Shown here: positions 1 through 64,000 of the stretch, piece after piece
Position numbering within the stretch: position 1 is the first letter of the stretch
Layout of the letters: the number at the start of each line of letters is the position of its first letter
DNA from: an uncultured Gammaproteobacteria bacterium
GTDB taxonomy: Bacteria; Patescibacteriota; Microgenomatia; Daviesbacterales; UBA10151
DNA: 64,000 bases
NCBI GenBank assembly: GCA_964394855.1
Contig: CAYMZD010000003.1
Location: 22,607 to 86,606 of the forward strand
Direction of reading: 5' to 3'
Made by a program: the position numbers and the translations under genes
Notes under the pieces: generated by a model
What the model was told of the DNA's origin: nothing
Seen by the model: only the letters and a program-made list of their open reading frames with translations
Database searches by the model: none

Positions 1-880
1 TTTTTTTTAATATTCTACTTAGATTAATAAGTATGTAAATGGGCGCTCTAAATGCTGCCATCGCTTGACCCTTAAAAGTTAAGTATCTTATGGTATTTAG
101 AATCACAAATAAGAATTTTAGCCAATTTAAATTAGTGAGAACTAATCTAGGAGGGTAGTTTTTTAAAACTGTCATCATTAAATTGCGAAAAGTCAGATAT
201 TCCATCAGTGGCAAATTTAAAGAAGAGGTGGCCATTCGCATATGATAAATTTTTGCTTTTGGTTCAAACCATCCCTTAAAACCTTGAAGTTGTGCCCGCA
301 AACAAAAATCAGCATCTTCCATATAGAAAAAAAAGTCCTCATCAAAAAACCCCACCCTTTTAAAAACCTCTCGCTTAAAAAGACTTCCCCCGCCACTGGT
401 TAAAAAAATATATCCTGGTTTATTAAATTTTATACTGTCTTTTTCCCCAACCCCCTTGGTAATCAAGTGGCCCACCACATCTATATCATCTCCAGCATTA
501 TCGATGATATTTCTTTTGTAAAAATTAAGCATCTTGGCAGAAACAAATCCTGTATCAAGATGGTTTTCGGCAGCTTCTACCAAATAATCAATACATCTTG
601 AATGAAGCTCTGTGTCATTATTCAATAAAAAAATATATTCTCCTTGGGCCTTTTTAATGCCTTTATTAACGGCCGTAGCAAACCCCAAATTTTGGGGAAG
701 TCTAATTACCTTAAAAAGAGGAAAGTTGTTTTCAATAAAATCTACTGAAGAGTCTGTTGACCCATTATCAACTATAATTACCTCAAAATTCTTAAGAGTT
801 TGTTTTACTAATGAGGGCAGACAAATTTTTAAAAGCTCTCTTCCATTCCAATTAGGAATAATGACCGATACTTTATTCAT
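1..880 (-). CDS. Family 2 glycosyltransferase (GT2), partial: C-terminus runs off the window start
   Basis: Minus-strand ATG at 880-878 overlaps the TGA of the upstream gene (ATGA). My own translation gives MNKVSVIIPNWNGRELL...VIIVDNGSTDSS...NLGFATAVNKG...LLNNDTEL...YMEDADFCLRA, a classic GT2 (rhamnosyltransferase-like) motif set. The frame stays open to position 1 and is absent from the ORF track only because it is incomplete. Confidence 0.7.
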   Translation of the reverse strand, partial: MNKVSVIIPNWNGRELLKICLPSLVKQTLKNFEVIIVDNGSTDSSVDFIENNFPLFKVIRLPQNLGFATAVNKGIKKAQGEYIFLLNNDTELHSRCIDYLVEAAENHLDTGFVSAKMLNFYKRNIIDNAGDDIDVVGHLITKGVGEKDSIKFNKPGYIFLTSGGGSLFKREVFKRVGFFDEDFFFYMEDADFCLRAQLQGFKGWFEPKAKIYHMRMATSSLNLPLMEYLTFRNLMMTVLKNYPPRLVLTNLNWLKFLFVILNTIRYLTFKGQAMAAFRAPIYILINLSRILKK

Positions 881-2730
881 TCCTTTAAAGTTACTTCTTC
901 GCTTTTTAAAGTTAGGTTGGGATTATAGTAAGGATCGTTTTGTAAAAGTTTCCCCCATTTTTGATGCATTAGTGCCACCTCCCTTAAAAATTCTTTTACC
1001 TTTCTTCCTCCTTCCCCTGGTTTACCAACTGATATTGATTCCCAATGTTTAAGGCAAGCTAGAGGTGTGTATAAATTATAAAGGCCTTTTTGAATGAGTT
1101 TGAGACAAAAATCAACATCATTAAAAGCTACTCTAAAAGAAGGGTCAAAGCCATTAACACTATCAAATTTTTGCCTGGAAACTAATAAACAAGCAGCAGT
1201 CACAGCAGATACATCCCTCATAGTATCAACCACTCTGGCATAACCGTTATTTACTTCTTTATTAAAGAAATTTTTAAATGGATGACCTGCTACCCCTTTT
1301 TTAACTAACCCTCCAGCAATCCCCAGAGTAACTCCCACATGTTGTATTCTCCCGTTGGGAAACAGCAGTTTACATCCAACAGCTCCAACTTCTGGGCGGA
1401 AGGCGTGTTCTAGCAAGCACTCTATCCAATCCGCAGTGAGAATTTCTGTATCATTATTTAAAAACAATAAATATTCCCCTTGGGCTGATTGAGCTCCAAA
1501 ATTACAAACAAGGGAGAAGTTAAACTGATCCTTCCAGTTGAAAACTTTTGTCCTTCTGTGTTGTTTTTTAATTTCATTATAAAGCTGCCACACTTTTTCG
1601 TCAGTTGATCCTGTATCTACAATTACCAGTTGAAAATTTTTATAGGTAGTTTTCTGTAAAATCGACCAAAGACACCTTTTGATAAAATGATATTGATTTT
1701 TGGTGGGAATAATAATTGAAACAAGAGGTAATTTTTTCAAGTTATATCTTAAATGCCAAAGACCAAGGTATTGGGATGGTAAAACTTTTCCTTTGTAGTT
1801 TCTCCTTTTCAAATCTTCTTCCAAAACTTTTTGTTGAACATTAAACGCATACATTTTATTCTTTTTAGCTCCTGTTTCTCCTGCTGATGATTGTTCGGAA
1901 ATTCTCCAGCTATACAAAACCTTCGGGATATGGGAAATCTTTTTAGTTAAAAAGATTATCCTTAAAAACAAATCCCAATCTTGGGCTCCTTCAAATCCTA
2001 TTCTAAAACCACCCACCTTTTTAATCAGACTGCGTCTTATCACTACCAAATGATTTAGATAATTAATGGAGCGAAGATAGTCGGGGCTCCAATCTGGCTT
2101 AAAAAAGGGGTCAAGATGCAACCTACTATCTGCTGTAACCTTATCTTCATCCGAATAAATCAAATCCGCTTGTCTTTGTTGATTAAGGAGTTTAACCACC
2201 TCATATAAAGCATTTGGCCACAAAATATCATCATGATCTAAAATGGCTACAAATTCACCGCTAGCCAACTTTAGTGCTGAATTAGAGGCTTGAGAGATGT
2301 GTCCATTTTGGGAGCGGAAAATAAACTTTATTCTGCTATCTTTTTTGGCATACTCTGCGATAATTTTTTTTATCTTGGGATTGCTTGAGCAATCATCTGA
2401 CAAACATAGCTCAAAATTGTCATACCATTGATTAATAACAGACTCAATACACTCACGTAGATATTTTTCCGGTGTATTAAAAGTGGGGGTAATAATGGAA
2501 ATTTTTGGTTGATATTTAATTTTTTTAAATTCTTTTTTTGAAGGATAGGTTTTTTTAAACCACTTTAAATACTGGGAATTCACAAAGGCGTTATAATCTT
2601 CCAAAATATCCTGCCTTTTTATTTTTAAAGCCACCACTTTTGGTCCTTGTGTCACCAAAGTAGTCAAAGCCTTAATAATTTTTTCCGGATGGGCCAGGGA
2701 AATTTTTGCTAATCTTGTAATTTCATCCAT
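877..2730 (-). CDS. Two-domain (tandem) GT2 glycosyltransferase, 617 aa
   Basis: Two separate GT2 cores are present. The first reads ISIITPTFNTPEKYL...LSDDCSS...ILDHDD, the second VSIIIPTKNQYHF...VIVDTGSTDE...LNNDTEI. The architecture resembles polymerising dual-GT2 enzymes. Confidence 0.75.
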   Translation of the reverse strand: MDEITRLAKISLAHPEKIIKALTTLVTQGPKVVALKIKRQDILEDYNAFVNSQYLKWFKKTYPSKKEFKKIKYQPKISIITPTFNTPEKYLRECIESVINQWYDNFELCLSDDCSSNPKIKKIIAEYAKKDSRIKFIFRSQNGHISQASNSALKLASGEFVAILDHDDILWPNALYEVVKLLNQQRQADLIYSDEDKVTADSRLHLDPFFKPDWSPDYLRSINYLNHLVVIRRSLIKKVGGFRIGFEGAQDWDLFLRIIFLTKKISHIPKVLYSWRISEQSSAGETGAKKNKMYAFNVQQKVLEEDLKRRNYKGKVLPSQYLGLWHLRYNLKKLPLVSIIIPTKNQYHFIKRCLWSILQKTTYKNFQLVIVDTGSTDEKVWQLYNEIKKQHRRTKVFNWKDQFNFSLVCNFGAQSAQGEYLLFLNNDTEILTADWIECLLEHAFRPEVGAVGCKLLFPNGRIQHVGVTLGIAGGLVKKGVAGHPFKNFFNKEVNNGYARVVDTMRDVSAVTAACLLVSRQKFDSVNGFDPSFRVAFNDVDFCLKLIQKGLYNLYTPLACLKHWESISVGKPGEGGRKVKEFLREVALMHQKWGKLLQNDPYYNPNLTLKSEEVTLKE

Positions 2731-3461
2731 TTTCGATATTTATCAATCACTTTTTCCGATTTTCCATCATCAATAATCTTACCCTTATCTAAAAGGATCA
2801 CTCTTTGACAAAACCTTTGAACCAACTCCATGGAATGGGAGATGATCACAATTGTAACTCCATTTTGGTGAAACTGCTCCATTTTTTTTAAACATTTCTC
2901 TTGAAAACCAATGTCTCCCACAGCCAGTATTTCATCAACCAATAAAATCTCCGGATTGATGTGAATAGCAATGGAAAAGCCAAGTCTCATATACATCCCG
3001 GAGGAATAATGCTTAACTGGTGTGTCAATAAAGTCTGCAATTTCCGAAAAATCTACAATATCTTTAAATCTTTCATCTATCTCTTTTTTAGATAAACCCA
3101 GTATAGTACCGTTTAGGTAAATATTATCTCGGCCGGAAAGTTCGGGATGAAAACCAGCCCCCAGCTCAATCAAAGGACTAATTCTACCATTAACTTCTAT
3201 CTTACCTTTGTTGGGTGTCAGTACACCGGCTATTAATTTTAAAATTGTGCTTTTACCTGAACCATTAACTCCAATAATCCCTATTGATTGACCTATCGGA
3301 ACCTTAAAACTAGCATCTTTAAGAGCCCAAAATTCTTCTTGGGCTTGTGGTTTAAAAAAATCCAACAAAGCTTGCTTTAAAAAAAGCTTTCTGCCTTTTT
3401 TGAATTTTTTACCCACCTTATTAAAGGAAATGGCTATGTTATTTTTCATATTAAATGACAT
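2709..3461 (-). CDS. Polysaccharide-export ABC transporter ATP-binding protein (Wzt/TagH/KpsT-like, NBD only)
   Basis: Walker A GVNGSGKST, signature YSSGMYMRLGFS, Walker B ILLVDEILAVGD. I trimmed the start to MSFNMKNN (the track start at 3518 would overlap wzm by 68 nt). Confidence 0.85.
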   Translation of the reverse strand: MSFNMKNNIAISFNKVGKKFKKGRKLFLKQALLDFFKPQAQEEFWALKDASFKVPIGQSIGIIGVNGSGKSTILKLIAGVLTPNKGKIEVNGRISPLIELGAGFHPELSGRDNIYLNGTILGLSKKEIDERFKDIVDFSEIADFIDTPVKHYSSGMYMRLGFSIAIHINPEILLVDEILAVGDIGFQEKCLKKMEQFHQNGVTIVIISHSMELVQRFCQRVILLDKGKIIDDGKSEKVIDKYRKWMKLQD

Positions 3462-4212
3462 CGCCAAAAAATTTGTCTCTGGTTTTAAAATAAATATACC
3501 CCAAAATAAGTACCACAAAAGCTAAAGTGCCAGAATAGGCAAAACTTGACCAATCCGGACCAGTACCAAATAGAATAGTGTTTCTATAGGCATCAATGAT
3601 ACCTGTCATGGGGTTAAGGTAAAATAGCATTTTTAAATCAGCTGGTATCAACTCCGGTGAATAAATAACAGGAGTTAGATACATCCAGATAGTTAAAAAA
3701 ACACCTAAAACATTTTCCACATCCCTAAAAAAAACATTGGTGGCAGATAATATTAAAGATATCCCCACCATTAAAATAAGTTGAATTATAAATACCAGGG
3801 GGACAAAAATTAAACTTGGGTGAAACCTAATTTGGTATAAAATTAAAAAAAATATTAGTATTAAACTTGTTAATAGAAGATCAATCATTTTGGCTGAAAT
3901 GGCTGAAAAAGGAATAATTTCTCTGGGGAGCTTAACTTTGGTAATTAGACTGGCATTAGACATGATACTCCCTGTGGCAGCGGAGATAGAATTTGTTAAA
4001 AAAATCCAAGGAACCAGGGCCACAAATAAATAAATTGGGTAGGGAATGCTTCCTGTTGGTACTTTAAATAGATGGGAAAAAACAATACTTAAAACCAGTA
4101 AGTTTAAAAGGGGAACTAAAATAGCCCAGGCATAACCCAGAACAGACTGGTTATACCTGGCTTTTATTTCTCTAAAAGTGAGCTGCCAAAATAAATCTTT
4201 GTACTGCCACAT
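3451..4212 (-). CDS. ABC-2 type polysaccharide-export permease (Wzm/TagG-like)
   Basis: Six-TM ABC-2 permease with the typical start MWQYKDLFWQLTFREIKARYNQSVLGYAWAIL. The track ORF extends to 4314 but that extension runs through a tRNA gene. The ATG at 4212-4210 is the plausible start. Confidence 0.8.
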   Translation of the reverse strand: MWQYKDLFWQLTFREIKARYNQSVLGYAWAILVPLLNLLVLSIVFSHLFKVPTGSIPYPIYLFVALVPWIFLTNSISAATGSIMSNASLITKVKLPREIIPFSAISAKMIDLLLTSLILIFFLILYQIRFHPSLIFVPLVFIIQLILMVGISLILSATNVFFRDVENVLGVFLTIWMYLTPVIYSPELIPADLKMLFYLNPMTGIIDAYRNTILFGTGPDWSSFAYSGTLAFVVLILGYIYFKTRDKFFGDVI

Positions 4213-4216
4213 ACTG

Positions 4217-4290
4217 TGCACGCGTCTGGATTCGAACCAGAGACCTCTTGCGTGTGATGCAAGCGCTCTAACCGACTGAGCTACGCATGC
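4217..4290 (-). tRNA. tRNA-Val (anticodon CAC), 74 nt, no encoded CCA
   Basis: Hand-folded cloverleaf on the minus strand. Acceptor GCATGCG/CGCGTGC with one G-U pair, D-arm GCTC-AGTCGGTTA-GAGC, anticodon stem CTTGC/GCAAG with loop ATCACAC, T-arm TCTGG-TTCGAAT-CCAGA, discriminator A. Confidence 0.85.
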
Positions 4291-4304
4291 TCTGATTAAA
4301 TAAC

Positions 4305-4333
4305 ATTCTAGCATTACTACTATTGCATCTCAA
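4305..4333 (-). promoter_or_regulatory. Candidate sigma70-like promoter for tRNA-Val: -35 TTGAGA, 17-nt spacer, -10 TAGAAT
   Basis: Read by eye on the minus strand. The -10 ends about 14 nt upstream of the mature tRNA 5' end. It lies in the 68-bp divergent intergenic region shared with lepB. Confidence 0.25.
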
Positions 4334-4358
4334 GTCAAAATAAATTAAGCTTTTCTTT

Positions 4359-4967
4359 ATGGATGATAACCTTTATGCACCTAATATGGACTTTCCTCAA
4401 GAGAACTACCCTAAAAAAAGTCCCAACGGCTTTTCATCTCATTTGGTTGATTTTATTCAAACACTGGTCATCTTTGGAGCCATTTTTGCAGTCATTTATC
4501 TTTTTATTGCTCAACCTCACAAAGTTTCTGGGAACTCCATGCTGCCAAATTTTCAAAATGGAGACTATATTCTGACTGATAAAATATCTTACCGATTTAC
4601 TAGTCCCCAAAGAGGAGAAGTGATAGTTTTAAAAAATCCCCGAAATGAGGCTCAAGATTTTATTAAACGAATTATAGCTTTGCCACAAGATACTATTAAG
4701 ATAGAAAACAATTTTGTTTATGTTAATAATCAGAAAGTCACTGAACCATATTTACCAAATAATATTTCCAGTTCTGTGGAAGGTTTTTTAATGAATGGAG
4801 AAGAAATAGTAATGGCCTCAAATCAATATTTTGTCATGGGTGATAACAGAATGCACTCATCTGACTCTAGACAGTGGGGACCAGTGACCAGAGAAGAAAT
4901 TATCGGCAGAGTTTTTTTTAGATACTGGCCTCCATCAAAATTTGGGCTAATTAAGAATTATCCTTAA
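4359..4967 (+). CDS. lepB: Signal peptidase I (S26 family)
   Basis: N-terminal TM helix, Ser box GNSMLPN, Lys box KRIIALPQD, and C-terminal GDNRMHSSDSRQWGPV. Confidence 0.85.
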   Translation: MDDNLYAPNMDFPQENYPKKSPNGFSSHLVDFIQTLVIFGAIFAVIYLFIAQPHKVSGNSMLPNFQNGDYILTDKISYRFTSPQRGEVIVLKNPRNEAQDFIKRIIALPQDTIKIENNFVYVNNQKVTEPYLPNNISSSVEGFLMNGEEIVMASNQYFVMGDNRMHSSDSRQWGPVTREEIIGRVFFRYWPPSKFGLIKNYP

Positions 4968-5805
4968 TATTAAAATACCCCACCACTGCCTTGTGTATCT
5001 CCTGTAAGGCTTCTGTTGTCTTTGGTGGAAAGCCCTCCACCGTGATCTCCAATCTAGCCTTTGTGCCTGTTTGGGTACATTTTACTCTGGATTTAATTGT
5101 TTGAGATAAAATATTAGTGAGGTCTTTTTCGATATTATCAACAGTTTCTGAAATTATATGCATTCCCGCCACCACAGCCGACTTTTTGGGACCCATACCA
5201 ACTTTAGCCCTCATTCGGCGAACCAATTCTTCTGTACCTCTCACAGATAAATTTCTCTTCAAGACTTCCTTATAAGCTTCTATTAGAAAATGAGGATCTT
5301 CCAACGCTGATAAGGCTCTGGCATGACCTTCGGTTGTTTGACCGGACATTAGAGCATCCTTGAGAGCATCTGGTAGAGTTAAAAGTCTAATGGTATTGGA
5401 GATATAGGAGGGGCTTTTGCTAACACGTTCCGAGATCTCGGAGTTACCCAGACCAAACTCATCCATTAATCTTTTATAAGCTTGAGCTCTTTCCAGCGGG
5501 TTTAAATCAACTCTTTGAACATTCTCCACAATAGCCATTTCTAACATACCCTGGGGAGTAGTTTCACGAATAACTACTGGTACTTTAACAAGACCTATTA
5601 GCTTAGCTGCTCTCCAGCGACGTTCCCCAGCCACAATCTGATACCCAGCTGGTGTTTTTGCTACTACCAGGGGCTCTAAAATACCATGTGCTCTGATCGA
5701 TTCAGCCAACTCTGATAGGGATTCAGGGGTAATCAGTCCCCGAGGCTGCAAAGGGTTTGGTTCAACCAAGTCAATATCCAATTCAAAAGTTTGTTCTTCC
5801 ATCAT
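4951..5805 (-). CDS. parB: ParB/Spo0J chromosome-partitioning protein
   Basis: ParB-box motif [12 protein letters not shown], a helix-turn-helix region and N-terminal [10 protein letters not shown]. The 3' end overlaps the lepB 3' end by 17 nt (convergent). Confidence 0.85.
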
Positions 5806-6047
5806 AAAACATTAACAAGTATCTTGTTTTGCCTTTTTAAGAACTTAACTTGACCAGGGGAGACAGCAAAAATTGTGTAGTCGTTTCCCTGTTTTGTGCC
5901 AACTCCCGGGAAAACTTTATTACCTTTCTGCCTGACAATAATGTTTCCTGGTTTAACATTCTCTCCATCGAAAAGCTTCACGCCTAAACGTTTAGATATT
6001 GAATCTCTATTTGTTTTGGTTGTTCCTCCGCCCTTTTTGTGTGCCAT
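5802..6047 (-). CDS. rpmA: 50S ribosomal protein L27
   Basis: [24 protein letters not shown] is the canonical L27 N-terminus. The stop overlaps the parB start (ATGA). Confidence 0.9.
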
Positions 6048-6057
6048 GTTTGAGTTT

Positions 6058-6345
6058 TCACACCTGCCAAATCACTTTGACAATTTTTGCTCTTGATCCC
6101 CGCACTTTTCGATAATTGGCCTTCGCGTGAAACTTAGCCACTCTGGTTTTCCTGCCCTTTTCCTTACTTGTAACCTCAATAGGTAATTTAATATCAAGGT
6201 AAGGTTTACCTACTTGAAGTTTCCCATCCTCGGCTAAAAGAAGTACTTTAGTCTCAAATTTTTCTGGAGATGTTAAGGCTATCTCTTGTCCTGGACTAAT
6301 TTTATATTGTTTACCAGCAATTTCACAAATAGCATATTGCAACAT
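6058..6345 (-). CDS. rplU: 50S ribosomal protein L21
   Basis: [20 protein letters not shown] is an L21-like start. Its size and its position immediately upstream of rpmA fit L21. Confidence 0.8.
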
Positions 6346-6367
6346 GCCCCCAATTTTAAACCGAAAA

Positions 6368-7444
6368 CTACCTCATGTCAATCCTAGCCCGGTGACTCTC
6401 TACAGAAGCAAGTAGCCCCAGGGAGATAAGAGTACTGATGAGCGAACTTCCGCCATAGGAAATTAAAGGTAGGGTAATCCCCGTGATTGGCAGAAGACCG
6501 ATATTCATACCAATATTAACCACAGTCTGAAACATTAACACAGCACTCACTCCAATTGCTATCAGATACCCCAAATAATTTTGAGCTTGCAGTGCCACTT
6601 TTAGGCTATAGAAAATTAGAAAAAGGTAAATAATTATTATGATAAGCGTGCCCAAAAAACCTAATTCTTCTGCCATAGAGGCAAAAATAAAATCAGTCCT
6701 ATATTCTGGTAAAAATTGTAATCTACTTTGGGTACCATAACCCAAACCTCGGCCTAAAAATTGTCCAGAACCAACTGCAATAATAGATTGAATAGCCGTA
6801 TAGCCGACCTGGAGAGGATCACTGCCTGGTGACAAAAAAGTATTTATTCTTTGCTTCTGATAATCGTGTAGCGAAAGCCATACCACAGGCAAGATAAAGA
6901 CAAATAGCAGTATTAGGGTGAGCATTTTTTTTAGTGATATGTTGGAAGCAAAAAGCATAAACGACCACAAAGCTACGATGGTAATAGTCGTGCCTAAATC
7001 TGGCTGTTTAAATATCAGAAAAACAATTGGTAAGGTAAGCAGGATGCTTTTTAAAATATTAATCCATGTAGGTCGATTAAACGCCCAAAAAAAACTTAAA
7101 ACAAGTATCAAAACTGGTTTGGCAAATTCTGAAGGTTGAATATTAAAAATTCCCAAAGGAATCCAGCGAATAGAGCCCCGAGATTCTATTCCCAAGATAA
7201 AAACCAGGATAAGTAATAAAATTATCACAAAATAGCTTGGTTTAATAAAATTAACCAGAGTTTGATAATCTATTTCGGAAATTAAAAAATACAAAAATAT
7301 ACCAACGATGGCAAAAATAAGTTGCTGCAAGCCTAAGTTAAAAGAGGTGGAAAAAATGACAGATACACTAAAGGTTAAAAGCAAAAATAAACTGATTGTA
7401 ATTGGCCAATTTATGAATTTAAGCACCATTTCAAATTTTAGCAA
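6368..7444 (-). CDS. rodA: SEDS-family peptidoglycan polymerase (RodA-like, outside the dcw cluster)
   Basis: About ten TM helices and a conserved C-terminal SEDS block GSGQFLGRGLGYGTQSRLQFLPEYRTDFIFASMAEELGFLG. The start may instead be MVLKF at 7429, which would avoid the 14-nt overlap with ileS. Confidence 0.7.
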   Translation of the reverse strand: MLKFEMVLKFINWPITISLFLLLTFSVSVIFSTSFNLGLQQLIFAIVGIFLYFLISEIDYQTLVNFIKPSYFVIILLLILVFILGIESRGSIRWIPLGIFNIQPSEFAKPVLILVLSFFWAFNRPTWINILKSILLTLPIVFLIFKQPDLGTTITIVALWSFMLFASNISLKKMLTLILLFVFILPVVWLSLHDYQKQRINTFLSPGSDPLQVGYTAIQSIIAVGSGQFLGRGLGYGTQSRLQFLPEYRTDFIFASMAEELGFLGTLIIIIIYLFLIFYSLKVALQAQNYLGYLIAIGVSAVLMFQTVVNIGMNIGLLPITGITLPLISYGGSSLISTLISLGLLASVESHRARIDMR

Positions 7445-10337
7445 CTTTTAGCTTTTTATTTTTTACAATAGAAACAGAGGTTGTAGATTTTAATATTTGT
7501 TGCTCAAACTCCTTTGGCCAAGCAGGAGCTGCAATTTTGGTCTTATCAATCAAGGTAAGATTTTGTTCTTTTCTAAGTTGCTGTATCTGTCGTATCAGCT
7601 CTCGTGTCTCTCCCTCATCTTTAAGGGATTGAGTAATCTTTATATCCAAGCTAATAACAGGTTCTTTTGATGGAGACTTTTGGTACTCAACTTTTTTAAC
7701 ATTTACTTCATCTGCCAGAATCTGCTCCAGCTTTGGATCTAGTTTTTCATTCCATTTATATGTCAATAATCCCAGTGGCTGTCTTAACTTTATTCCGACT
7801 TCCTTTCTTTTGGCATGGACTGCTTCTGTAATCTTCCTTACCAGAATCATATCTTTGACTAGTTCTTCATTAAGTAGTGATTTACCCCCTTGGGGATAAT
7901 CTTGTAGATGTACTGATTCATCTCCAGTGAGATTTTTATACACTTCTTCGGCAATAAATGGGGTTAATGGAGCCAAAAGCAAACTTGTGGTAACCAATAC
8001 TTCATACATCACCGATAAACAAGTATTTTTATCCTCTTCCTCGGCTTCCGGTCCAACCCTGTCCCTCGATCTTCTAATATACCAAGTTGAAAAATCATTG
8101 ACCACAAAATCTTCCATTGCTCGAGAAGCAGTTGCAGCGTCATATTTTTCCAAGCTTTCATTAACTAGAATAATCAGCGCATTCAATTTAGCCAAAATCC
8201 ATTCATCCAATACAGTCAAACCACTGCCACTTTTTTCACCTTCCCATTTTGCCAAATTAGCATAATCTACAAAAAACTTATAGCAGTTCCAGAAAATTAG
8301 AACAAATCTTTTTCTGACATCATCGATTAGGTTATAACCGAAACGCAAATCTACCCCCGGATTTGCAGAAAGGTAAATCCACCTCATGGCATCAGATCCT
8401 ACTCTATCAAAAGCTTCATCAAGTGAAACAGCATTACCTTTTGAACCATGCATTTCCTCCCCTTTTTCATCCACAACCTTGCCGTGCCCGAATATTCTTT
8501 TAACCGGAACTTCCTCCTCTAGAATTGAACTCATAGCAATCATGGCATAAAACCAAAGTCTTGTTTGTTCATACATCTCTACAGAAAAATCAGGAGGAAA
8601 CCACTCACTCCAATATTTCTTATCTCTATTATAGCTTGGTACTTCACCAGCTTTCGGAGTAATTGTTGAGTAAGGGACAATCCCGGCATCTAACCACGGA
8701 TTACCTACATCAGGTACTCTAATAGCTAAAGAGCCACACTTAGAACATTTTAATTTAATCTGATCAACCCACGGTCTGTGGGGAGAGTGGCCTTCAAATT
8801 CCTCCCAACCTTCTATGGCTTTTTCCTTTAATTCATCAAATCCTCCTACTACCTCAAAGTTGTCACACTTTTCACATTCCCAAATAGGTAAAGCTAATCC
8901 CCAATATCTTTTTTTGGATATCAGCCAGTCGTGTAGATTTTCTAACCAATCGAGTTCCCTCTTTTCTACAAACTTGGGCTGCCATTCCATTTTTCGGGCA
9001 ATCTTGATCATTTTCTGTCTGAAAGTCTCCTTATCTTTAGGATCTTCTTTATCTACAGCAATGTACCATTCATCCACCAATCTCCAAACAAGTTCTGTCT
9101 TGCACCTCCAACAGGCTGGGTATTTATGAGCAAATTTGACAATATCAAATAAAAATTTACCATCCTCGAATTTCCCCAAATAGTTAAAGATTAACTGCGG
9201 TTCATCTTTGGCGTTTTTACCGGAAAATTCTCCTAAATCACTCAAATACTTTGCTTCTTCATCTATCAGCTCTATAACCGGCAGATTTCTTTCCTTACCC
9301 AATGCAAAATCTTCTGTTCCTGCGCCTGGTGCAATATGAACTAATCCTGTTCCTTCCTCTTCAGAAATTGGCAAAATGACAGGATCGGTTGCCACTATTT
9401 GATGTTTAATATTCCCCATAGATTTTTGTACTCTAGGTAGATTATCAAAAGGTGTCTCGTACTCCAGGCCGACAAGTTCTCTACCCTTAATCACTTTTTC
9501 TATCTTAAGACTCAATTTTTTAGCAGAAACCCTACCTAAATAATACCTATTTCCCGCCACTTGACCAGTTACCAGAGCATATTCTAAATTGGGATCTAAG
9601 GCTACAGCTACATTTCCCGGCAAAGTCCATGGGGTAGTTGTCCAAACTAGGAGATATTCATTTTTTCTTCCAACAATTGGGTATTCAATATAAATAGACT
9701 CATGAATTAGTTCTTTGTAATCCTCAGCTGACATTTCATGTTGAGAAATGGCAGTTCCACAACGAGGACACCATGGTACACTGTCGTGGCCTTTATATAA
9801 CCAACCTCGCTGATTAGTATTTTTCAGAAAATTCCAGATCATATAATTATTCTGATCAGAACCTGTATGATAAGAATTATCCCAGTCCATAAATTGTCCC
9901 AACCTTTTTGATTGTTCGGTAATTACATCCCCATATTTTTGAACTCTTTCCTTGCAAAGATTAATGAACTTTTCTAGAGAAGCTAGCTTATCACCTGGAA
10001 CAATATTTTCTATATCCCTTTTATTTTTAAGTCCAAGGGTTTTTTCAACCTCTACTTCTACCCATAACCCTTGTTCGTCATAACCATTTTGAAATCTCTG
10101 TTTATAACCTTTCATGTTATAAAACCTTTGCCACATATCCTTGTAAGTTCTTCCCCAAGCATGGTGTACACCTAAAGGATTATTCGCGGTCTTGGGTCCG
10201 TCAAGAAAAGAAAACTTTTTGCTGGAAGAATTATTTCTATGAAGATATTTTTTTAATATTTTTTGTTTTTCCCAATAATCTAAGAGTTCTCTCTCCAGCC
10301 CTGGAAAATCAACTTTTGCTGAAACTGGTTTGAACAT
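7431..10337 (-). CDS. ileS: Isoleucyl-tRNA synthetase, type 2 (archaeal/eukaryote-like)
   Basis: 968 aa. The start MFKPVSAKVDFPGLERELLDYWEKQKIL is the type-2 IleS signature. HIGH region PKTANNPLGVHHAWGRT, KMSKS-like EMHGSKGN, CP1 editing domain and Zn-finger CxxC pairs are all visible. Confidence 0.9.
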   Translation of the reverse strand: MFKPVSAKVDFPGLERELLDYWEKQKILKKYLHRNNSSSKKFSFLDGPKTANNPLGVHHAWGRTYKDMWQRFYNMKGYKQRFQNGYDEQGLWVEVEVEKTLGLKNKRDIENIVPGDKLASLEKFINLCKERVQKYGDVITEQSKRLGQFMDWDNSYHTGSDQNNYMIWNFLKNTNQRGWLYKGHDSVPWCPRCGTAISQHEMSAEDYKELIHESIYIEYPIVGRKNEYLLVWTTTPWTLPGNVAVALDPNLEYALVTGQVAGNRYYLGRVSAKKLSLKIEKVIKGRELVGLEYETPFDNLPRVQKSMGNIKHQIVATDPVILPISEEEGTGLVHIAPGAGTEDFALGKERNLPVIELIDEEAKYLSDLGEFSGKNAKDEPQLIFNYLGKFEDGKFLFDIVKFAHKYPACWRCKTELVWRLVDEWYIAVDKEDPKDKETFRQKMIKIARKMEWQPKFVEKRELDWLENLHDWLISKKRYWGLALPIWECEKCDNFEVVGGFDELKEKAIEGWEEFEGHSPHRPWVDQIKLKCSKCGSLAIRVPDVGNPWLDAGIVPYSTITPKAGEVPSYNRDKKYWSEWFPPDFSVEMYEQTRLWFYAMIAMSSILEEEVPVKRIFGHGKVVDEKGEEMHGSKGNAVSLDEAFDRVGSDAMRWIYLSANPGVDLRFGYNLIDDVRKRFVLIFWNCYKFFVDYANLAKWEGEKSGSGLTVLDEWILAKLNALIILVNESLEKYDAATASRAMEDFVVNDFSTWYIRRSRDRVGPEAEEEDKNTCLSVMYEVLVTTSLLLAPLTPFIAEEVYKNLTGDESVHLQDYPQGGKSLLNEELVKDMILVRKITEAVHAKRKEVGIKLRQPLGLLTYKWNEKLDPKLEQILADEVNVKKVEYQKSPSKEPVISLDIKITQSLKDEGETRELIRQIQQLRKEQNLTLIDKTKIAAPAWPKEFEQQILKSTTSVSIVKNKKLKVAKI

Positions 10338-10372
10338 AATGAGAATATTTTAACAGAATATTTTTTCTCTAG

Positions 10373-11512
10373 CTAGCGGTCACGCAAAAAGGCGGGGATT
10401 TCCAATTTATCAGCCTCTGAAAGTTCTTCCTCTCCTTTTACCTCCAACTGTTCTGAAGGAGGTTCTTCTTCCTTTTTAGTATCGTCCCAATCTTGTGGCT
10501 GCTGTGTCAAAGATGCCGAACCCATGCCCGCTCCTACATATTCCCGCAACCTTCTTCTTGATTCATCAAAACCAGTGGCAATAACAGATATCTTGACCTG
10601 ATCCAACTGATCATCTTTGATAGTGGCCCCAAAGATAATGTTAGCATCAGGATCAGCAGCTTGAGCTATAATTTGAGCAGCATCATTAACTTCGTTCATA
10701 CCCAAATCTGGACCACCCACAATATTAAAAAGTACACCTTTTGCTCCCTCAATTGAAACCTCAAGGAGCGGAGAAGCAATTGCCATACGAGCGGCAGCGG
10801 CCGCTCTATTTTCTCCACCGGCCACTCCAATACCCATTAAAGCTGAACCGGCATTATTCATAATCGTTTTCACATCAGCAAAATCGACATTGATTAAACC
10901 GGGCATGGTTATCAGATCAGAAATGCCCTGTACCCCTTGACCCAAAACAGAGTCAGCCAATTTAAAAGCCTCCTGAAGCGTCATATTTTTATCAACTACT
11001 TCTAGCAGTCTTTGGTTGGGAATAACAATCAAGGCATCAACCTTGTCTTTTAATTTCTCTATTCCCTCTTCAGCCACTATTAATCTTCTGGTGCCCTCAA
11101 AAGAAAAAGGCTTGGTGACAACAGCTACTGTTAGAGCTCCTATACTTTGGGAGATTTGGGCCAAAGTAGGTGCTGCTCCAGTACCAGTTCCACCACCCAT
11201 GCCGGCTGTGATAAACACCATATCTGCATCCTGTAGAACATCTTGCAGTTTTTGCATTGATTCTGCAGCTGCTTCCTCACCAATACTAGGATCACCACCA
11301 GAACCAAGTCCTCTAGTTAAACTTTCACCAATTTGTACCTTAGTGGGACTTTGATTTGTTAGCAATGCTTGAGCGTCTGTATTAACTGCCACAAATTCCA
11401 CACTTTGCATTTGCTGAACGGAGATCATTGAAGAAAGAGTATTCCCACCGCCACCCCCTAACCCCACTACCTTTATCTTGGCAAATCTTTGAACATCAGG
11501 TTTTATAAGCAT
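10373..11512 (-). CDS. ftsZ: Cell division GTPase FtsZ
   Basis: Tubulin signature GGGTGTGAAP, N-terminal KVVGLGGGGGN, and a C-terminal acidic/conserved peptide. Confidence 0.95.
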   Translation of the reverse strand: MLIKPDVQRFAKIKVVGLGGGGGNTLSSMISVQQMQSVEFVAVNTDAQALLTNQSPTKVQIGESLTRGLGSGGDPSIGEEAAAESMQKLQDVLQDADMVFITAGMGGGTGTGAAPTLAQISQSIGALTVAVVTKPFSFEGTRRLIVAEEGIEKLKDKVDALIVIPNQRLLEVVDKNMTLQEAFKLADSVLGQGVQGISDLITMPGLINVDFADVKTIMNNAGSALMGIGVAGGENRAAAAARMAIASPLLEVSIEGAKGVLFNIVGGPDLGMNEVNDAAQIIAQAADPDANIIFGATIKDDQLDQVKISVIATGFDESRRRLREYVGAGMGSASLTQQPQDWDDTKKEEEPPSEQLEVKGEEELSEADKLEIPAFLRDR

Positions 11513-11524
11513 AAATTTTTCCTA
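11502..11524. repeat. Direct repeat copy A (23 nt, tttataagcataaatttttccta), containing the ftsZ RBS and start codon
   Basis: An identical 23-mer recurs at 11573-11595. On the minus strand it reads TAGGAAAAATTTATGCTTATAAA, where the ATG is the ftsZ start. Confidence 0.8.
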
Positions 11525-11526
11525 AA

Positions 11527-11553
11527 TTTAAGCTTGAAAACTCTGTTTTTCAA
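11527..11553 (-). promoter_or_regulatory. Hairpin (9-bp stem GCTTGAAAA/TTTTCAAGC, 6-nt loop) between ftsA and ftsZ
   Basis: A perfect inverted repeat read directly. It is AT-rich and therefore weak. It could be a partial terminator or attenuator after ftsA, or an element modulating ftsZ translation. Confidence 0.3.
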
Positions 11554-11572
11554 GCGGTGCTTTCAAACTTCG

Positions 11573-11595
11573 TTTATAAGCATAAATTTTTCCTA
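11573..11595. repeat. Direct repeat copy B, which on the minus strand creates a 6-codon mini-ORF (MLINEV-stop) with the same RBS as ftsZ
   Basis: Exact 23/23 match to copy A, 71 nt upstream of the ftsZ start codon. On the minus strand it reads ATG CTT ATA AAC GAA GTT TGA. Confidence 0.8.
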
Positions 11596-11659
11596 TCCCA
11601 TACTCTGGACGATTCTATCATACATTTACTGTTTACTCAAGACGCAATCTTTTCTTTAG

Positions 11660-12940
11660 TTAAGGAAGCAGTGACTTAACCCAATCAATACCTTTTTGTA
11701 TCACGGATTTTAAAGGCAGACTTCTTACTAACATTGGTATTTTTAACTCTTTCCCTGAAGCTCCGCTGCTACCATAAAGAATCAAACCTGCTGCTGTAGC
11801 AAAACTAGGGGAATCAATCTCATCAACCAATCCAGATAATCCTACTGCATTGCCTATTCTAGCAGGAAAACCAATCACATATTTTGCTTGATCTAACAAA
11901 CCGACAGTCAGAGCACCCCCTCCGCAAATTACCAACCCAGAAGGGATCTGTGCCCCAAATCCACTTTTTTTAATCTCCTTTAAAACAAACTTAAATATTT
12001 CTTGCAACCTTGGTCTAATAACACCTTCAACAGCAGCTTTGGTAGAAATTTTTTGAATATCTTCAATGATACCAAGAGCTTTGACTTCAATGATATTTTC
12101 TTCCTTTTTCTTTTGGGAATCAGACTCCTCACTTAAAACCGCACTTTTAATCTGTTTACTAAGGTGTACTTTTATTTTTTCTGCTGATTCCAAGGACACT
12201 CGGAGCCCTACTGCCAAATCAGAAGTGACATGCCTAGCTCCTATGGGTATCACCGCAGAGTAGGCCACTGAACCATCAACATATATCACCACATCTGTTG
12301 TTTCCCCACCAATATCTACTAACACCACCCCCAACTCTTTTTCCGTATCAGTCAAAACAGCCAGAGACGAAGCCACCCCAGCAGACACTAGTTCAGTTAC
12401 ATCTATACCAACTTCAGAAACCACTTTTACTAAATTCCTCATGGCAGTACTGGAACCAGTAATTATATGTGTATCTGTTTCCAGTCTCACGCCCGTCATA
12501 CCAATTGGATCTCGGATACCTTCTTGACCATCAACAGTAAAAGTGCGCGGGATAACATGTAATATTTCTCGAGAAGAAGGCAGCGGTAATGCTCTGGCAG
12601 CCTCATTCACCCTTAAAACATCACTTTCTTTTATCTCTCCCTCTGGTTCAGAAACCGCCACCACCGCATGTTGATTAATGCTTTCAATTTGCGGGCCTCC
12701 CAGTGACACAAAAGCGGAAGAGATCGAATACCCCGCCATTCTTTCAGCAGCTTCAACAGATTCTGTGATTGCTTCAACAACCTCTTCAATATCAACCACC
12801 TGGCCCTTCCTAACTCCCTTGGAGGAAGTGGCAGAAACACCAATAAGATTTATTTTGCCATCTTCTTCAATATTGGCTATGAGAGTGGCTATCTTAGATG
12901 AACCTACATCTATTCCACAAACTACTTTATCCCTGGCCAC
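11660..12940 (-). CDS. ftsA: Cell division protein FtsA (actin-like ATPase)
   Basis: N-terminal GIDVGSSKIATLIA (phosphate-1), the actin-fold motifs DIGGETTD and GGGA, and a C-terminal amphipathic tail. Confidence 0.9.
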   Translation of the reverse strand: MARDKVVCGIDVGSSKIATLIANIEEDGKINLIGVSATSSKGVRKGQVVDIEEVVEAITESVEAAERMAGYSISSAFVSLGGPQIESINQHAVVAVSEPEGEIKESDVLRVNEAARALPLPSSREILHVIPRTFTVDGQEGIRDPIGMTGVRLETDTHIITGSSTAMRNLVKVVSEVGIDVTELVSAGVASSLAVLTDTEKELGVVLVDIGGETTDVVIYVDGSVAYSAVIPIGARHVTSDLAVGLRVSLESAEKIKVHLSKQIKSAVLSEESDSQKKKEENIIEVKALGIIEDIQKISTKAAVEGVIRPRLQEIFKFVLKEIKKSGFGAQIPSGLVICGGGALTVGLLDQAKYVIGFPARIGNAVGLSGLVDEIDSPSFATAAGLILYGSSGASGKELKIPMLVRSLPLKSVIQKGIDWVKSLLP

Positions 12941-12968
12941 TTATCTTAAACCCTCCTTTTTTGTAAAT

Positions 12969-13718
12969 TTATTTAGCAACATATTTAATAATAGGTCTGC
13001 TGTAGCGCAGATCTATAAACTCCACTTCTTCTTTTATTTTAGCTTCTGTAAGGATCAGTTGTAAAGATGCCAGTTGAAAATCCGGGGACGCTTCGAGAGA
13101 AAAGTATATTTTGGGGTTTGCATCAATAAATAGCATCGTTTGTGAGTAAATTTTGGCTTCTTTAATTTCCATACCCATCCTTTTCAGCTTATTTAAAATA
13201 TTGATGGCGTTTTTCACAACCCCTTCATCTAATTTAGACCCTAAAGTTAAATCCTGTGCTGTCAAGTAAATTTTTGGCACACTGATATTTGGTAAATTTT
13301 TAGAAAAAATAATGCCATCCTCGTCAACCACCAAACCGGCTGCAGAAGAGCTCTCCTCTGATTTTGAGATGATTAGTAGAGCCTGGGGAGTGCGAGTATT
13401 TGCATCAATAATTAAACCATTGGGAGGTTTTCTAGAAAGTTTCACCTCCTTTAAACATAAAAACTTTTGCCTAAGATTACTTCTCATGGCTCCTATATCA
13501 ACAAAGAAAATGTTTTTACCTGCAGCCTCTGATATTTTTTTTATATCCTCCTCACTCGTACAATCTTTTTTATCCAAATTTACCTGAATATTTTTAATTT
13601 CAAAAAATTTTGAATCGAAGAATAAATAACCATCAATAATTAAAAATAAAATTACTAGAGAGAGGCTTAATCTCCATAAATTGGAAAGCAGCTGATTGCT
13701 TTTTCTTTTTTTCACCAT
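12969..13718 (-). CDS. ftsQ: FtsQ/DivIB-like cell division protein (single N-terminal TM plus POTRA-like domain)
   Basis: Supported by position between murG and ftsA, a single TM (LSLSLVILFLIIDGYLFF), and its size. Sequence similarity is weak, so the call rests mostly on synteny. Confidence 0.55.
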   Translation of the reverse strand: MVKKRKSNQLLSNLWRLSLSLVILFLIIDGYLFFDSKFFEIKNIQVNLDKKDCTSEEDIKKISEAAGKNIFFVDIGAMRSNLRQKFLCLKEVKLSRKPPNGLIIDANTRTPQALLIISKSEESSSAAGLVVDEDGIIFSKNLPNISVPKIYLTAQDLTLGSKLDEGVVKNAINILNKLKRMGMEIKEAKIYSQTMLFIDANPKIYFSLEASPDFQLASLQLILTEAKIKEEVEFIDLRYSRPIIKYVAK

Positions 13719-13745
13719 AGCTTAATTATATAATATGTCTTATGG

Positions 13746-14828
13746 CTAAAAGGTGTGGTCTTTTAAGATGATGGTCTCCAGGGCCAGTCTTTTGGCAGCA
13801 TCAGGGATAATCAACTTTTTGGCCGCTTTAGCAGCCGATTTATATTGATCTAAATTTTTAATCATGTCTTGGATATTTTTATAAAGTGTCTCCGGAGAAA
13901 GTTTGGATTGAGGCAAAACTTTGACCATACCAATCGCTTTAAAAAAAAGAGCATTTTTTTGTTGTTCATCTTGATAAAGATAAGGTACTGGTATTAAAAG
14001 TGCTGGTTTCTCCAGAAAGGCTAGTTCAGTCAGAGTGTTAATACCAGCTCTAGATACCACTAAATCAGATTGAACCATTACTTGACCCATCTCTTCAATA
14101 AATTTTTTTACTTCATACTTATCACAGGATCTGGCTTTTAATCTTTCAAAATCCTTAAATTTTGAATCTCCAGTTAGATGAATAATTGTGGCGATTTTGG
14201 TCAGCTTCTCCAGGCTTTCTTCAACTGCCAAATTAATCACATGGGAGCCCTGATTACCACCGGTAATTAAAATACGGGGCAACCCCCCTTTCTCTCGCAT
14301 CATGCTCGCAGCCTGTTTGATCTCACCTCGTATCGGATTACCAGTCAACACTACTTTCTCCTTGCCAAAAGATTTATTTTCACTAAATGCAATAGCTACC
14401 TTATCCGCAAAAAAACTACTTATTTTATTGGCCAACCCCGACACCAAAGTTTGATCGTGAATGATAATAGGGATGGAAAAAAACCAACTCACCACTACTA
14501 TTGGTACTGCCACATAGCCTCCGAAAGATAACACCACATCGGGTTTCTCCTGTAAAATTATCCACCAAGCTTGAACCAAACCAATGGGAATTTTAAGAAG
14601 TGCGGGGATAGTATAGATGGTGAACGTTCTCTGCAGTCTACCTGCTATAATGGGGATAAACTTTACCCCCAGTTTTGGTAAAACCTGTGATTCAACAGAT
14701 TGACTAGGGTCACCTTCACGGGTAGTTTTTCTCCCCACATAGATAATTTGTAGATTTTTATACTTCTTGAGCTCTTCAATAACTGCCAAAGCAGTAGTAA
14801 AATGAGCTCCTGTCATTAGTATTTTCAT
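13746..14828 (-). CDS. murG: Undecaprenyldiphospho-muramoylpentapeptide beta-N-acetylglucosaminyltransferase MurG
   Basis: Start MKILMTGAHFTTALAV (G-loop). C-terminal GGNQGSHVIN matches the MurG GGSQGA motif region. GT28 architecture. Start chosen at M13 of the track ORF. Confidence 0.85.
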   Translation of the reverse strand: MKILMTGAHFTTALAVIEELKKYKNLQIIYVGRKTTREGDPSQSVESQVLPKLGVKFIPIIAGRLQRTFTIYTIPALLKIPIGLVQAWWIILQEKPDVVLSFGGYVAVPIVVVSWFFSIPIIIHDQTLVSGLANKISSFFADKVAIAFSENKSFGKEKVVLTGNPIRGEIKQAASMMREKGGLPRILITGGNQGSHVINLAVEESLEKLTKIATIIHLTGDSKFKDFERLKARSCDKYEVKKFIEEMGQVMVQSDLVVSRAGINTLTELAFLEKPALLIPVPYLYQDEQQKNALFFKAIGMVKVLPQSKLSPETLYKNIQDMIKNLDQYKSAAKAAKKLIIPDAAKRLALETIILKDHTF

Positions 14829-14829
14829 C

Positions 14830-15921
14830 TTATGTTTGTTTCGAGATGTTAAATAATATCCCAATTGCAGCCAAATTTACCACCAGAGCAGAACCACCAT
14901 AGGAGATAAATGGTAGGGGAACACCTGTCAAGGGTAAGAGGGAGGAGATAGCCCCCAGATTAACTATGGCCTGTATCCCCAGCCACAGAGTTAATCCCGA
15001 AGCTAAAATTTTACCAAATTGATCAGTGGTCTTGTCTGCTATTTTAAAACCTCTAATGACAAGAGCAATAAAAAGAGCAATTAAGAGCATAGAACCTAAA
15101 AATCCCAGCTCTTCTCCAATTACAGCAAAAATCGAATCAGTTGTGACTTCGGGAAGATAATATTTTTGTCTAGACTGTCCCAATCCCAGTCCAAAAAGTC
15201 CACCTGTACCAAGGGCAATTAAAATCTGTGAAATATGGTAGGAAAATCCTTGTGGATCTGAAAAAGGGTCTAAAAAAGCCAAGACTCTTTTTCTGCGATA
15301 TTCTGAAAAAATTACCAGTAATAAAAAAGCTGCCACAGCTACTGGCAAGCTTAAAACTATCCTCCATAGTGATCCTCCTGCAATAATATATAAGCCCAAT
15401 GAAGTAGCCACAAAGACAGCAGTCGAACCCAAATCTTTTTGCAAAAAGCCCATGATAAATCCGACTATTAAAATCAGTCCCAACAAAGGTTTAAGCCTGG
15501 CTCCTTTATCAAAAATAGCCGAAAGCCAAAGCACAGCTGATAATTTAAAAACCTCTGCTGGTTGAATAGTCAAAAAATTAAGATTCAACCATCTGTGAGC
15601 TCCTCCCGCTGATGTACCTATTCCCGGTATAAAAACCGCCAGAAGAAGCAGTACTGAACCTGCTAATGCCAAAAAAGAAATACTTCTTAATTTATGGTAA
15701 TCAAAATTGGCAAAAAAAATTGCCACCAACACCCCCAAAACCATCCAAATGAGCTGCCATCTAATGTAGTAAAAACTATCACCAAAATCCCGATAAGCTT
15801 GTATAACAGAAGCATCATAAACAGATACCAAACCAAAAATGACCAACATGGAAACTACGAGGATAAGCGGGATATCAAAAGTTCTCTTTTGTGGATTTAG
15901 GTACGTTTTATTGAGCCTCAT
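14830..15921 (-). CDS. ftsW: SEDS-family lipid II flippase/polymerase FtsW
   Basis: Polytopic with C-terminal SEDS motifs. Located between mraY and murG. The ATG at 15921-15919 makes an ATGA overlap with the mraY stop. The track's GTG at 16008 would overlap mraY by 91 nt. Confidence 0.8.
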   Translation of the reverse strand: MRLNKTYLNPQKRTFDIPLILVVSMLVIFGLVSVYDASVIQAYRDFGDSFYYIRWQLIWMVLGVLVAIFFANFDYHKLRSISFLALAGSVLLLLAVFIPGIGTSAGGAHRWLNLNFLTIQPAEVFKLSAVLWLSAIFDKGARLKPLLGLILIVGFIMGFLQKDLGSTAVFVATSLGLYIIAGGSLWRIVLSLPVAVAAFLLLVIFSEYRRKRVLAFLDPFSDPQGFSYHISQILIALGTGGLFGLGLGQSRQKYYLPEVTTDSIFAVIGEELGFLGSMLLIALFIALVIRGFKIADKTTDQFGKILASGLTLWLGIQAIVNLGAISSLLPLTGVPLPFISYGGSALVVNLAAIGILFNISKQT

Positions 15922-16949
15922 CGCGAAAGTAAAGCTAACCAGAGCCCAAAAATAGCAAACATTGCTCCAGCCAACCAAAATCTGGTTACTATTTTTGGTT
16001 CTTCCCACCCGATATATTTAAAATACATATGTATTGGGGCTACAGGGAAAGCTTTTCTCCTCAAAAATCTTTTGGAAATCATCTGGATGGCAGAACTTAA
16101 GACAATTATGACATAAACTCCACCAATAATTGTCAATGCTAAAACTTTACCTGTTAAAAGTCCCACCACGGCCAGTGTAGCCCCAAAGGCTAAAGCACCA
16201 GCGTCTCCCAAATAGATTCTGGCTGGCCACACATTAAAATAAAGATAAGCAAATAAAGCTCCAATCCAGATACCAATAAAACTAGCCAGTGTTAAATTAA
16301 GTGAAGTTGTCGCCAGAGCAAGTAGAGCAAATAGACAAATAACTAAAAGCCCAGTTGATAATCCATCTAAACCATCAGAGATATTATAGGCATTGGAGAA
16401 GGAGACAATGATAAATGCTGCTATCGGAATATACCAAACCCCAATAATAAAATTTCCCAAACCAGATATATAAATATTATTAAGTCCAATCATTCTATAA
16501 AGCATAAATGCCACCAAAAAAGCAAAAATTATCTGCAAGATTAGGATAAACCTTCCTTTTATCCCCGCATATTTTCCACTAAAAGCTGTAAAGATTTTTC
16601 TGATATCATCCATCAGTCCTATGATAGCAAATGAAATAAAAGTGAATAAGATAATAAATAAATAGTCCGGACCGTCTAAACTATTATAACTATAAAAAGA
16701 AGTATTGATGATAGTTAAAATAGTAATAAGTATTATTAGTAGTATTCCTCCTCCCACTGGAGTATCCACGTCTTTCCCAGCTAGCAGCTTATTATGAATA
16801 GGGGTGGTGCTGTCATCATAGCCTTTGGGAATTGGTTTTTTATACTTCCTTCTTAAAATAAAAAGCAAATTAATAAAAGGAACCATAAAAAAACTGGTCA
16901 CCAAAAAAGAAAGCAGAACCAGTCCTAAAAGTTGACTTAATGGATTCAT
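15918..16949 (-). CDS. mraY: Phospho-N-acetylmuramoyl-pentapeptide transferase MraY
   Basis: NAYNISDGLDGL (MraY DGxDGL motif), ten TM helices, and an ATGA overlap with the upstream gene. Confidence 0.9.
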   Translation of the reverse strand: MNPLSQLLGLVLLSFLVTSFFMVPFINLLFILRRKYKKPIPKGYDDSTTPIHNKLLAGKDVDTPVGGGILLIILITILTIINTSFYSYNSLDGPDYLFIILFTFISFAIIGLMDDIRKIFTAFSGKYAGIKGRFILILQIIFAFLVAFMLYRMIGLNNIYISGLGNFIIGVWYIPIAAFIIVSFSNAYNISDGLDGLSTGLLVICLFALLALATTSLNLTLASFIGIWIGALFAYLYFNVWPARIYLGDAGALAFGATLAVVGLLTGKVLALTIIGGVYVIIVLSSAIQMISKRFLRRKAFPVAPIHMYFKYIGWEEPKIVTRFWLAGAMFAIFGLWLALLSR

Positions 16950-18022
16950 ATTTTTTTAATAATTCGTTTGACAACCTCGTCTAATCTAACTGACTTTGCT
17001 CCTTTAACCAAACAAACATCTCCTTTTACCAACACCTTTAAAAGTTTAGACACCATTTGCGGATTTTGCAAATTAGCTTCCATCTTTTCTGTTAAAAAAC
17101 CTAGTCTTTTTAACTCATCAGCTATAATATTGGCTGCTCCTACTCCCAAAAAAACTAGATCTACTTTTTCTCTATATATTTTTTGAGCTATTTTTCTGTG
17201 TAAGATCTCTGTATCTATATTGTCATCTTTCATCTCTCCAAAACATAAAATCCGTCTTCTGACAGATAACTGCTGCAGCGTATCAATCGCACCTTCAACA
17301 GATAAATAGGTGCCCTCACCCAGATCATCCAAAACCACAGCACCATTAAATCCTGGTAAAACTTGCAGTTCATTTTCCTGTTGGGGAATTTTCTCCAGGT
17401 AATTCTTAATAGCAATCAGTGAAATTCCTTCGTTTAAAGCCAAGGCACTGGCTGCTAAAATTGAGTAAATATGATGTTCACCTAAAATAGGAAGTTTTAT
17501 TTTTACCCTCTCTACTCCATAATTAATTTCAAACGAGGAATTAAAATCCTCAATTTTTAGATTACTAAGCCAAACCTGGCAATTTTCACTATCCTGACCA
17601 AAATAAATAACTCTGGCTTTTGAGTTATCAGCTAATTTTCTCACTGCCAAATCATCATAATTTAAAATTACCAACCCATCATTTGATAATGTACTCGAAA
17701 TTCTATTTATTTCACTGATTATCTTCTTACCAGCTAAAGTCAAACTACTCACAATAATAACATTGGGAGTAATGTTCTCCCATGAATTATCCATATGGTC
17801 TTTCTTTTGATTTAAATCCAAGATTATTCTTCCCTTTTTAGGTCTTATAGCCCACAATTTAATTCCTGGTTTGGTAGTAATGACTGAATATTTTTTAGAC
17901 AGAATGTGCTGCAGCGTCAGTATGATAGTTTTGCTAAAATTACCGACCACACCAATAAAAACTTCTTGGGGAATAATTTTGATATATTGTTTGCCAATAA
18001 AAGATAAAAATGGAATTTCCAA
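16946..18022 (-). CDS. Mur ligase family protein, MurF-like by position, with no N-terminal domain and a degenerate P-loop
   Basis: Central-domain end ILGEHHIYSILAASALAL and the C-terminal domain (GEGTYLSVEGAIDTL ... LGVGAANIIADEL) look Mur-ligase-like. The ATP P-loop reads GVVGNFSKT instead of the usual GxTGTNGKTT. Confidence 0.5.
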   Translation of the reverse strand: MEIPFLSFIGKQYIKIIPQEVFIGVVGNFSKTIILTLQHILSKKYSVITTKPGIKLWAIRPKKGRIILDLNQKKDHMDNSWENITPNVIIVSSLTLAGKKIISEINRISSTLSNDGLVILNYDDLAVRKLADNSKARVIYFGQDSENCQVWLSNLKIEDFNSSFEINYGVERVKIKLPILGEHHIYSILAASALALNEGISLIAIKNYLEKIPQQENELQVLPGFNGAVVLDDLGEGTYLSVEGAIDTLQQLSVRRRILCFGEMKDDNIDTEILHRKIAQKIYREKVDLVFLGVGAANIIADELKRLGFLTEKMEANLQNPQMVSKLLKVLVKGDVCLVKGAKSVRLDEVVKRIIKKI

Positions 18023-18023
18023 A

Positions 18024-19283
18024 TTAAGCCTCTCTTTTTATATTAACACCCAATTTAGTAAGTTTTTCGACAACGTTTTCATAACCTCTTTCTATTAACT
18101 CTGCTTTGTGAATAGTGCTTTTTCCGGATGCCACCGCTGCCGCCAATACTAAAGCCATACCAGCCCTTATATCAGGACTTTCTAAATCGCGTCCTTTAAG
18201 TTTAGATGGACCATACACTAAAACTCGGTGGGGATCGGCAATAGTAATATCTGCCCCCATGGCAATTAACTTATCAACAAAAAACATTCTACTTTCATAT
18301 ATCCAGTCATGGCATAAAGTGATGCCTTTACTTTGAGTAGCCAAAACAATGGTAGGACTCATCATATCAGTGGGAAAACCAGGCCAAAGACCTGTTACAA
18401 TTTTCTTCGGGGAAGTGAGTTTTTGCCCAGAGAAAATAAATTTACCATCCTTAAATTCAGCCTTAAGGCCAAATCTCTTAAGAGGTTCTATAACAGGATC
18501 AGCATCTATCCCACTTGCGCCACTTACCACAACTTTTCCAGAAGTCATGGCTGCGGCAATAGCATAGACGCCCATTTCCAGATGATCCCCAGATAAGCAA
18601 AATTTCGTTCCAGACAGTTTTTTAACCCCCTCTATCATCAAGTTTGTTGTTCCCACCCCCGAAATATTTGCACCCATAGATATTAAAAGTCGGCACAAAT
18701 CAACAACATGCGGATCAGCAGCGCAGTTTCTGATATGGACTTTACCAGGATATAAAACAGAGGCTAAAATTAAATTTTCCGTACCAGTCACAGAAGTTAT
18801 GTTTTGGAAAATATGGCAAATTCTCTTTGACATGGATTTTTGGGGATAGCCAACAGTAAAATACAAATCGTCTTGAGTGATCTTTGCTCCAAGAGTAGCA
18901 AAACCATCAAGATGAACTTCAAAACTTCTTCTGCCAATGATATCTCCTCCGGGATAATGGAACTTGACCCTTCCAAGTCTTGACAGTAACGGCCCGACCA
19001 AAACAATTGAACCCCTTAGCTTTACTACCAAATCATCAGGCAGGCTTGATTTTAAATTGGCTGATTTTAAACTAACTGCTCCGTTTCTCCTTAAAACTTT
19101 TACCCCAATTTTTTCTAGAATTTGTAGCAAAATATCCGTGTCTTTAATCTCGGGGATATTTTCTAAAATAACCTCATCTTCTGTTAAAAGTGCTGCCGCC
19201 ATACAGGGAAAAATGGAATTTTTATTACCAGATATTGTTACTTTCCCCAGTAGGGAATTGCCACCTTCAATAATATATTTCAT
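18024..19283 (-). CDS. murA: UDP-N-acetylglucosamine 1-carboxyvinyltransferase MurA
   Basis: MKYIIEGGNSLLGKVTISGNKNSIFPCMAAAL is the canonical MurA N-terminus. Two-domain EPT fold, 419 aa. Confidence 0.9.
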   Translation of the reverse strand: MKYIIEGGNSLLGKVTISGNKNSIFPCMAAALLTEDEVILENIPEIKDTDILLQILEKIGVKVLRRNGAVSLKSANLKSSLPDDLVVKLRGSIVLVGPLLSRLGRVKFHYPGGDIIGRRSFEVHLDGFATLGAKITQDDLYFTVGYPQKSMSKRICHIFQNITSVTGTENLILASVLYPGKVHIRNCAADPHVVDLCRLLISMGANISGVGTTNLMIEGVKKLSGTKFCLSGDHLEMGVYAIAAAMTSGKVVVSGASGIDADPVIEPLKRFGLKAEFKDGKFIFSGQKLTSPKKIVTGLWPGFPTDMMSPTIVLATQSKGITLCHDWIYESRMFFVDKLIAMGADITIADPHRVLVYGPSKLKGRDLESPDIRAGMALVLAAAVASGKSTIHKAELIERGYENVVEKLTKLGVNIKREA

Positions 19284-19284
19284 G

Positions 19285-19863
19285 TTAAATTCTCGCCTTA
19301 AATCGAAATACAGCAGATAAAATCAAGTGCTTACTTAACTTAAGATCCTCGGGGGCGATCTGTTCAATTTCTCCATTTTCTAAGACTTTGATAGTTTTTA
19401 CTTTTGACTGAAGTAATTTATTTAAAAATAAATTCCCTCCAACCGTACCCGGAAGTCCCTTAATTTCATCAGTTTGTAAACCTTGCTTATTTAAAAATTC
19501 CCATAGCCTGTTAATACTTACTCCTGAATCAACCTCTATCAAAGCTTCATCAACTCCTAAAGATTTTTGAGCCACCTTACCTTTAATACCCACTATATTC
19601 ATGTGTTGAGTTCTGTTTTTAACCACCAGTCCATCAAAACCTTGATCAGCAATAACAATCTTACTGCCAGAACCTATCACCAAATAAGGAACAGTCAGTT
19701 GTTCTGCCATTTGGACAATTTTAGCAAGTTCATGAGTAGTAAAAGCCACGAAAAAAATTTTAGATGGACCACCCAAAGCTACTGTTGTATGGTTGGCCAG
19801 GGGTTCGTCCATTTTGAAACGATCCCTGCCAAATGAACTAATAAGTAAGTTTAGTTTATCCAT
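19285..19863 (-). CDS. murB: UDP-N-acetylenolpyruvoylglucosamine reductase MurB, short form: FAD-binding domain only, 192 aa
   Basis: LANHTTVALGGPSKIFFVAFT, GSGSKIVIADQGFDGLVV and GLPGTVGGNLFLN match the MurB FAD-binding half. The ORF ends 1 nt before the murA start, so the roughly 100-aa C-terminal substrate-binding part is absent. Confidence 0.6.
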   Translation of the reverse strand: MDKLNLLISSFGRDRFKMDEPLANHTTVALGGPSKIFFVAFTTHELAKIVQMAEQLTVPYLVIGSGSKIVIADQGFDGLVVKNRTQHMNIVGIKGKVAQKSLGVDEALIEVDSGVSINRLWEFLNKQGLQTDEIKGLPGTVGGNLFLNKLLQSKVKTIKVLENGEIEQIAPEDLKLSKHLILSAVFRFKARI

Positions 19864-21070
19864 TCTTCAACGCATCCTCACAAGCTTTTCTATCAGACCA
19901 AGGCAACTCTTTCTTGCCATCTAAATTAATAGACTTTTCATGACCTTTACCAAAAATTCCCACCGTATCACCCTTTTTAGCTAAAATATTAATGGCAAAA
20001 TCAATGGCTTTTTTTCTATCATCAATTATATAAAAATTCACCCCCTCTTTGGCTCCGGCTTTTTTTGCCCCTTTTTTAATTTGCTGGTTGATAGCTTTAA
20101 GTTCTCCTCTTGGATCAACAGCGGTCAGAATTACCATATCAGAAAGTTGCTGGGCTATTTTTCCCATCATCCACCGCTTTTTAATATCCCTCTGGCCTTC
20201 TGCCCCGGTAATGGTAATCAGCTTCCCTGATGGAGTTTGTGTTCGCAGGGCCATAAGAGCTTTTTCTAAACCATTAGGTGTGTGAGCGAAATCAATGATA
20301 ATCCTTAAACCATTATTATTTTTTACCCCTTCCATTCTACCTGTTAACCCTTTAAATTGCAGCAGGGATTTGACTACCCGTCTTTGATCAACCCCCAAAT
20401 AAGTAGTGGTTGCCAAAGCAGCTAGGGCATTTTCAATATTGTAATCTCCTGGTACTTGTAACTTAATCCTTAAATCTTGTTGATTAACATCACCTCTTTC
20501 TAACCCAAAGGTAATTATCTTAGCCAATAACTTACCCGATCGTTTAACATATTGGTTAAGGTTGCAATTGATAATGGCTACCCTTACACCCTTCAATAGT
20601 TTTAATTTAGTTTTGATGTAACTGGTTTTGGTCCGATGATAATCTAGGTGTTCATGAGTAATATTGGTAATCACTCCCACCTTAAATTTCACCCCCCAAA
20701 ACCTGAATTGATCCAAGCCGTGAGAGGTTACTTCCAAAATTAAATATTCATCTCCATGATCTAATGCTTGCTTGGTCAATTTCTGTACCACAAAAGGATC
20801 AGGAGAGGTCACATGAAAGCCTGTATCGTAGGATTTTCCAGCAATTTCCGCATTGATAGTTGAAACTAGAGAAACCTTTTTACCAGCATCCTTTAAAATC
20901 TGGTAAATCATATTAACTGTAGTAGTTTTACCATCTGTACCGGTCACCCCGATTACTGCTAAATCTTTTGACGGGAAGCCATAAAAAATATTGGCCAAAA
21001 AGGCCTTGGGCAAATGCCAAAAATAATTTATCATCCATTGAGATAAAAACCGCCTTAATAATTTTTTCAT
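19856..21070 (-). CDS. murE: Mur ligase, MurE-like (UDP-MurNAc-L-Ala-D-Glu:diamino acid ligase), lacking the N-terminal domain
   Basis: P-loop GVTGTDGKTTT sits only 37 aa from the N-terminus. C-terminal TAVDPRGE (DNPR-like, DAP-type specificity motif) and GKGHE are present. Confidence 0.65.
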   Translation of the reverse strand: MKKLLRRFLSQWMINYFWHLPKAFLANIFYGFPSKDLAVIGVTGTDGKTTTVNMIYQILKDAGKKVSLVSTINAEIAGKSYDTGFHVTSPDPFVVQKLTKQALDHGDEYLILEVTSHGLDQFRFWGVKFKVGVITNITHEHLDYHRTKTSYIKTKLKLLKGVRVAIINCNLNQYVKRSGKLLAKIITFGLERGDVNQQDLRIKLQVPGDYNIENALAALATTTYLGVDQRRVVKSLLQFKGLTGRMEGVKNNNGLRIIIDFAHTPNGLEKALMALRTQTPSGKLITITGAEGQRDIKKRWMMGKIAQQLSDMVILTAVDPRGELKAINQQIKKGAKKAGAKEGVNFYIIDDRKKAIDFAINILAKKGDTVGIFGKGHEKSINLDGKKELPWSDRKACEDALKNG

Positions 21071-21084
21071 TGAAGCTAATTATA

Positions 21085-22788
21085 TCATTGTGCCTCTGTT
21101 GGAGCTATTCTGTAATAAGTAAAAAGCTCTTTGGCTATTTCAAAAAAGGTGGGAGCGGCTGTTTCTGAACCAAAGATTGAAACCGAGGGTTGGTTATAAA
21201 GCACTAAGATGACAAACTTGGGACTATCGGCCGGGGCAAATCCCACAAATGAGGCGATGGTTTTATTGGGATCATAATGACCAGCCACGGGAATTTGGGC
21301 AGTCCCAGTTTTACCAGCAATCTTAAAACCTTTTGGCTTGGCCCATTTAGCCTCACCCTCATCCACAGCCTTTACCATCATCTCTGTTAAAACTTTAGCA
21401 GCTTCTTCGCTGATAACTCTTCTGATAAATTTGGGCTTAATTTCAAATCTTTTATTGTCATCTTCTATGGCTTTTACTACTTGAGGTTGCATCAAATTCC
21501 CACCACTAGCTAGTGAAGCCACTGCAGCCACCATTTGAATGGGAGTAACTGCAATTCCTTGACCAAATGAGCTTGTAGCCAAATCTATCTCTCTCCAGCT
21601 TTCTTTAGATCGAAGATTTGGTGAAAACTCATCTTGTAAATCAATACCTGTTTCTTGACCAAATCCAAAATCTACCAGATAAGAATAAAGTTTATCCAAT
21701 CCTAACTTTCTTGATACAAAAACCATACCGGTATTATCAGAATGTATGATAGTTTCCTCCATGGTAGTTTCTGGATAATACTTATTATTCCAAGTTCTAA
21801 TAGTAAAACCACCAATTTGTACCGCTTCAGCGCAACTATCACATTTTGTATCTGGCTTGATAATATGTTCGTTTAAGGCAGCCGCCATCACCAAAACCTT
21901 AAAAATGGAACCAGGCTCAAAACTATCAGCCACAATGGAATTTTTATAATATTCCTTGGCAAACTGGCTGAAATTAGCTGGATCATAATTAGGATAGGTA
22001 GCCAAAGCCAACACAGCTCCTGTTTTAGGATCTAAAACCACAGCCGAAGCACCTTTAGCCTCATACTTTTCAAATCCTTTTCTTAAAGCCTTCTCTACAA
22101 TATATTGCACAGCTCTATCAATATTTAGTATTAAATTTTTACCATCTTTGCCAAAATTGCCAAATGATTGACCAATTAAAATAGGCAGCCCAGCTGCATC
22201 TTTTTCCTGTCTGATGTTACCTGCCATGCCCTTGAGTTCTCCGTTATAAAAACCTTCTAAACCAAAATATCCCGTATCTTCACCTTTGGAGTTACTGGCC
22301 ACAAATCCCAGCAAATGGGCCGCACTGGAGCCTTCTGGGTAAAAACGACTATTTTCTTTTTCAAAGCCTAATCCTTTTATTTTAAGGCTCTCTATTTTCT
22401 TTTTTATTTCCAGCTCAACATTTCTTTGAAGAACCACCCAATATAAATCCTCTGACAATTTATCTTTAAGCTCTCTGCTCAAGCTTAATTCTTCTTCTTC
22501 TTCTTCTGTCAAGATTTTAGCTAATTTTGTGGCCACATTAGATTTATCCTCCTCTTTAAATAATTTTGGTAAACCATAAAGAAGGTATGTCGGCTTTGAA
22601 GAAACTAAAATGAAATTATCTGAAAATAAAATATCGCCTCTTTTGGCTTGAGTTTTTAAATCTTGAAAATGTTGGTTTTCAGCTTTGGCAGACAGTTCAT
22701 CTGCCATAACTACCTGCCAGTAAAAAAGGCGCGCTAAAACAGTTAAAAAGAGTAGAATCAGGAAAATCCTAGTAAATTTAATACGCAT
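21085..22788 (-). CDS. ftsI: Penicillin-binding protein, class B transpeptidase (FtsI/PBP3-like)
   Basis: N-terminal TM, SxxK (SIFK), SxN (HSDN) and KTG (KTGTAQ). Confidence 0.85.
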   Translation of the reverse strand: MRIKFTRIFLILLFLTVLARLFYWQVVMADELSAKAENQHFQDLKTQAKRGDILFSDNFILVSSKPTYLLYGLPKLFKEEDKSNVATKLAKILTEEEEEELSLSRELKDKLSEDLYWVVLQRNVELEIKKKIESLKIKGLGFEKENSRFYPEGSSAAHLLGFVASNSKGEDTGYFGLEGFYNGELKGMAGNIRQEKDAAGLPILIGQSFGNFGKDGKNLILNIDRAVQYIVEKALRKGFEKYEAKGASAVVLDPKTGAVLALATYPNYDPANFSQFAKEYYKNSIVADSFEPGSIFKVLVMAAALNEHIIKPDTKCDSCAEAVQIGGFTIRTWNNKYYPETTMEETIIHSDNTGMVFVSRKLGLDKLYSYLVDFGFGQETGIDLQDEFSPNLRSKESWREIDLATSSFGQGIAVTPIQMVAAVASLASGGNLMQPQVVKAIEDDNKRFEIKPKFIRRVISEEAAKVLTEMMVKAVDEGEAKWAKPKGFKIAGKTGTAQIPVAGHYDPNKTIASFVGFAPADSPKFVILVLYNQPSVSIFGSETAAPTFFEIAKELFTYYRIAPTEAQ

Positions 22789-23051
22789 TAACGAATATAT
22801 TGTATGATTTTGGGAGCAGTAAATCCAATATCAGCAGATTGGCTAGCTATTCTGGTAATGGCAGCGGCAGAAGCTATCTCATTTTCTAACAGCTGATTCT
22901 CCAAATTTAAGTTTTGTCGGAGATTTTCTATATCATTCATCTGTTCTCCCAAACTCACTGTAGTGTGAGAAACCCAGATTTCTATTACCACCAGTACCAA
23001 TAAAAAAAAGCTGATAAAAATTATTATTTTTTTGCTTCCCCAAATGCTCAT
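22788..23051 (-). CDS. ftsL: FtsL/DivIC-like septal protein (single TM plus coiled coil)
   Basis: 87 aa, with TM IIIFISFFLLVLVVIEIWV followed by a leucine-rich heptad region. Position between rsmH and ftsI. ATGA overlap with rsmH. Confidence 0.5.
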   Translation of the reverse strand: MSIWGSKKIIIFISFFLLVLVVIEIWVSHTTVSLGEQMNDIENLRQNLNLENQLLENEIASAAAITRIASQSADIGFTAPKIIQYIR

Positions 23052-23917
23052 ATCTTGGCAAAAATTCTTAATTTGGCCGATCTTGACCCTTGATTGGCCA
23101 CCATCTCCTTTGTAGAAGGAGTGATCGGCTTTTTGGTTAAAATCTCTCCTAGCTTAAGATCTTGCCAAGATTTAAATTGCTTTTTAACTATTCTATCTTC
23201 CAGAGAATGAAAACTAATGACCACTAGCTTACCACTTGTTTTTAACAAATCAAGTGCTTGCGGCAGCGCTTCTTCCAGCGCATTTAGTTCATCATTAACA
23301 GCAATACGCAGAGCTTGAAACACTTTAGTAGCTGGATGGATTTTTCCATGCCTACCTTTAATCCTTTCTACGATACTGGCTAACTCTGTAGTTTTGTGTA
23401 TTGGTTTCACCGAACGGGCGAGAACCACAGCAGCAGAAATGGCTTTAGCAAATCCTTCTTCACCCAGTTTAGTAAATAGTTCATATAACTCTCCTTTATT
23501 TAAACCATTAACAAGATCCATTGCTTTGACTGGTAATTTCAAATCCATCCTCATATCTAATGGTCCATTTTTAGAAAAGGAAAAACCTCTTTTGGAACTG
23601 TCCAGTTGCCAAGTTGATACTCCCAAGTCAAATAAAATACCAGCAAATTTTTTGTTGACTAATTTTTTCAGGTTTCTAAAGTTCCCTGCTACTTGTTTAA
23701 ACCTCTGACCCCCAAGTCTTAACTTTCTAAATCTGGTGCTAGTTCTTGCTACCGCCTCCAGGTCTATATCTAAACCAATAACGTTTCCTTTACTCTTTAA
23801 GATTTCCAGTGAGTGGCCGCCATCTCCCAAAGTAGCATCCAAATACCACCTACCAGGTTTTATATCTAGAGCTTGCACGACCTCTTTCAGAAGAACGGGC
23901 TTATGATAATCTACCAT
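23048..23917 (-). CDS. rsmH: 16S rRNA (cytosine1402-N4)-methyltransferase RsmH (MraW)
   Basis: MVDYHKPVLLKEVVQAL ... DATLGDGGHS is the RsmH signature. Start chosen at M23 of the track ORF, which leaves a 17-nt overlap with mraZ. Confidence 0.85.
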   Translation of the reverse strand: MVDYHKPVLLKEVVQALDIKPGRWYLDATLGDGGHSLEILKSKGNVIGLDIDLEAVARTSTRFRKLRLGGQRFKQVAGNFRNLKKLVNKKFAGILFDLGVSTWQLDSSKRGFSFSKNGPLDMRMDLKLPVKAMDLVNGLNKGELYELFTKLGEEGFAKAISAAVVLARSVKPIHKTTELASIVERIKGRHGKIHPATKVFQALRIAVNDELNALEEALPQALDLLKTSGKLVVISFHSLEDRIVKKQFKSWQDLKLGEILTKKPITPSTKEMVANQGSRSAKLRIFAKI

Positions 23918-24311
23918 ACCTTTGTTTGATTTTAGCAAGTTCTCTACCCCATAATCTAGCGTCCCAGATTTCAAAATGATCACCAGCGCCTACTATGACC
24001 GCTTCTTTCTTCACCCGCGCGAAAGTCAGCAGGGCCGACGGAACCACAAACCTACCTTGAGTGTCTAACTCCACTGACTCGCTACCTGAAAACAAATATC
24101 TTCTTAAATTTCTGGCCCGTTCTTCTGTGGCAGAAACCTCTATTTGCTTTTTGGCTAATTCCTCAAAACCCTCTTTACTAAAACCCCAGATACAACCCTC
24201 AAAACCACGACTTAGGACAATCTCTTTACCAGCTAGCTCATCTCTTAACTTCCTGGGTAGAATTAACCTTCCCTTACCTGTAAAATTGGTGTAATATTCG
24301 CCCAAAAACAT
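23901..24311 (-). CDS. mraZ: Transcriptional regulator MraZ
   Basis: MFLGEYYTNFTGKGRLILPRKLRDEL shows the duplicated MraZ/SpoVT-AbrB fold. The start was moved to M4, where the RBS GGAAGG lies 9 nt upstream. The track ATG at 24320 directly abuts the RBS. Confidence 0.85.
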   Translation of the reverse strand: MFLGEYYTNFTGKGRLILPRKLRDELAGKEIVLSRGFEGCIWGFSKEGFEELAKKQIEVSATEERARNLRRYLFSGSESVELDTQGRFVVPSALLTFARVKKEAVIVGAGDHFEIWDARLWGRELAKIKQRYGRLS

Positions 24312-24340
24312 GAAGGACATCCTTCCTGATTGGGCAGATT

Positions 24341-24394
24341 CACCTTAAATCACCATCTATAACCATTTTGAACCATACTAAAGCTACTTGTCAA
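24341..24394 (-). promoter_or_regulatory. Putative mraZ/dcw promoter-operator: four 10-bp-phased direct repeats plus an adjacent TTGACA
   Basis: Plus strand 24341-24376 reads CACCTTaaat CACCATctat AACCATtttg AACCATacta. On the minus strand these are ATGGTT, ATGGTT, ATGGTG, AAGGTG at exact 10-bp spacing. A TTGACA lies at 24389-24394 (minus). This is the classic MraZ-box layout of a GTGG-type repeat at helical-turn periodicity. Confidence 0.4.
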
Positions 24395-24403
24395 GCCCCC
24401 ATT

Positions 24404-25279
24404 TTAAGGATTAGAAAGAGTTAACACTGCAAAAATTCCTGATCCATCAGTAGAACCGGAAAGTTTTCCTTCTTCCCCTTTTGATTCCATTTCCAGCCAT
24501 TTGTTATCTTTTTCCGAAAATCTGGCTAGTTTAGCATCAGCTGGGGGATTTTCAGCCAGTTCAATACTCACTTGTCCACCCTTTAACTCCTTAGCCAAAG
24601 GTACATTTAAACTATAAACTTTACCCAAAACCTCCCTACCTTCTGGTAGTTTAGGTAGACCTGTTAAATCATTAATAATGGTGTATCCAGTTAACGCCAA
24701 TTCCGATCTATCAGCTTTGACAAAGTATTTAAAGTGGCCATCGCCCGAACTTAAAACTCCCAAAGCTACATCTGGCCGCTGCAAATGCCATTGAGTGATC
24801 ATTTTCAAAGCCCTGGCACCTTTTTTAATATGTAAAGTTAATGTACCATTTTCCACATCCTTATCATATTTACACACATTTTTAGAGCAGGTCCCCAAAA
24901 GTATTTCTTGTTCATATTCTCCCTTTTTTACCTTAGTATCAATGCTTCCCACCACTCCACGATCAATTCCTTCTGCATTATAAGCCAGCTCATAGGAAAT
25001 GGTATCATAAGAAGAAGTACGCTTTAAGCTTAGAATCAAAGCATTGCCATCACGGCGAGGAATAAGTACCGCATAAGGTCCTTCTGCATCAAAAGAAATT
25101 TCATTTTCTTCTACAACTTGACTGGAAGAACCACTAAATTTTTGAAAAAAAGAAAATCCACCAAAGAAAATTAATAAAACTGCCAATAATAAGCTTAAAG
25201 TAATTTTGTTTTTAGCATAAATATTTAATAATCTGGGCAGAAAATTATTCACTTTGTGCTTTTGCCCATGGTGGGCCAA
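24404..25279 (-). CDS. Hypothetical membrane-anchored (signal-anchor) extracytoplasmic protein
   Basis: One N-terminal TM (ITLSLLLAVLLIFFGGFSFF), then a roughly 240-aa soluble domain rich in beta-type residues. No recognisable catalytic motifs. Confidence 0.45.
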   Translation of the reverse strand: MAHHGQKHKVNNFLPRLLNIYAKNKITLSLLLAVLLIFFGGFSFFQKFSGSSSQVVEENEISFDAEGPYAVLIPRRDGNALILSLKRTSSYDTISYELAYNAEGIDRGVVGSIDTKVKKGEYEQEILLGTCSKNVCKYDKDVENGTLTLHIKKGARALKMITQWHLQRPDVALGVLSSGDGHFKYFVKADRSELALTGYTIINDLTGLPKLPEGREVLGKVYSLNVPLAKELKGGQVSIELAENPPADAKLARFSEKDNKWLEMESKGEEGKLSGSTDGSGIFAVLTLSNP

Positions 25280-25497
25280 TGAATTTCAAAATCTTCTGCT
25301 TTACGAGGTATGGGCATAGTTGGCTCTTGCCCATCAATTGATACACGGGACACTGGTGCCTTAGAAAGTGCCACTCTTCTTGCTACAGCATTCCAGACTG
25401 CTCTTTCCAAATCTTCCCCTGGACCTGGGCGAACTCTTTCTGCATATTCAAACCCCCTCCCACTGATAAAAGCCTCCGACTGATCCTTTTCCGGCAC

Positions 25498-26799
25498 TTA
25501 AATTTTCTCCTTTAAATAGTTTATTAATTGGTTGATGGAAACTCTTTCTTGTTTAGTGCTGTCTCTTTCACGTACTGTCACAGTTTCATCTTCCAAAGAC
25601 TTAAAATCCACTGTCACACAAAAAGGGGTACCTATTTCATCCTGACTGGCATAGCGACCCCCAATATTACCCCTTTCATCCCAGGCTACCATGAATTCTT
25701 TTTTTAAGTCAAGACAGATTTTTCTAGCCAAATCCACTAAATCCGGTTTATTGGCTAAAAGTGGAAAAACAGCCACTTTGTAAGGAGCAAGTTTGGGGTG
25801 AAGCTTTAAAATAACCCTGCTATTTTCTTCGCAATAAGCATCAATCAGGAAAAATAAAGCTGCTCTATCCACACCTCCTGATGTTTCAATCACCCAGGGA
25901 AGATATTCTTCCCCTGTTTCCAAATCTTTATATTTCATATTTTGACCAGAATACTCCTGGTGTCTTAATAAATCCCAATCGCCGCGGTGATGTATCCCCT
26001 CAAACTCTTTCCATCCGAAGGGGGAATCGTACTCTATATCTGTAGCAGCACGAGCATAGTGAGCTCTTTCACCCTCCTCATGATCCCTAAAACGCATTTT
26101 ATCTTTATTTATACCTAAACTGATATACCAATCCAAACGGGCCTCCTTCCAATACTCAAACCACTTTTTCCCTTCAGACTCTTTTGGTTCAATATAGTAT
26201 TGCACTTCCATTTGCTCAAACTCCCTAGAACGGAAAGTAAAATTGCCCGGAGTGATTTCATTTCTAAAAGCTTTGCCCACTTGAGCTATTCCAAAGGGCA
26301 ATTTCACCCGAGATGAATCTATCACCTGCCTAAAATTAACATGTACCCCTTGAGTAATTTCACCCCGAAGATAAATTTCAGATTGTTTTCCCTCAACAAC
26401 ACCAAGGTATGTTTTAACAAGTAAATTAAACTTTTGAGTATCTGTCCAATCTGATTTTCCACCATGAGATACTTCATGTTCTTTAATCACATCCTCTTGA
26501 TCAGCTCGGACTCTCTCATGACAGATTTTGCACTCAATTAAAGGATCTGTGAAAGCTTCTACATGGCCGGAGGCTTCCCAAACTTTCGGATTCATCATAA
26601 TGGCAGCATCTATCCCCACCATGTCCTCACGGCGCTGCACCATATCTTTCCACCACTCCTGCTTAATATTTCTTTTTAACTCAACTCCAAGGGGACCATA
26701 ATCCCAAGTTCCTGCCAAACCTCCATAAATTTCCGAGCCGGGATAAATAAATCCCCGCCTTTTACAAAGCGCGACTACTTTATCCATTAGATCTGTCAT
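25498..26799 (-). CDS. glyQS: Glycyl-tRNA synthetase, alpha2 homodimeric type
   Basis: MTDLMDKVVALCKRRGFIYPGSEIYGGLAGTWDYGPLG is the canonical dimeric GlyRS N-terminus. Class II motifs and the C-terminal anticodon-binding domain are present. Confidence 0.9.
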   Translation of the reverse strand: MTDLMDKVVALCKRRGFIYPGSEIYGGLAGTWDYGPLGVELKRNIKQEWWKDMVQRREDMVGIDAAIMMNPKVWEASGHVEAFTDPLIECKICHERVRADQEDVIKEHEVSHGGKSDWTDTQKFNLLVKTYLGVVEGKQSEIYLRGEITQGVHVNFRQVIDSSRVKLPFGIAQVGKAFRNEITPGNFTFRSREFEQMEVQYYIEPKESEGKKWFEYWKEARLDWYISLGINKDKMRFRDHEEGERAHYARAATDIEYDSPFGWKEFEGIHHRGDWDLLRHQEYSGQNMKYKDLETGEEYLPWVIETSGGVDRAALFFLIDAYCEENSRVILKLHPKLAPYKVAVFPLLANKPDLVDLARKICLDLKKEFMVAWDERGNIGGRYASQDEIGTPFCVTVDFKSLEDETVTVRERDSTKQERVSINQLINYLKEKI

Positions 26800-27434
26800 A
26801 TCTTTTTCAAGAACAGTCTGCTTTTTAACTTGCCTTCAATCACTCTTTCTATAGTGTAACGTAATGTGTTTTCCAATTCCAGAGCCTGTTTTTCATTTAT
26901 CTTAATTTTCTCAATCTCATCCCAATTTAGTATTTCCAAATTAGCCAATAACCTAAACGATCGTTGATGATATTGGTTATTTTGTGGCTGGAAACTGATA
27001 AATCCCAAATAACTTAAAATTTTGGCCTCATATGCTCTGATTAAAATTTGGCGGGGGTTTCTGGATAATCTTTGCAGGACATTTATCAAATGTTCATACA
27101 AAATCTTGTTTTCCTGATTTTCCGCGGTTAATTTATCAGTTAGTTCTAAAATATGATATGCATAAGTGGAAAGAGTTAAGTCTTCTTTTAAGTTTTGGAA
27201 TGTATCCAAAGATTGAGCTTCTGTTAATATTAAAAAATTCTTGCCTGGATGAAGATACATCTGGACCCGATTTAGAAGTTCCACATTGCCGGAGCGCCGA
27301 GAGGTAATTCGCCGTACTCCTTTAGCCAAAACAGAAATTTTTCCCCGATGGAGTGAAAATATGGTAAGTATCCTATCTGCCTCCCCCAAATCCCTCCTCT
27401 TTAAAATTACCCCTTCTGTCTTAAACCCTAACAT
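26796..27434 (-). CDS. recO: DNA repair protein RecO
   Basis: The N-terminal OB-fold block EGVILKRRDLGEADRILTIFSLHRGKISVLAKGVRR matches the RecO consensus. 212 aa. Confidence 0.7.
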   Translation of the reverse strand: MLGFKTEGVILKRRDLGEADRILTIFSLHRGKISVLAKGVRRITSRRSGNVELLNRVQMYLHPGKNFLILTEAQSLDTFQNLKEDLTLSTYAYHILELTDKLTAENQENKILYEHLINVLQRLSRNPRQILIRAYEAKILSYLGFISFQPQNNQYHQRSFRLLANLEILNWDEIEKIKINEKQALELENTLRYTIERVIEGKLKSRLFLKKI

Positions 27435-27442
27435 GAGGCTTA

Positions 27443-29281
27443 TTATAGTTCAAATTTGAATTCTTTATCTTGATCCAATTTAAATTTGGCTTTTTGGGAG
27501 CCGTTAATTTTAATAGTGTATTCAAAATCTTTGGCTCCGGGCTGTTTTTGGACCAATAACTTATATTCACCCTTAGGATTATACGGCACAGTGTATTCTA
27601 TCTCTAACTTTCTTGAATTTTGTGGCCTGACAGTCACAAAGGCCTCAAAAACTCCTTTTCCAAGCTGTTCAATGGTATTGATACCATCTTCCGAGCCTTT
27701 GGAGGAAATTAGCTTACTCCCCTTAGGTACAAAAAAGCGGACATAATCCCTGTTGATACCATTTAACCATACCCCAAAGGGTTGGGAATTTTTATATTCA
27801 ATGATAACCTTCTTTCTCACTTCCGAACCTTTAACACTAATCTCCTGGGTGACTTTTTGCTCAACATAGAGATTAGACTTGCCCCCAGCAAAATTAGCAT
27901 CATTGATGTGAAGGTAATCACCATCAAAATCTTTTATTTCTCCTATCCAATTAAGCTTTGCTAAAGAGTTTTGAGTCCTCCTGTCGTGTATGTAAAACAT
28001 CACATGCTTGTGATTGGCCAACCTAATGATTGTCTCCAGGGCTTGAGGAACTTTCTCCGTATCAGCTCCCACCAGTTTGGCCAAAATTTGAGACATTAAA
28101 ACACCTAAAATGGCCTTTCTATCTTGCGTTCCTTTAGCAGCCACCTCTGCATATGATTCCAGTTCATAAATAACATTAGGACAATTGCATCTTGGGTCTA
28201 ACTTTGCAGAGTAGGGAGTGCCAAAAATATCAACTTCGCCAGTCACTTCAATTAACTCTTCTACCACTTGAGAATCAATATAAATGATGCCATCAAAAGG
28301 GGTGCCTTGTCCCAAAAGTAGATACATTCTCTCAAATTCTTGGGCAGCAGTGGGTAGATCTGGAGAAATATTGGAATCTCTCATACTCCAAGCAGAGCGG
28401 GGTTTACCAGATACTTCAGGCAGATATTTGACAATTGGTGGAGGCGGGGTTAAAGGACAGATTTTGGATTCACAAGTGGCTAATAAACGTTCATCCAAAC
28501 GATAGATATCATCAGAGGTAGTAGTTGTCACTTGACCTCTGTCAACTTTTAAGAAGGCATAGGCCGTGATAAAACCGCCTGTGGGTCTAATCTCTTTATC
28601 ATTTTGAAAAAGTAAGAGGTAGTTTTTAGGACTCTGTTGTCCCAGGGCAGTAGGTGTCACCTCTAGGGCATCTTTGGCGTCTGTGACAGCAGCGTGAGTT
28701 CCTACCATAAAGTTCTTGGCTGTTTGGACAACTTGTTTGACATTTATTCCTCTAAATTGCGACGGATATTTATCTACATCTATTTTTTCCACTTTTTCCC
28801 GGGCTTTTTTTAAGTTAGGCTCCACTTTAGTAAAAGAAGGTAGTGATTTTTCTAAAACCTTTAAGCTTTGCGAGATTCTATCCGGACCAGTAATAGGTTT
28901 TCCCAAAAACCCCAATTCTTCCTCATGTGGTTTTAAATCAGCTAGAATTTTTTCCACTGCCTCAAGATCGTCTATCCCTGCAGAGGTCAGTGATTTAATA
29001 TCCCCATAATATCCTCCCACCACCGGAATAATTTTCATCCATAAAAGAAGATTTAAGGATACATCAACTCGGGTGAGTGCATCATGTGTCTCTTTGACTT
29101 GAGCTTGAATTTGTCCAAAATTCTGCTGCTGGTAAGCAGAAGCTATGGCTTTAGCTTTGACTCCTAAATCCTTCATTCCATCCACAATAACTTTAAAAGG
29201 AATGCCAACAATGAGGACTAAAATTACAAAAAAAATAATTAATCGAGTTAAAGGCCGTTTTTTATTTAAATTTTTCAGCAT
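27443..29281 (-). CDS. DUF4012-like membrane-anchored extracytoplasmic protein, 612 aa
   Basis: N-terminal TM followed by a large external domain. The block YLLLFQNDKEIRPTGGFITAYAFLKVDRG matches my recollection of the DUF4012 hallmark (LLL.QNNAE.R.TGG.IG). The gene sits immediately upstream of the priming glycosyltransferase. Confidence 0.5.
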   Translation of the reverse strand: MLKNLNKKRPLTRLIIFFVILVLIVGIPFKVIVDGMKDLGVKAKAIASAYQQQNFGQIQAQVKETHDALTRVDVSLNLLLWMKIIPVVGGYYGDIKSLTSAGIDDLEAVEKILADLKPHEEELGFLGKPITGPDRISQSLKVLEKSLPSFTKVEPNLKKAREKVEKIDVDKYPSQFRGINVKQVVQTAKNFMVGTHAAVTDAKDALEVTPTALGQQSPKNYLLLFQNDKEIRPTGGFITAYAFLKVDRGQVTTTTSDDIYRLDERLLATCESKICPLTPPPPIVKYLPEVSGKPRSAWSMRDSNISPDLPTAAQEFERMYLLLGQGTPFDGIIYIDSQVVEELIEVTGEVDIFGTPYSAKLDPRCNCPNVIYELESYAEVAAKGTQDRKAILGVLMSQILAKLVGADTEKVPQALETIIRLANHKHVMFYIHDRRTQNSLAKLNWIGEIKDFDGDYLHINDANFAGGKSNLYVEQKVTQEISVKGSEVRKKVIIEYKNSQPFGVWLNGINRDYVRFFVPKGSKLISSKGSEDGINTIEQLGKGVFEAFVTVRPQNSRKLEIEYTVPYNPKGEYKLLVQKQPGAKDFEYTIKINGSQKAKFKLDQDKEFKFEL

Positions 29282-29916
29282 TAAATTGCTCCTTTTCCCG
29301 AAAGAACCGCCGGGATAGTTTTAAGGATGATCCACAAATCAAAAATAATTGAGCGTTTTTGTATATATTTAGCATCCATCTGAACTCTTTTATCAAAATT
29401 TATTTCTGAACGACCGGATACTTGCCAAAGCCCAGTTAATCCTGGTTTACCAGATAAGATAATCTTAACATACTCGCGGGAGTTAGGATGTTTAATTTGT
29501 TGCTCTTCCAACTCAAAAGGATAATATGCTCTGGGGCCAACTATACTCATCTCGCCCCTTAGGATATTAATCAGTTGGGGGAGCTCATCCAAAGAGGTTT
29601 TGCGGATAAATTTCCCCACTCTGGTAATTCTGGGATCCTCATCAATAGGCAATTTATAACTATTTTGTTTATATTTTTTAAGTAAGTCTGGATTATTGTT
29701 AAGTATCTCCTGGGCACCAATAATCATTGATCTAAATTTATACATTTTGAAAAGTTTCCCGCTTTTTCCCACTCTCATGGGTGTATCAGCTAAAATTGGA
29801 CCCTTTGAATCTAGCTTTATAGCCAAGGTCACAAATAGTAAAAAAGGGGATAAAATAATGAGCCCTAAACTTGAGCCCATAAAATCTATTAACCTTTTAG
29901 CAAAATTGTAGACCAT
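29281..29916 (-). CDS. Polyprenyl-phosphate phosphoglycosyltransferase, small monotopic PglC/WecP-type 'bacterial sugar transferase'
   Basis: KRLIDFMGSSLGLIILSPFLLF (re-entrant helix), PRITRVGKFIRKTSLDELPQLINILRGEMSIVGPR (PF02397 hallmark). Start chosen at MVYNFAKRLIDF. The track start would overlap the upstream GT4 by about 90 nt. Confidence 0.85.
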   Translation of the reverse strand: MVYNFAKRLIDFMGSSLGLIILSPFLLFVTLAIKLDSKGPILADTPMRVGKSGKLFKMYKFRSMIIGAQEILNNNPDLLKKYKQNSYKLPIDEDPRITRVGKFIRKTSLDELPQLINILRGEMSIVGPRAYYPFELEEQQIKHPNSREYVKIILSGKPGLTGLWQVSGRSEINFDKRVQMDAKYIQKRSIIFDLWIILKTIPAVLSGKGAI

Positions 29917-29923
29917 AAGTCTT

Positions 29924-30937
29924 TTAAGTGTACAACAAAGAGTCAATGGTTTGTCTAAAATTTTTAATAAATTTATTCTTACTAAAATTTGTGGCATTTT
30001 CCAGACAATCATTGGGGTTTATTTTAATAGCATGCAACCCCAAAAGAGCCTTTTCCAAACCTTCAACAGTCTGTTCATCAAAAAATGTGCCTGTTTTAAG
30101 CTCAACTACTGTTTCCAATGCACCTCCTTTTTTATAAGCTACCACAGGTTTACCCAGAGCTTGAGCTTCCAAACTGGTTAATCCAAAATCCTCTATCCCT
30201 GGCATGATGAGGGCTCTGCACCCAGCTAAAATATTAACTACCATCTCATCACTCAATCCTCCTGCAATCATTTTAAAGGGAACTCCCATTTTTTTTAAGG
30301 CTTGAGTTGCCAAATCAAATCTTTTATATTTATTTGGCCTGCCTATCATGACAAAATAACCACCATCAAATGTTTCCACACCTTTAAATCTTTCCAGATC
30401 TATAAACGGATAAACCACTTTTGATTCCGTTCCGTAGACCCGCTTGATGCGCCTTCTCGCATTATCTGAACCAGCAATAAAAAAATCTACCCTTTTTGCG
30501 CAAACTTGATCATACAGTCTTAAGTTAGTCATCAAAGCTTCTCCTAAACCATAATTTCCATATCCTGAAAAATGCCACAAAAATCTGGGAGGGGTATGAC
30601 AATAACAAATATGAATTGTCCCGGGTTTGGTAATAATACACTTGGTAAATCTGGTGGTGTGGGAAATTACTAAATCAAACATACTAAAATCAAACTGTTC
30701 AAAAGCAATTGGATAAAAGGGTAACATCATTTTATATAAAGCCTTCCATCCTGGAATTTTTTGTAGAAAAGATGTTATTATTTTTTTCTTGCCAAATCTT
30801 TTTTTAAGCTCCGTATGGTTTTCATCATAAACAGAAGTATAAATCGGCGCATCAGGATAAATCTCACAAAGTCCCTCAAGGACTCTTTCTGCTCCTCCCC
30901 ATTGCACCAAATCATCATGAACAATGGCTACCCGCAT
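29924..30937 (-). CDS. GT4-family glycosyltransferase
   Basis: Start MRVAIVHDDLVQWGGAERVLEGL and a C-terminal GT-B block DFGLTSLEAQALGKPVV (E-x7-E variant). Confidence 0.75.
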   Translation of the reverse strand: MRVAIVHDDLVQWGGAERVLEGLCEIYPDAPIYTSVYDENHTELKKRFGKKKIITSFLQKIPGWKALYKMMLPFYPIAFEQFDFSMFDLVISHTTRFTKCIITKPGTIHICYCHTPPRFLWHFSGYGNYGLGEALMTNLRLYDQVCAKRVDFFIAGSDNARRRIKRVYGTESKVVYPFIDLERFKGVETFDGGYFVMIGRPNKYKRFDLATQALKKMGVPFKMIAGGLSDEMVVNILAGCRALIMPGIEDFGLTSLEAQALGKPVVAYKKGGALETVVELKTGTFFDEQTVEGLEKALLGLHAIKINPNDCLENATNFSKNKFIKNFRQTIDSLLYT

Positions 30938-32025
30938 TTATGGTATACCTCCAGTGTTTGCTTTGCTAATTTTTGCCAACTAAAATCTTTATATCTTTTT
31001 AATCCCTTCTTTACTAGCTCTAATCTTCTCTCCTCACTATTTAAGACTTGAAAAAATTTTTCCACCATATCATTTATGTCATGAGGATTAAAATAAATGC
31101 ATGCGTCCCCTCCCACTTCCGGTAAACTACCTGCATTTGAGGAAACAACAGGACAACCAAGCGCCATAGCCTCTAAAATTGGAATACCAAAACCCTCCTC
31201 AAAACTGGGCATCACAAACATAAGCGCATTTTTGTAGAGAGAAACTAATTCTTCATCTGTTACATATCCTTTATAAATAATGTCCGGATTTTGATATTCT
31301 TTTCTAATTCTTTGCCAGAAATAATGATCATGACCAGCTAAAACCAATTTTAAATTTGGATAATCTTTCTTGATCCTTAAAAATGCTTTGATTAACCCTT
31401 CCACATTTTTATGAGGATGAGCATTTCCCACATAAAAAATATAAGGGTTTCCTACCAAATTTCCATGTTTCATTTTTGACACGGCCGTGACAATATTGTT
31501 ATCAACTGCTTCATAAGTTACAATTATTTTTTGACTATTAACTCTCCACTCATCCATTAACTGTTTTTTGACAAACTGTGAGGGAGCTATAATCTTTTCT
31601 GAATTTTTGACAGCCCGCTCAAAAACTTTTTTGTAACTAAATTGTTTTAGTTTATGAATAACATGACTATGGGTAGTGGCCCGCTGCATGGAAAAATGTT
31701 GATGAATAAGATCATGAATTGTCACCATAAATTTACCCCCATAAAAAATGGGTACATTAAAATGGGGAAAATGTACTATATCTGGTTTAATCCGATTTAA
31801 TATCCGCGGTAATCTAATCTGTTCCTTAACCCCATACCAGCGAAAATCAGCCAAAATCTTTTGGAAATTATTATTTAACACCAGTCTATCATAATCAATT
31901 TTTAAAAGAAGGATAAAATATTCGTTTTGTTTATCTAATTTCTGCAAACTATCAATCAAGTTCCTGATATATCTTCCCAACCCTGCTTCATGATACATTC
32001 TGCCGTCTATGACAATTTTCATCAT
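30928..32025 (-). CDS. GT4-family glycosyltransferase
   Basis: MKIVIDGRMYHEAGLGRYIRNL and EGFGIPILEAMALGCPVV (E-x7-E). Start trimmed to MMKIV. Confidence 0.8.
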   Translation of the reverse strand: MMKIVIDGRMYHEAGLGRYIRNLIDSLQKLDKQNEYFILLLKIDYDRLVLNNNFQKILADFRWYGVKEQIRLPRILNRIKPDIVHFPHFNVPIFYGGKFMVTIHDLIHQHFSMQRATTHSHVIHKLKQFSYKKVFERAVKNSEKIIAPSQFVKKQLMDEWRVNSQKIIVTYEAVDNNIVTAVSKMKHGNLVGNPYIFYVGNAHPHKNVEGLIKAFLRIKKDYPNLKLVLAGHDHYFWQRIRKEYQNPDIIYKGYVTDEELVSLYKNALMFVMPSFEEGFGIPILEAMALGCPVVSSNAGSLPEVGGDACIYFNPHDINDMVEKFFQVLNSEERRLELVKKGLKRYKDFSWQKLAKQTLEVYHKCG

Positions 32026-32027
32026 GA

Positions 32028-32915
32028 TTAAACAGTGTTGCTCCTCCTCGCTAGCCACCATTTTAAGTTAATTCCCCAATATACCAACCAATTAATCAAA
32101 AACGGATATTTCTCCTCCAGATGTTTTTTATAAAAAATTTTCATAGTTTGATAAAAAGAATTTAAAGCCTGTTTTTGTGAGATTTCAGAAGCAGTGGCAA
32201 TTTTTTGAGAATGTTTTTTAATACCAGATGTCACTCCTTTGTAATGAATAATTTTGACATCTGGCACGTACATTATTTTATAACCTGCAGTTTTAATGCG
32301 AAAACACAAGTCCAGGTCTTCGCCGTAAAGAAAATAATCTTCATCAAATAAACCAACTTTACGAAGGACATCTTTTCTGGTCATAAAAAAAGCTCCAGAT
32401 ATAGCATCTACCTCATGAGGTTTTGTCATATCTCTATCTTTTAAATGATATAAACTGTCAATCTTCAAAACAAAGTATAAAAATGAGGCCCAAGGAGTGG
32501 GAAAACCTCTATGGGAAGCAAGGTCCATTAAACCATCAGCTTTTTCCACCCTACAAGACGCGCCGCCCACATCTGGATTTTGTTCCAGATATGAAACCAT
32601 GTACGGTAAGGTTCCTGGTAAAACTTTGCTGTCCGGATTAAGCAGTAAAATATATTTTGTGGTAACTTTCTTTAAGACTAAATTATTAGCCCTACCAAAT
32701 CCCAAATTTTCTTTATTTTTTAAATAGTTTATTTTGGGAAATTTAATTTTTGCTTTTTGTAAACTGCCGTCCACTGATGCATTATCTATAACCCAGGTAT
32801 CAAAATTTAGCTCATCTTCAACATTTTCCAGGGACTGAAGACATTGTAATAAATAGTCCCCCCCGTTAAAATTAACAATAATAATAGATAAGTTATTTTT
32901 TGCCAAGTTGCTCAT
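32028..32915 (-). CDS. GT2-family glycosyltransferase (rhamnosyltransferase-like)
   Basis: LSIIIVNFNGGDYLLQCLQSL, VIDNASVDGS, ENLGFGRANN, LLNPDSKV, GEDLDLCFR. Confidence 0.8.
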   Translation of the reverse strand: MSNLAKNNLSIIIVNFNGGDYLLQCLQSLENVEDELNFDTWVIDNASVDGSLQKAKIKFPKINYLKNKENLGFGRANNLVLKKVTTKYILLLNPDSKVLPGTLPYMVSYLEQNPDVGGASCRVEKADGLMDLASHRGFPTPWASFLYFVLKIDSLYHLKDRDMTKPHEVDAISGAFFMTRKDVLRKVGLFDEDYFLYGEDLDLCFRIKTAGYKIMYVPDVKIIHYKGVTSGIKKHSQKIATASEISQKQALNSFYQTMKIFYKKHLEEKYPFLINWLVYWGINLKWWLARRSNTV

Positions 32916-34083
32916 AGATGGTGCTTAATTTGGCCGCTATCATCTCATAACTATATTTTTTCTCCACTAATTTTCTGGCATTTTTGGCAATTTGTTCATA
33001 AAACTCTCTTTGTTGTAAAATCCTCACTGTTAAATTTGCTAAATCCAAAGGACTATCTCCCACCAAAACCGATTTTCCATTTACTGCATCTATTCCCTCA
33101 ATCCCAATAGAAGTTGTCACCACTGGTAAGCTCGATGCCATGGCTCCTAAGATTTTTAAACGAGTCCCTCCTGGTCCATATAAGGGAGCAATCAGTATTC
33201 CTGCATGATGATAGGCTTTTTGTACTCCTTCAACATCATCAATTTTTAAATTATGTAAGGTAATACCTTCTCCAGCCAGGGAGGAAATTTTTTCCGTATT
33301 TTGACCGGCAATTACCAATTGTACTTGAGGTAGTTGTCGGACAATTAGGGGATAAATTTCTCTGGCTAAAATTCTGGCTGCTTCAATATTTTGTAACCAG
33401 GCATAATTACCCATAAAAAGGATGATATGATTAAAGTGTATCGCTACATTCTCCATTAAATCTTCACCCACACCATTTGGTACCACCTCAACTTTTAAGT
33501 TTTTAACTAACTTTTCCATTACCATGGCATCCCTTGGTGAAACTGCCACTACCATCTTGGCCTTGCGCCAAAAGTATGTTTCCCAAAATTTAATTTTTAA
33601 AACATCAATGTATAGAATGGGACGAAGTAGGGCTGGGCGGAAATTCTTTACATAATGTTGGTACACCTCATATTCTATGGTCTGATCTACTAAAACTACC
33701 GCAATGTTAGTTTGGGGAAGATGAGGGCTAACATAAAAAGTTTCGGCATGAATAATGTCAAAATCTTCCTCTGATAAAATTTTCTTAACTACTTCTTTTT
33801 CTTCTTGGGAAAAATTTCTAATCACCAAAAAGGGGTAAAGTGAAAAAGCAGTTTTAAATATATTTTTAATAGTCCATGGTTTTTCTGCTCTTTTAAAAAC
33901 GAAAACTTTTTGACAATATTTTTTTAGATTGTTGACATATTTTTTTTCCTCATCATGTTTTATGAGAGAACAAAGCGTAATTTGATGTTTTTTTGATAAC
34001 TGCTTGATCAAATTATAAGATCTTATTTGACCACCAGAAGATGGTGGGTAAGGAAGATACGGTGTCAGCATCAAAATTTTCAT
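32893..34083 (-). CDS. GT4-family glycosyltransferase
   Basis: MKILMLTPYLPYPPSSGGQIRSYNLIKQL is a GT4 N-terminal motif. GT-B C-terminal half. Confidence 0.8.
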   Translation of the reverse strand: MKILMLTPYLPYPPSSGGQIRSYNLIKQLSKKHQITLCSLIKHDEEKKYVNNLKKYCQKVFVFKRAEKPWTIKNIFKTAFSLYPFLVIRNFSQEEKEVVKKILSEEDFDIIHAETFYVSPHLPQTNIAVVLVDQTIEYEVYQHYVKNFRPALLRPILYIDVLKIKFWETYFWRKAKMVVAVSPRDAMVMEKLVKNLKVEVVPNGVGEDLMENVAIHFNHIILFMGNYAWLQNIEAARILAREIYPLIVRQLPQVQLVIAGQNTEKISSLAGEGITLHNLKIDDVEGVQKAYHHAGILIAPLYGPGGTRLKILGAMASSLPVVTTSIGIEGIDAVNGKSVLVGDSPLDLANLTVRILQQREFYEQIAKNARKLVEKKYSYEMIAAKLSTIYEQLGKK

Positions 34084-34086
34084 AAT

Positions 34087-35532
34087 TTATGGCTCTGGAT
34101 CATCTTTACTAAATTCTTTTTTTATTTTTGTTAAATCAACAATTACATAATTTGGAGTTTCCTCTAAAACTGTAAAATGTCTCATGGCCCATTTGGTTTG
34201 ACCATCTTTGGCCACTGACACCAGATGAGTAACACCGAAGTTCGCTACCATCTCGGCGAAGGGGAAAGCAACCACTGGCCAACCCGGTCTATCGATTTGG
34301 TAAAGAAAAGCCGTGTCACCACTGTACGGAGCCACCACCACTGCATTTTGAGGAAGGAGTTGATCCGCCTTTTTCCCTGCCTCAATAATGGGGGGATTAT
34401 TAATTTTGTAAAGTTCCTTAACTTGGGTCCAACTAAAATAAAACATCAGAGAAAAAAATAACACTGCCGAAAAAAAAGACCAAAATCTTGATACAAAATT
34501 AGCACTGCCCTTAATTAGGTAGACAAAACCAATACTGGCAAAGACAGAGGCCACTGGAACAAATATAATCTGATAATAATCATGTCTGACATTGCCTGTG
34601 GCAAAAACCACAAAATATAAAAACATAGCCAAGGCCCAAAGATGAAGAAAAAAATTCCCATCTTTAGGTCTTATTAAAAGACCTAAAAAGAAAAGAAATG
34701 CTCCTGTGACTCCCAATATTTCTCTACCAATCCTCTCGGATATTATCCACCACCAAAAGGCTGGTCTAAAACGGATACCATCTCCATTAAGGAGCCAATT
34801 CGATGCTGGGATGCCCTCTGGAGACTGTAATATCCACAGCCTCCATAAAATAAAGGGTAGTAGTGACAGAAACAAAAAAAGCAAAAGTTTTTTAGAAATT
34901 AATTTACCATTTTTTTTGTAATATACAGCCCCTAGAGGAAGCAGGTAAAAAATAGCCCAAGGCTTTATTAAAAAAGATAAAGCAGTAAAAAATCCTGCCC
35001 ACCACAAAAACTTCCTTCCCTCCCAGATCCAACGATCCACAAAAAAGATCATGCCCAAAGCAAAGAAAACAAATGTTGGCTCTGGCAAAGTGGTTCTGGA
35101 GAAAAAGATGTTGAATGGTAAGAAAGCAAAGACCAAAGCTGCCAAATAGGCCACAGCCACTGACGCATATTTTCTGACTATCAAATATAAAAAAACTAAA
35201 CTACCCACAGAGAAAATAACAGAAACAAGACGATGAAGCCATTCTTGAACACCAAAAACAAGATATAAAGGATAAACTGCTATATTGTAAACTGGAAACT
35301 CCACAAAGCGGTATCTGGCCAGATTGGGGTAGGGAGCTTCTGCCACACCTGATGTGTCATCATATTTGGGCAAAAAAGGATTAAAACCCTCCTTAATAAA
35401 ATTTCTGGTGACGGCTGCCGTATCTGCTTGCCTCCAAGAGTGCCAATCAGCAATTGGGGAATCTATTTTATAAAGCCTGACTAAAAAGGCTAAGATGACA
35501 ATAAGTATTAACCAGGCTTTATTTATTTTCAT
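34087..35532 (-). CDS. Polytopic membrane protein, putative GT-C-type (PMT/ArnT-like) glycosyltransferase
   Basis: About 11-12 TM helices. First loop reads RLYKIDSPIADWHSWRQADTAAVTRNF, a pattern I associate with GT39/ArnT-like annotations. There is a C-terminal soluble domain of about 100 aa. No database confirmation. Confidence 0.45.
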   Translation of the reverse strand: MKINKAWLILIVILAFLVRLYKIDSPIADWHSWRQADTAAVTRNFIKEGFNPFLPKYDDTSGVAEAPYPNLARYRFVEFPVYNIAVYPLYLVFGVQEWLHRLVSVIFSVGSLVFLYLIVRKYASVAVAYLAALVFAFLPFNIFFSRTTLPEPTFVFFALGMIFFVDRWIWEGRKFLWWAGFFTALSFLIKPWAIFYLLPLGAVYYKKNGKLISKKLLLFLFLSLLPFILWRLWILQSPEGIPASNWLLNGDGIRFRPAFWWWIISERIGREILGVTGAFLFFLGLLIRPKDGNFFLHLWALAMFLYFVVFATGNVRHDYYQIIFVPVASVFASIGFVYLIKGSANFVSRFWSFFSAVLFFSLMFYFSWTQVKELYKINNPPIIEAGKKADQLLPQNAVVVAPYSGDTAFLYQIDRPGWPVVAFPFAEMVANFGVTHLVSVAKDGQTKWAMRHFTVLEETPNYVIVDLTKIKKEFSKDDPEP

Positions 35533-36928
35533 TTTTTACCTCTACCATTTTAACTGTTGCCAGAGCGACCCCCAAAGAAAGCCAAAGAAGTTGGGCTATT
35601 TTAGACGATTCTAAAATATCTATTACTAAGGCTGTGACAAGAAGTGATAAAACTCCACTAAAAAGTCCTATGATCACAGTAGCTGGTAAATTTTTGGCGC
35701 TCTTTTTAATAAATCCCCACATTTTTTTCAGTATTAGCCAAAAAACAAGCACTAAAGAGGCTGTCCCCAACAGTCCTGTTTCTCCCAACGAGCGCAAATA
35801 GTCATTGTCTGTGGATATGGTAATTGAAGAGTAACCCGTTCCCAGCAGTGGATTTTTTAACCAAGCTCTGATGGCTCTTGGCCACTCCTCATCTAATCTA
35901 ATACCAAAAGAGCGATAAACTCCCAATTCGGTGGTATTGAGGGGTTCACCCGGAGCCACATCAACCGGTACACCTGCAGGGGTGGCTACTCCGTCGGCAG
36001 CATTCTCAATGGAGAAGGCTTTGGTGGAATTTGGCTTCTGGGGAGGAGGGGTATATTTTGGCCCTCCACCACCTAATAAATTAACCGTTAAGGTAGCCAC
36101 ACTCCTGTGTCTTAGATCAGGAGAAATCACCAGTGCTAAAAGGGATGCCCCCAATAAAATTAAAATTAGTTTTTTTTGTCCCAGCAAGAAAAAGGCCAAG
36201 GATATGCCCAAAATGGCTGCTACAAACGAAGCTCTGGCTGCAGTTAGAGCTAACAACAAAAAACTTAAAGCTCCAGTTAAGCCGATCAAGGCCTTTTTGA
36301 TAATATTTCGCACATACAAAAACATTCCTGCCAATAAAATTAAAACTACTGCCAGATATCCGGCCAAGTCATAATGACCAGCAAAGGTGGAGTTAACTCT
36401 TGCCTCTGGGCTTAAAAATAAAATTAAGCCTTTGGAGAACTCCCTATTGGTAGTGGAAATAACCGGGAAAGATAGCCACTGTTGTCCAAAACCGTAAATT
36501 ACCACCATCAAAGTGGTAAAAAACATTACTTTTAACCAATCTTTTACTTGCGCTAAGGAGGTAAATGCACTGTAAGCTACAAATAAAAGAATCATTGATT
36601 CCACTCGCCTAAGATAGTGTAATAATCCCAGATGGGGGGAAACTGTTTGGGTCAGAAATATGGCCGAAAAAAGACTCAAGCCACCAATTACCCAAAATAA
36701 AGCTACTACCTGGAATAAATTGCTAGATAAAAAGCTTTTTAAATTTGGTAAAATTGCCAAAAACCACCATAAAACCACCACAGCAATTAAAAAATCTTCT
36801 AACCGAATAGCCACATATGTTCCCGGAACATTAAATAAGGGGAATTTTGGGTAAAGTGGTATAAAGATAGAAAGACCCAAAACTGCCCAAAAAAGATATT
36901 TTTTACAAATTAAAGATAACTTCAACAT
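35519..36928 (-). CDS. O-antigen ligase/polymerase-like (Wzy_C/WaaL-like) membrane protein
   Basis: About 10-12 TM helices. It has a large Pro-rich external loop (GGGGPKYTPPPQKPNSTKAFSIENAADGVATPAGVPVDVAPGEP) followed by LTAARASFVAAILGISLAFFLLGQKK, which is typical of the Wzy_C region. Confidence 0.5.
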   Translation of the reverse strand: MLKLSLICKKYLFWAVLGLSIFIPLYPKFPLFNVPGTYVAIRLEDFLIAVVVLWWFLAILPNLKSFLSSNLFQVVALFWVIGGLSLFSAIFLTQTVSPHLGLLHYLRRVESMILLFVAYSAFTSLAQVKDWLKVMFFTTLMVVIYGFGQQWLSFPVISTTNREFSKGLILFLSPEARVNSTFAGHYDLAGYLAVVLILLAGMFLYVRNIIKKALIGLTGALSFLLLALTAARASFVAAILGISLAFFLLGQKKLILILLGASLLALVISPDLRHRSVATLTVNLLGGGGPKYTPPPQKPNSTKAFSIENAADGVATPAGVPVDVAPGEPLNTTELGVYRSFGIRLDEEWPRAIRAWLKNPLLGTGYSSITISTDNDYLRSLGETGLLGTASLVLVFWLILKKMWGFIKKSAKNLPATVIIGLFSGVLSLLVTALVIDILESSKIAQLLWLSLGVALATVKMVEVKNENK

Positions 36929-37784
36929 AAGTTTTGGAAAAATTTAATTTGCCAAAAATGGCAAAGAAAAAAATACGCAAAATTGTAGAGATATAAATTA
37001 ATATTCTCACCATCAATGCTACTTGGTTACCAAACTGTTTTTTATAAAAATAAATTAGTCCTTTATATTCGCCGCTCCACTGTCTTAATTTTGGCTTATC
37101 CAAACTTCCTCCCGACAGGTGTTTGATAGAAACTGTGGGATTTAACATCACTTTAAAACCTCCCTTTTTAGCCCTGTAACAAAACTGTGCATCTTCAAAG
37201 TACATAAAATACCCCTCATCAAAAAACCCCACCTTGGAAAAAACCTTATTTTTAATAAACATAAAATTGCCTGATACCCAGCCAACCTCATGCACTTTGT
37301 CATAGTAGTGGGCATCATTTCTGTGGAAAGATGTACCAATACCTAAACTTTCTAAATTAAAAAGCCAGCTAAAAAGTGCCAGACCAAAAGGTAAATCTCC
37401 ACCGTTGGGTTGCAGCTTTCCATCAAATCCCCAAACTTTACAACTGGAAATACCACAACTGGGATTTTGCTTCATAAATTCCACCATTTCATCAATGACC
37501 CCATCTGAAAGTAGTGTATCAGAGTTGAGAATCAAACAAAAATCACTTTCACTTTGTCTTAATACCAAATTATGTCCGGCAGCAAAACCAATATTTTTTT
37601 TATTCTCTATTAATTTAACCTGGGGAAATTCTTTTTTTATTAGTCTCGCAGAACCATCCATCGAGCCATTATCCACCACCCAAACTACTATCTCATTTTG
37701 CCATTTTTTGTTCAAAATACTCCTCAAGCAATTCTTAGTTAAATCTTTAGTATTATAGTTAACTACTGATACAGTGACACTCAT
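36903..37784 (-). CDS. GT2-family glycosyltransferase
   Basis: VSVVNYNTKDL, VVDNGSMDGS, NIGFAAGHN, ILNSDT and FEDAQFCYR form the canonical GT2 motif set. Confidence 0.8.
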   Translation of the reverse strand: MSVTVSVVNYNTKDLTKNCLRSILNKKWQNEIVVWVVDNGSMDGSARLIKKEFPQVKLIENKKNIGFAAGHNLVLRQSESDFCLILNSDTLLSDGVIDEMVEFMKQNPSCGISSCKVWGFDGKLQPNGGDLPFGLALFSWLFNLESLGIGTSFHRNDAHYYDKVHEVGWVSGNFMFIKNKVFSKVGFFDEGYFMYFEDAQFCYRAKKGGFKVMLNPTVSIKHLSGGSLDKPKLRQWSGEYKGLIYFYKKQFGNQVALMVRILIYISTILRIFFFAIFGKLNFSKTYVEVIFNL

Positions 37785-38353
37785 TTCGCTCTTTCTTGCA
37801 AAATATTCTTAAAAATCAAATACAGGGCAGCCAGAGCTAACCAAATGCCTAAATAAACAATCAAAGCAGCAAAGATACTGGCTGGATATAAACGTAAAAT
37901 AGTTTTGGAAACAAAATACTGCCCATTAATATGTATGTGGTCACCGATAAAAGTATGGTTTCTTTTCAAAATCTCATTATCAATATACGGCTCATAGCCA
38001 GCCACGAAAATGGAACCCTTTAAGGGATAGACATATTCTTCCAAAAAGGTCACATAAAGTTGGTCTCGCAGGTATGTATAAGCATATTTAGGAGGATAAT
38101 TTAAAGTCGCTGGTGGAAATAGAAAACCCCAAAAAAATTTTTCTTGCATTTTTTGACGATAAAATTCACCAATACCTTTTCTATCAAATTGGGAAAAGTA
38201 AGCCGCAATATTGGGGACTTGATAGGTATCTCCTGGCTCGTTTGATTTTAACGAGTTGGGTAGGGGTGGAAAATCATTAACTGATGAAGGAGTAGGTGCC
38301 AGAATATACAAAAGTCCTATTATAAAAATTATGATAAGAGTGATTTTAATCAT
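37781..38353 (-). CDS. Hypothetical bitopic membrane protein (N- and C-terminal TM)
   Basis: TM helices at both ends and an aromatic-rich roughly 130-aa middle domain. No recognisable motifs. It overlaps its neighbours by 1-4 nt, which fits co-translation. Confidence 0.4.
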   Translation of the reverse strand: MIKITLIIIFIIGLLYILAPTPSSVNDFPPLPNSLKSNEPGDTYQVPNIAAYFSQFDRKGIGEFYRQKMQEKFFWGFLFPPATLNYPPKYAYTYLRDQLYVTFLEEYVYPLKGSIFVAGYEPYIDNEILKRNHTFIGDHIHINGQYFVSKTILRLYPASIFAALIVYLGIWLALAALYLIFKNILQERAK

Positions 38354-38955
38354 TACTGAAATAGTCTGGCTCTACCTATTTTGTAGTGAGGATCTTTAAG
38401 TCTTCTTTCCCCAATTATTTGAGCTGGCACACCCCCCACAATGGCAAATTCAGGCACATCTTTGGTGACAACTGCTCCGGCAGCTATGACAGCTCCTTTG
38501 CCAATTTTAACACCCGGTAAAATTATCACTCTTGGTCCGAGAAAGACATAATCTCCAATCTCCACCGGCTCTAAAATGGGGTGAAAATCTTCGGCAGTTA
38601 TATCATGCTCACTATTGTAAATTAAAACTTGCGAGGCAATATCTACATGTGAACCAATCAAAAGTTTATCTCTCCCATCAAAAAAACAGTCATTGCCAAT
38701 GACGCAGTCTTCGCCAATGCGGACATTTTTCAGAGAATAAAACCGCAAACCAACATGGATACTTGAACCCTTGCCAATCTTAGCCCTGGCCAATCTATAA
38801 ATTAAACGTCTAACATGATGAGAAGGAATAAGTGAACCTACATAGGCTAGATAAAGACCAAAATCAGCCAAATAATTATAAAGTCTATTAAAAACTTTGG
38901 CCAAAACCTGATCATAAGTCAAAGATTTTCCCATTCGGTCACGAAAAATGCTCAT
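38353..38955 (-). CDS. Hexapeptide-repeat (left-handed beta-helix) sugar O-acetyltransferase
   Basis: Repeated [LIV]G-x-x-x-x blocks: [70 protein letters not shown]. The family is NodL/LacA/WbbJ-like. Confidence 0.8.
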
Positions 38956-40114
38956 TGGTTACCTCCTCTAGAAGAGTCAAGGTTTTCCTGGTACACTCCT
39001 CCCAGGAAAAGTCTTTGACCCTATTTAATCCTAATTGTACCCTTTTTTGACGCAAGTTTTCATCTTTTAGTAAAGATTCCACACCCTTTTTAATACTCTC
39101 CACTGAATATGGATCCACTAAAATCCCTGCTTCTCCTGCTACTTCTGGAAGTGAGGAAACATTAGAAACAACCACACTTGTTCCGCAAGCCATAGCTTCC
39201 AAAACTGGGATGCCAAAACCTTCCCAAAGTGATGGTAAAACAAACATTGCCGAAGCAGATAAAAGTATGGGGAGTTCTTCTGTTGGCACAAAACCGGTAA
39301 AGATCACTTTATTTTCTATCCCCAAACTTTTGGGGGTTTCCAGAATATCCTGATACATCCAGCCTTGTTTACCAGGACCTGTAGTTTTTCCCACAATTAC
39401 TAGCTGCAATCTATCCTGATCTTCTGACTTAACAAGTTTAGCAAATGCTTCCATCAACCTGATAAGATTTTTTCTTGGCTGGATAGTACCAATAAAAATA
39501 ATGTAAGGGGATTTAATATGGTATTTATGTAACACCTTTTGTATCTTATTTTTATCTTTAACAGGTTTAAAAATATCCTTGTCATATCCTAGGGGAGTTA
39601 CTGCTATTTTGTCAGGATTCACTTGATAATTTTGGACAATATCTTGTTTAGTAAACTCGGAAATAGCCAATATTTTGTTACTATTTTTTATTGAATACTG
39701 TGTCCAAAGTTTAAGTTGCCAAAGATCTCTTGATTTAAACATTTCCGGAAAATGTAGGTAAGATAAATCAAAAATAGTACAAACTTTTCTCACCGGAGAA
39801 AATCTGGGTATATAGTGGGTCGGTGAGAAAAAAACCTCCGGTTTTTCCTTAGCTAAATGTAAAGCTAGGGGAATTGCCAACCAAGTTTTCAATTTATTAG
39901 GTTTTAAAATTCTATATCTCCAACCAAGTCTTGTCTTAGGCAAATCAGGAAGGGGTTGGTGGGGGAGTAATATGGTATATTCATTTTTTTGATCTATCCT
40001 TTCCAGATTTCTTAAAATTTCAAAAGCATACTGTCCTGAACCAACTCGATTAGCTACATTTGCCTCATATCCATCAATCCAAATTTTCTTTAAGCCGTTT
40101 CTACCATTTTTCAT
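38939..40114 (-). CDS. GT4-family glycosyltransferase
   Basis: [18 protein letters not shown] (E-x7-E) and a GT-B fold N-terminal half. Confidence 0.8.
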
Positions 40115-40127
40115 ATTTCACCACCTC

Positions 40128-41153
40128 CTATTGTTTACTATCATATAATTGTTTATAAATTTTAAATGTCTCTTCTGCACATTTTTTCCAGGAAAATTTT
40201 TTGGCTTGTACAAATCCCCTCTTAATCATTCTTTTTCTTTTTTGCTCATCTTCCATCACCTGCCTTAATTTATTTTCAATATCCAAAACAGACTCCGGAT
40301 TAACATATTCTGCCGCATCTCCACCCACCTCCGGCATAGAAGAAACACTTGAGCTAATAACCGGCACTCCACAGGCCATAGCCTCTAAAATTGGCAAACC
40401 AAATCCTTCATAAAATGAAGGGTAAAGTAAAACTTTGGCCCCGCCATATAAAAGGGGTAGCTCCTCTGATGAAATCCAGGGAGTAGTCTCTCCGGTAATT
40501 ACTAAATTATAATTTTTAGCTGCCTCTTTCACCCTTTTTAAATTCCTTCTCTCCCCTACCCCACCAATAGCTAAAATATAATCATCTGGAAGTTGATACT
40601 TTCTTTTAAATTCCTCCACTTTATCGGCAGATTGAGGTTTAAAATTATCGGACACTCCCTCATAAATTACTGTAATTTTTTCTCTGGGAATCTGCGAAAT
40701 CTCCAGTAAATCTTTTTTGGTACTTTGGGAAACCGCAATTACTATGTCCACCTCCCTCTCCACCAGCGCCAGACGCCTTTTGTGAACTTCCACAATTTTA
40801 TGATGTGACCACTTCGGAAATTTTAAAGGGATCACATCATGATAAGTTGTTATTTTTTTAGCTTTCGAGGGAGGCTGGGTCCAATCAGAGGAGTGAAAAA
40901 CATCCACCTCTCCAATAAAATTATCTATCCCAAACATTCTCCATCTATTAAATAAAATTTCCAGCAAAGTTGGAGGGATGGGGAATGATTTTACCTTTGG
41001 TAAGTTTCCATGATATGATTTTCGCAAAGATGAATAAAAAAAGATTACTTCTAAATCTTTAATTTTTAAAAGCTCTTCTGCTAAATTTAAAGTATAATTG
41101 GCCACTCCCCCAGGATGAGCAATTTGGGAAATATCAAGGCATGCTTTGATCAT
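40128..41153 (-). CDS. GT4-family glycosyltransferase
   Basis: [18 protein letters not shown] (E-x7-E). Start trimmed to MIKACLD, because the track start overlaps the upstream gene. Confidence 0.75.
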
Positions 41154-41172
41154 AAATAAATTGTAGCAGGTT

Positions 41173-42558
41173 CTATAACTTACTGTATTGGTGGACAAAA
41201 CCTACTCCATGAAAATTAAAAGTTTCAATTTTTCGATAACCTAAATTATCTAATTTTTTCTTAAGTAACCTATCTGGATCTGTTATATCTACCAGATATT
41301 CAAACAGAAAAACTTCCTTTGCAGCAATACTATTTATATCATTTAAGGTTTTGGCTGGAATTTTTTTAAGCCCTGGTTGGACATTTAGTGCTTTTTGCGA
41401 ATAGTATAGATATGGAGAAAAAACTCCATTACTTTCTAAAAGAATTACTGACTGCTCATCCGCCATCTCTTCCACCCGATTCACAGCTCCTTTCCAATCC
41501 TCTCTTTGAAATTTAGGATTTATAAAGTAGGCAGCAAGACTTATTAGACTTATTAGACAAATTAAACTGATGATCGGAAAAATTATCTTCCCAGGTAGCG
41601 AAAAAACTCCTTTAGCCAACAACAGATAAAGGGGGGGTAAAATAAAAATCATTCTAAAATAAGCTAAAACAGGAATATAAAAAGAAATTAAAAATGCCAA
41701 CCCTAGTGGCAAAATTAACCACAAAAGTAGTAATTTTATAGCGTTTTCTAATTTTCTTATGCCTATCCAGAGGGCCAATCCATAAATAATTCCCACCAGG
41801 AAAATTAACCCAGCATAAATCATCTTGTTATCAATGCTCACCCTGCCAAAGAAAGTCTTTATGGGAATTAAAAGTAGCTGTTTTAAATTTGCTCCTCCTA
41901 CCACAGAAGCCCATCCTGGAAGTGAAGTTGCCGCCCCAGTACCTGATATAAGCTGTCTAGGAAAAACAAAAAGCCAGGGAATGAAAAATGTGAAACTTGT
42001 AGCCAATAAAAAACCGACTTTTGTAAAAAGTTTGTCTTTAGTCCAAATTATAAAAACAAGTTGTGCCGGAAAAATTAAATATGGTAAATAATCAGAATAT
42101 AAAACTAAAACATTAGCCAAAATATATCCCGGCCAAATTCTTTTGAATAAAAAATAAAAAGATAAGGTAGCAGCAAAAGTGGCTAAAGAATACATTCTGG
42201 CCTCTTGTGAATAATAAATATGAAGAGGCGCCAGGGCCATAAAAAGTGACGCCAAAGTAGCAATCTTTTTATTAAATAATTCTTTGCCCAAAAGATATAC
42301 CAACCAAACAGTAGCCACTCCTAAAACTAGCGAAGGAATCCTCACCCATACTTCCCCCACTCCACCCAATTTTATCCATATCCAAAGTAAGGCAAAATAT
42401 GCCGGTGGATGAAAATCTCCAATCGGGTATTTAGTCACAAAATCCCAAAATGTTAAATTTTTGGCAGAAACTATATTAATGGCCTCATCTAACCACAAAG
42501 ACTGATCCAGTTTAATCAGTCTTAGTATTACAGATAAAAATAAAATTCCATGGATCAT
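41173..42558 (-). CDS. GT-C-type membrane glycosyltransferase, PMT_2/ArnT-like (GT39/GT83-like)
   Basis: The first periplasmic loop carries LWLDEA (DE motif), followed by LAPLHIYYSQEARMY, which resembles the PMT/ArnT family. About 12 TM helices. Confidence 0.7.
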   Translation of the reverse strand: MIHGILFLSVILRLIKLDQSLWLDEAINIVSAKNLTFWDFVTKYPIGDFHPPAYFALLWIWIKLGGVGEVWVRIPSLVLGVATVWLVYLLGKELFNKKIATLASLFMALAPLHIYYSQEARMYSLATFAATLSFYFLFKRIWPGYILANVLVLYSDYLPYLIFPAQLVFIIWTKDKLFTKVGFLLATSFTFFIPWLFVFPRQLISGTGAATSLPGWASVVGGANLKQLLLIPIKTFFGRVSIDNKMIYAGLIFLVGIIYGLALWIGIRKLENAIKLLLLWLILPLGLAFLISFYIPVLAYFRMIFILPPLYLLLAKGVFSLPGKIIFPIISLICLISLISLAAYFINPKFQREDWKGAVNRVEEMADEQSVILLESNGVFSPYLYYSQKALNVQPGLKKIPAKTLNDINSIAAKEVFLFEYLVDITDPDRLLKKKLDNLGYRKIETFNFHGVGFVHQYSKL

Positions 42559-42561
42559 AAT

Positions 42562-43395
42562 CTACTTATAGGGTTGCTCCCCCAAAAATGAACCAATTAG
42601 AGAAATTTCAACTGCCAGATCATAAACTATCTTAAAAATTAAAAATTGCGGGAGCTTGTACTTGATTGCTTTGATACTTCCATGTATTAGAGAAAAAGGC
42701 AGGGAATACCTTATTAAGGCTATCCACCTCATGATCCATTCCCGTCTTATTTTCCTTCTTTTAAATTCTGACTTTCCCACCCATCTGGCCTGCTTAAAAA
42801 TTTCCCATAAATTTTCCGGATTTCTATGGTAAAATTTGGCACCCAGAGCAACAGTTGCTAAACTGTCCAGCTTTTCCGATAAAGTATAGTCATCAACATA
42901 ACCAATGGGAGAAAATCCTCCCACTTTATCAAATTCCCTTTTTAAAATGGCCCGAAAAACTGGTTGTTTATCCGGATAATTTTTTCCATGCATTCTATCC
43001 CAAGGTAAACCTTTATTAATATTCCAACACTTGCTCCAAACATTATCTTTGTTTAAAACATACTCTTCTTTGGAAAAAGTACCAATGGTTTTGCCTTCAC
43101 GAATTGGTTGAGTTAATTTTTCGATGAAATGGGAATCAAAAGTCATATCCGCATCTACAAAAACCACAATTTCACCGCTAGCCTGTTTTACTCCCAAGTT
43201 CCTTGCCACTCCAGGACCTTTATGAGTTTGTTTAAGTAGTTGAAGACCCTTAACTTTTTCGATAGTTTTATCAGTAGAACCATCATCAACAACAATTACT
43301 TCTATATCTTTGTAGCTTTGGTTTTCCAAAGACTCAAGACACTGCCCAATTACTTTTTCCTCATTATACGCAGGAATAATTATGGAAACTTTCAT
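42562..43395 (-). CDS. GT2 polyprenol-phosphate sugar synthase-like (DPM1/GtrB-like) with a C-terminal membrane anchor
   Basis: MKVSIIIPAYNEEKVIGQCL, VIVVDDGSTDKT, VFVDADM (DxD), and a C-terminal hydrophobic/amphipathic segment. It sits directly downstream of the PMT/ArnT-like GT-C. Confidence 0.65.
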   Translation of the reverse strand: MKVSIIIPAYNEEKVIGQCLESLENQSYKDIEVIVVDDGSTDKTIEKVKGLQLLKQTHKGPGVARNLGVKQASGEIVVFVDADMTFDSHFIEKLTQPIREGKTIGTFSKEEYVLNKDNVWSKCWNINKGLPWDRMHGKNYPDKQPVFRAILKREFDKVGGFSPIGYVDDYTLSEKLDSLATVALGAKFYHRNPENLWEIFKQARWVGKSEFKRRKIRREWIMRWIALIRYSLPFSLIHGSIKAIKYKLPQFLIFKIVYDLAVEISLIGSFLGEQPYK

Positions 43396-44345
43396 TTAAA
43401 TATTTCCTCGAATAATTTTTGATATTTTTCTGCCACTTTATCCCAGGAGAAATTTTCCGCTTGTTTTCTTGGTAAATCATCCCAGTTTTTGGACAGCGTT
43501 TCCTTAATGGCCATGGCATATTTTTCTGAATTAGCAACATCAGTTAAGATTCCACTGTTGCCTACTATTTCTCTTCTGGGAGGATCATCCGGCGCTACAA
43601 CAGGCAATCCTGATGCCATGGCTTCCACATAAACTATGCCAAATGACTCCCTGTCCCAGCTAGGTAAAACGAACAAATCAGCGCTTCTGTAAATTTGTGG
43701 TAAGTCATTATACCCGGCAGATATTATTTGTAATCTGTTAGGAATTTTTTTCTCTCCCAGTTGAAGCAGTTTCTCTTTTTCTTCTCCTTCACCTACTATA
43801 ACCAATGAACCACTTACAAACTCCATGGCGTTAATTGTCCGCTCATGATACTTGTACCAGACCAGCGCCCCTACACTTAAGATAATTGGTCTGGGTAAGC
43901 GTAAATCCATTTTCTTCCCTTCTGGTTTAAATTTTTCCAAATCAACTCCATTGGGAATTTTTACTATTTTTGTTTTCCAAGCCCATTTTTTAGCCCACTC
44001 GGCCTCAAAATCTGTCAAGGCCACATAAACTTGAGGGGTAGTAATAGCTATATTCCAGATATCATCTTTGCCTGGACCAGCTTGTCCAGAAATTAAAGTT
44101 TTATATCCTTTAAATACTCTCCCCAGACTTACCTTTAGAGCTTGTAAGCGCCCATTGGTAGGAATTATTAAATCATATTCTCCATTAAGCATTCGGGAAA
44201 AAGAATCTGCCTGATTACCAACAATAATATCAACATCATGGGTTTTGCCTAATCTCTTGGAGAGCTCCTCTACATAAGTTTCAACTCCTCTGCTGACACT
44301 TTTTTGTAATCTTGATAAAAAAGCAATTTTCAATTTTTTTGCCAT
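43392..44345 (-). CDS. GT4-family glycosyltransferase
   Basis: ESFGIVYVEAMASGLPVV (E-x7-E). Confidence 0.7.
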   Translation of the reverse strand: MAKKLKIAFLSRLQKSVSRGVETYVEELSKRLGKTHDVDIIVGNQADSFSRMLNGEYDLIIPTNGRLQALKVSLGRVFKGYKTLISGQAGPGKDDIWNIAITTPQVYVALTDFEAEWAKKWAWKTKIVKIPNGVDLEKFKPEGKKMDLRLPRPIILSVGALVWYKYHERTINAMEFVSGSLVIVGEGEEKEKLLQLGEKKIPNRLQIISAGYNDLPQIYRSADLFVLPSWDRESFGIVYVEAMASGLPVVAPDDPPRREIVGNSGILTDVANSEKYAMAIKETLSKNWDDLPRKQAENFSWDKVAEKYQKLFEEIFK

Positions 44346-45682
44346 ACCTGAATTCCCCCTCTAATACTACCTACAATATGATAATTTTGTTTTATATAAT
44401 CAGTCACCTGTTGAGGTTGGTAAGTTCCTAATTCAAACCATTGACCTTTTTGCGGGGGTAACACAAAAATATACATTATTTCTTTTTCTTTTAAACCATT
44501 TATCAACTTTTCCTGCATTCCTTCAATTTCCATATACCAGACATAATTATCTATCCATGGTTTGGGCGGCAAAGTGGCAGTTAAAACATACTGTGTGGAG
44601 GAGATTCCCAAAAGATAAGTATAATCTTGAGGTCTTAAATATTTTTTTAAGTCACTGGTAAGCGCTAAATCACTTAATCCATAAAATCGAGGAGAAAGAT
44701 TTACAGTTGGCATTGCCCAAGTTAGCGAAAAAAGGAGAAAAATTATTATTGGTGTAAAAAGAATAAACTTAATCTTAGTCTGCTTTAAAAGAATTACCAG
44801 TAAAACAAAATAAACTGCCATAGCTGGCTGCAACCTAAAAAAAGCAAATCTGGGAAAGGCTGTAATAAAAAGCGCGATAAATGTTAAAAAAGTTAACCTC
44901 TCACCAAGATCCAATTTATTAAAATACTTCAAAGCCAACAATACACCGGGTGTAAATAAAAAGAATGTGGCTAATGCTTCCTTCATTGTTGGCAAACTGG
45001 AATATCCAGGAAATCGAGGATACCAAACAGCAGGAACTGTCACTGTCCAAAACAAAAAGTCATCCCAAATATTTTGGGAAAAAATATATGCTAAAACCCC
45101 CAAGGCAGGTATTGATGTCCCCAGCATTAGTAAAAAAATATTTTTCCATTCTTTAGTCATTAATAAATAAGCAGTTACGGGCAGAAAAGCTACTGCCACT
45201 TGTTGTTTTACTAAAGAAGCCATCATTAAAAAAAATCCAATTAAGAAAAATTTTTTCCAACCATTAAAATAAATCAATGCTACCAGGACTATCAAAATAA
45301 AAGGAGTGGTGGCCAAATCAAACCAGAGCATATTGCCTTCTGAAACCGATTGTACTAATACATAAAAAACAACAGGTAAGCAAGCTAGTAGTTTTTTACC
45401 TAAAATCTTTAAGGAAATTAAAAATATCAAAAAATCACAAAATAAAATTATTGTCCAAGTAAAAATCTGCAGAGTTTGCAAGCTATATCCAAACAAATTA
45501 TAAATGGATGATAGTATCAATACTAAAATGGGAACATAAGGCAAGGCTATATCTTTATAAATATCAAAACCATTATTTAGTAGGTAAGGGTAAGAGGTCA
45601 TTTCCGGCCAAGCCGTAAATTGAAGATTGACTAAAATTATTAAATGGATTATTAAAGTTCCAACAAATAAAATTATGAGCAC
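44330..45682 (-). CDS. Polytopic membrane protein of unknown function, possibly a polymerase or GT-C-like
   Basis: About 12 TM helices and an aromatic-rich C-terminal region. No diagnostic motif recognised. Confidence 0.35.
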   Translation of the reverse strand: MLIILFVGTLIIHLIILVNLQFTAWPEMTSYPYLLNNGFDIYKDIALPYVPILVLILSSIYNLFGYSLQTLQIFTWTIILFCDFLIFLISLKILGKKLLACLPVVFYVLVQSVSEGNMLWFDLATTPFILIVLVALIYFNGWKKFFLIGFFLMMASLVKQQVAVAFLPVTAYLLMTKEWKNIFLLMLGTSIPALGVLAYIFSQNIWDDFLFWTVTVPAVWYPRFPGYSSLPTMKEALATFFLFTPGVLLALKYFNKLDLGERLTFLTFIALFITAFPRFAFFRLQPAMAVYFVLLVILLKQTKIKFILFTPIIIFLLFSLTWAMPTVNLSPRFYGLSDLALTSDLKKYLRPQDYTYLLGISSTQYVLTATLPPKPWIDNYVWYMEIEGMQEKLINGLKEKEIMYIFVLPPQKGQWFELGTYQPQQVTDYIKQNYHIVGSIRGGIQVWQKN

Positions 45683-45694
45683 AGAATTATTTTA

Positions 45695-46486
45695 TCAAAC
45701 AGAACTAAAATAACCTAATTCTTGCCCTGCAATCTCTAAAGGCTCTGGATAATCTTCTAGATAATGATGCCTGGTATACCTAGTGAAGATTTTACGATAG
45801 GCTTCCAATAATCTATATAGATGTAATCTTGGGTAATAATCATCAGGCTCTTCTTTAAAACTTCTGGTCCATCCCCAATGAACATCTGCGAGATATTTCT
45901 CACCGTGTGGCATTACTGAAAAATATGCCAAATCATCAACGGGATCACCAAATAAAAACTGATTAAAATCTGCAAGCCCAGAAAATTTTCCTTTATCCAC
46001 ATAAATACTGCCCAAATGGATATTTCCATTCAAAAATTTTGCCGGAGCGGAATCGAATAAACTTCGGTTTTGCTGCATAATTCTTAAAACTCTTGATCTA
46101 GCATCAAGTAATTGCTCCAGCAATTCTCTGTTGTGTGGAGAAAGTGGTGTTTGACTAACTCCAGTCTTCTTCTCCTGGATTAAGGTCAGATGCATTTCAT
46201 CAGATAATGAATTAAAAAATTCCAGCCAAAAATCGTAGAAACTTCTATGTTGGCCCTTTAATATTCCAGTTGAATTAAACAATACTCCGTTTGCCCAACC
46301 ATAACCTTCACGCGGAATGGAGTGGAGTCTACCTAAAAATTTACCTAAGTCTTCCATGATTCCTCGGGTAGTGATTTCATCTAAAGACAACTCTTCCAGC
46401 GGTTTACCACTTGGGGGGAATGGACGGGCTATAAAACGAGCAATCTCTCCTCGAAGTTTCATCTCATCAAACTGGGGTTTTTCCAT
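45695..46486 (-). CDS. APH/choline-kinase-like phosphotransferase fold protein with a degenerate catalytic loop
   Basis: FLNGNIHLGSIYVD aligns with the HGDxxxxN catalytic loop but reads NGN. LADFNQFLFGDPVDDLAYF aligns with the DFE...GDPxxDLA region. N-lobe motifs are not obvious. Confidence 0.45.
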   Translation of the reverse strand: MEKPQFDEMKLRGEIARFIARPFPPSGKPLEELSLDEITTRGIMEDLGKFLGRLHSIPREGYGWANGVLFNSTGILKGQHRSFYDFWLEFFNSLSDEMHLTLIQEKKTGVSQTPLSPHNRELLEQLLDARSRVLRIMQQNRSLFDSAPAKFLNGNIHLGSIYVDKGKFSGLADFNQFLFGDPVDDLAYFSVMPHGEKYLADVHWGWTRSFKEEPDDYYPRLHLYRLLEAYRKIFTRYTRHHYLEDYPEPLEIAGQELGYFSSV

Positions 46487-46496
46487 CAGGTGTATT

Positions 46497-47252
46497 TTAC
46501 ATCTTTTTAGCTATAATCATCAAATCAGAACCTAACCCCAGTTTGGTTAATATCCATGAAGGTAAGGCAGTGGCGACTTCCATAAAAAATCTTTTTTTAA
46601 AAGTTAAAAGTGACAAAATTATTCCCCCTATGGGATTTTCATAATCCCACACTCCAGAAGCTTTTTCGCTAAATTTTATTTTAAATCCTAATTTCTTTAA
46701 CAGAATTTCCAAAGATTTTTCTGTAAAATGCCAGAGATGTTCTTGAGGTAACAAAAGCGGCCAGTTTTTGCCCATTAATTTTGCCGAGAAGCCTCCAAAA
46801 TTGGGCACATCAATATAAAGTAATCCGCCGGGGTAGAGTAAACTTTTTACTTTTTTTATAACTTCCATAGGATTTTCCAAATGTTCCAAAGTATGATTTA
46901 AAATCACTAAATCAAATTTTCCGTCGATTTTAACCTGCATAAAATCCCTAACTAAAACTTGAATTCCTCTTTTTTTTGCAATTTCTGCTGCTTTAGTAGA
47001 AATTTCTATGCCTTCAACTTGCCATCCTCTTTTTTTAAGAAGGGCTAATATGACCCCGGTTGAACACCCTATTTCCAAAACCTTCCCGGGTTTAGTAAGT
47101 TTTGAGATAATATTCACTCTTTTTAAAAAAATATTTTGGAATAGATTTTCTGCTTTAATGTATGCTTCATCACGATAATATCCCCCTTTTTGACTACCTA
47201 AATCTTTGGTCATCCCCAAACCGCAATGTGGGCATTGATAAATATCCATCAT
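46497..47252 (-). CDS. Class I SAM-dependent methyltransferase with an N-terminal Cys-x2-Cys zinc-ribbon
   Basis: CPHCG, VLEIGCSTGVILALLKKRGWQVEGIEIS (motif I), and a DVPNF-type motif later. Start trimmed to MMDIYQ, because the track start overlaps the upstream gene by 85 nt. Confidence 0.75.
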   Translation of the reverse strand: MMDIYQCPHCGLGMTKDLGSQKGGYYRDEAYIKAENLFQNIFLKRVNIISKLTKPGKVLEIGCSTGVILALLKKRGWQVEGIEISTKAAEIAKKRGIQVLVRDFMQVKIDGKFDLVILNHTLEHLENPMEVIKKVKSLLYPGGLLYIDVPNFGGFSAKLMGKNWPLLLPQEHLWHFTEKSLEILLKKLGFKIKFSEKASGVWDYENPIGGIILSLLTFKKRFFMEVATALPSWILTKLGLGSDLMIIAKKM

Positions 47253-48070
47253 TTTATTAATCTCCTTTTGATTTTCTTTAGTGGGGTTTCCATAGCAGCT
47301 CGCGTTTTGTATAAAAAATCCGCTTTTTGCCAAGGTGAGGGAACAATTTTCGGCCTCTTAAGATAAAGTACTGATGGATATTTAAAATCTTTGGGGAAAG
47401 GTATTCCTAGCTCGTATTTGAACCTCATAATACGCTCCACCACTTGAGCATCTTTACTTGAGCGCCGAAGATGAGATGCATGTAAATATGGGGCATCTAC
47501 CACAGCTACCTCGTGAGGATCTCTTTCGTAAATTAATTTACCTTGCTTGTCAAAAAATCCTTCTCTTAAAAAACCTTGAGGATTAGGATGCACTTCTACA
47601 TGAAGTCCGGGGATATTTCTTTTAAAAACCCGCAAATTATAATGACCCACCCTTCCAGCTATGTGGTAGTCCCCTGCTATTTCTTCTTGATAGTGGTAAA
47701 CATCACCTAAAAGCATCAGAACGGGAACCACTATACATTCGGCTTTAGTTTTTTGAAGCTTCTGCCTTATTTTTTTTATTGAGCTATCCAACCAGATCTC
47801 ATCCCCATCCAAAAGCAACACCCAGTCAGATCTTGTTTCTTTAAGCATTTGCTGCCTTAGGTTGGCATGAGTAACCATTTCCGTATTGGCTGGAAACTGT
47901 CGCAAAACTATTTTGGGAGATTTAATAGTCTTAATAATCTCAACCGTCTGATCGGTTGATCCCAAATCATAAATTAAAATTTTATCCACAAAGTCTATTA
48001 CACTCATCAAAACAAACCAGATAAAATTCTCTTCGTTTCTCACAACCGTATTAGCCCAGACTGTTTTCAT
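47249..48070 (-). CDS. GT2-like glycosyltransferase (DxD = DGDE)
   Basis: TVVRNEENFIWFVLMSVIDFVDKILIYDLGSTDQT and LLLDGDEIW. Confidence 0.55.
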   Translation of the reverse strand: MKTVWANTVVRNEENFIWFVLMSVIDFVDKILIYDLGSTDQTVEIIKTIKSPKIVLRQFPANTEMVTHANLRQQMLKETRSDWVLLLDGDEIWLDSSIKKIRQKLQKTKAECIVVPVLMLLGDVYHYQEEIAGDYHIAGRVGHYNLRVFKRNIPGLHVEVHPNPQGFLREGFFDKQGKLIYERDPHEVAVVDAPYLHASHLRRSSKDAQVVERIMRFKYELGIPFPKDFKYPSVLYLKRPKIVPSPWQKADFLYKTRAAMETPLKKIKRRLIK

Positions 48071-49299
48071 GCTTTTTTGAATTTATAAATCATCCAAATT
48101 ACAGAAGATACTAAGCTAAAAATTTGCGATACCAAAACCGCTAAAGCTACCCCCATCATACCTAATCGTAAAATTAAGAAATATCCCAAAAAGGCTAAAA
48201 TTAAAAGTTGTCCCAGCGAGATAAAGACAAAAACTTTTGGTTTGGCAAAATAATAAAAAATGGCCTGATGTGCGGGAGTGGCCATGAGAAAAATGAGCTG
48301 GCTTAAGAAAAGTATGGCAAATATATTAATACTTTCCCCAAAAGCCTGACCATAAAAAAACGGGATGGCAAAATGGGCAAGAGGTATTCCCAGAAGTCCC
48401 AACAGAGCCAGTCCTACACTCAAAAGCTGCAGTCGTTTTAAATAATTTAAGATTTCCTGTTTATCTTTAGCTGCAGATAGTTTAGGAGCTATTACCGTGG
48501 CCAAAGCAGCCACTAGTTGTGGGACTACCATAGTTAGCTGGTTAGCAGCAGAATAAATTCCTAAGGAAGAGGCGGAAACTAGACGAGCCAACAAAAAGGT
48601 ATCCAGACGAGAACTAACTGCCGATATAAGCGAAGTCGAAGCAACCCATTTGTTGTAGTGGAAAAAGTCTACCGCCACACTATTTTCGTCTTTGACTACC
48701 ATGAAGCGAGGTAAGAATAAAAGCCCCAGAAAAAAACCCAAAAAGGGGATGATAATATAAGCCAAAAGTACGCTCTCCACAGTAAATACAGCAAGAATTA
48801 AAACTAAAATTAACCGCAATCCATTTAAACCAATGTTTAAAAGACTCCAAATTACATAATGCTGCATGGCTTGTAAACTGTGGGAAACAAAAGAAAAAAG
48901 TAATGCTCCGCCTACACCAATGAGGGATAACCTTAAAGGTAACTCTAACTCAACTTTTCCAAACACAAAAGAAGAAATAAAGGGCATTAATAACCATCCT
49001 ACACCCAAGATAATTACCCAAACGGCTAATTTTATTTTGAGACCCAATTTCATAAATCTTAAAGCTTTATCTTGATCTGCATTGATATATCTACCAACGA
49101 AGCGAATTAAACCTGTATCTGTCCCCAAATCAGCGATATCGGCAATTAGAGTAAGTGTCGTAATGGCCAAGGTTAATATACCGAAACTAGCCGGACCTAA
49201 AAACCTGGCAACCAGAATATAAAATAAAAGCCCTAATAGACCATTTAAAAAAGTCCCCAAAAATGTAATGCCTGTTTGGCCTAAAGTTTTTGCAAACAT
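48067..49299 (-). CDS. Wzx-type (MOP superfamily) polysaccharide flippase
   Basis: About 12 TM helices. N-terminus MFAKTLGQTGITFLGTFLNGLLGLLFYILVARFLGPASFGILTLAITTL is typical of PF01943 flippases. Confidence 0.75.
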   Translation of the reverse strand: MFAKTLGQTGITFLGTFLNGLLGLLFYILVARFLGPASFGILTLAITTLTLIADIADLGTDTGLIRFVGRYINADQDKALRFMKLGLKIKLAVWVIILGVGWLLMPFISSFVFGKVELELPLRLSLIGVGGALLFSFVSHSLQAMQHYVIWSLLNIGLNGLRLILVLILAVFTVESVLLAYIIIPFLGFFLGLLFLPRFMVVKDENSVAVDFFHYNKWVASTSLISAVSSRLDTFLLARLVSASSLGIYSAANQLTMVVPQLVAALATVIAPKLSAAKDKQEILNYLKRLQLLSVGLALLGLLGIPLAHFAIPFFYGQAFGESINIFAILFLSQLIFLMATPAHQAIFYYFAKPKVFVFISLGQLLILAFLGYFLILRLGMMGVALAVLVSQIFSLVSSVIWMIYKFKKA

Positions 49300-49314
49300 C
49301 TAATCTTTAAAGTA

Positions 49315-51894
49315 TCACTTTCTACTTTTAAAAGAAAGCTGACTTAAACAATAAAGAAAAAGCCCAACAACTGTTATGGTAGATATCACCATGCCCACCT
49401 GGACGCGGTCTTGCGGTTTATAATAAAGTTTAAGGTTTCTTTTGCTTATATCACCCACCCCAAAACCGTTAATCATGGAGTACACTGGTAGAGATTTTAT
49501 GGGGGCGTTAGTTAATTTCCATCCTTTGCTAAAACGATCAGAGAAAATAATCCATTTAGCGCTACGGGGTAAATTAATTAAATATTCCGTAGGATTTTTC
49601 TCTTGATAATCTATTTTTAAAAGAGTTAGTTTGCTAAACTCCTCGACAAGTTTTTTCTCATCATCAGGTAGAGAAAATGTGGGGAATTTCTGAATAAGTT
49701 TATCCGCAAAACTCAAGGCTCTATCAAAGTCTGCTTGAGGGAAAAAGGCCACTGCATTAATAGCTTGAAATCCTCCTAAATTTTTAAAAGTTACTGTGTA
49801 GCGACCAGGAGAAAGCTGGATAGGGCCTGAAAAATCCCAGTTAAATCGAGAGCCTGTATTTTTAACAATCTTTTCTTTGCTGGCAAAATTAATCTTAAGT
49901 CCGGCTGAGTCAGTGGAGGATAATGAGCGGGTAGCCAGATAGTAATTATCTATTTTTTTAACATCGACCTGATACATCATTTCCTCGTCTTTAATTGAAG
50001 AAAAATCCAAACCATTTTTAAATCCCAGATCATCTGTGCTGATTCCGTTCTTTAGGAGTTCATATTTCCACCGCAGATATTGATCAGGGCTATATCTTCC
50101 CCAATGACCACTAATAAAATCACTTTTCTTTAAGAAAAAATCTTGTAAAAAGGAAAGTTCTAAATCCTTTTTACTGGCATTTTGAAAAACCAACAGAGCA
50201 GAATCTTCAGGCAAAGATAATAAGTCATTTGGATTAAGTAAACCGTCCTCCACAAATAAAGCTCCTATTTTAATAAAATCCCGCCCACCATAAAAACTTC
50301 CATCACCCACTACAATCGCAACTTTTTCCTGGCCATAAATTTTATCTCGAGGAGTTGATACCTGGTAAACTGGAAAGTGGAGTCCCCAATCCAGTTTTTT
50401 AAACCCCAGGCTATCTATAAATTCTAAGAAAAGTTTTCTATTTTCTATATCCTTTTCTGAAAAATCTTTCTGACGGGGAGATTCGGGGAAAAAAGCATAT
50501 TTGATACCCAAGACTTCAAACCAAGAGGTTAAGTTATCATCATGTAAAAAATTAAACAGATCATAAGTACCGGAAATATTTAGGGCAAATGGTATTTCTT
50601 TATAAAGTTCACTGGCTGATAAGCCTTCTTTAGCTAAACCACTAAAGCCAAAAGGCGACCGTTCGGGAAACCATACTGACCTAAAAAAAGATTCATCTTT
50701 TTGTAAATTTTGATAAATTTTTTGGTAATCTCTATCAAACTGCCTTCCAGATAAACTGCCTGATAAATTACCCAAAAGAGCCGGCCAAATAAGTACCAAA
50801 AGATATAAATAAACCAAGATGGCGAGAAGACGAGAATGGAAACCCGTCATTGTTTTAGCCAATAAAATACCTGCGATGAGGGTAGCAGGTATAAAAAATT
50901 TAGTGGAGTCCCTAAAAGCATAAGCCAGCGGAAAATAGTTTATCAAAAACTCAAAGACTCTACCCATGGGTCCAAAAGGAGCACTAATTAAAAGAACAAA
51001 ACTTAAGAATAAAATATAGAATAATAAATTTTCTTTTCTCTTTTTAAATAGAAGACTGCCAAATAAAAGAAATGGTAAAAAGATAAAATACCAAGGAATA
51101 GCATTAATTTTACCAAATTCATTTTGAGGAAAATGAGGGTTAAAAATGGTTAGACCATGAAGGATTGTGATAAAACTCGCTGGCAAATCATTCTCCAGCT
51201 GGGCAACTGTCCCTCCATTAAAACCATTAAAAATAAATGGTATTATCCAAAAGGCATCAAGTAAAATAGTTAAAAGCAAGACATAAATAATATTTTTTGA
51301 TAAGTTATTAAATTCCAGCAAAAAATAAGTTAACAAAGCTAACATAGCCACTCTTAAGTCCGAGTTGGTTAAAAAGAAAAAGGTGAGTACTGATAAAAGA
51401 ATTTTTCCTTTATTGAAAAAATAAAGAGTCAGGGGAAACAACCCATATGAGAGGGCCAGACCAATTTGACCTCCATCAATTAAAAGCAAAAAATAAGTGT
51501 TAAAAGTATATAAAAGACTACCAAGCGTAGCTGCTAAACGATTTTCTACAAATTTTTTAATGAAAAGCCAGGAGCCTACAGCGGCAAGGATGGTAGCGGG
51601 AAAATAAAAAATCAACCTGATGGCTATATCAGCAGTAACTCCCAGCTTTCCCAAAACAGCCATTAAAAAGGTTGGTAAATAAAGCCAAAGCACTTGGAAC
51701 TGTGGACCACCAAAATTGTCATTTCGAAAATCCCAGGCTAACGGTTTTTGTAAAAGGCTGGATAAATTTTCCGGGAAAAAATAAGGAGCATCACCAAAAG
51801 TAAGAGGACCGGGAAGGAAAAAAGCTTTAAATACCAAAAGGTATGGAATTATAATAATAAAAAGGGGCCAAAAATTAATCTTATTTTTTATCAC
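49315..51894 (-). CDS. Large polytopic membrane protein, 859 aa, with YfhO-like topology (putative GT-C glycosyltransferase)
   Basis: N-terminal multi-TM region of about 400 aa, a soluble domain of about 400 aa, and one C-terminal TM. This is the size and layout of Bacillus YfhO-type enzymes. Inference only. Confidence 0.4.
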   Translation of the reverse strand: MIKNKINFWPLFIIIIPYLLVFKAFFLPGPLTFGDAPYFFPENLSSLLQKPLAWDFRNDNFGGPQFQVLWLYLPTFLMAVLGKLGVTADIAIRLIFYFPATILAAVGSWLFIKKFVENRLAATLGSLLYTFNTYFLLLIDGGQIGLALSYGLFPLTLYFFNKGKILLSVLTFFFLTNSDLRVAMLALLTYFLLEFNNLSKNIIYVLLLTILLDAFWIIPFIFNGFNGGTVAQLENDLPASFITILHGLTIFNPHFPQNEFGKINAIPWYFIFLPFLLFGSLLFKKRKENLLFYILFLSFVLLISAPFGPMGRVFEFLINYFPLAYAFRDSTKFFIPATLIAGILLAKTMTGFHSRLLAILVYLYLLVLIWPALLGNLSGSLSGRQFDRDYQKIYQNLQKDESFFRSVWFPERSPFGFSGLAKEGLSASELYKEIPFALNISGTYDLFNFLHDDNLTSWFEVLGIKYAFFPESPRQKDFSEKDIENRKLFLEFIDSLGFKKLDWGLHFPVYQVSTPRDKIYGQEKVAIVVGDGSFYGGRDFIKIGALFVEDGLLNPNDLLSLPEDSALLVFQNASKKDLELSFLQDFFLKKSDFISGHWGRYSPDQYLRWKYELLKNGISTDDLGFKNGLDFSSIKDEEMMYQVDVKKIDNYYLATRSLSSTDSAGLKINFASKEKIVKNTGSRFNWDFSGPIQLSPGRYTVTFKNLGGFQAINAVAFFPQADFDRALSFADKLIQKFPTFSLPDDEKKLVEEFSKLTLLKIDYQEKNPTEYLINLPRSAKWIIFSDRFSKGWKLTNAPIKSLPVYSMINGFGVGDISKRNLKLYYKPQDRVQVGMVISTITVVGLFLYCLSQLSFKSRK

Positions 51895-51916
51895 AGGCTA
51901 AATTGTAGCTAATTAT

Positions 51917-53308
51917 ATGCTAAACAACAACTTGAATGTAATCCTCTTAACTGTCTTTGCATTTATCCTCCGCCTGAAATTTATGTCTCCTTGGCTTGAG
52001 GACTGGGATTCAGTTCAGTTTGCCATTGCCATGGATTCTTACTCTTTATCCGAAGGGATACCGCATGCTCCAGGATACCCCCTATATATTTTGTTGGGTA
52101 AATTTTTATTTTTATTTTTTCATGATCATAATTTGTCTTTGTCTTTTTTAAGTAGCCTTTTAGGATCTTTATCTGTTGTGCCGCTTTACTTATTAGCCAA
52201 TAAGATGTTTAATCAAAAAGTAGCACTACTTTCAAGTCTAATATTTATTTTTTCTCCTGTTCACTGGACCCTGTCGGAAATTGCTCTTACCAATATGCCC
52301 GGTCAGTTTTTTCTCCTACTTTGGATCTATTTATTATACAAATTTATGAATAATTTTAAGGCAAAGGTAATGCTCTCGGGTTTGGCCGGTATCATTTTGG
52401 GGGTGCGGTTTACAGAATTTCCCATCATTATCTCTTTACTTATACTAATATCATTAAAAAAATTTAATATCAGAAAAGCTCTTTTTACTATCTGCTCGTT
52501 TTTTCTAGGATTAGCCTCATGGATGGTTCCTCTAATGTTAATAAGCGGGATTAATCAATTCCTTGAAAGTTATGGTTTTATTGCTAATTATATTTTTAAA
52601 CATGATGCTCTTTTAGACCAGGGAAGATACGGTCTTCAAACAATCAACATCAGATTTGAAAATTTTCTACTCCTACTTAAGTGGTCATATACAGTACCAT
52701 TTACGATACTCGGAACAATAACAGTTATTTTCGTAATAAAAAATCATTTATTTAGGGAGTTTAAATATTTATTCTTAAGTCTTTGGGCTGCTTCTTATCT
52801 ACTACCCCTCCTGTTTTTTTATAATCTAGAAGTTACTCGATATACTCTACCCCTTTTACCACCTCTGGCTATATTAACTACCACACAACTTTATAAATTA
52901 ACAAAAAATAAGATCGCTCTCGCTGGGGTAATAGGTATCATTTTGGGGTTTCTTATTTATCAGTCACAAGATCAGGTTAGGAGATTTAAAAATAGCGTTC
53001 CACCCACAGTTGCATCAGTAGATTATGTCAGGAAAAATTTTGCTCCACACAATACAACTATTATCCCCACAAATACTTTACGTCATTTCCAATATTATGG
53101 ATCAGAGTTTCCATTAATAGATTTAAAAAATGCCAATTACAATCAAGATTTCAAAAATAAAACTATCATCATAGATTTTCCCGGAACAAAAGATAAATTT
53201 AAGGAGTTATCAAACTATGATATAACTAAAAGGGTAGATTTTTTCGGAGATAAAGATATTTATAATAGAATAAATAAAGTTTCAATATATATTTTGAAAC
53301 CAAAATAA
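51917..53308 (+). CDS. DUF2723/TMEM260-like polytopic membrane protein (putative GT-C)
   Basis: The first loop EDWDSVQFAIAMDSYSLSEGIPHAPGYPLYILLGK matches my recollection of the DUF2723 hallmark (WDSGEF ... HPPGYP). About 11 TM helices and a C-terminal soluble tail. Confidence 0.5.
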   Translation: MLNNNLNVILLTVFAFILRLKFMSPWLEDWDSVQFAIAMDSYSLSEGIPHAPGYPLYILLGKFLFLFFHDHNLSLSFLSSLLGSLSVVPLYLLANKMFNQKVALLSSLIFIFSPVHWTLSEIALTNMPGQFFLLLWIYLLYKFMNNFKAKVMLSGLAGIILGVRFTEFPIIISLLILISLKKFNIRKALFTICSFFLGLASWMVPLMLISGINQFLESYGFIANYIFKHDALLDQGRYGLQTINIRFENFLLLLKWSYTVPFTILGTITVIFVIKNHLFREFKYLFLSLWAASYLLPLLFFYNLEVTRYTLPLLPPLAILTTTQLYKLTKNKIALAGVIGIILGFLIYQSQDQVRRFKNSVPPTVASVDYVRKNFAPHNTTIIPTNTLRHFQYYGSEFPLIDLKNANYNQDFKNKTIIIDFPGTKDKFKELSNYDITKRVDFFGDKDIYNRINKVSIYILKPK

Positions 53309-53319
53309 GAAAATATTTT

Positions 53320-53955
53320 ATGAATAATAAACAGTTAAAAAAAATTTGGAACCAGGTTCCTCCTGATTACTATGAAGTGGGTATCAAGAGAAATTTTTTT
53401 CAATGGCTTTGGTTTTATTGGAAAGCCCAAAACTTAATTAATTTTATTAAAAATAAGGATTTTCACACCATACTTGATATAGGGTGTGCTGCGGGAACAT
53501 TAACTAATAAAGTTTCCCAAATATTACCTAATTCTAAAATCACTGGAGTAGATGTTTATTCTAGCGCACTAGCTTTCGGTAAAAAAAGATACCCTCATAT
53601 TAATTTTGTATTATCAGATGCTCATAAATTACCTTTTAAGAAAAACTCATTTGATTTAATTATTTGCATTGAAACAATTGAACACGTTTCTGATCCAGAA
53701 AAAGTCTTTATGGAAGTGAAACGTGTTCTTGGGCAAAACGGAACTTTTATTTTAATCATGGATTCTGGATCTTGGCTTTTTAGAATTGTCTGGGAAATAT
53801 GGGAAAAATCTAGGGGTAAAGTCTGGCAAGGAGCACATCTTCATCCTTTCCATCATAATGAATTGGAGAAATTGATTAAAAAATCAGGATTTAAAATTAT
53901 TAGAAAAAAATTTTCCAATCTGGGAATGGAAGTTTCTTTTGTATTGAAAAAATAA
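53320..53955 (+). CDS. Class I SAM-dependent methyltransferase (Methyltransf_11-like)
   Basis: ILDIGCAAGTLTNKV (motif I), TGVDVYSSAL, SFDLIICIETIEHVSDPEKVFMEVKRVL. Confidence 0.8.
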   Translation: MNNKQLKKIWNQVPPDYYEVGIKRNFFQWLWFYWKAQNLINFIKNKDFHTILDIGCAAGTLTNKVSQILPNSKITGVDVYSSALAFGKKRYPHINFVLSDAHKLPFKKNSFDLIICIETIEHVSDPEKVFMEVKRVLGQNGTFILIMDSGSWLFRIVWEIWEKSRGKVWQGAHLHPFHHNELEKLIKKSGFKIIRKKFSNLGMEVSFVLKK

Positions 53956-53956
53956 C

Positions 53957-55405
53957 TTAATAGGGAAACCTAGCAAGCACTGGTAGGGCTTTATCATTAA
54001 AATCATTGGGTAATGGATTGATATCTTCAAAGTACACTTTAACACTCTTATCGTTAAATAGAAGTTGCAGGGCATTAGCTCCAGATAAAATATAAAAAGC
54101 CTGTTTAGATGAGCTACCCCACTCATCAGCTATAAAAGGATAATGAGGGTCATTTTTAAAATAGAAGATAGTTGACTTTACTGGATGAGGATATGTGTTT
54201 TTTACATCGGTCAGTAAAGCCTTGGCAGCCGTGGCTCTCTTGGCGGCCCAATAAGTAATCTTATTTAATTTACTAGTCTGATAAGAAATTATAAACAAGC
54301 CCAAGATAAAAAAAATCGCCCAAAATCTTAAAAATTTCTTTTGATAAAGTGGTGCTAAAAAGGTGGCCAATAGAAGAGAAAACCATACTAGCGGTAGTTC
54401 AAGATAATAAATAAACTTTTTTTGAGGAAATAATAAAAATGGGGAAATAGATACCAAAAATAAGCATATCAACAAGGTAGTCTTGCCCAAAGAGATCGCA
54501 AATTTCTTATATCTAACTAATAAAGTGATAATAGACGCAAAAAGGAAAAAAAGTGCGGGAACAACAATCTGGACATACCAAGGATACCACTTAATAAAAT
54601 TGGCATTGACGGTAAATTTCGGACCGACAAAATCTACTACCACCTCGGATATGCCAAAACTCCACAAAATATACCAACCCAAACTATTAATAAAAGTTTT
54701 TAAATTAAAAATTGGCTGGTAAACCGACTGGGGGGGCAAACTGGTAAACAAAGATGTAGAAATTAAATAAATAAAGGAGATTAAAAAATACCAAATGAGA
54801 TGAAGGGAAACTTTTTTATAAAGAAATATTTCTAAAATTAAAAGGATTATTGGCAAAGTAATGGCTATTTCATGGCTAAAAATAGCCAAGGAAAAAGAAA
54901 TTATCGACAAAATATAAAATTTTTGTTTTTGACTGGCTTTAAAAATTAAATAAAAAAGGGTGCAGAGTAAAATAAAAAAAGTCGCCAAAAGTGTTTGTAC
55001 TGATGCCAAATAATAGATCTCCACATTATGAACACTACTTAGTAAATAAATTAATACCGCTATACTTGCTGTGATTTGATTTTTGAAAATTTTATGGGCC
55101 AGCTGAAATAGCAACACACCAATAGCCACGATTAAAAAAAGATTAACCAGATGATAAGGAAACGGATTTAAATTAAATAATTTATACATTATCAAATTGA
55201 AAGTTTCTCTTGATAAAGGACGATAAAAAGCATATTCTGCCTGTTTTAAGATAAAGAAACCAGTAATGTCAGTTAACTCTTTATCTGCCACTGTGTTTAA
55301 ATGAAAAAAATCATCTTGGGAAAAATATGAAAAAAGAGCATTAAAATTTATAAATAAGATAAATAAAATACCCACTAAAAACATATAAATTAATTTAATG
55401 TTCAT
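53957..55405 (-). CDS. Polytopic membrane protein, possible GT-C (DD motif in first loop)
   Basis: FSYFSQDDFFHL in the first extracytoplasmic loop, about 12 TM helices, and a C-terminal soluble domain of about 100 aa. Confidence 0.4.
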   Translation of the reverse strand: MNIKLIYMFLVGILFILFINFNALFSYFSQDDFFHLNTVADKELTDITGFFILKQAEYAFYRPLSRETFNLIMYKLFNLNPFPYHLVNLFLIVAIGVLLFQLAHKIFKNQITASIAVLIYLLSSVHNVEIYYLASVQTLLATFFILLCTLFYLIFKASQKQKFYILSIISFSLAIFSHEIAITLPIILLILEIFLYKKVSLHLIWYFLISFIYLISTSLFTSLPPQSVYQPIFNLKTFINSLGWYILWSFGISEVVVDFVGPKFTVNANFIKWYPWYVQIVVPALFFLFASIITLLVRYKKFAISLGKTTLLICLFLVSISPFLLFPQKKFIYYLELPLVWFSLLLATFLAPLYQKKFLRFWAIFFILGLFIISYQTSKLNKITYWAAKRATAAKALLTDVKNTYPHPVKSTIFYFKNDPHYPFIADEWGSSSKQAFYILSGANALQLLFNDKSVKVYFEDINPLPNDFNDKALPVLARFPY

Positions 55406-55414
55406 TTTAATATT

Positions 55415-58006
55415 TTAATCTTTATCTATTGACTGATTTAAAATTATTTTGTCCATAATTACTTCCATAGGAATATTGGGGAATCGAACCACCAGTCCTT
55501 TTAGTATAGTTCCGCCCACAGGCAATTTAAAGTTATAGGTATGAAAATTACCGTCCATCATAATCGGAGTTTGTATTTTTATATCTTCTTGTCTGGATAA
55601 ATATTTATCAGACAAAGGATAAATCGATAAATTTAAATAATTTTGAACTCCATTTTGTAATTCTGCTGCCTCATGTTCATTTTTTATCTCTGCAAATGGA
55701 TGCTCTATAATAAAATCCGCCAAATCAGAATCTATTTGACTAGAGTTTTTAAGAATTTCCAATTCTTGAATACCCGGAAAATCATCTTTTGGGGTCTCTA
55801 AAATAACTATTTTAAAAAATCTGGCATTTACTGGAGGAAAAACATCCTTGATTTGGCCATTGATGACACTATCCCTTTTTGCTTTATAAATTGTTCTCCA
55901 CTCATCAGTCTCATCCTTTTTAATTTGATACTCATATATACTAGGTATACGCGGTTCATATGAGAAAAGTCGTACTTCTGAAAAAGTATAATCCTCCCCA
56001 AAATTAACTACAATAAAGGGCTTTTTACCCTTTACCCATTCAACTTTATTTGCCTCCCACCTAGTATTGGGATTACCATCAACAATATACTTAGCCACAT
56101 TTTTTGCTTCATTGTCGCTGGAAAATACTTGAGCAACCTGTCTAAAATAACTTCTTTCCCCAAGATAAGTGACCAAAGCCTCCCGATAGTTAGGATCATG
56201 AATTATGCTAAAATCTATTTTTTGAGGCCTTTTTGTAATAGAACTGTCAACATAAGGATACTTTTTAATTTGATTTACCAGACTACTGGCTTTCATGACA
56301 ATTTGTAAATTCACAGGTTGATATGATGGAAAATAAGTATCAAATTTAACTAATCCATTAATACTTCTGCTACCCTTGTCATTACTGACTATCATAGATC
56401 TATACACAACTTGGTTATTATTTATTTCTATCCCAGGACCATCAATATAATTTTCAAACAGTTTAGCGCTCTTTAAGTCTATCTTTTCACCCTGCGGACG
56501 GATTTGAGAATTTAATTTATCAATATTAATTAATTGATGCTTGCTGTTATAGAAAAAGTGATAAGCTTTTGTAAAATCATTACTCTTTTTATCTTTAATT
56601 AACTCCTCGTAAGTATCGACAATTTTGATATTATCGATTTTGACTTTATAAAAACTGGCCAGTGAGCTTTCAGTGGAATATACACCGGTTCTTAATATAT
56701 CCCAAAATAAATTTTGCACAACTGGATCAGCAACCGTATCAAAAAGAAATAAAGTTTTACCCTCAAGTGAAGGCACTTCTTTTTTAAGATCGGCAAAGAA
56801 AATCTTTGTAGCTACACTTCTTTTTATCAGTTCTCCTTTAATCTGTGAACCAGCCATGAGATGGATGTAGATGAGTGCTACTGCCAATATAAACCCCATT
56901 ACTTTTAAAAGAATTCTTTTGTTGGAAAAAAATAGGATTTTTAAATAAATTGCTAAAATTACAGCAAAAAAGGGAAGCCCGAAGAGAAGATATCTTTGGG
57001 TTGATGGATGAATGGTAGATGGATTAACTAAATAATAATTAATATACCCTGCAATCCAGAGCAGAACAAAAAAAACTATAACCTTTTTTAAACTAGGAGA
57101 AATTTTGATGAATAGAAAAAATGAAATGATTACTAAAATAAAAGCAGTAGCCAAGATAGCTGGATCAGTACTAGAAGAAAGGTCAGAGGGAATTAAAAAG
57201 TTACTCAAATTTATCACCAATGTACCCAGTGATGAAAAATTCAAATATGGAAGGTAATCTTTGATTTGGCTTGTGCCTAGGTTGCTTCTTTCAATGCCAA
57301 AAAAATCAAGAATATGCAAGATATAAATCAAGAAAGTTATCAAAAAATATGGGGAAAGTCGCAAAAACGAATTTCTAAAAATTTTAAGATTTAGACTAAA
57401 TTTGCTGGAAAAATATAAATCTGAAAAAAATAGTAGAGGGAAAAGGCTGTGAGCTCTTTGGGTAAAAAGAAGGGTTAGCGCACCATAAAAAATAATTATG
57501 GAAAAAAATAAAAAAAATGATTTCTTTTGTAGGTAAGTCTGATAAAGTAACAGGAGTAAAATTACACCAATCATATAGATGAGGCTGGAGACTGAAACAG
57601 AAGACATAAACATTATTTCTGCTCCAACATATCCCGAGGCCAGTATCAAACCCGAAAGATAAGCTATTAAATAATCTTTCGTAACTCTGAAAACAAAAAA
57701 GTAAACTACCAAGCAAAGCAGAATATACAAAATTATTGATGCTCCAAAGTAGACAGTAGGATTTTCCTTAAAAAATAAATATATTGGATAATAGCTTAAA
57801 GACCAACCCTGATAAGGAAAATGGAAAAGACCTCCTTGTTGTAAACGATAAAGCAGTACATAATCATCTCTCCAAAAATATAGATTCCCAACGAAACCAT
57901 ATGTCAAAAAAACTATTACTGAATACGATAATACTATCAAAAAAAGAAAAGATTTTTTCCACATATCATCTGCCCATAATATAATCGATATGATATACTC
58001 ATTCAA
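55415..58006 (-). CDS. Large polytopic membrane protein (863 aa, YfhO-like layout) with a C-terminal discoidin (F5/8 type C)-like carbohydrate-binding domain
   Basis: N-terminal multi-TM region with FWRDDYVLLYRL in the first loop. The C-terminal KYIVDGNPNTRWEANKVEWVKGKKPFIVVNFGEDYTFSEVRLFS matches the discoidin DG-x-x-x-T-x-W ... vDLG core. Confidence 0.5.
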   Translation of the reverse strand: MNEYIISIILWADDMWKKSFLFLIVLSYSVIVFLTYGFVGNLYFWRDDYVLLYRLQQGGLFHFPYQGWSLSYYPIYLFFKENPTVYFGASIILYILLCLVVYFFVFRVTKDYLIAYLSGLILASGYVGAEIMFMSSVSVSSLIYMIGVILLLLLYQTYLQKKSFFLFFSIIIFYGALTLLFTQRAHSLFPLLFFSDLYFSSKFSLNLKIFRNSFLRLSPYFLITFLIYILHILDFFGIERSNLGTSQIKDYLPYLNFSSLGTLVINLSNFLIPSDLSSSTDPAILATAFILVIISFFLFIKISPSLKKVIVFFVLLWIAGYINYYLVNPSTIHPSTQRYLLFGLPFFAVILAIYLKILFFSNKRILLKVMGFILAVALIYIHLMAGSQIKGELIKRSVATKIFFADLKKEVPSLEGKTLFLFDTVADPVVQNLFWDILRTGVYSTESSLASFYKVKIDNIKIVDTYEELIKDKKSNDFTKAYHFFYNSKHQLINIDKLNSQIRPQGEKIDLKSAKLFENYIDGPGIEINNNQVVYRSMIVSNDKGSRSINGLVKFDTYFPSYQPVNLQIVMKASSLVNQIKKYPYVDSSITKRPQKIDFSIIHDPNYREALVTYLGERSYFRQVAQVFSSDNEAKNVAKYIVDGNPNTRWEANKVEWVKGKKPFIVVNFGEDYTFSEVRLFSYEPRIPSIYEYQIKKDETDEWRTIYKAKRDSVINGQIKDVFPPVNARFFKIVILETPKDDFPGIQELEILKNSSQIDSDLADFIIEHPFAEIKNEHEAAELQNGVQNYLNLSIYPLSDKYLSRQEDIKIQTPIMMDGNFHTYNFKLPVGGTILKGLVVRFPNIPMEVIMDKIILNQSIDKD

Positions 58007-58008
58007 GA

Positions 58009-60033
58009 GTGAAGAACTTTTTTATTAATCCGCCAATAATTACTATAACTCTAGTTTATATTCTTTTAATTCTCCTGATGTTGCCGCTTCGGAATGTAGC
58101 ATATTTGGATGATTTCGCCTATATCAAAAATGTCGAAGAGTTTATTGAAACCGGTAATTTAAGGATAACTGATTGGGCTTCCACCAGCTTAGTTTTCCCT
58201 ATTTTATGGGGCGCTTTATTTGCCAAACTTTTTGGCTTTTCCATCAAGATATTGCATGTATCCAATTTGGTCTTATTCTATTTTGGCCTGATGGCATTTT
58301 ATGGTATATTAAGGCAGTTTAATCTTGATAAATTTAAATCTGTCGTCTTTACCCTATTTCTTTTAAGCTACCCTTGGGTTTTCCAATATCTTTTTTCATT
58401 TAACTCTGATACTTTTTATGTCTCTTTAATAAACTTCACGATTTATTTTTATCTTAAGGGTTTGAGTACCAATAAATTGTTTTATTATTTTTTGGGATCT
58501 TTATTCGCAGGATTTTCTTTTTTAACCAGGCAATTGGCTATTACATTTCCCATTGCCATCGGTATAACTTTATTTTTAAAATTTAAAATTGATAAAAAGG
58601 TTGACTGGTCGGCCTTAGCGGTATCCTTATTGCCCATAGTTTTAATTATCATCGGTTATTATAAATGGATCTCCATAGCGGGAGCTTCTGCAGCCGGTTA
58701 TATTTTTTTTAATGAATACACCAAAAGGGCAATAATAGATAGACTGATTCCTCCAAATTTGCAAAGATTTGGTGACACCAGCAGACTTTATTGGGATTTA
58801 TTTTTGCAAAGGCCGTCTATATATTTCGTGTCCATTAATAACCACATACTCCCATTTTTCCTTTTATTTGCGCTTCAAATAACTAAATTTAGAAAATTTA
58901 TAGTATCAAATTTTAAGTCCTTAGCAACAACATCTTTAATTTTTTCTTTTTATGTTTTTTTAGTGTGGACTGTCTGGCAAGATAAAATTCTCTACCGGAT
59001 CCCCCAAACAATTTTTAGTATGGATAAAATGATTGATAACTGGCAATTTATTTGGCCTAGACTTTTCTTTTTAGGTATTCCTTTTTGGATTGGTATTTTT
59101 TTATTAACCTTTAATAAAATTAGGAAATTATTTTTTATTTTAAAACGGCCGTTAATTTCAGGAAGAGTATTTTTTTCTATATTTGCCCTTTTTTCTTTTT
59201 TTCTTTTTTATAAAGCCTTTGAAGATATTTTTTCCACTAATTTAAGACCTCAATTATATACTGATTCATTGCTTCGCTCCAGTGCTTTTTTGAGAACTAT
59301 TTATGTATTATTAAACCCTACCATTATCATCGAGACGTTTAAAGAAATTTGGATAATTTTACTAATTCTGTTTTTGATTTTCATATTTTTTTATGTAACC
59401 ATTATTAAAAATAAGCTAAGAATAAAGAATCTAAATTTACCCATTTTATTGATAACCTTGTTATTTTTAGGACACTTTTCCATCACCAATTTTTTAGCCC
59501 ATTCCCATTGGGAAGAATATACCATTGCTTTTGTACCATTTATAATTTTAATATTGGCACTGATATTAAAAAATATTCCCCTATCTAAAATTAGGGCTGT
59601 TATTTTAATTTTTCTCTTACTGTTTTTTTCTTTACAAATTACCAGAAATCGCTATCAGGAAAATGGCGCTACTTGGGAACTGGGAACTCAAATGGTGAGA
59701 TCTGGGATAGATCCAAAACGGGTGGTAGTTTTTAATATGTCATGGCGTCGCTACTGGCTCTGGCAAGATGCTTTTAATAAGATGGTTAACCAAAAATACA
59801 GCGGGGATAAATATAAAGTCAGGCCGGCAGAGTTTAACCCAGTTGATGAAAAATTACTGGAAGGAGTTTTTTACCAAACAAGGACTATTAATACCAGTGA
59901 AGATATCTCTCGTGGCTATGATGATAAATCTGTTATTCTTCAATCAGAACCTACTTGGCTTTTTGCAGGTAAAAGTTTTATTGTCTGGAAAAAATTTATT
60001 GTCACCAAGGAGTTTCACAAAGCAGGGACTTAA
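58009..60033 (+). CDS. Polytopic membrane protein, 674 aa, possible GT-C
   Basis: YLDDFAYIKNVEEF in the first loop and about 14 TM helices. The C-terminal roughly 120 aa are soluble. Confidence 0.4.
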   Translation: MKNFFINPPIITITLVYILLILLMLPLRNVAYLDDFAYIKNVEEFIETGNLRITDWASTSLVFPILWGALFAKLFGFSIKILHVSNLVLFYFGLMAFYGILRQFNLDKFKSVVFTLFLLSYPWVFQYLFSFNSDTFYVSLINFTIYFYLKGLSTNKLFYYFLGSLFAGFSFLTRQLAITFPIAIGITLFLKFKIDKKVDWSALAVSLLPIVLIIIGYYKWISIAGASAAGYIFFNEYTKRAIIDRLIPPNLQRFGDTSRLYWDLFLQRPSIYFVSINNHILPFFLLFALQITKFRKFIVSNFKSLATTSLIFSFYVFLVWTVWQDKILYRIPQTIFSMDKMIDNWQFIWPRLFFLGIPFWIGIFLLTFNKIRKLFFILKRPLISGRVFFSIFALFSFFLFYKAFEDIFSTNLRPQLYTDSLLRSSAFLRTIYVLLNPTIIIETFKEIWIILLILFLIFIFFYVTIIKNKLRIKNLNLPILLITLLFLGHFSITNFLAHSHWEEYTIAFVPFIILILALILKNIPLSKIRAVILIFLLLFFSLQITRNRYQENGATWELGTQMVRSGIDPKRVVVFNMSWRRYWLWQDAFNKMVNQKYSGDKYKVRPAEFNPVDEKLLEGVFYQTRTINTSEDISRGYDDKSVILQSEPTWLFAGKSFIVWKKFIVTKEFHKAGT

Positions 60034-60039
60034 ATAGAA

Positions 60040-60675
60040 ATGAAAACCATACTTTTAACAGGAGCAACTGGTTTTATCGGTTCATATCTTTTGCCAGAGC
60101 TGGTCAAAGATTTTAAAGTTAAATGCTTGATAAGGCAGGATTTAAAATTTACACATCCTAATGTAATTTTAATTAAAGGAAACCTTCGTTCAGAAAAAGC
60201 CATCAGAGACTCCACCAGGGGAGTATCAGCTATTATTCATCTGGCAGCCCAAAAATATAATATTAAAGACGCCGCCAAGATAAGAAAAGTTAATGTCGGA
60301 GGAACTATTAACTTGTTAAAAAATGTAAGTGGCGCTCATTTTATATATGGCAGTACCTGGCTTGCGGCATATCCACAAAAAACAGGACTTTATGGTCTAA
60401 CTAAAAAAAGGGCCGAGGAGGCTATTAAAAAAAGCGGTGCAGATTATACTATTTTACGATTACCGCACATTTTTAGCCATAAAAAATCTCATCAGATTTT
60501 TATCAGATACATATTACCTGTTTATTTAAGATTAAGGTACGGCGTTAAACCTATCTATCAGCCGATTGAAATAACCAAGGTGTGTAAAGCTATCAAAAGA
60601 ATCATTAACAATAAAAAATTTTATAGAAAATCTTTTTATGTAGTTGATGAAAAAACCCTACAACCTGTCATTTAG
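60040..60675 (+). CDS. Short NAD(P)-binding Rossmann protein (atypical SDR/epimerase family), 211 aa
   Basis: MKTILLTGATGFIGSYLLPEL has the GxxGxxG motif, and YGLTKKRAEE is a YxxxK motif. It is shorter than classical extended SDRs. Confidence 0.6.
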   Translation: MKTILLTGATGFIGSYLLPELVKDFKVKCLIRQDLKFTHPNVILIKGNLRSEKAIRDSTRGVSAIIHLAAQKYNIKDAAKIRKVNVGGTINLLKNVSGAHFIYGSTWLAAYPQKTGLYGLTKKRAEEAIKKSGADYTILRLPHIFSHKKSHQIFIRYILPVYLRLRYGVKPIYQPIEITKVCKAIKRIINNKKFYRKSFYVVDEKTLQPVI

Positions 60676-61456
60676 TACATTTGTAGGCCATCATATAGCC
60701 TAACCCGGATATAAATTTAGAACTTGTTTCTACTTTATAAAAAAGATTAAGCAAAATTTTAACTAATTTCGTACCCATCTTAATTTTTTTAAGGTGGCAA
60801 AGATAATCCAGCGCCCTTAGGGGACTGGGGAAAATCAAATAACCCTCTTTGTCTTCAATTTTAAAACCTGCTTTCTCCAACAAATTTTTAAACTCCCCTC
60901 TTTTATATTGAATTTCATAGCCATAATTATAAATGCCCAATTTTTGCAAAAAACCAATAAATAGAAATCTCCCCCATAAGTCATACTTAACTGGTATTGA
61001 AATCATGGCTACTCCATCGGGTTTTAAAATTCTCCTCATCTCCCGCAAAGCTTTACTGGTATCGGGAAAGTGTTCTACCGTACCAATGGAAACAATAAAA
61101 TCAAAACTACTATTGGGAAAGGGGATCTTTCTCACATCTCCATATTTTGCCCTGACATATTTTGCCTCCTTCTTAACAGCTTTTAATACTTTTAATGAAA
61201 TATCTATACCAAAACATTTGGCCCCCTTTTTATGAGCCCATAATAACAATTTTGTATTTTTAACTTCATCCCAAAGGTCTGATTTAAAAAGCAATTTGCC
61301 CTTAAAGTCACCGAACCAATTGGAAATAATTTGTTTTTCTCTTTTGGAGAAATAAATGGTAGTCGGTATTTGGGCCATTTCTTTTGTTTCATCAAAGACT
61401 TGATCCCAAAATTTTTGTAAGTTGTTAGTCGACCATTGGTCCGGTGAAAGTCTCAT
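60668..61456 (-). CDS. Class I SAM-dependent methyltransferase
   Basis: KCFGIDIS, SFDFIVSIGTVEHFPDTSKALREMRRILKPDG (Methyltransf_11 motifs II/III). Confidence 0.75.
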   Translation of the reverse strand: MRLSPDQWSTNNLQKFWDQVFDETKEMAQIPTTIYFSKREKQIISNWFGDFKGKLLFKSDLWDEVKNTKLLLWAHKKGAKCFGIDISLKVLKAVKKEAKYVRAKYGDVRKIPFPNSSFDFIVSIGTVEHFPDTSKALREMRRILKPDGVAMISIPVKYDLWGRFLFIGFLQKLGIYNYGYEIQYKRGEFKNLLEKAGFKIEDKEGYLIFPSPLRALDYLCHLKKIKMGTKLVKILLNLFYKVETSSKFISGLGYMMAYKCTK

Positions 61457-62690
61457 AACTGTCAGGCCTCCTTATTAACTGCAGCTTTCCCTTCTCTATC
61501 ATATATATTGGCGGTCGCATAGTGGTAAATTGGCTGGAGCGGGACATAGTGTATGCACCACAATCTTTAATAACTATCAAGTCCCCCTCTATCACTTTAG
61601 GTAATGTTTTGGATCTGGCAAAAAAATCAGGGGTTAATAAACTACTACCTGCTATATGATATTTTTTAATTTTTCCCGTCTTACCAACAACAAATAAATC
61701 TCTTTCGGTAAAGAAAACGTTTTCCGGAATAAAAGTAATGCTGGCATCAACAAAAACCCAGTTACCCTTGACGGCAATCACTTTACAAATCACCACTCCA
61801 GCATTACTAACAATAGAGCGTCCCGGTTCAAAAATTATTCTTAAACCTTTTAAATTATATTTATCAATTCCCTCCTTTACACTCCGGGAAATCCTCTCGC
61901 CAAAATGTTCAATCTCTGCAACTTTTGGTTTAAATTCCAGTCCTGCGAAATTTTTTAAAATGGCCTGGATGGGGGAATATCTAAGAAGCGAGGGTGAAGG
62001 GATGCCTCCTCCTAAATCAATATATTCAATGTTAATATTTTCTTTCTTTAAATTAAAAGCCAATTTCATCAAAGCATCAACGGTTTTTAAGAAAGGCTGA
62101 GCCGATAAAACTTGGGATCCAATATGAGCATGTAAACCAATAAAGTTAATGTGCTGCAATTTTGATAGCTTTTTTATTTCCTCTAAAGAATCTTCCAATG
62201 GTATACCGAATTTTGATAAATAAAATTCCACTGTTTTGGCCAAATTGCCGCTGACATTAGGATTAATTCTCAAACCTACATTAATTTTCCTTTTCAAGTT
62301 TTTACCAATTTCATTGGCTCTTTGAAGATCTGCCGGCGAATCTCCATTATATGAATAAATACCTTGCCCGAAGGCTTGAGATAGATCATCCATGCTTTTT
62401 CCTGGTCCATCCATAATAAGCCAACTCTGTTTAAAACCTGCTTTTTGACAAAGATAGAGCTCCATACCTGATGAGATTTGGGCGCTTGAACCCAGAGCTT
62501 GTAATATTTTTAAGACTTGCAGTTCATTATTGGTTTTAACGGAAAAGAAAATTTCAACGGGATAATATTTAGAAAAAGCTTTTTTAAATCTTTGGTAATT
62601 TGATTTTATTAGATTAGCATCAAAAACAAAAACCGGGGTACCTGTTTTTTTAGCTATGTTTCTTATTGGTATCCTCGCAAAATTTTTCAT
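61425..62690 (-). CDS. PLP-dependent fold-type III enzyme of the Orn/DAP/Arg decarboxylase family (LysA/NspC-like)
   Basis: GTPVFVFD ... FFSVKTNNELQVLKIL (PLP Lys), GLHAHIGSQ, LGGGIPS, FEPGRSIV, GDLIVIKDCGAYTMSRSSQF. The usual CESGD Cys appears absent in a hand alignment. Confidence 0.7.
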   Translation of the reverse strand: MKNFARIPIRNIAKKTGTPVFVFDANLIKSNYQRFKKAFSKYYPVEIFFSVKTNNELQVLKILQALGSSAQISSGMELYLCQKAGFKQSWLIMDGPGKSMDDLSQAFGQGIYSYNGDSPADLQRANEIGKNLKRKINVGLRINPNVSGNLAKTVEFYLSKFGIPLEDSLEEIKKLSKLQHINFIGLHAHIGSQVLSAQPFLKTVDALMKLAFNLKKENINIEYIDLGGGIPSPSLLRYSPIQAILKNFAGLEFKPKVAEIEHFGERISRSVKEGIDKYNLKGLRIIFEPGRSIVSNAGVVICKVIAVKGNWVFVDASITFIPENVFFTERDLFVVGKTGKIKKYHIAGSSLLTPDFFARSKTLPKVIEGDLIVIKDCGAYTMSRSSQFTTMRPPIYMIEKGKLQLIRRPDSYETFTGPMVD

Positions 62691-62727
62691 TCTTACAAAG
62701 TTATCAACTATTTTTCAAAATGTCAAA

Positions 62728-63720
62728 CTATCGAGTTCGCCAGTTTTTAGGAAGTAAGGAACTGTCAATTTCCACTTTAGTAAACTTTGGCCTCTGATAA
62801 CCTAACTTTTTAGCATAGCCCCAAGTTTTCTTTATCCCATTAAGTAGTGTGGTTTTATCTTTATAACCCAAAATATTTTTCGCCAATGTGTGATCAGGAA
62901 TGGCATTTTGGACTTCTTGGGGTCTTTCATCCAAATAAATTGGCGGAATTTTTATTCCACTAACATCCTGTATGATCTCTGATAACTTATTAAGGGTATA
63001 ATCTTTATCTGCTCCAATATTAAATGTCATTCCGGAAACCTGCAAAAAACCACACTTGTGTAAAGCAGCAACCACATCATCGATATAAGAAAAGCATCGA
63101 CGCTGATTTCCATCTCCATAAATGTAATATGGTTTTTTCTCAAGGAGTGCATTCATGAAAATAGTGACTACGTTTCTGTAGGGATCTTGCATATTTTGTC
63201 TTGGACCATAAACATTATGAGGACGAGCGATGACATATTCAAAATGGTGGATTTTAGCTAGAATTGGCAGACTTTTTTCCATCATTAATTTACTAACACC
63301 ATATAAATCTTCCGGCTCTGGATCATCGATTTCTTTAAAAGGAGTTTGTATTGCCCCGTAAACAGCAATACTTGAGGTTACTACTATTTTCTTTAAACTA
63401 CATCTTAGCGCAGGCACTAAGGTATTAATGAAGGTATTCCAATTTCTGGAAGTAATATCAATGGGTGAAAATTGGGCTTTATTTTCAGCAGCACAAGCAG
63501 CCAGATGATAAATCAGCTCTGGCTTAATCTTCTCAATTAGCTTAGCGGTTTGCTGACTATTTCTTAAGTCACATTTGAAAAATTTAGCTTTTTTATTGAC
63601 ATGGGAAAGCTTGCCGCCGGAAAGGTCATCCAAACAAAAAACCTTATTCTTTTCTTGAATAAGTCTATCAACTAAATGAGAACCAATAAAACCAGCGCCA
63701 CCAGTTACTAAAACTTTCAT
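62728..63720 (-). CDS. NAD-dependent epimerase/dehydratase (extended SDR: UDP-sugar 4-epimerase, 4,6-dehydratase or UXS-like)
   Basis: MKVLVTGGAGFIGSHLVDRL, a YGVSKLMMEK (YxxxK) motif, and a length of 330 aa. Confidence 0.85.
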   Translation of the reverse strand: MKVLVTGGAGFIGSHLVDRLIQEKNKVFCLDDLSGGKLSHVNKKAKFFKCDLRNSQQTAKLIEKIKPELIYHLAACAAENKAQFSPIDITSRNWNTFINTLVPALRCSLKKIVVTSSIAVYGAIQTPFKEIDDPEPEDLYGVSKLMMEKSLPILAKIHHFEYVIARPHNVYGPRQNMQDPYRNVVTIFMNALLEKKPYYIYGDGNQRRCFSYIDDVVAALHKCGFLQVSGMTFNIGADKDYTLNKLSEIIQDVSGIKIPPIYLDERPQEVQNAIPDHTLAKNILGYKDKTTLLNGIKKTWGYAKKLGYQRPKFTKVEIDSSLLPKNWRTR

Positions 63721-64000
63721 TTAATGAACCTCTTTTTACTAAACAAGCTGGCTAATCGATAATAAAGAATTACCGATACCATTTTCCTGGCTGTTTTAAT
63801 ACCTCCGATTAAAGGTCCTGAAATTTTTGATTTGCCGGTCCTAGCTCCATATCTAACCGGCACTTCTTTGATGGTAAAACCGTGAAGGAGCGCCAAAATG
63901 CTCAGTTCTGGTTGAAAATGGACTCCACCCACTGTAAAAAGTGATTTTATTTTTTCATAAGCATGGCGGTTTATTAATCTAAATGTTGCTCCTGGATCTG
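63717..64000 (-). CDS. GT2 polyprenol-phosphate glycosyltransferase-like, C-terminal fragment (N-terminus beyond the window end)
   Basis: The frame is open to the window edge. It reads ...GATFRLINRHAYEKIKSLFTVGGVHFQPELSILALLHGFTIKEVPVRYGARTGKSKISG, which is a DPM1/ArnC-like C-terminal block. Confidence 0.6.
   Translation of the reverse strand, partial: DPGATFRLINRHAYEKIKSLFTVGGVHFQPELSILALLHGFTIKEVPVRYGARTGKSKISGPLIGGIKTARKMVSVILYYRLASLFSKKRFIK

Follow-up and report, generated by a model that had tools for sequence, protein, structure and literature searches.

The window, a 64,000-nucleotide stretch of DNA from Ca. Daviesbacteria (Microgenomates, CPR), carries rplU, rpmA and parB as a tightly spaced trio on the minus strand (Table 1), at the positions given in an initial annotation of this DNA. 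Ten nucleotides separate rplU from rpmA, and direct reading of the minus strand places the parB ATG at 5805-5803 and the rpmA TGA at 5804-5802. The start of parB in an ATGA overlap with the rpmA stop, the co-orientation and close packing of L21, L27 and ParB, and the convergent lepB downstream, all described in the initial annotation, are borne out. Its description of the setting as a ribosomal protein operon is right in placing parB distal to rplU–rpmA but incomplete, since the full string runs from the dcw cluster through ftsZ, ileS and rodA to rplU, rpmA and parB.

Table 1. Features of the rplU–rpmA–parB locus, in positions of the window.
Feature	Position	Strand	Basis or remark
lepB (signal peptidase I)	4359-4967	+	PF10502, TIGR02227; convergent with parB, 17-nt overlap
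parB (284 aa)	4951-5805	-	PF02195 and PF17762; TIGR00180 191 bits, cut-off 58
ParB C-terminal domain, residues 215-284, presumed dimerisation	4954-5163	-	AF2
HTH recognition-helix region, residues 129-143	5377-5421	-	Ungapped HMMER alignments to 6t1f, 7bnk, 1vz0
Pro132, at the position of the Caulobacter parS-reading Arg173	codon 5410-5412	-	6t1f, 7bnk, 1vz0 alignments
GERRWRA codons (residues 60-66), Box II CTP-binding arginine patch	5608-5628	-	Invariant in 81 Microgenomates ParBs
ATGA, rpmA TGA / parB ATG overlap	5802-5805	-	Direct sequence reading
rpmA (L27, 81 aa)	5802-6047	-	PF01016; TIGR00062 97.5, cut-off 90.35
rplU (L21, 95 aa)	6058-6345	-	PF00829; TIGR00061 46.5 bits, cut-off 43.7
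Predicted sigma-70-type promoter TTGACA-17-TAAAAT	6353-6381	-	11/12 matches; -10 ends 7 nt before rplU ATG
Co-oriented, tightly packed genes upstream of rplU (rodA/ftsW paralogue, ileS, ftsZ)	6368-11512	-	dcw cluster distal end
rodA/ftsW paralogue	6368-7444	-	Pfam
ileS	7431-10337	-	Pfam
ftsZ	10373-11512	-	Pfam
mraZ, start of dcw cluster	23901-24320		

The parB product combines a ParB_N CTPase domain and an HTH_ParB domain (PF02195, E = 1e-30; PF17762, E = 6e-32, full length) with a C-terminal alpha-beta-beta-alpha domain that is seen in the AF2 model. Whole-model quality is moderate (pLDDT 69), and the C-terminal domain, with a helix at 220-234, strands at 238-246 and 249-257 and a helix at 260-283, is modelled at a pLDDT of about 77-88. 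In a Foldseek search the whole model matched no structures other than known ones of ParB, Noc and KorB; the C-terminal 81 residues gave chance matches only in a PDB sequence search, and the domain has no Pfam PF23552 match. The closest solved relatives are the chromosomal ParBs of Myxococcus, Caulobacter, Thermus and Bacillus, at 44-48% identity over the NTD and HTH. Like Box II, the Box I QPR (residues 20-22) and the Box III ENVQR (94-98) are invariant in the 81 Microgenomates ParBs. Judged by its sequence, the gene encodes a genuine chromosomal-type ParB.

Among the roles put forward in the initial annotation was one like nucleoid occlusion. As a Noc-like factor, a ParB paralogue encoded beside the division genes would bind chromosomal sites and the membrane and keep FtsZ off the nucleoid. 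The position of parB at the end of a co-oriented dcw–ftsA–ftsZ–...–parB string is in keeping with such a role, and the NCBIfam Noc model is the top-listed match at 211 bits. That match, however, falls below the cut-off of the model (TIGR04285, 211.5 bits against 315), identity to Noc structures is 35-36%, less than to ParB structures, and the Noc specificity positions Q173, K179, K184 and R201 are occupied by P, T, T and G. The N-terminus also speaks against membrane targeting in the manner of Noc: the NPLQPR box is preceded by only 4-20 mostly acidic residues in the 81 ParBs, and the first 12 residues carry a mean net charge of -3.5 (81 sequences), with no basic amphipathic helix. We consider nucleoid occlusion of this kind very improbable.

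The initial annotation proposed looking for the rplU–rpmA–parB linkage in related genomes, where it proves to be conserved: parB follows rpmA in 80/80 GTDB species loci and in five further, more distant clusters. The wider order ileS–rodA–rplU–rpmA–parB–<lepB, which closes the dcw/ftsZ cluster, is found in all 80 species representatives and also in Woesebacteria, Pacebacteria and other clusters, with a convergent lepB after parB in nearly all related loci. ParB identity over these distances is 55-80% in the 80 species loci and 47-51% in the most distant clusters, and the cell-wall and polysaccharide genes around the locus are conserved across relatives as well. The linkage is not due to chance. 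Insertions do occur: in some relatives a UPF0020 methyltransferase gene separates rplU from rpmA, and in one locus (L071) an epimerase gene lies between rpmA and parB. An apparent L27–ParB fusion ORF in another (L048) is an artefact of a masked N run.

A conserved TTGACA-N17-TAnAAT precedes rplU in the relatives and ends 6-9 nt ahead of its start. In 65 related loci this rplU promoter, at a similar distance in most, matches at least 9 of 12 positions in 57 and at least 10 in 41, while the best promoter-like match ahead of parB is mostly 8/12, near chance. The gap between rpmA and parB, measured in 74 loci, is negative in 16, 0-10 nt in 42, 11-70 nt in 14 and above 70 nt in 2, so that overlap or a spacing of 10 nt or less holds in 58. 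Adjacent and co-oriented behind a common predicted promoter, rplU and rpmA are presumably co-transcribed, and since the promoter abuts the rplU ATG, a leaderless or near-leaderless rplU–rpmA–parB mRNA is predicted. The rplU promoter, the lack of a comparable one before parB, the abutting codons and the lineage-wide synteny support the initial reading of parB as the distal gene of a ribosomal protein operon, and as such it appears to behave.

Translational coupling between rpmA and parB would be in line with the overlapping or abutting codons. A Shine-Dalgarno-like core lies ahead of parB in 5 of 73 loci; its absence is weak evidence with respect to coupling, because Shine-Dalgarno use is low genome-wide (17 of the 55 ORFs in the window). 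Conservation of gene order could instead be neutral, with parB transcribed from an unrecognised promoter of its own in rpmA and having no functional tie to the ribosomal genes. Overlaps are frequent in the compact genomes of CPR bacteria, a few lineages tolerate the insertions described above, and the promoter scan covered sigma-70-type promoters only. Against neutral adjacency stand the short gaps, the near-chance scores before parB and an rplU promoter that is conserved in both sequence and position, and we assign it a low probability.

The stretch that runs from approximately 8 kb downstream of parB to 58 kb upstream of it contains no ParA-type gene. Within the 64-kb window, the six frames hold no KGGxGK[ST] deviant Walker A, tblastn with Soj gives no match, and ORFs of at least 120 aa include no CbiA/AAA_31-type families, in agreement with the initial report that no parA flanks parB. 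A parA lying just past the window, the case named there as refuting it, is not seen in a same-strain Logan contig that reaches about 3 kb beyond the left edge. In the relatives, where parA and parS were examined over about 20 kb per genome, neither the 80 species loci nor six further lineages show a parA within 10 kb of parB. To regard an orphan parB as exceptional finds no support or is overstated: orphan ParBs are already known and common, and about 23% of parB genes on chromosomes are not part of a parAB operon (PMC12704722). Our literature search on ParA, ParB or ParABS in Patescibacteria or Microgenomates found nothing relevant.

The ParA-binding motif, [LFI]G[KR]G[LFI] as defined in PMC12704722, is present in 0 of the 81 ParBs; the N-termini of Spo0J and Caulobacter ParB, used as controls, do contain it. 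An in-frame stop two codons upstream of the parB ATG makes a longer ParB N-terminus impossible. Across bacteria this motif strongly co-occurs with a neighbouring parA (PMC12704722), and the window parB, outside a parAB operon and without the motif, resembles orphan ParBs in both respects; the nearest ParB that bears the motif (P0131) is from Chloroflexota. From these sequence features we infer that the Microgenomates ParB acts independently of ParA, against which stands the chance that a distant parA or a non-canonical ParA-like partner exists. No SMC is seen in the window or in the related flanking sequences examined. An SMC_N-annotated gene 9 kb from parB in one relative (L003) has AAA_15/AAA_21-type matches and is not conserved, and in the window's strain the corresponding position holds an acyl-CoA-synthetase-like fusion gene; we therefore see no sign of smc linkage.

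The DNA-reading surface of ParB is altered. The position of Caulobacter Arg173, Pro132 in the window, is P in 66, A in 13 and Q in 2 of the 81 Microgenomates ParBs, and the Gln162 position is Asn in the window ParB and N or T in the 81 homologues, with HTH contact residues K171, S172, N178, G201 and R204 conserved. In parS-specific variants R173 is invariable (PMC7383237). Because the DNA-reading helix has lost this required arginine, the site at which ParB loads is probably not canonical parS. Across the 150 nearest 50%-identity cluster representatives, those without the ParA motif also tend to be without R173 (odds ratio 8.4, p = 2e-5), and R is present at this position in 127 of 149 alignable ones. 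Loss of R173 is not tied to gene order, since R173 persists in one related cluster, P0130, that shares this synteny.

Canonical parS has no match at 3 or fewer mismatches in the 64-kb window, and the 1.41 Mb of flanks yield none at 2 or fewer mismatches, compared with about 2.5 in shuffled controls. Neither a recurrent perfect palindrome (10-16 nt) nor a near-palindromic 16-mer emerges as an alternative parS from the 1.41 Mb of loci. The enriched 10-mer GATTTAAATC occupies a fixed position within parB, where it encodes a conserved D-L-N-P, and the enriched 10-mers TTTCCGGAAA and TTTTGCAAAA are scattered and have no common flanks. The residue substitutions, together with the lack of canonical parS in the roughly 20 kb covered per genome, suggest that the DNA specificity of this ParB has probably changed.

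Two further readings bear on these results. In the first, an ordinary ParABS system has a split operon, and parA/soj and canonical parS lie elsewhere, for example near oriC, and still partner ParB. Chromosomal parS sites usually cluster near oriC, which may lie outside the flanks sampled at about 20 kb per genome, and P0130-type relatives keep R173, both of which would fit. Such a system is hard to square with a ParA-binding motif that is absent from 81/81 ParBs with no possible N-terminal extension, with the strong co-occurrence of this motif and a neighbouring parA across bacteria, and with the loss of Arg173, which affects every one of the 81 aligned Microgenomates ParBs and most of the family's sampled clusters; we regard it as unlikely. 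In the second, ParB is a CTP-dependent regulator of the kind represented by KorB and VirB, orphan ParB-fold proteins that act as regulators (PMC10770331), and it loads at operators and controls the neighbouring cell-envelope or division genes rather than organising the chromosome. The PDB matches 8qa8 and 8qa9, the altered DNA-reading residues and the conserved cell-wall and polysaccharide gene flanks are compatible with such a function. Yet the 1.41 Mb around parB contains no recurrent palindrome or operator-like repeat, and the similarity to KorB (E = 4e-17) is far weaker than that to chromosomal ParBs (E = 2e-48), which makes a regulator of this type improbable.

We favour, at a probability of about 0.6, the reading that ParB is a ParA-independent CTP clamp that is expressed with ribosomal proteins and probably has altered DNA specificity. 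Of the options offered in the initial annotation, a ParA-independent CTPase clamp appears the better one, given the ParA motif missing from 81/81 sequences and the invariant CTP motifs. The Microgenomates lineage would have uncoupled ParB, a CTP-dependent DNA-sliding clamp, from ParA. The conserved promoter directly before rplU would drive a leaderless rplU–rpmA–parB mRNA, to which read-through from ftsZ–ileS–rodA may add, and ribosomes finishing rpmA would start again at the parB ATG, which overlaps or abuts the rpmA stop; ParB supply would in this way track ribosomal-protein synthesis and growth. Without the N-terminal ParA-activating peptide, ParB is predicted to be incapable of driving a ParA gradient. 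Most likely it would load at a centromere-like site, close on CTP and spread, thereby organising the chromosome and recruiting partners such as SMC, like the orphan ParB of S. pneumoniae; SMC loading is suggested by this analogy. A fuller version of the same idea is tentative, and we hold it to be possible rather than likely: Microgenomates would practise ParA-free chromosome organisation around a new, non-canonical centromere read by a ParB with Arg173 and Gln162 replaced, while a leaderless transcript and termination–reinitiation would link ParB dosage directly to both ribosome synthesis and the division cluster.

No bacterial centromere system is more widespread than ParB/parS, whose DNA specificity is regarded as nearly invariant. 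Noc/NBS is the one well-studied natural specificity switch and serves as a model for specificity evolution. Here a class of ultrasmall CPR bacteria appears to have lost the peptide that contacts ParA as well as the arginine that reads parS, while the CTP switch is strongly conserved. If the ParA-free, new-centromere reading is true, this would be a new natural ParB/parS specificity class, as Noc/NBS was. It would add a second example from nature and give an initial hint of how DNA is organised and segregated in uncultivated, genome-reduced bacteria. The conserved site after rplU–rpmA, near ftsZ and rodA, suggests a simple way of scaling a segregation factor with growth. Should parA and canonical parS turn up elsewhere in Microgenomates genomes, the finding would shrink to a curiosity of gene order.

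With canonical ParB/Spo0J (Caulobacter, Bacillus, Thermus, Myxococcus) the window ParB shares the NTD CTPase fold, the GERRxRA, ENxQR and QPR motifs, HTH_ParB, a length of about 280 aa with a predicted C-terminal domain, and the level of identity given above over NTD and HTH. It differs in having no N-terminal LG(R/K)GL ParA-activating peptide, in carrying Pro for Arg173 and Asn for Gln162 on the DNA-reading surface, and in the position of its gene, which follows rpmA where the dcw cluster ends and is not beside parA, with no canonical parS nearby. The nearest canonical ParBs, from Chloroflexota, carry the PF23552 C-terminal domain, which the window ParB does not match. In S. pneumoniae an orphan parB, likewise with no adjacent parA, works with parS and SMC and without ParA (PMC7022226), and ParA-independent origin organisation and condensin recruitment are presumed here too. 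The pneumococcus, however, has canonical parS near oriC (PMC7022226), whereas the window ParB has lost the parS-reading arginine and the sequence searched holds no parS; its rplU–rpmA context also differs, and the absence of parA here refers to the window and about 20 kb per relative. Compared with Noc of Firmicutes, the window ParB has P-T-T-G in place of Q-K-K-R, lacks an N-terminal membrane-targeting helix, scores below the Noc cut-off and is closer to ParB. In other bacteria the rplU–rpmA operon has lineage-specific distal genes, for example obg or ysxB. The arrangement there is likewise L21 followed by a close, co-oriented L27 behind a strong promoter, with an unrelated 3' gene; in the Microgenomates locus the distal gene is parB, and with the promoter directly against the start codon the mRNA is predicted to be leaderless.

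The genes rplU, rpmA and parB are co-oriented and tightly packed on the minus strand, with identities confirmed by Pfam and NCBIfam models at curated cut-offs (Table). The parB start overlaps the rpmA stop, and parB cannot extend further 5′, its ATG being preceded two codons earlier by a stop in the same frame. Downstream lies the convergent lepB. A plus-strand terminator-like hairpin just past the lepB stop falls within the 3′ end of the parB coding sequence; parB's own first terminator-like site lies beyond lepB, so that parB transcripts may cross lepB antisense. An ABC-2 permease ORF, called identically in the Logan gene call, spans a tRNA gene, and its translation probably begins at the internal Met of 'MWQYKDL'.

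Table. Coordinates of features in the window and of methyltransferase inserts in related parB-bearing loci (L-handles)
Feature	Position	Strand	Remarks
rplU (L21)	6058–6345	−	95 aa; TIGR00061 above equivalog cut-off
rpmA (L27)	5802–6047	−	81 aa; TIGR00062 above equivalog cut-off
parB	4951–5805	−	284 aa; ParB_N and HTH_ParB full-length; TIGR00180 191 bits vs cut-off 58
lepB	4359–4967	+	17-nt overlap with parB
rpmA–parB junction	5805–5802	−	ATGA; parB start codon overlaps rpmA stop
rplU promoter	6381–6353	−	TTGACA-17-TAAAAT, 11/12 matches; −10 hexamer ends 7 nt before rplU ATG
Terminator-like hairpin	4988–5010	+
First terminator-like site of parB	about 4125–4141	−
ABC-2 permease ORF	3451–4314	−
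tRNA-Val(CAC)	4216–4290	−
FtsW/RodA (SEDS) paralogue	14830–16008	−	within dcw cluster
FtsW/RodA (SEDS) paralogue	6368–7444	−	overlaps ileS end; directly 5′ of rplU
MurB-like ORF	19285–19863	−	192 aa; sole domain FAD_binding_4
Mur ligase ORF	16946–18022	−	matches C-terminal domain and end of middle domain only
Low-G+C stretch	about 52000–60000		G+C about 31% vs 34–40% elsewhere
UPF0020 insert, L071	7416–8645		PF01170; inserts about 380–400 aa
UPF0020 insert, L082	8559–9671		PF01170
UPF0020 insert, L085	8422–9588		PF01170
UPF0020 insert, L086	8591–9742		PF01170
UPF0020 insert, L087	5652–6860		PF01170

The window has a G+C content of 36%. Its ParB has an identical counterpart among database proteins, and the closest relatives of this ParB bear the names Candidatus Daviesbacteria or Microgenomates. 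parB is the final gene of a long co-oriented string that opens with the dcw cluster (mraZ, rsmH, ftsI, mur genes, mraY, ftsW, murG, ftsQ, ftsA, ftsZ), followed by ileS, a second rodA/ftsW paralogue and rplU-rpmA-parB itself, with intergenic gaps of −14 to 35 nt from ftsZ to parB. The neighbourhood of this second SEDS paralogue and rplU is kept in all relatives. Within the cluster, the MurB-like ORF and one Mur ligase ORF may have wrongly called starts or encode reduced enzymes. The remainder of the window carries glycosyltransferase and polysaccharide genes. In its low-G+C stretch the GC skew is near zero and gene orientation is mixed. Genes there specify PMT_2-type glycosyltransferases and an 863-aa protein bearing an F5/8 type C domain, and the stretch may be a surface-glycan island that was acquired or evolves fast. 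Neither dnaA nor smc was found among the window's ORFs, and because GC skew keeps one sign across the window, origin and terminus both lie outside the view.

The linkage is real and conserved lineage-wide. Scanning one genome for each GTDB species gave 80 loci, with ParB identities of 55–78% and bearing the names Daviesbacteria, Curtissbacteria, Amesbacteria, Shapirobacteria and Beckwithbacteria, and rpmA is followed by parB in all 80; the full order IleRS-RodA-L21-L27-ParB, then convergent LepB, is present in nearly all. The gene order is also that of more distant relatives (Woesebacteria, Pacebacteria and unnamed clusters, at 47–54% identity), in which rplU and rpmA are often separated by a UPF0020 methyltransferase gene. 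The hosts of this insert are Woesebacteria, Pacebacteria and some other relatives, and in the related locus L071 an epimerase gene additionally separates rpmA from parB. An apparent L27-ParB fusion ORF in locus L048 (about 9970–9990) is an artefact of a masked N run translated as XXXXXX. Among 74 loci, rpmA and parB overlap in 16, are 0–10 nt apart in 42 and 11–70 nt apart in 14, with larger distances in only 2.

Promoter positions point to a single transcription unit. Of 65 related loci, 57 have a promoter like that of rplU, its −10 hexamer ending 6–9 nt before the start codon, with 9/12 matches or better, and 41 reach 10/12 or more; from this arrangement, conserved across Microgenomates, the rplU mRNA is predicted to have little or no leader. 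In the window, promoters matching at least 9/12 with the −10 end 5–10 nt before ATG occur at 5 of 55 ORF starts (0.46 expected at random positions), which would imply leaderless mRNAs. In the 120 nt 5′ of parB, promoter-like matches mostly peak at 8/12, the background level. Only 5 of 73 loci have a Shine-Dalgarno-like core ahead of parB, which is weak evidence because just 17 of the 55 window ORFs carry one. With the tight rpmA-parB spacing, these patterns agree with the initial annotation, which had made parB the distal gene of a ribosomal operon, and we infer with good support that it is co-transcribed from the rplU promoter and translated by termination-reinitiation. That the adjacency is neutral and parB expressed independently is improbable beside them.

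No ParA partner is encoded nearby. The deviant Walker A motif (KGGxGK[ST]) is absent from all frames of the 64-kb window, tblastn with Soj gave no match there, none of the 55 real-looking ORFs (58 listed at ≥120 aa) belongs to a ParA/CbiA-type family, and no Soj-like sequence lies within 10 kb of parB in any of the 80 species loci. The genes, the ATGA overlap and the lack of a ParA-type gene in the window all hold, so the initial observation is confirmed. That parA lies elsewhere in the genome as part of a split ParABS system is unlikely; presence of the ParA-binding motif [LFI]G[KR]G[LFI] tracks that of parA (PMC12704722), and the motif occurs in none of 81 Microgenomates ParB sequences, the window's included. 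The alignment pairs query residue 8 with Caulobacter residue 36, so that the motif-bearing N-terminal peptide is missing; ahead of the NPLQPR box the 81 sequences have only 4–20 residues, most of them acidic.

The remainder of the protein is recognizably ParB. Its alignment with the chromosomal ParBs of Myxococcus, Caulobacter, Thermus and Bacillus is ungapped, at 44–48% identity, and all 81 sequences share without variation the motifs for CTP binding and hydrolysis (QPR, GERRWRA and ENVQR); beside this resemblance, a KorB/VirB-like regulator is doubtful. The Noc-like role raised initially is very improbable: identity to Noc is lower (35–36%), and the protein fails the Noc model cut-off, specificity residues and N-terminal helix. 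In the recognition helix, Caulobacter GKSRSHVANT is replaced by a different 10-residue stretch. The Arg173 position (Caulobacter numbering) holds Pro in 66, Ala in 13 and Gln in 2 of the 81 sequences, and the Gln162 position Asn or Thr, while the DNA-contact positions K171, S172, N178, G201 and R204 are retained. R173 contacts parS, and in a screen of 160,000 variants all parS-specific ones carried it (Jalal et al., PMC7383237). Overall the AF2 model is of moderate quality (pLDDT 69); its C-terminal alpha-beta-beta-alpha unit is confidently predicted and would fit a dimerisation domain. This C-terminal domain has no Pfam or PDB sequence match; in precomputed annotation PF23552 occurs in the nearest canonical ParBs, Chloroflexota homologues P0131 and P0271–P0389, and in none of the listed Microgenomates homologues P0001–P0120, which suggests that the Microgenomates domain has diverged too.

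When 1.84 billion cluster representatives were searched with HMMER, the hits divided clearly into two groups. The closest 50%-identity clusters have a short N-terminus, no ParA motif and P/A/Q/T/L/V at position 173, except cluster P0130, which keeps R173. From about 48% identity outward, N-terminal extensions, the ParA motif and R173 appear, the latter two jointly in 105 of the 149 nearest cluster representatives alignable at that position, and a missing motif is associated with a missing R173 (odds ratio 8.4, p = 2e-5). Chloroflexota supply the nearest canonical ParBs. Canonical parS (TGTTNCACGTGAAACA) has no match in the window with up to 3 mismatches and none in 1.41 Mb of related flanks with up to 2 (shuffled controls about 2.5), nor was a recurrent palindrome found across related loci. 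The cognate site may lie near the origin, beyond the sampled flanks.

We favour, at a probability of about 0.6, a ParA-independent CTP clamp expressed from the last cistron of the ribosomal rplU-rpmA operon, where the division cluster ends, and with a loading site that has probably diverged. By analogy with other ParA-less systems, its task would most likely be origin or chromosome organisation and the recruitment of partners such as SMC. The significance would be greater if a new centromere specificity were demonstrated. We found no treatment in the literature of ParB in Patescibacteria, the rplU-rpmA linkage or Arg173 replacement; chromosomal parB is present in all 27 Daviesbacterales species of Dataset S1 (PMC12704722). 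The initial reading was thus largely right, apart from the Noc suggestion and its view of an orphan parB as exceptional: orphan ParBs are common, with about 23% of chromosomal parB genes outside parAB operons (PMC12704722). Like these Microgenomates, whose parB has no adjacent parA, Streptococcus pneumoniae lives with an orphan parB (PMC7022226).

Follow-up and report, generated by a model that had tools for sequence, protein, structure and literature searches.

A conserved, structured candidate leader with a duplicated start region upstream of ftsZ in a subset of Candidatus Daviesbacteria

The ftsZ gene in a subset of Candidatus Daviesbacteria (CPR/Patescibacteria) is preceded by an element which was observed at the same position in seven of 30 Daviesbacteria ftsZ loci, namely in the window (the whole 64-kb stretch of DNA analysed here) and in six other genomes. 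We rate as an even call the reading that this element forms a conserved, structured and ftsZ-specific 5′ leader of the ftsZ mRNA, modulating translation; the leader of about 70–95 bases probably represents a hitherto undescribed RNA element by which FtsZ synthesis is tuned, and not a random duplication scar, and it probably acts via ribosomes on a short upstream open reading frame (uORF). The setting of FtsZ levels is central to bacterial cell-size control, and we know of nothing reported on FtsZ level control in the uncultivated, ultra-small CPR bacteria; literature searches likewise turned up no account of ftsZ leaders from either Daviesbacteria or CPR. If the reading is true, a conserved leader carrying the gene's former start as a uORF would represent a testable candidate regulator of CPR division, and would show clearly how one small insertion, placed at a start codon, is enough to build a uORF-plus-switch architecture in a single step. 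Since some close relatives carry the element and others lack it, natural alleles of both kinds are available for comparison, and should there be no regulatory output, the element would still represent a non-coding insert held constant since errors would mask an essential start codon.

The genes at the ftsZ locus all lie on the minus strand, an orientation that the earlier sequence-only reading had not noted, in the order ftsQ-ftsA-ftsZ-ileS as assigned from Pfam domains (Table 1). The ftsA–ftsZ spacer of 147 nt, pointed out in that reading as notable for so compact a genome, was confirmed in length and is accounted for by a 71-nt insert, the spacers of the Daviesbacteria ftsZ loci ranging from 46 to 104 nt without the element and from 128 to 229 nt with it. 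A promoter-like site, not described in that reading, was detected between ftsA and the upstream repeat copy, and a TGnTAnAAT box was present 5′ of ftsZ in every relative examined, lying 5′ of the uORF in the element genomes; the site is a candidate for the functional ftsZ promoter.

Table 1. Positions of the features at the ftsA–ftsZ junction of the window.
Feature	Position	Strand	Details and basis
ftsA coding sequence	12940..11660	minus	GTG start, TAA stop 11662-11660; Pfam FtsA and SHS2_FTSA domains; translation
Promoter-like site for ftsZ, predicted	11640..11612	minus	-35 TTGAGT 11640-11635, 17-nt spacer, extended -10 TG-a-TAGAAT 11620-11612; consensus scan
Upstream repeat copy, D1	11573..11595	minus	SD-like AGGA 11594-11591, ATG 11583-11581; by alignment, orthologous to the ftsZ start of relatives without the element
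uORF, 6 codons and TGA	11563..11583	minus	ATG 11583-11581, CTT ATA AAC GAA GTT, TGA 11565-11563 = MLINEV
Hairpin 1	11558..11582	minus	UGCUU-A-UAAAC / GUUUG-A-AAGCA; MFE fold, -6.3 kcal/mol
Hairpin 2	11532..11555	minus	GCTTGAAAA-ACAGAG-TTTTCAAGC; 9 perfect pairs, starts 7 nt past the uORF stop
Start-sequestering hairpin	11507..11535	minus	AAGCUUAAAUUU (11535-11524) pairs with AAAUUUAUGCUU (11518-11507)
Downstream repeat copy, D3	11502..11524	minus	AGGA, spacer, real ftsZ start ATG 11512-11510
ftsZ coding sequence	11512..10373	minus	Pfam Tubulin and FtsZ_C domains; homologues

The duplicated start region was recovered, as that reading had described it, as an exact 23-nt direct repeat (TAGGAAAAATTTATGCTTATAAA) with a start-to-start distance of 71 nt between its copies, and the entire window has no local direct repeat that exceeds it in length; by arithmetic, the chance expectation for an exact 23-mer recurring less than 300 nt away is about 1e-5. 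The other parts of that description, that the downstream copy is the real ftsZ start (its N-terminus, MLIKPDVQRFAKIKV, is common to relatives) and that the upstream copy opens a six-codon uORF, MLINEV, ending just before a hairpin with a 9-bp stem, were also borne out. The ATG of the uORF is invariant in all seven element genomes and its frame drifts past codon 4, with six codons in five genomes, 10 in L017 and 25 in L001. The resulting peptides, MLINEV, MLINKV, MLMNGV and MLINKFESIA plus one 25-aa ORF, exhibit no conserved leader peptide, and the six-codon uORF contains neither repeated codons nor a regulatory codon run; because the frame is lost after codon 4, the constraint is on nucleotides or RNA and not on the peptide.

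Three hairpins were predicted for the leader RNA. In hairpin 1, the uORF start pairs with an invariant segment, I1 (AGUUUGAAAGCA, 11569-11558), which holds the uORF stop, the uORF region itself thereby forming a hairpin that is absent from the sequence-only reading; 94% of its cells are paired, with three wobble-compatible one-sided changes. Hairpin 2 consists of the arms GCUUGAAAA (D2) and UUUUCAAGC (I2) around a 6-nt variable loop, is terminator-like and is followed by UUAAAUUU; 97% of its cells are paired, A-to-G changes are kept as G.U, and its energy ranges from -8.0 to -9.9 kcal/mol across all seven genomes. The start-sequestering hairpin, with energies of -8.4 to -10.8 kcal/mol across the seven genomes, carries the SD-like AGGAA (11523-11519) in its loop, so that the AUG is masked and the SD is not, and its 5′ strand has AAGC in common with hairpin 2. 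The complementarity of AAGCTTAAATTT, adjoining hairpin 2, to AAATTTATGCTT at the ftsZ start was likewise missing from the earlier description. I2 has two alternative partners, D2 or the ftsZ AUG region, at near-equal energy in all seven genomes, and I1 can pair with the uORF start or with the ftsZ start.

Of 200 dinucleotide shuffles of the 87-nt core of the window, 196 fold less well than the core itself (z = -2.44), and all seven cores beat their shuffles, with z from -2.4 to -4.8. Overall, 96.7% of cells are paired versus 27–56% with the partners slid, the seven one-sided changes that preserve pairing are all G.U on the ftsZ-sense strand, and variable columns amount to 12 of 56 paired versus 8 of 16 unpaired. 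Covariation is thin, the observed values being reached by 12 of 500 shuffles and both double changes coming from one genome, L001, through a compensated indel (U/A insertion, AU helix) in the start-sequestering pairing; the stem positions are mostly invariant, and the seven instances represent about five lineages only. An SD-like tract was gained in the loop in four of the seven element genomes. The MFE topologies vary by genome, a P1 helix (I1:I2), a three-way junction and a clade-specific helix joining the uORF to the loop of hairpin 2 being among them, and masking of the uORF in silico gave small and inconsistent shifts in ftsZ AUG accessibility; a simple two-state thermodynamic switch was rejected on both grounds. 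The idea that the start-sequestering helix reaches on into ftsZ codons 6-9 (30-nt arms) was also rejected, since synonymous sites there vary freely and the longer helix is thus not conserved. A description of the element as five alternating-orientation copies of the start motif matched only 8-9 of 11-12 positions and was not clearly above shuffles (p = 0.16 and 0.03), and the segments are retained here only as 'complementary to start'.

Identity within the core reaches 89% between genomes versus 36% at ftsZ four-fold sites (composition expectation 30%), and the flanks are saturated, with 31% identity in the 30 nt upstream and 44% at the third positions of ftsZ codons 3-32. A look-up of further FtsZ relatives yielded L204 as the sole new instance. 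The covariance model R1 scores the seven ftsZ instances at 75-91 bits and found no further match in 290 kb; in the metagenome scan the hairpin was absent from the listed matches to GTTTGAAAGCANCGCT (at least 120, all by chance), the full motif was not found in the viral contigs searched, and the best match in Rfam 15 (E = 0.1, 20.9 bits against a gathering score of 100) reached no family threshold. A dispersed miniature repeat of the MITE, REP or Correia-like type was rejected, the element being single-copy in the window and present only at ftsZ in related loci.

The element is dispensable, being absent in 23 of the 30 relatives, the closest relatives of carriers included, such as L201, L210 and L202, which are nearest to the window; the carrier and non-carrier pairs L009/L209 and L014/L207 show four-fold identities of 0.70-0.72, and pairs of carriers are saturated. 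The sequence-only reading had held that relatives lacking the second copy and hairpin would indicate a neutral duplication; 23 of 30 do lack the element, but the other seven are strongly constrained, which makes that rule too simple. The second codon of ftsZ is CTT in all seven element genomes versus 5 of the 23 without the element; Fisher's p = 1.8e-4, which is not phylogeny-corrected, belongs to the earlier set of 7/7 versus 3/19, before L203, L209 and L210 were added. The AAGC pairing needs the U of this codon, and CTT could instead travel with the element, without selection for pairing.

In relatives without the element, ftsZ starts exactly at the position of the uORF start, and the uORF is therefore the ancestral ftsZ start, which an insertion or duplication with direct repeats on either side has displaced. 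The promoter and leader of L205 and L009 are near-identical up to the uORF ATG, where ftsZ of L205 starts, and the same relation was observed for L207/L209 and L014. In the proposed course of events, an insertion or duplication of about 70-95 nt would have taken place straight behind the initial 11-12 nt of ftsZ. The ancestral start, still preceded by its native promoter, would have become a short uORF, and ftsZ would now open with another copy of the start, in most cases accompanied by an SD-like purine tract. The 5′ coding sequence of ftsZ is not repeated in the interior of the element, and the element is therefore not a simple tandem duplication. The region as a whole is mosaic and prone to local duplication, as seen in the promoter duplication in L014/L207.

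With respect to the preferred reading of a cis-acting leader, the insert supplies both I1, complementary to the start sequence, and the 9-bp hairpin, whose 3′ arm I2 (GUUUUCAAGCUU and AAAUUU) can instead pair with the ftsZ AUG region. In one fold, hairpin 1 (uORF start:I1) and hairpin 2 (D2:I2) would form and leave the ftsZ AUG free, and in the other, I2 or I1 would lie on AAAUUUAUGCUU and mask it. Ribosomes translating the uORF would cover I1 and the foot of hairpin 2, freeing I2 and shifting the balance, and in this proposal FtsZ synthesis would be coupled to ribosome traffic at the ancestral start; use of the promoter, translation of the uORF, and the sign and magnitude of whatever effect reaches ftsZ are predictions drawn from sequence. 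A bolder version, which we think unlikely, sees the leader as bistable and ribosome-sensing and the duplicated start as its molecular decoy, where the old and new starts would compete for shared complementary segments and ribosome loading at the first start would move the 3′ arm of hairpin 2 to the second. FtsZ synthesis would then be buffered or gated against global translation capacity, the leader would count as the first cis-regulatory RNA known from a CPR division gene, and a deletion between the direct repeats, or allelic exchange, could give lineages a clean way of switching it off.

It is also conceivable, though we doubt it, that the element is a locked-in insertion without a regulatory role, in which a local duplication or template switch split the ftsZ start and most point mutations would tip towards permanent masking of the essential start, so that purifying selection keeps the sequence, while loss by clean deletion between the repeats or by allelic replacement would be tolerated and would account for the patchy distribution. 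This fits the high conservation combined with frequent absence even in closest relatives (L009/L209, L014/L207), the ordinary short-leader ftsZ of element-less relatives, the mosaic nature of the region and the 11-23 nt direct repeats, which suit slippage deletion. However, the element has outlasted the saturation of synonymous sites in at least five lineages despite this easy deletion route, a persistence which argues for some benefit, and neither the near-equal energies of the two I2 pairings in all seven genomes nor the SD-like loop tract acquired in four of them favors such an explanation.

A transcription attenuator, which we consider decidedly unlikely, would use hairpin 2 and UUAAAUUU as an intrinsic terminator ahead of ftsZ, acting on transcripts from the ftsZ promoter and on ftsA read-through, with uORF ribosomes or the alternative helices I1:D2, P1 and P4 setting hairpin formation in a pyrBI- or trp-like manner. 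The trp, his and pyrBI attenuators comprise a promoter, a leader ORF, four alternately pairing segments and a hairpin with a T-containing tail, and the ftsZ leader displays the same layout; positions 11555..11532 are among the best terminator-like sites in 20 kb of a terminator scan, neither the hairpin nor its T/A tail varies among the seven genomes, a ribosome terminating at the uORF stop, 7 nt ahead of the stem, would cover the stem foot, and the alternative helices overlap the 5′ arm of hairpin 2. Unlike those systems, the ftsZ leader has a weak putative terminator, with just 3 G-C pairs among the 9 of the stem and a tail that is broken by AAA right after two U's in all seven genomes, it has no regulatory codons in the uORF, and its conserved pairing reaches into the downstream start codon. 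The tail also pairs with AAAUUUA before the ftsZ AUG, a pairing kept in L001 by the compensated indel and needless for a terminator, and any termination point would fall upstream of the constrained ftsZ codon 2.

A site acting at the DNA level, such as an operator bound by a dimeric regulator, the core site of a recombinase or an additional promoter (TTGAAA-17-TAAATT, 11553..11525), is very unlikely in our judgment. The arms do form a perfect palindrome with conserved sequence and variable spacer, and the scan gave a 9/12 promoter-like match within the element, but matches this good arise at chance rate and the -35/-10 spacing shrinks by 2 nt, to about 15, in L017. The changes A to G (L009/L014) and C to U (hairpin 1) break the DNA symmetry and keep G.U in the sense RNA, the window contains the 11-nt motif at chance frequency (15 matches versus 11.4 expected), and a second copy is absent from 290 kb. 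The notion of a neutral, recent, strain-specific tandem duplication scar, raised in the sequence-only reading, agrees with the unusually long exact 23-nt repeat of the window and with the absence of the element from the window's nearest relatives L201, L210 and L202, but is extremely improbable given that seven deeply diverged Daviesbacteria carry it, the interiors of the six other instances being 78-96% identical where neutral sites are saturated, and that the interior was not copied from the sequence following the ftsZ start. Programmed translational bypassing, in which matched take-off and landing codons flank a gap (T4 gene 60, mitochondrial byp elements), shares with the leader a short insert in the 5′ coding part, repeated codons, and a stop and hairpin after the first copy; it was rejected because codons 2-4 of the uORF and of ftsZ do not agree in L004, L014, L204 and L001, leaving take-off and landing codons unmatched, and because the second copy has its own ATG.

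Among translational systems, the cis-acting leader preferred here can be set beside the ermC and cat attenuators, in which a short leader ORF is combined with mutually exclusive pairings, one masking the downstream start region. It likewise possesses a leader ORF with initiation signals and consecutive segments with mutually exclusive pairings, but differs in the absence of a conserved stalling peptide, the frame differing in two of seven genomes, in having no known inducer, and in its target, an essential division gene and not a resistance gene. In Sinorhizobium meliloti, an upstream RBS and start on the same leader influence the main RBS (PMC13285730); similarly, the uORF of L001, alone among the seven, ends in TAATG overlapping the ftsZ start, an overlap of the coupling type, but in the other six the uORF ends 50-76 nt upstream (50 nt in the window), too far for direct occlusion or classical coupling, and any effect there would have to go through RNA structure. 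The regulatory device suggested in the sequence-only reading is supported, indirectly, as regards an RNA-level role, through conservation, wobble and compensated changes and the codon-2 constraint, but only poorly as a tuning of the FtsA:FtsZ ratio by translational coupling, against which this distance, the restriction of TAATG to L001 and the conserved extended -10 promoter-like box between ftsA and the element all speak. The mgtQ uORF of 8 aa in the Salmonella mgtC-mgtB intergenic region requires its acidic codons, and its translation releases the RBS (PMC8092293). The ftsZ leader resembles it in having a very short intergenic uORF in an operon (6 aa here), alternative stem-loops overlapping that uORF and a sequestered start region of the downstream gene. 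It differs in that its peptide is not conserved, the AUG is paired with the SD free, it is known from sequence alone, the thermodynamic model points, if anything, to weak repression, and the uORF duplicates the regulated gene's own start.

The 147-nt ftsA-ftsZ spacer of the window lies within the minus-strand gene order ftsQ-like, ftsA, ftsZ, ileS (Pfam), whose coordinates are collected with those of the spacer features in the table below; judged by its FtsZ relatives, with best matches of 80–85% protein identity among species-representative genomes, the organism belongs to Candidatus Daviesbacteria (Microgenomates, CPR). The repeated ftsZ start, six-codon mini-ORF (uORF, MLINEV) and hairpin described in the sequence-only reading proved correct in every detail, with only the strand (minus) left unstated, and among local direct repeats in the 64-kb window this exact 23-nt one is the longest.

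Features of the ftsZ locus in window positions
Feature	Coordinates	Strand	Source
ftsQ-like	13718..12969	minus	Pfam
ftsA	12940..11660	minus	Pfam
ftsA stop TAA	11662-11660	minus	
Promoter-like site TTGAGT-17 nt-TG-a-TAGAAT	11640..11612	minus	
Repeat copy 1, TAGGAAAAATTTATGCTTATAAA	11595..11573	minus	
uORF ATG CTT ATA AAC GAA GTT TGA	11583..11563	minus	
Hairpin GCTTGAAAA-ACAGAG-TTTTCAAGC	11555..11532	minus	
TTAAATT, then repeat copy 2 holding the ftsZ ATG (11512)	11524..11502 (copy 2)	minus	
ftsZ	11512..10373	minus	Pfam
ileS	10337..7431	minus	Pfam

Daviesbacteria ftsZ loci were gathered from species-representative genomes and through close homologues of FtsZ (n = 30), and seven of them, the window and the relatives' loci L001, L004, L009, L014, L017 and L204, carry a conserved element between the uORF start and the ftsZ start. 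The common layout comprises ATG-YTK-ATR-AAY, AGTTTGAAAGCA(C/T)CGCTTGAAA, a variable loop, GTTTTCAAGCTTAAATTT, a further variable loop of 5–33 nt, SD-like in four of the seven genomes, and AAATTT-ATGCTTAT, the beginning of ftsZ. In the remaining 23 loci ftsZ is preceded only by an extended -10 box (TGnTAnAAT), 6–40 nt (usually <25) 5' of its ATG, and mostly lacks an SD. Spacers measure 46–104 nt without the element versus 128–229 nt with it, which explains the length of the window's 147-nt spacer, previously singled out as notable. The SD-loop of L014 (689-719) and L204 (470-503) holds an extra insert, TTTTTTAAGCAAGA...; in that clade its UUUAAGC offers GCUUAAA in the 3' arm region of hairpin 2 one more possible pairing partner.

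The element core of the seven genomes has a mean pairwise identity of 89% (range 78–96%), against 36% at four-fold degenerate sites of ftsZ (composition expectation 30%), 31% in the 30 nt 5' of the uORF ATG and 44% at third positions of ftsZ codons 3–32, a contrast that delimits a conserved block, ending sharply at the uORF ATG on one side and at ftsZ codon 3 on the other. Such borders are unlike what co-transferred recombination tracts would leave; they fit purifying selection or, with much lower likelihood, a site-specific mobile unit, and no further copy and no associated gene were found in the window, the relatives' loci, viral contigs or a 290-kb covariance-model search. Past codon 4 the uORF frame differs in two genomes, L017 (10 codons) and L001 (25 codons, terminating in TAATG overlapping the ftsZ start), so that the constraint lies on the nucleotides and not on the peptide. 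Codon 2 of ftsZ is CTT in 7/7 genomes with the element versus 5/23 without; the Fisher p of 1.8e-4, uncorrected for phylogeny, belongs to an earlier count of 3/19, to which the present tally adds L203 (TTA) and two CTT genomes. The U of this codon is needed for pairing with AAGC; alternatively, CTT is simply part of the inserted unit.

The promoter and leader of the element-less L205 are near-identical to those of L009 up to an ATG that opens ftsZ in L205 and the uORF in L009, and the same relation holds for L207 and L209 versus L014; the element is thus an indel after approximately the first 11–12 nt of ftsZ, with a start-region direct repeat on both sides. By this comparison the uORF start is the former ftsZ start. 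The upstream start copy varies like native starts (codon 2 CTT, TTG or CTG), all element genomes share ATGCTTAT as the downstream copy, and the window's 23-nt repeat is a lineage-specific lengthening of a shorter conserved repeat. Deletion between the direct repeats would restore exactly the element-less arrangement.

The seven carriers are scattered on the FtsZ tree, and the element is missing from L209 and L207, which in four-fold identity are the sequenced genomes nearest to L009 (0.72) and L014 (0.70), respectively; identity between carriers is saturated (0.44–0.47). This distribution implies a minimum of three gains or losses. Since a 1-nt deletion common to L017 and L001 and a long loop insert common to L014 and L204 follow host clades, old vertical inheritance with repeated loss is favoured. 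The region upstream of ftsZ is mosaic, L209 joining an L009-like coding sequence (~90% nt identity) to an L014/L207-like promoter and upstream region, so allelic exchange may also contribute to the distribution; this mosaic suggests recombination breakpoints close to the ftsZ start. The ftsZ promoter segment is locally duplicated (ctgttatattctg ... ctgcttatattctg) in L014 (560-720) and L207 (1-62) but not in L209 (20-86).

In the alignment of the seven loci, pairing is kept in 94% of cells for hairpin 1 (uORF start with AGUUUGAAAGCA; columns 14-24/28-38), 97% for hairpin 2 (columns 41-49/56-64, the hairpin of the table) and 100% for an AU helix of UUAAAUU with AAUUUAA just 5' of the ftsZ AUG (columns 66-72/101-107), together 96.7% versus 27–56% with partners slid by 1–3 columns. 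Seven one-sided changes preserve pairing, all yielding G.U or U.G on the ftsZ-sense strand, and in L001 one helix strand has gained a U and the opposite strand an A, a compensated insertion that is scored as two double changes. Variable columns number 12/56 paired versus 8/16 unpaired (p = 0.054), and the cores are more stable than shuffles in 7/7 genomes (z = -2.4 to -4.8); these statistics are modest because there are seven sequences, stem positions are mostly invariant and the structures were derived from the same sequences. No Rfam family matches the element.

The 3' arm of hairpin 2, termed I2, together with its next bases (GUUUUCAAGCUUAAAUUU) is also complementary to the ftsZ start AAAUUUAUGCUUAUAAAAC. 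Hairpin 2 folds at -8.0 to -9.9 kcal/mol and the I2:start hairpin at -8.4 to -10.8 kcal/mol, so the two mutually exclusive pairings are nearly iso-energetic in all seven genomes. RNAalifold instead pairs segment I1 (11569-11558), whose local partner in hairpin 1 is the uORF start, with the ftsZ start, enclosing hairpin 2 and the AU helix. It is the segments with more than one possible partner, I1 and I2, that do not vary, as is typical of switching sequences.

We infer that the element most likely acts in cis as an mRNA leader, setting or modulating translation initiation on ftsZ through masking and unmasking of the AUG; we give its being an RNA-level regulator of ftsZ translation roughly even odds. 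During transcription hairpins 1 and 2 would form first, leaving the ftsZ AUG free, and this is the fold of minimum free energy (MFE) in the window (-17.3 kcal/mol). A ribosome translating the uORF would stop at the UGA within I1 (within the 5' arm of hairpin 2 in L017), occupy I1 together with the base of hairpin 2, and free I2 to pair with the ftsZ start; uORF translation is predicted to be mildly negative or buffering, with positive coupling in L001, where the uORF reaches the ftsZ start. In-silico ribosome masking gave small, inconsistent changes, and MFE topologies vary between genomes. An insert locked in place with no regulatory output is unlikely, and a transcription attenuator slightly more so, hairpin 2 being terminator-like but its tail interrupted and paired with downstream sequence. 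A site acting at the DNA level is improbable. A neutral strain-specific scar, as which the duplication had also been proposed, is ruled out by the 89% core versus 36% four-fold identity in seven genomes; the regulatory device suggested at the same time probably holds, though not specifically as FtsA:FtsZ coupling.

The closest functional analogues are leaders combining a uORF with alternative hairpins, the layout in which the ermC and cat attenuators resemble the element. In the similarly built mgtQ leader of Salmonella mgtC-mgtB, translation of an 8-aa uORF frees a sequestered RBS (PMC8092293), and the S. meliloti uRBS coupling and occlusion cases (PMC13285730) are also among the closest. The element differs from all of these in having no conserved peptide, in masking the AUG rather than the SD, in preceding ftsZ, and in a uORF that is a second copy of the start of the regulated gene. 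Literature searches turned up no paper describing an ftsZ leader in Daviesbacteria or CPR. On the basis of seven sequences, the element is a candidate regulator, well conserved, not described before and of unusual origin, that would act on a key division gene of an uncultivated phylum.

Several other features were observed. A C/G-rich box, CTGCC(C), comes immediately after the extended -10 (TGnTAnAAT-CTGCC) of almost every Daviesbacteria ftsZ promoter (L002-L016, L201-L210), kept within AT-rich spacers that otherwise do not align, and may serve as a discriminator or as a start-site box; the window has TAGAAT-CGTCC at 11612-11605 (-). Several SD-less genes carry a -10-like box (TATAAT, TACAAT, TAAAAT) 6–8 nt before the start, such as ileS at 10337 (-) (ttaaaatattctcattATG) and the starts at reverse-complement coordinates 36551, 41170, 42921 and 50279; strong SDs occur elsewhere in the window, such as GGAGGG before ftsA, and the genome seems to mix leaderless-type with SD-led genes. 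In most element-less relatives the ftsZ leaders are very short and SD-less. The database protein P0076 (FtsZ, 401 aa; L203 1501-1548) is called from a TTG within its own promoter (TTGTTACAAT), 16 codons upstream of the conserved start MLIKP, and this call is an annotation artefact. Short local direct repeats 60–68 nt apart lie at 46956-46976/47016-47036 and 40536-40552/40604-40620, with SD-like cores GAGGA and AAGGA on the minus strand. In addition, GC falls from ~0.37 to 0.31 at 52–60 kb (noted region 48000-60600), AT skew is maximal at 48–52 kb, and gene orientation turns to the plus strand at ~51.9–60.7 kb.

What the first reader, a model, noticed from the sequence alone, without database searches (positions are those of the whole stretch)
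13746..24311. Non-canonical dcw cluster: murA and a short murB are inside it, while murC, murD and ddl are absent
The order here is mraZ-rsmH-ftsL-ftsI-murE-murB-murA-murF(like)-mraY-ftsW-murG-ftsQ-ftsA-ftsZ. The canonical cluster has murD between mraY and ftsW and murC-murB-ddl after murG. Here murD, murC and ddl are missing from the cluster, and murA, usually encoded elsewhere, is inserted. Both Mur ligases present lack the N-terminal substrate-binding domain. Either the missing steps are encoded elsewhere or the organism makes a reduced or atypical peptidoglycan precursor.
Basis: partly seen in the sequence, partly recalled or inferred. Interest (0 to 1): 0.55.

Follow-up and report, generated by a model that had tools for sequence, protein, structure and literature searches.

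The report
Streamlined cell-wall gene cluster of Daviesbacteria
This is the standard cell-division and cell-wall operon of a group of tiny uncultured bacteria (Daviesbacteria-like CPR). Several wall-precursor enzymes in it have been cut down to partial domains, and one has lost its catalytic residues, but I could not test whether the three genes missing from the cluster are missing from the genome.

Summary
On the minus strand, 24320 to 10373 reads mraZ-rsmH-ftsL-ftsI-murE-murB(short)-murA-murF(like)-mraY-ftsW-murG-ftsQ-ftsA-ftsZ. No murC, murD, ddl or MurB C-domain occurs anywhere in the 64 kb.

It is not an artefact or a one-off. About 75 contigs of Candidatus Daviesbacteria (Microgenomatia, CPR) carry the same order and the same short proteins. 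These proteins evolve under purifying selection, with dN/dS of roughly 0.15, like the neighbouring genes.

- **MurE:** it lacks domain 1 but keeps every catalytic motif. MurE without domain 1 is a large, diverse family.
- **MurB-short:** about 194 aa, containing only the FAD domain. It lacks Arg159, Ser229, Glu325 and the whole substrate domain.
- **MurF-like family:** a true MurF without domain 1. The copy in this window has lost the P-loop, Mg-Glu, His, DDxYN and GEMxELG motifs. It is probably a non-catalytic derivative.

murA and murB belong to the ancestral 17-gene dcw cluster, so murA is not an oddity here.

I could not test whether murC, murD, ddl or a full-length murB lie elsewhere. The intact MurE, MurA, MraY, MurG and FtsI make that likely. 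My verdict is a new variant of a known kind, of moderate interest.

The parts
23901..24320 (-). mraZ
   Evidence: PF02381, 101 bits
23048..23983 (-). rsmH (mraW) 16S rRNA methyltransferase
   Evidence: PF01795, 317 bits. The ORF maximum overlaps mraZ, so the true start is probably further downstream.
22788..23051 (-). ftsL-like small bitopic protein
   Evidence: Weak PF04999 match, E 0.0017, below the cut-off. Conserved at this position in all relatives.
21085..22788 (-). ftsI, class B PBP
   Evidence: PBP_dimer plus Transpeptidase domains. SIFK(294), SDN(350) and KTG(493) are intact.
19856..21070 (-). murE lacking the N-terminal (UDP-binding) domain 1; catalytic motifs intact
   Evidence: TIGR01085 351.7 bits, above the 257.3 cut-off, matched from about model position 90. 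Aligns to 4bub from residue 88. GTDGKTT, LEVTSH, TNITHEHLDYH, KTK, DFAHTP and DPRGE are conserved in 39 relatives.
19285..19863 (-). short MurB: a stand-alone FAD-binding (PCMH) domain derived from MurB, without the substrate domain or catalytic residues
   Evidence: PF01565 only; NF010480 88 bits against a 259 cut-off. A family of 243 clusters, whose best 120 are 188-214 aa long. Alignment to full MurB. AF2 pLDDT 88, with top Foldseek hits MurB 3tx1/4pyt/1hsk at TMq about 0.8 and TMt about 0.5. dN/dS about 0.15.
18024..19283 (-). murA, full length, Asp in place of Cys115
   Evidence: TIGR01072 425.5 bits, above the 392.7 cut-off. PGGD in 120 of 120 relatives.
16946..18022 (-). MurF-derived protein lacking domain 1 and, in this genome, all ATP-binding and catalytic motifs (probable pseudoenzyme)
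   Evidence: TIGR01143 115 bits against a 288.6 cut-off. Relatives P0051 and P0002 score 285 and 277 bits. Motif comparison. AF2 pLDDT 87.8, with best Foldseek hits MurF 4cvk/4qf5/3zl8. The identical protein is on the three Logan contigs shown; the protein database counts four contigs and an NCBI source for it.
15918..16949 (-). mraY
   Evidence: TIGR00445 172 bits against a 192 cut-off. DD and NAYNISDGLDG motifs present.
14830..16008 (-). ftsW (SEDS)
   Evidence: TIGR02614 347 bits, above the 337.5 cut-off.
13746..14864 (-). murG
   Evidence: TIGR01133 226.8 bits against a 250 cut-off.
12969..13718 (-). ftsQ
   Evidence: POTRA_1 29.2 bits, above the 23 cut-off.
11660..12940 (-). ftsA
   Evidence: TIGR01174 387 bits.
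10373..11512 (-). ftsZ
   Evidence: The translation carries the GGGTGTG tubulin signature. Orthologues in relatives carry Tubulin plus FtsZ_C.
24404..25279 (-). conserved membrane-anchored protein of unknown function, always immediately upstream of mraZ in this lineage
   Evidence: No Pfam match. One transmembrane segment. Present at this position wherever a fetched locus reaches that far upstream. Mean column identity 68%.

Best explanation
The region is the lineage-typical dcw (division and cell wall) operon of a Daviesbacteria-like member of the Microgenomatia (CPR/Patescibacteria).

What it encodes (shown by sequence):
- the complete membrane and periplasmic part of peptidoglycan synthesis (MraY, MurG, FtsW, FtsI), with catalytic motifs checked in MraY and FtsI
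- the divisome (FtsL, FtsQ, FtsA, FtsZ)
- a trimmed set of cytoplasmic enzymes: a normal MurA, a MurE without domain 1 that keeps all catalytic motifs, a MurB reduced to its FAD-binding domain, and a MurF without domain 1

Inferred steps:
- The steps not in the cluster (MurC, MurD, Ddl, and probably a catalytically competent MurB activity) are most likely encoded at unlinked loci. An intact, selected MurE and MurA would otherwise have no substrate or no use.
- The short MurB is a functional flavoprotein module. It cannot reduce enolpyruvyl-UDP-GlcNAc by the known mechanism on its own. It therefore works either with a partner that supplies substrate binding or as an accessory to a full-length MurB.
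- In this genome, and in a minority of relatives, the MurF-derived protein has lost ATP binding and catalysis but is retained. It probably serves as a non-catalytic scaffold within the Mur/MraY/MurG assembly. D-Ala-D-Ala addition would then be done by another enzyme.
For: - **Identity and order of genes:**
- **Same order and same short proteins elsewhere:** 40 Daviesbacteria species genomes and 34 metagenome contigs. murA is absent from the cluster in only a few of them (L035 = CP066688.1, L041, L119).
- **Purifying selection:** rough median dN/dS is 0.15 for MurB-short, 0.12 for MurF, 0.15 for MurE, 0.15 for MurA and 0.11 for MraY.
- **MurE:** motifs intact. MurE without domain 1 is common; 43 of the top 60 representatives at 50% identity have this form.
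- **MurF family:** it keeps G[ST]xGK[TS] in 104 of 120 members, together with LEMG, AHxE, DDxYNxxP and LGEMxELG. It scores 277-285 bits on TIGR01143. The window copy has lost all of these motifs yet folds as MurF.
- **Degenerate MurF subgroup:** a roughly 349-aa subgroup is more conserved between two genomes (74% identity, dN/dS 0.11) than MurA (67%) or MurG (63%).
- **MurB-short:** it is MurB-derived by sequence and by fold. It lacks Arg159, Tyr190, Lys217, Ser229, Asn233 and Glu325. It keeps the GxGS and PGxxGG FAD-binding motifs as invariant residues.
- **FtsI and MraY:** catalytic motifs intact.
- **Literature:** murA and murB are part of the 17-gene ancestral dcw cluster (PMC8871954). A complete Microgenomates genome is reported to have an essentially complete peptidoglycan pathway (PMC7143001).
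Against: - No murC, murD, ddl or full-length murB was actually seen in any genome of this lineage. They are absent from the 64-kb window and from about 8-10 kb on either side of the cluster in some 75 relatives. No whole genome could be scanned.
- If a full-length MurB exists, it is unclear why a catalytically stripped paralogue is kept at this position under selection.
- If this genome's MurF-like protein is inactive, a second MurF must be postulated, and none was observed.
- dS is near saturation (about 1.7), so the dN/dS values are rough.
Confidence: 0.6

Rival explanations
1. Reduced or scavenging pathway. The lineage truly lacks MurC, MurD, Ddl and a competent MurB, and in some members MurF. 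It builds its wall from host-derived muropeptides or precursors. The ligases without domain 1 would act on substrates that are not recognised through UDP.
For: - The missing genes are absent from the window and from all flanks examined.
- Both ligases lack the UDP-binding domain.
- MurB-short lacks all catalytic residues.
- MurF has become degenerate repeatedly within the lineage: 16 of 120 copies, in several separate places in the tree. This is the pattern expected when a step becomes dispensable.
- From general knowledge, CPR bacteria are episymbionts with minimal biosynthesis.
Against: - MurA (425 bits, 57-67% identical among relatives) and MurE are intact and selected. This makes little sense without MurB, MurC and MurD activities.
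- 104 of 120 MurF copies keep all ligase motifs, which implies a D-Ala-D-Ala supply.
- FtsI keeps its DD-transpeptidase motifs.
- Published surveys report essentially complete peptidoglycan pathways in CPR, including a complete Microgenomates genome (PMC7143001; PMC12114108).
Confidence: 0.15
2. The short MurB is the only MurB and is catalytically competent in a new way. The FAD module would dock on MurA, or on another cluster protein, which would hold the enolpyruvyl-UDP-GlcNAc. Alternatively, the lineage-specific extended hairpin with invariant KNRT...KGK residues would replace domain 3.
For: - It is always encoded beside murE and, in nearly all genomes, directly upstream of murA. In this window its start overlaps the murE stop by 8 nt.
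- FAD motifs are invariant, as are the basic residues K82, N83, R84, T85, K94, G95 and K96.
- Its selection is as strong as on MurA.
- MurA needs a MurB activity.
Against: - Every residue known to bind substrate or to protonate the intermediate is missing.
- I know of no precedent for a MurB lacking domain 3.
- In CP066688.1, L041 and L119 murA is not adjacent.
- No structural test of docking was possible.
Confidence: 0.2
3. Artefact or decay. The short genes would be frameshifted or truncated pseudogenes, or assembly errors.
For: The proteins are shorter than the curated family models and fall below the NCBIfam cut-offs.
Against: - The identical MurF-like protein is encoded on three separately assembled Logan contigs; the protein database counts four contigs and an NCBI source for it.
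- Lengths are fixed across hundreds of clusters: mode 194 aa for MurB-short and 398-400 aa for MurF.
- dN/dS is about 0.1-0.15.
- AF2 models are confident.
- There are no remnants of the missing domains in any frame.
Confidence: 0.02

Closest known systems
Canonical bacterial dcw cluster (E. coli 15 genes; inferred ancestral 17-gene form including murA and murB)
   Same: It starts with mraZ-rsmH-ftsL-ftsI, ends with ftsQ-ftsA-ftsZ, and has murE-murF-mraY...ftsW-murG in the middle. All genes are on one strand and tightly packed.
   Different: murD, murC and ddl are absent. murB(short)-murA lie between murE and murF instead of after murG. Three of the cytoplasmic enzymes are domain-truncated.
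MurB, UDP-N-acetylenolpyruvoylglucosamine reductase (for example S. aureus 1HSK, L. monocytogenes 3TX1, E. coli 1MBB)
   Same: It is the best sequence and fold match. The PCMH FAD-binding domain and its GxGS and PGxxGG motifs are shared, and the gene sits in a dcw context next to murA.
   Different: It has only about 194 aa. The whole C-terminal substrate domain is missing, together with Ser229, Asn233, Lys217 and Glu325. The loops carrying Arg159 and Tyr190 are deleted. A hairpin with invariant basic residues is extended.
MurE (closest solved structure: Thermotoga maritima MurE, 4BUB)
   Same: The central ATPase and C-terminal domains are shared. So are the P-loop, the carbamylated-Lys position, and the DxPR-type motif. 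It scores above the TIGR01085 cut-off.
   Different: It lacks the roughly 90-aa N-terminal domain that binds the UDP moiety, having about 35 residues in its place. The same form occurs in many CPR-type representatives.
Two-domain members of the Mur-ligase superfamily without domain 1 (MurT, FolC/FPGS, CapB/PgsB); comparison from general knowledge
   Same: The architecture is the central ATPase domain plus the C-terminal domain only. These families show the fold can work without the UDP-binding domain.
   Different: Those families act on non-UDP substrates. Here the sequences are clear MurE and MurF orthologues.
PAP11 / MurE-like subunit of the plastid-encoded RNA polymerase (8R5O, 8QMA)
   Same: It is a Mur-ligase fold retained as a structural subunit rather than a ligase. 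It is a precedent for the degenerate MurF-like protein, and it appears among the hits.
   Different: It comes from a different lineage and has a different partner complex. That it is non-catalytic in flowering plants is from general knowledge and was not tested here.

Membership tests
dcw gene cluster | mraZ-rsmH at the head, ftsL-ftsI, mur genes with mraY, ftsW and murG, then ftsQ-ftsA-ftsZ at the tail, co-oriented and contiguous | tested here: met
dcw gene cluster | contains murD (between mraY and ftsW) and murC(-murB)-ddl (after murG) | tested here: not met
   None in the window or in about 75 related loci. Positive control.
MurE (TIGR01085) | score above the curated cut-off; P-loop, Glu/His Mg sites, carbamylated Lys, C-terminal DxPR motif | tested here: met
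   351.7 bits, above 257.3. Motifs.
MurE (TIGR01085) | three-domain architecture with the N-terminal UDP-binding domain | tested here: not met
   The match starts at model position about 90 and at 4bub residue 88. ftsI ends 14 nt upstream.
MurF (TIGR01143) | score above the curated cut-off | tested here: not met
   115 bits against 288.6 for the window copy. Relatives score 277-285 bits.
MurF (TIGR01143) | ATP-binding P-loop GxxGK[TS], Mg-binding Glu and His, and the DDxYNANP-type and GDMxELG-type motifs | tested here: not met
   The window copy reads GNFSKT, LDLN, His motif deleted, DDLGEGTY and FGEMKDDN. 104 of 120 relatives keep the canonical forms.
MurF (TIGR01143) | MurF fold (central plus C-terminal domains) | tested here: met
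   AF2 pLDDT 87.8. Best Foldseek hits are MurF 4cvk, 4qf5 and 3zl8, with TMq up to 0.82.
MurB (TIGR00179 / NF010480) | FAD-binding PCMH domain | tested here: met
   PF01565 43 bits. Foldseek top 12 hits are all MurB, with TMq 0.68-0.80.
MurB (TIGR00179 / NF010480) | C-terminal substrate-binding domain (PF02873) with Ser229 and Glu325, plus Arg159; score above the cut-off | tested here: not met
   88 bits against 259 and 54 against 144.5. The alignment ends at the last strand of the FAD domain. No remnant in any frame.
MurB (TIGR00179 / NF010480) | NADPH-dependent reduction of enolpyruvyl-UDP-GlcNAc | not testable with these tools
   Needs an enzyme assay or complementation.
MurA (TIGR01072) | score above the cut-off, full length | tested here: met
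   425.5 bits, above 392.7. Asp replaces Cys115.
Complete Mur pathway in the genome | murC, murD, ddl (and alr, murI) present somewhere in the genome | not testable with these tools
   Only 64 kb of this genome and about 8-10 kb flanks of relatives were readable. Genome-wide scans were not possible.

The most novel reading that the evidence does not exclude
A whole CPR lineage may have rebuilt the cytoplasmic half of peptidoglycan precursor synthesis. It would have no MurC, MurD, Ddl or canonical MurB anywhere in the genome. MurE and MurF would no longer recognise UDP. A stand-alone FAD module would replace MurB. MurF would be turning into a scaffold. The stem peptide would then be assembled on, or salvaged as, something other than the textbook UDP-MurNAc intermediates, for example host-derived muropeptides.
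Probability: 0.12. Interest if true: 0.85.

Novelty: new variant of a known kind. Interest (0 to 1): 0.48.

Why it matters
The Mur pathway is treated as near-invariant and is a major antibiotic target. This lineage conserves, under selection, a MurB without its substrate domain and catalytic residues. It also conserves MurE and MurF without their UDP-binding domain, and MurF copies that have lost ATP binding. This gives natural minimal versions of these enzymes. They can be used to test which parts are really needed and whether the Mur enzymes work as a complex in which missing parts are supplied by partners. If the missing genes prove absent genome-wide, it would show how ultra-small episymbiotic bacteria obtain a cell wall with a reduced pathway.

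Tried and rejected
1. **Finding the source genome.** The exact proteins are on an NCBI contig of 164,314 bp and on Logan contigs. Only short Logan contigs were retrievable, and the genome is not in the GTDB-representative collection.

2. **Finding murC, murD or ddl elsewhere in relatives.** The genome and metagenome scans return only 8-10 kb flanks. I hoped the MurA search would locate the unlinked murA of the complete genome CP066688.1 through its contig length. That protein was not among the 120 hits listed, so the attempt was uninformative.

3. **A hidden Ddl upstream of mraZ.** The conserved 291-aa gene there is a membrane-anchored protein, not an ATP-grasp enzyme.

4. **Literature.** Nine searches and several papers turned up no description of short MurB, of MurE or MurF without domain 1, or of degenerate MurF in CPR. 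Megrian et al. 2022 is not held.

5. **A split MurB.** No separate C-domain ORF or fusion was found in about 75 loci, and no remnant was found in the window.

7. **A single origin for MurF degeneration.** A neighbour-joining tree groups the window copy with the roughly 349-aa degenerate subgroup. Identities of the other genes show no special affinity, so this may be long-branch attraction.

Full report
**What is there.** The window has about 36% GC, and nearly all of its genes, including the whole cluster, lie on the minus strand. From 24320 down to 10373 the ORFs are tightly packed. Pfam and NCBIfam identify them as mraZ, rsmH, a small FtsL-like protein, ftsI, murE, a 192-aa MurB-like protein, murA, a 358-aa MurF-like protein, mraY, ftsW, murG, ftsQ, ftsA and ftsZ. 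The rest of the window holds an IleRS-type tRNA synthetase, a second SEDS protein, ParB, signal peptidase, a class II tRNA synthetase, RecO, a DUF4012 protein and a very large glycosyltransferase/PMT_2 region. This content is typical of CPR bacteria.

No murC, murD, ddl, alr, murI or MurB C-terminal domain exists in the 64 kb. That holds for the Pfam scan of every ORF of at least 100 aa. It also holds for tblastn of all six frames with E. coli, Pelagibacter and CPR MurC, MurD and MurB queries and with E. coli and Pelagibacter Ddl queries. The catalytic residues of the typed MurB fall at the published positions.

**The truncations are real.**
- **MurE (404 aa):** it passes the TIGR01085 cut-off but matches only from about model position 90. 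It aligns to T. maritima MurE (4bub) only from residue 88. ftsI ends 14 nt upstream, so the missing domain has no room.
- **MurF-like:** it matches TIGR01143 only from position 139 and scores 115 bits against a cut-off of 288.6.
- **MurB-like:** it has only the FAD_binding_4 domain.

**It is a lineage trait, not an accident.**
- The identical MurF-like protein is encoded on three separately assembled Logan contigs. The protein database counts four contigs and an NCBI source for it.
- The short MurB belongs to a family of 243 clusters. The best 120 are 188-214 aa long, with a mode of 194.
- The MurF-like family has 186 clusters, mostly 398-400 aa, and is named MurF in Daviesbacteria and Patescibacteria MAGs.
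- A scan of one genome per GTDB species found the short MurB in 40 genomes. Most are titled Candidatus Daviesbacteria or Patescibacteria/Microgenomates group. The rest carry generic 'uncultured Gammaproteobacteria' titles that I take to be mislabelled.
- A JGI metagenome scan added 34 contigs.

Wherever a fetched locus is long enough, the order is DUF4012-RecO-tRNA synthetase-(conserved membrane protein)-mraZ-rsmH-ftsL-ftsI-murE(~400)-murB(~194)-murA(~419)-murF(~398)-mraY-ftsW-murG-ftsQ-ftsA-ftsZ-IleRS. murA is missing from the cluster in only three of the loci: CP066688.1, L041 and L119. No MurC, MurD, Ddl or MurB C-domain lies within 8-10 kb of the short murB in any of them.

This window's organism is 45-80% identical to these relatives, depending on the protein. 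It is not itself in the genome collection.

**Selection.** Nei-Gojobori estimates across the 40 genome loci give median dN/dS of 0.15 for MurB-short, 0.12 for MurF, 0.15 for MurE, 0.15 for MurA, 0.11 for MraY, 0.17 for MurG and 0.05 for FtsZ. dS is close to saturation, so these numbers are rough. Even so, the truncated proteins clearly evolve like their essential neighbours, not like pseudogenes.

**MurE.** All motifs of an active Mur ligase are present and conserved in 39 relatives. These are GTDGKTT, LEVTSH, TNITHEHLDYH, the Lys aligned with the carbamylated lysine, DFAHTP and DPRGE. A full HMMER search of 1.84 billion cluster representatives shows that MurE without domain 1 is common. Among the 60 best representatives, 43 are 390-470 aa and match from their first 20 residues. 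The loss of domain 1 in MurE is therefore widespread, not special to this window.

Close MurE relatives also occur as fusions. The forms seen are MurE-MurC, MurE-MurC-MurB, MurE-MurD, MurC-MurD-MurE, and one MurE without domain 1 fused to MurC.

**MurF.** The family as a whole is a genuine MurF minus domain 1. Of 120 members, 104 keep G[ST]xGK[TS], and the family keeps LEMG, AHxE(F/Y)LG, DD(T/S)YNxxP and LGEM(R/K)ELG. Members such as P0051 and P0002 score 285 and 277 bits on TIGR01143, from model position 64.

The copy in this window is different. It reads GVVGNFSKTI, LDLN, has a 7-residue deletion that removes the His motif, and reads DDLGEGTY and FGEMKDDN. It still folds confidently as the central plus C-terminal domains of MurF. 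Its AF2 pLDDT is 87.8, and its best Foldseek matches are MurF structures with TMq up to 0.82.

Fifteen other members are also degenerate, at several places in a neighbour-joining tree. One subgroup of about 349 aa has a conserved replacement sequence, GxAGDWGRQE. Between two genomes of that subgroup the degenerate protein is 74% identical with dN/dS 0.11. That is better conserved than MurA (67%) or MurG (63%) in the same pair.

I infer that these are non-catalytic MurF derivatives kept for another role, most plausibly structural. A Mur-ligase fold serving as a structural subunit has a precedent in the plastid RNA-polymerase subunit PAP11, which appears among the hits.

**MurB-short.**
- **Origin:** it is MurB-derived. 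The best NCBIfam, PDB-sequence and Foldseek matches are all MurB.
- **Fold:** the AF2 model (pLDDT 88.3) covers the FAD-binding half of MurB, with TMq about 0.8 and TMt about 0.5.
- **What is missing:** alignment with full-length MurB shows that it stops just after the last strand of the FAD domain. It also has deletions over the AGAYG-E loop and over the loop that carries Arg159. Arg159, Tyr190, Lys217, Ser229, Asn233 and Glu325 are therefore all absent.
- **What is kept:** the FAD-binding GxGS and PGxxGG motifs are invariant. So is a set of basic residues, KNRT...KGK, in an extended hairpin.

It probably binds FAD, but it cannot be a stand-alone MurB by the known mechanism.

**What this means for the pathway.** MurA is full length and above the equivalog cut-off. 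It has Asp at the Cys115 position in all 120 relatives. The MraY motifs and the FtsI SxxK/SxN/KTG motifs are intact. An intact MurA needs a MurB activity. An intact MurE needs the MurC and MurD products. The canonical MurF of most relatives needs D-Ala-D-Ala.

The most economical reading is that the missing steps are encoded at unlinked loci. The literature reports essentially complete pathways in CPR, including a complete Microgenomates genome (PMC7143001; PMC12114108). Genes such as murC, murB and ddl are often outside the cluster in other phyla (PMC8871954). That paper also shows that murA and murB belong to the longest, inferred-ancestral 17-gene cluster, so murA inside the cluster is not exceptional.

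I could not verify the 'elsewhere' step. No tool allowed a whole Daviesbacteria genome to be read, and the indirect attempt through MurA failed.

**Verdict.** The cluster is the fixed, selected layout of a CPR lineage rather than an anomaly of this genome. The open alternative, a reduced or salvaged precursor, is neither shown nor excluded, and I give it about 0.15.

Three things are new relative to what I could find described:
- the conserved catalytic-residue-free MurB module
- the lineage-wide MurE and MurF without domain 1
- the recurrent conversion of MurF into a conserved non-catalytic protein, including in this window

I rate the finding a new variant of a known kind, with interest of about 0.5.

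Noticed in passing
window 24404-25279 (-): A 291-aa protein with one N-terminal transmembrane segment and an extracytoplasmic domain of about 250 aa. It has no Pfam match and lies immediately upstream of mraZ wherever a related locus reaches that far. It is more conserved (68% mean column identity, two invariant Cys) than the Mur enzymes. It may be an undescribed lineage-specific member of the dcw cluster.
   Followed up: partly
window 18024-19283 (-), MurA motif PGGD: MurA has Asp where E. coli has Cys115. All 120 closest relatives do too. From general knowledge, this is the naturally fosfomycin-insensitive type.
   Followed up: partly
L088 7310-8359; L089 1988-3040; proteins P0012, P0013, P0015, P0022, P0025, P0035, P0056: A subgroup of MurF-derived proteins of about 349 aa. 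The P-loop is replaced by a conserved GxAGDWGRQE and the His motif is deleted. The subgroup is under purifying selection (74% identity, dN/dS about 0.11 between two genomes). In L088 the adjacent MurE is only 359 aa.
   Followed up: partly
proteins P0243-P0245, P0278, P0296, P0340 (representatives): Close relatives of this MurE occur as fusion proteins. The forms are MurE-MurC, MurE-MurC-MurB (1251 aa), MurE-MurD, MurC-MurD-MurE (1330 aa), MurD-MurE, and a MurE without domain 1 fused to MurC. Some of these combinations are not among the five major chimera types listed in PMC10214165.
   Followed up: partly
window 6368-7444 (-) and 7431-10337 (-): A second SEDS protein (RodA-like) lies directly downstream of an IleRS-type synthetase, just after ftsZ. 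The same pairing is seen in the relative loci that reach that far (L004, L035). No cognate class B PBP is next to it.
   Followed up: no
window about 52000-60000: GC falls to about 0.31, against about 0.36-0.40 elsewhere, and gene orientation becomes mixed. The region holds PMT-type GT-C glycosyltransferases, methyltransferases, an 863-aa protein with an F5/8 type C domain, and a 482-aa ORF with only a sub-threshold PMT_2 match. An 859-aa ORF with no family match lies just upstream at 49315-51894. It may be an acquired or fast-evolving surface-glycosylation island.
   Followed up: no
window 61425-62690 (-): A diaminopimelate-decarboxylase-like gene (TIGR01048 257 bits, below the 298 cut-off) sits among sugar-modifying genes. 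If it is a true LysA, the cell handles meso-DAP, which bears on what MurE adds.
   Followed up: partly
window 3451-4314 (-) versus tRNA-Val 4216-4290 (-): A 287-aa ORF overlaps the only tRNA gene in the window (tRNA-Val, CAC), so its 5' part is probably not coding.
   Followed up: no
L035 / L004 (CP066688.1), L041, L119: In three of the related loci murA is not in the cluster, and murB-short is followed directly by murF. In CP066688.1 a PaaX_M-domain gene is inserted between ftsI and murE. I could not establish where murA lies in those genomes, or whether it exists there.
   Followed up: partly
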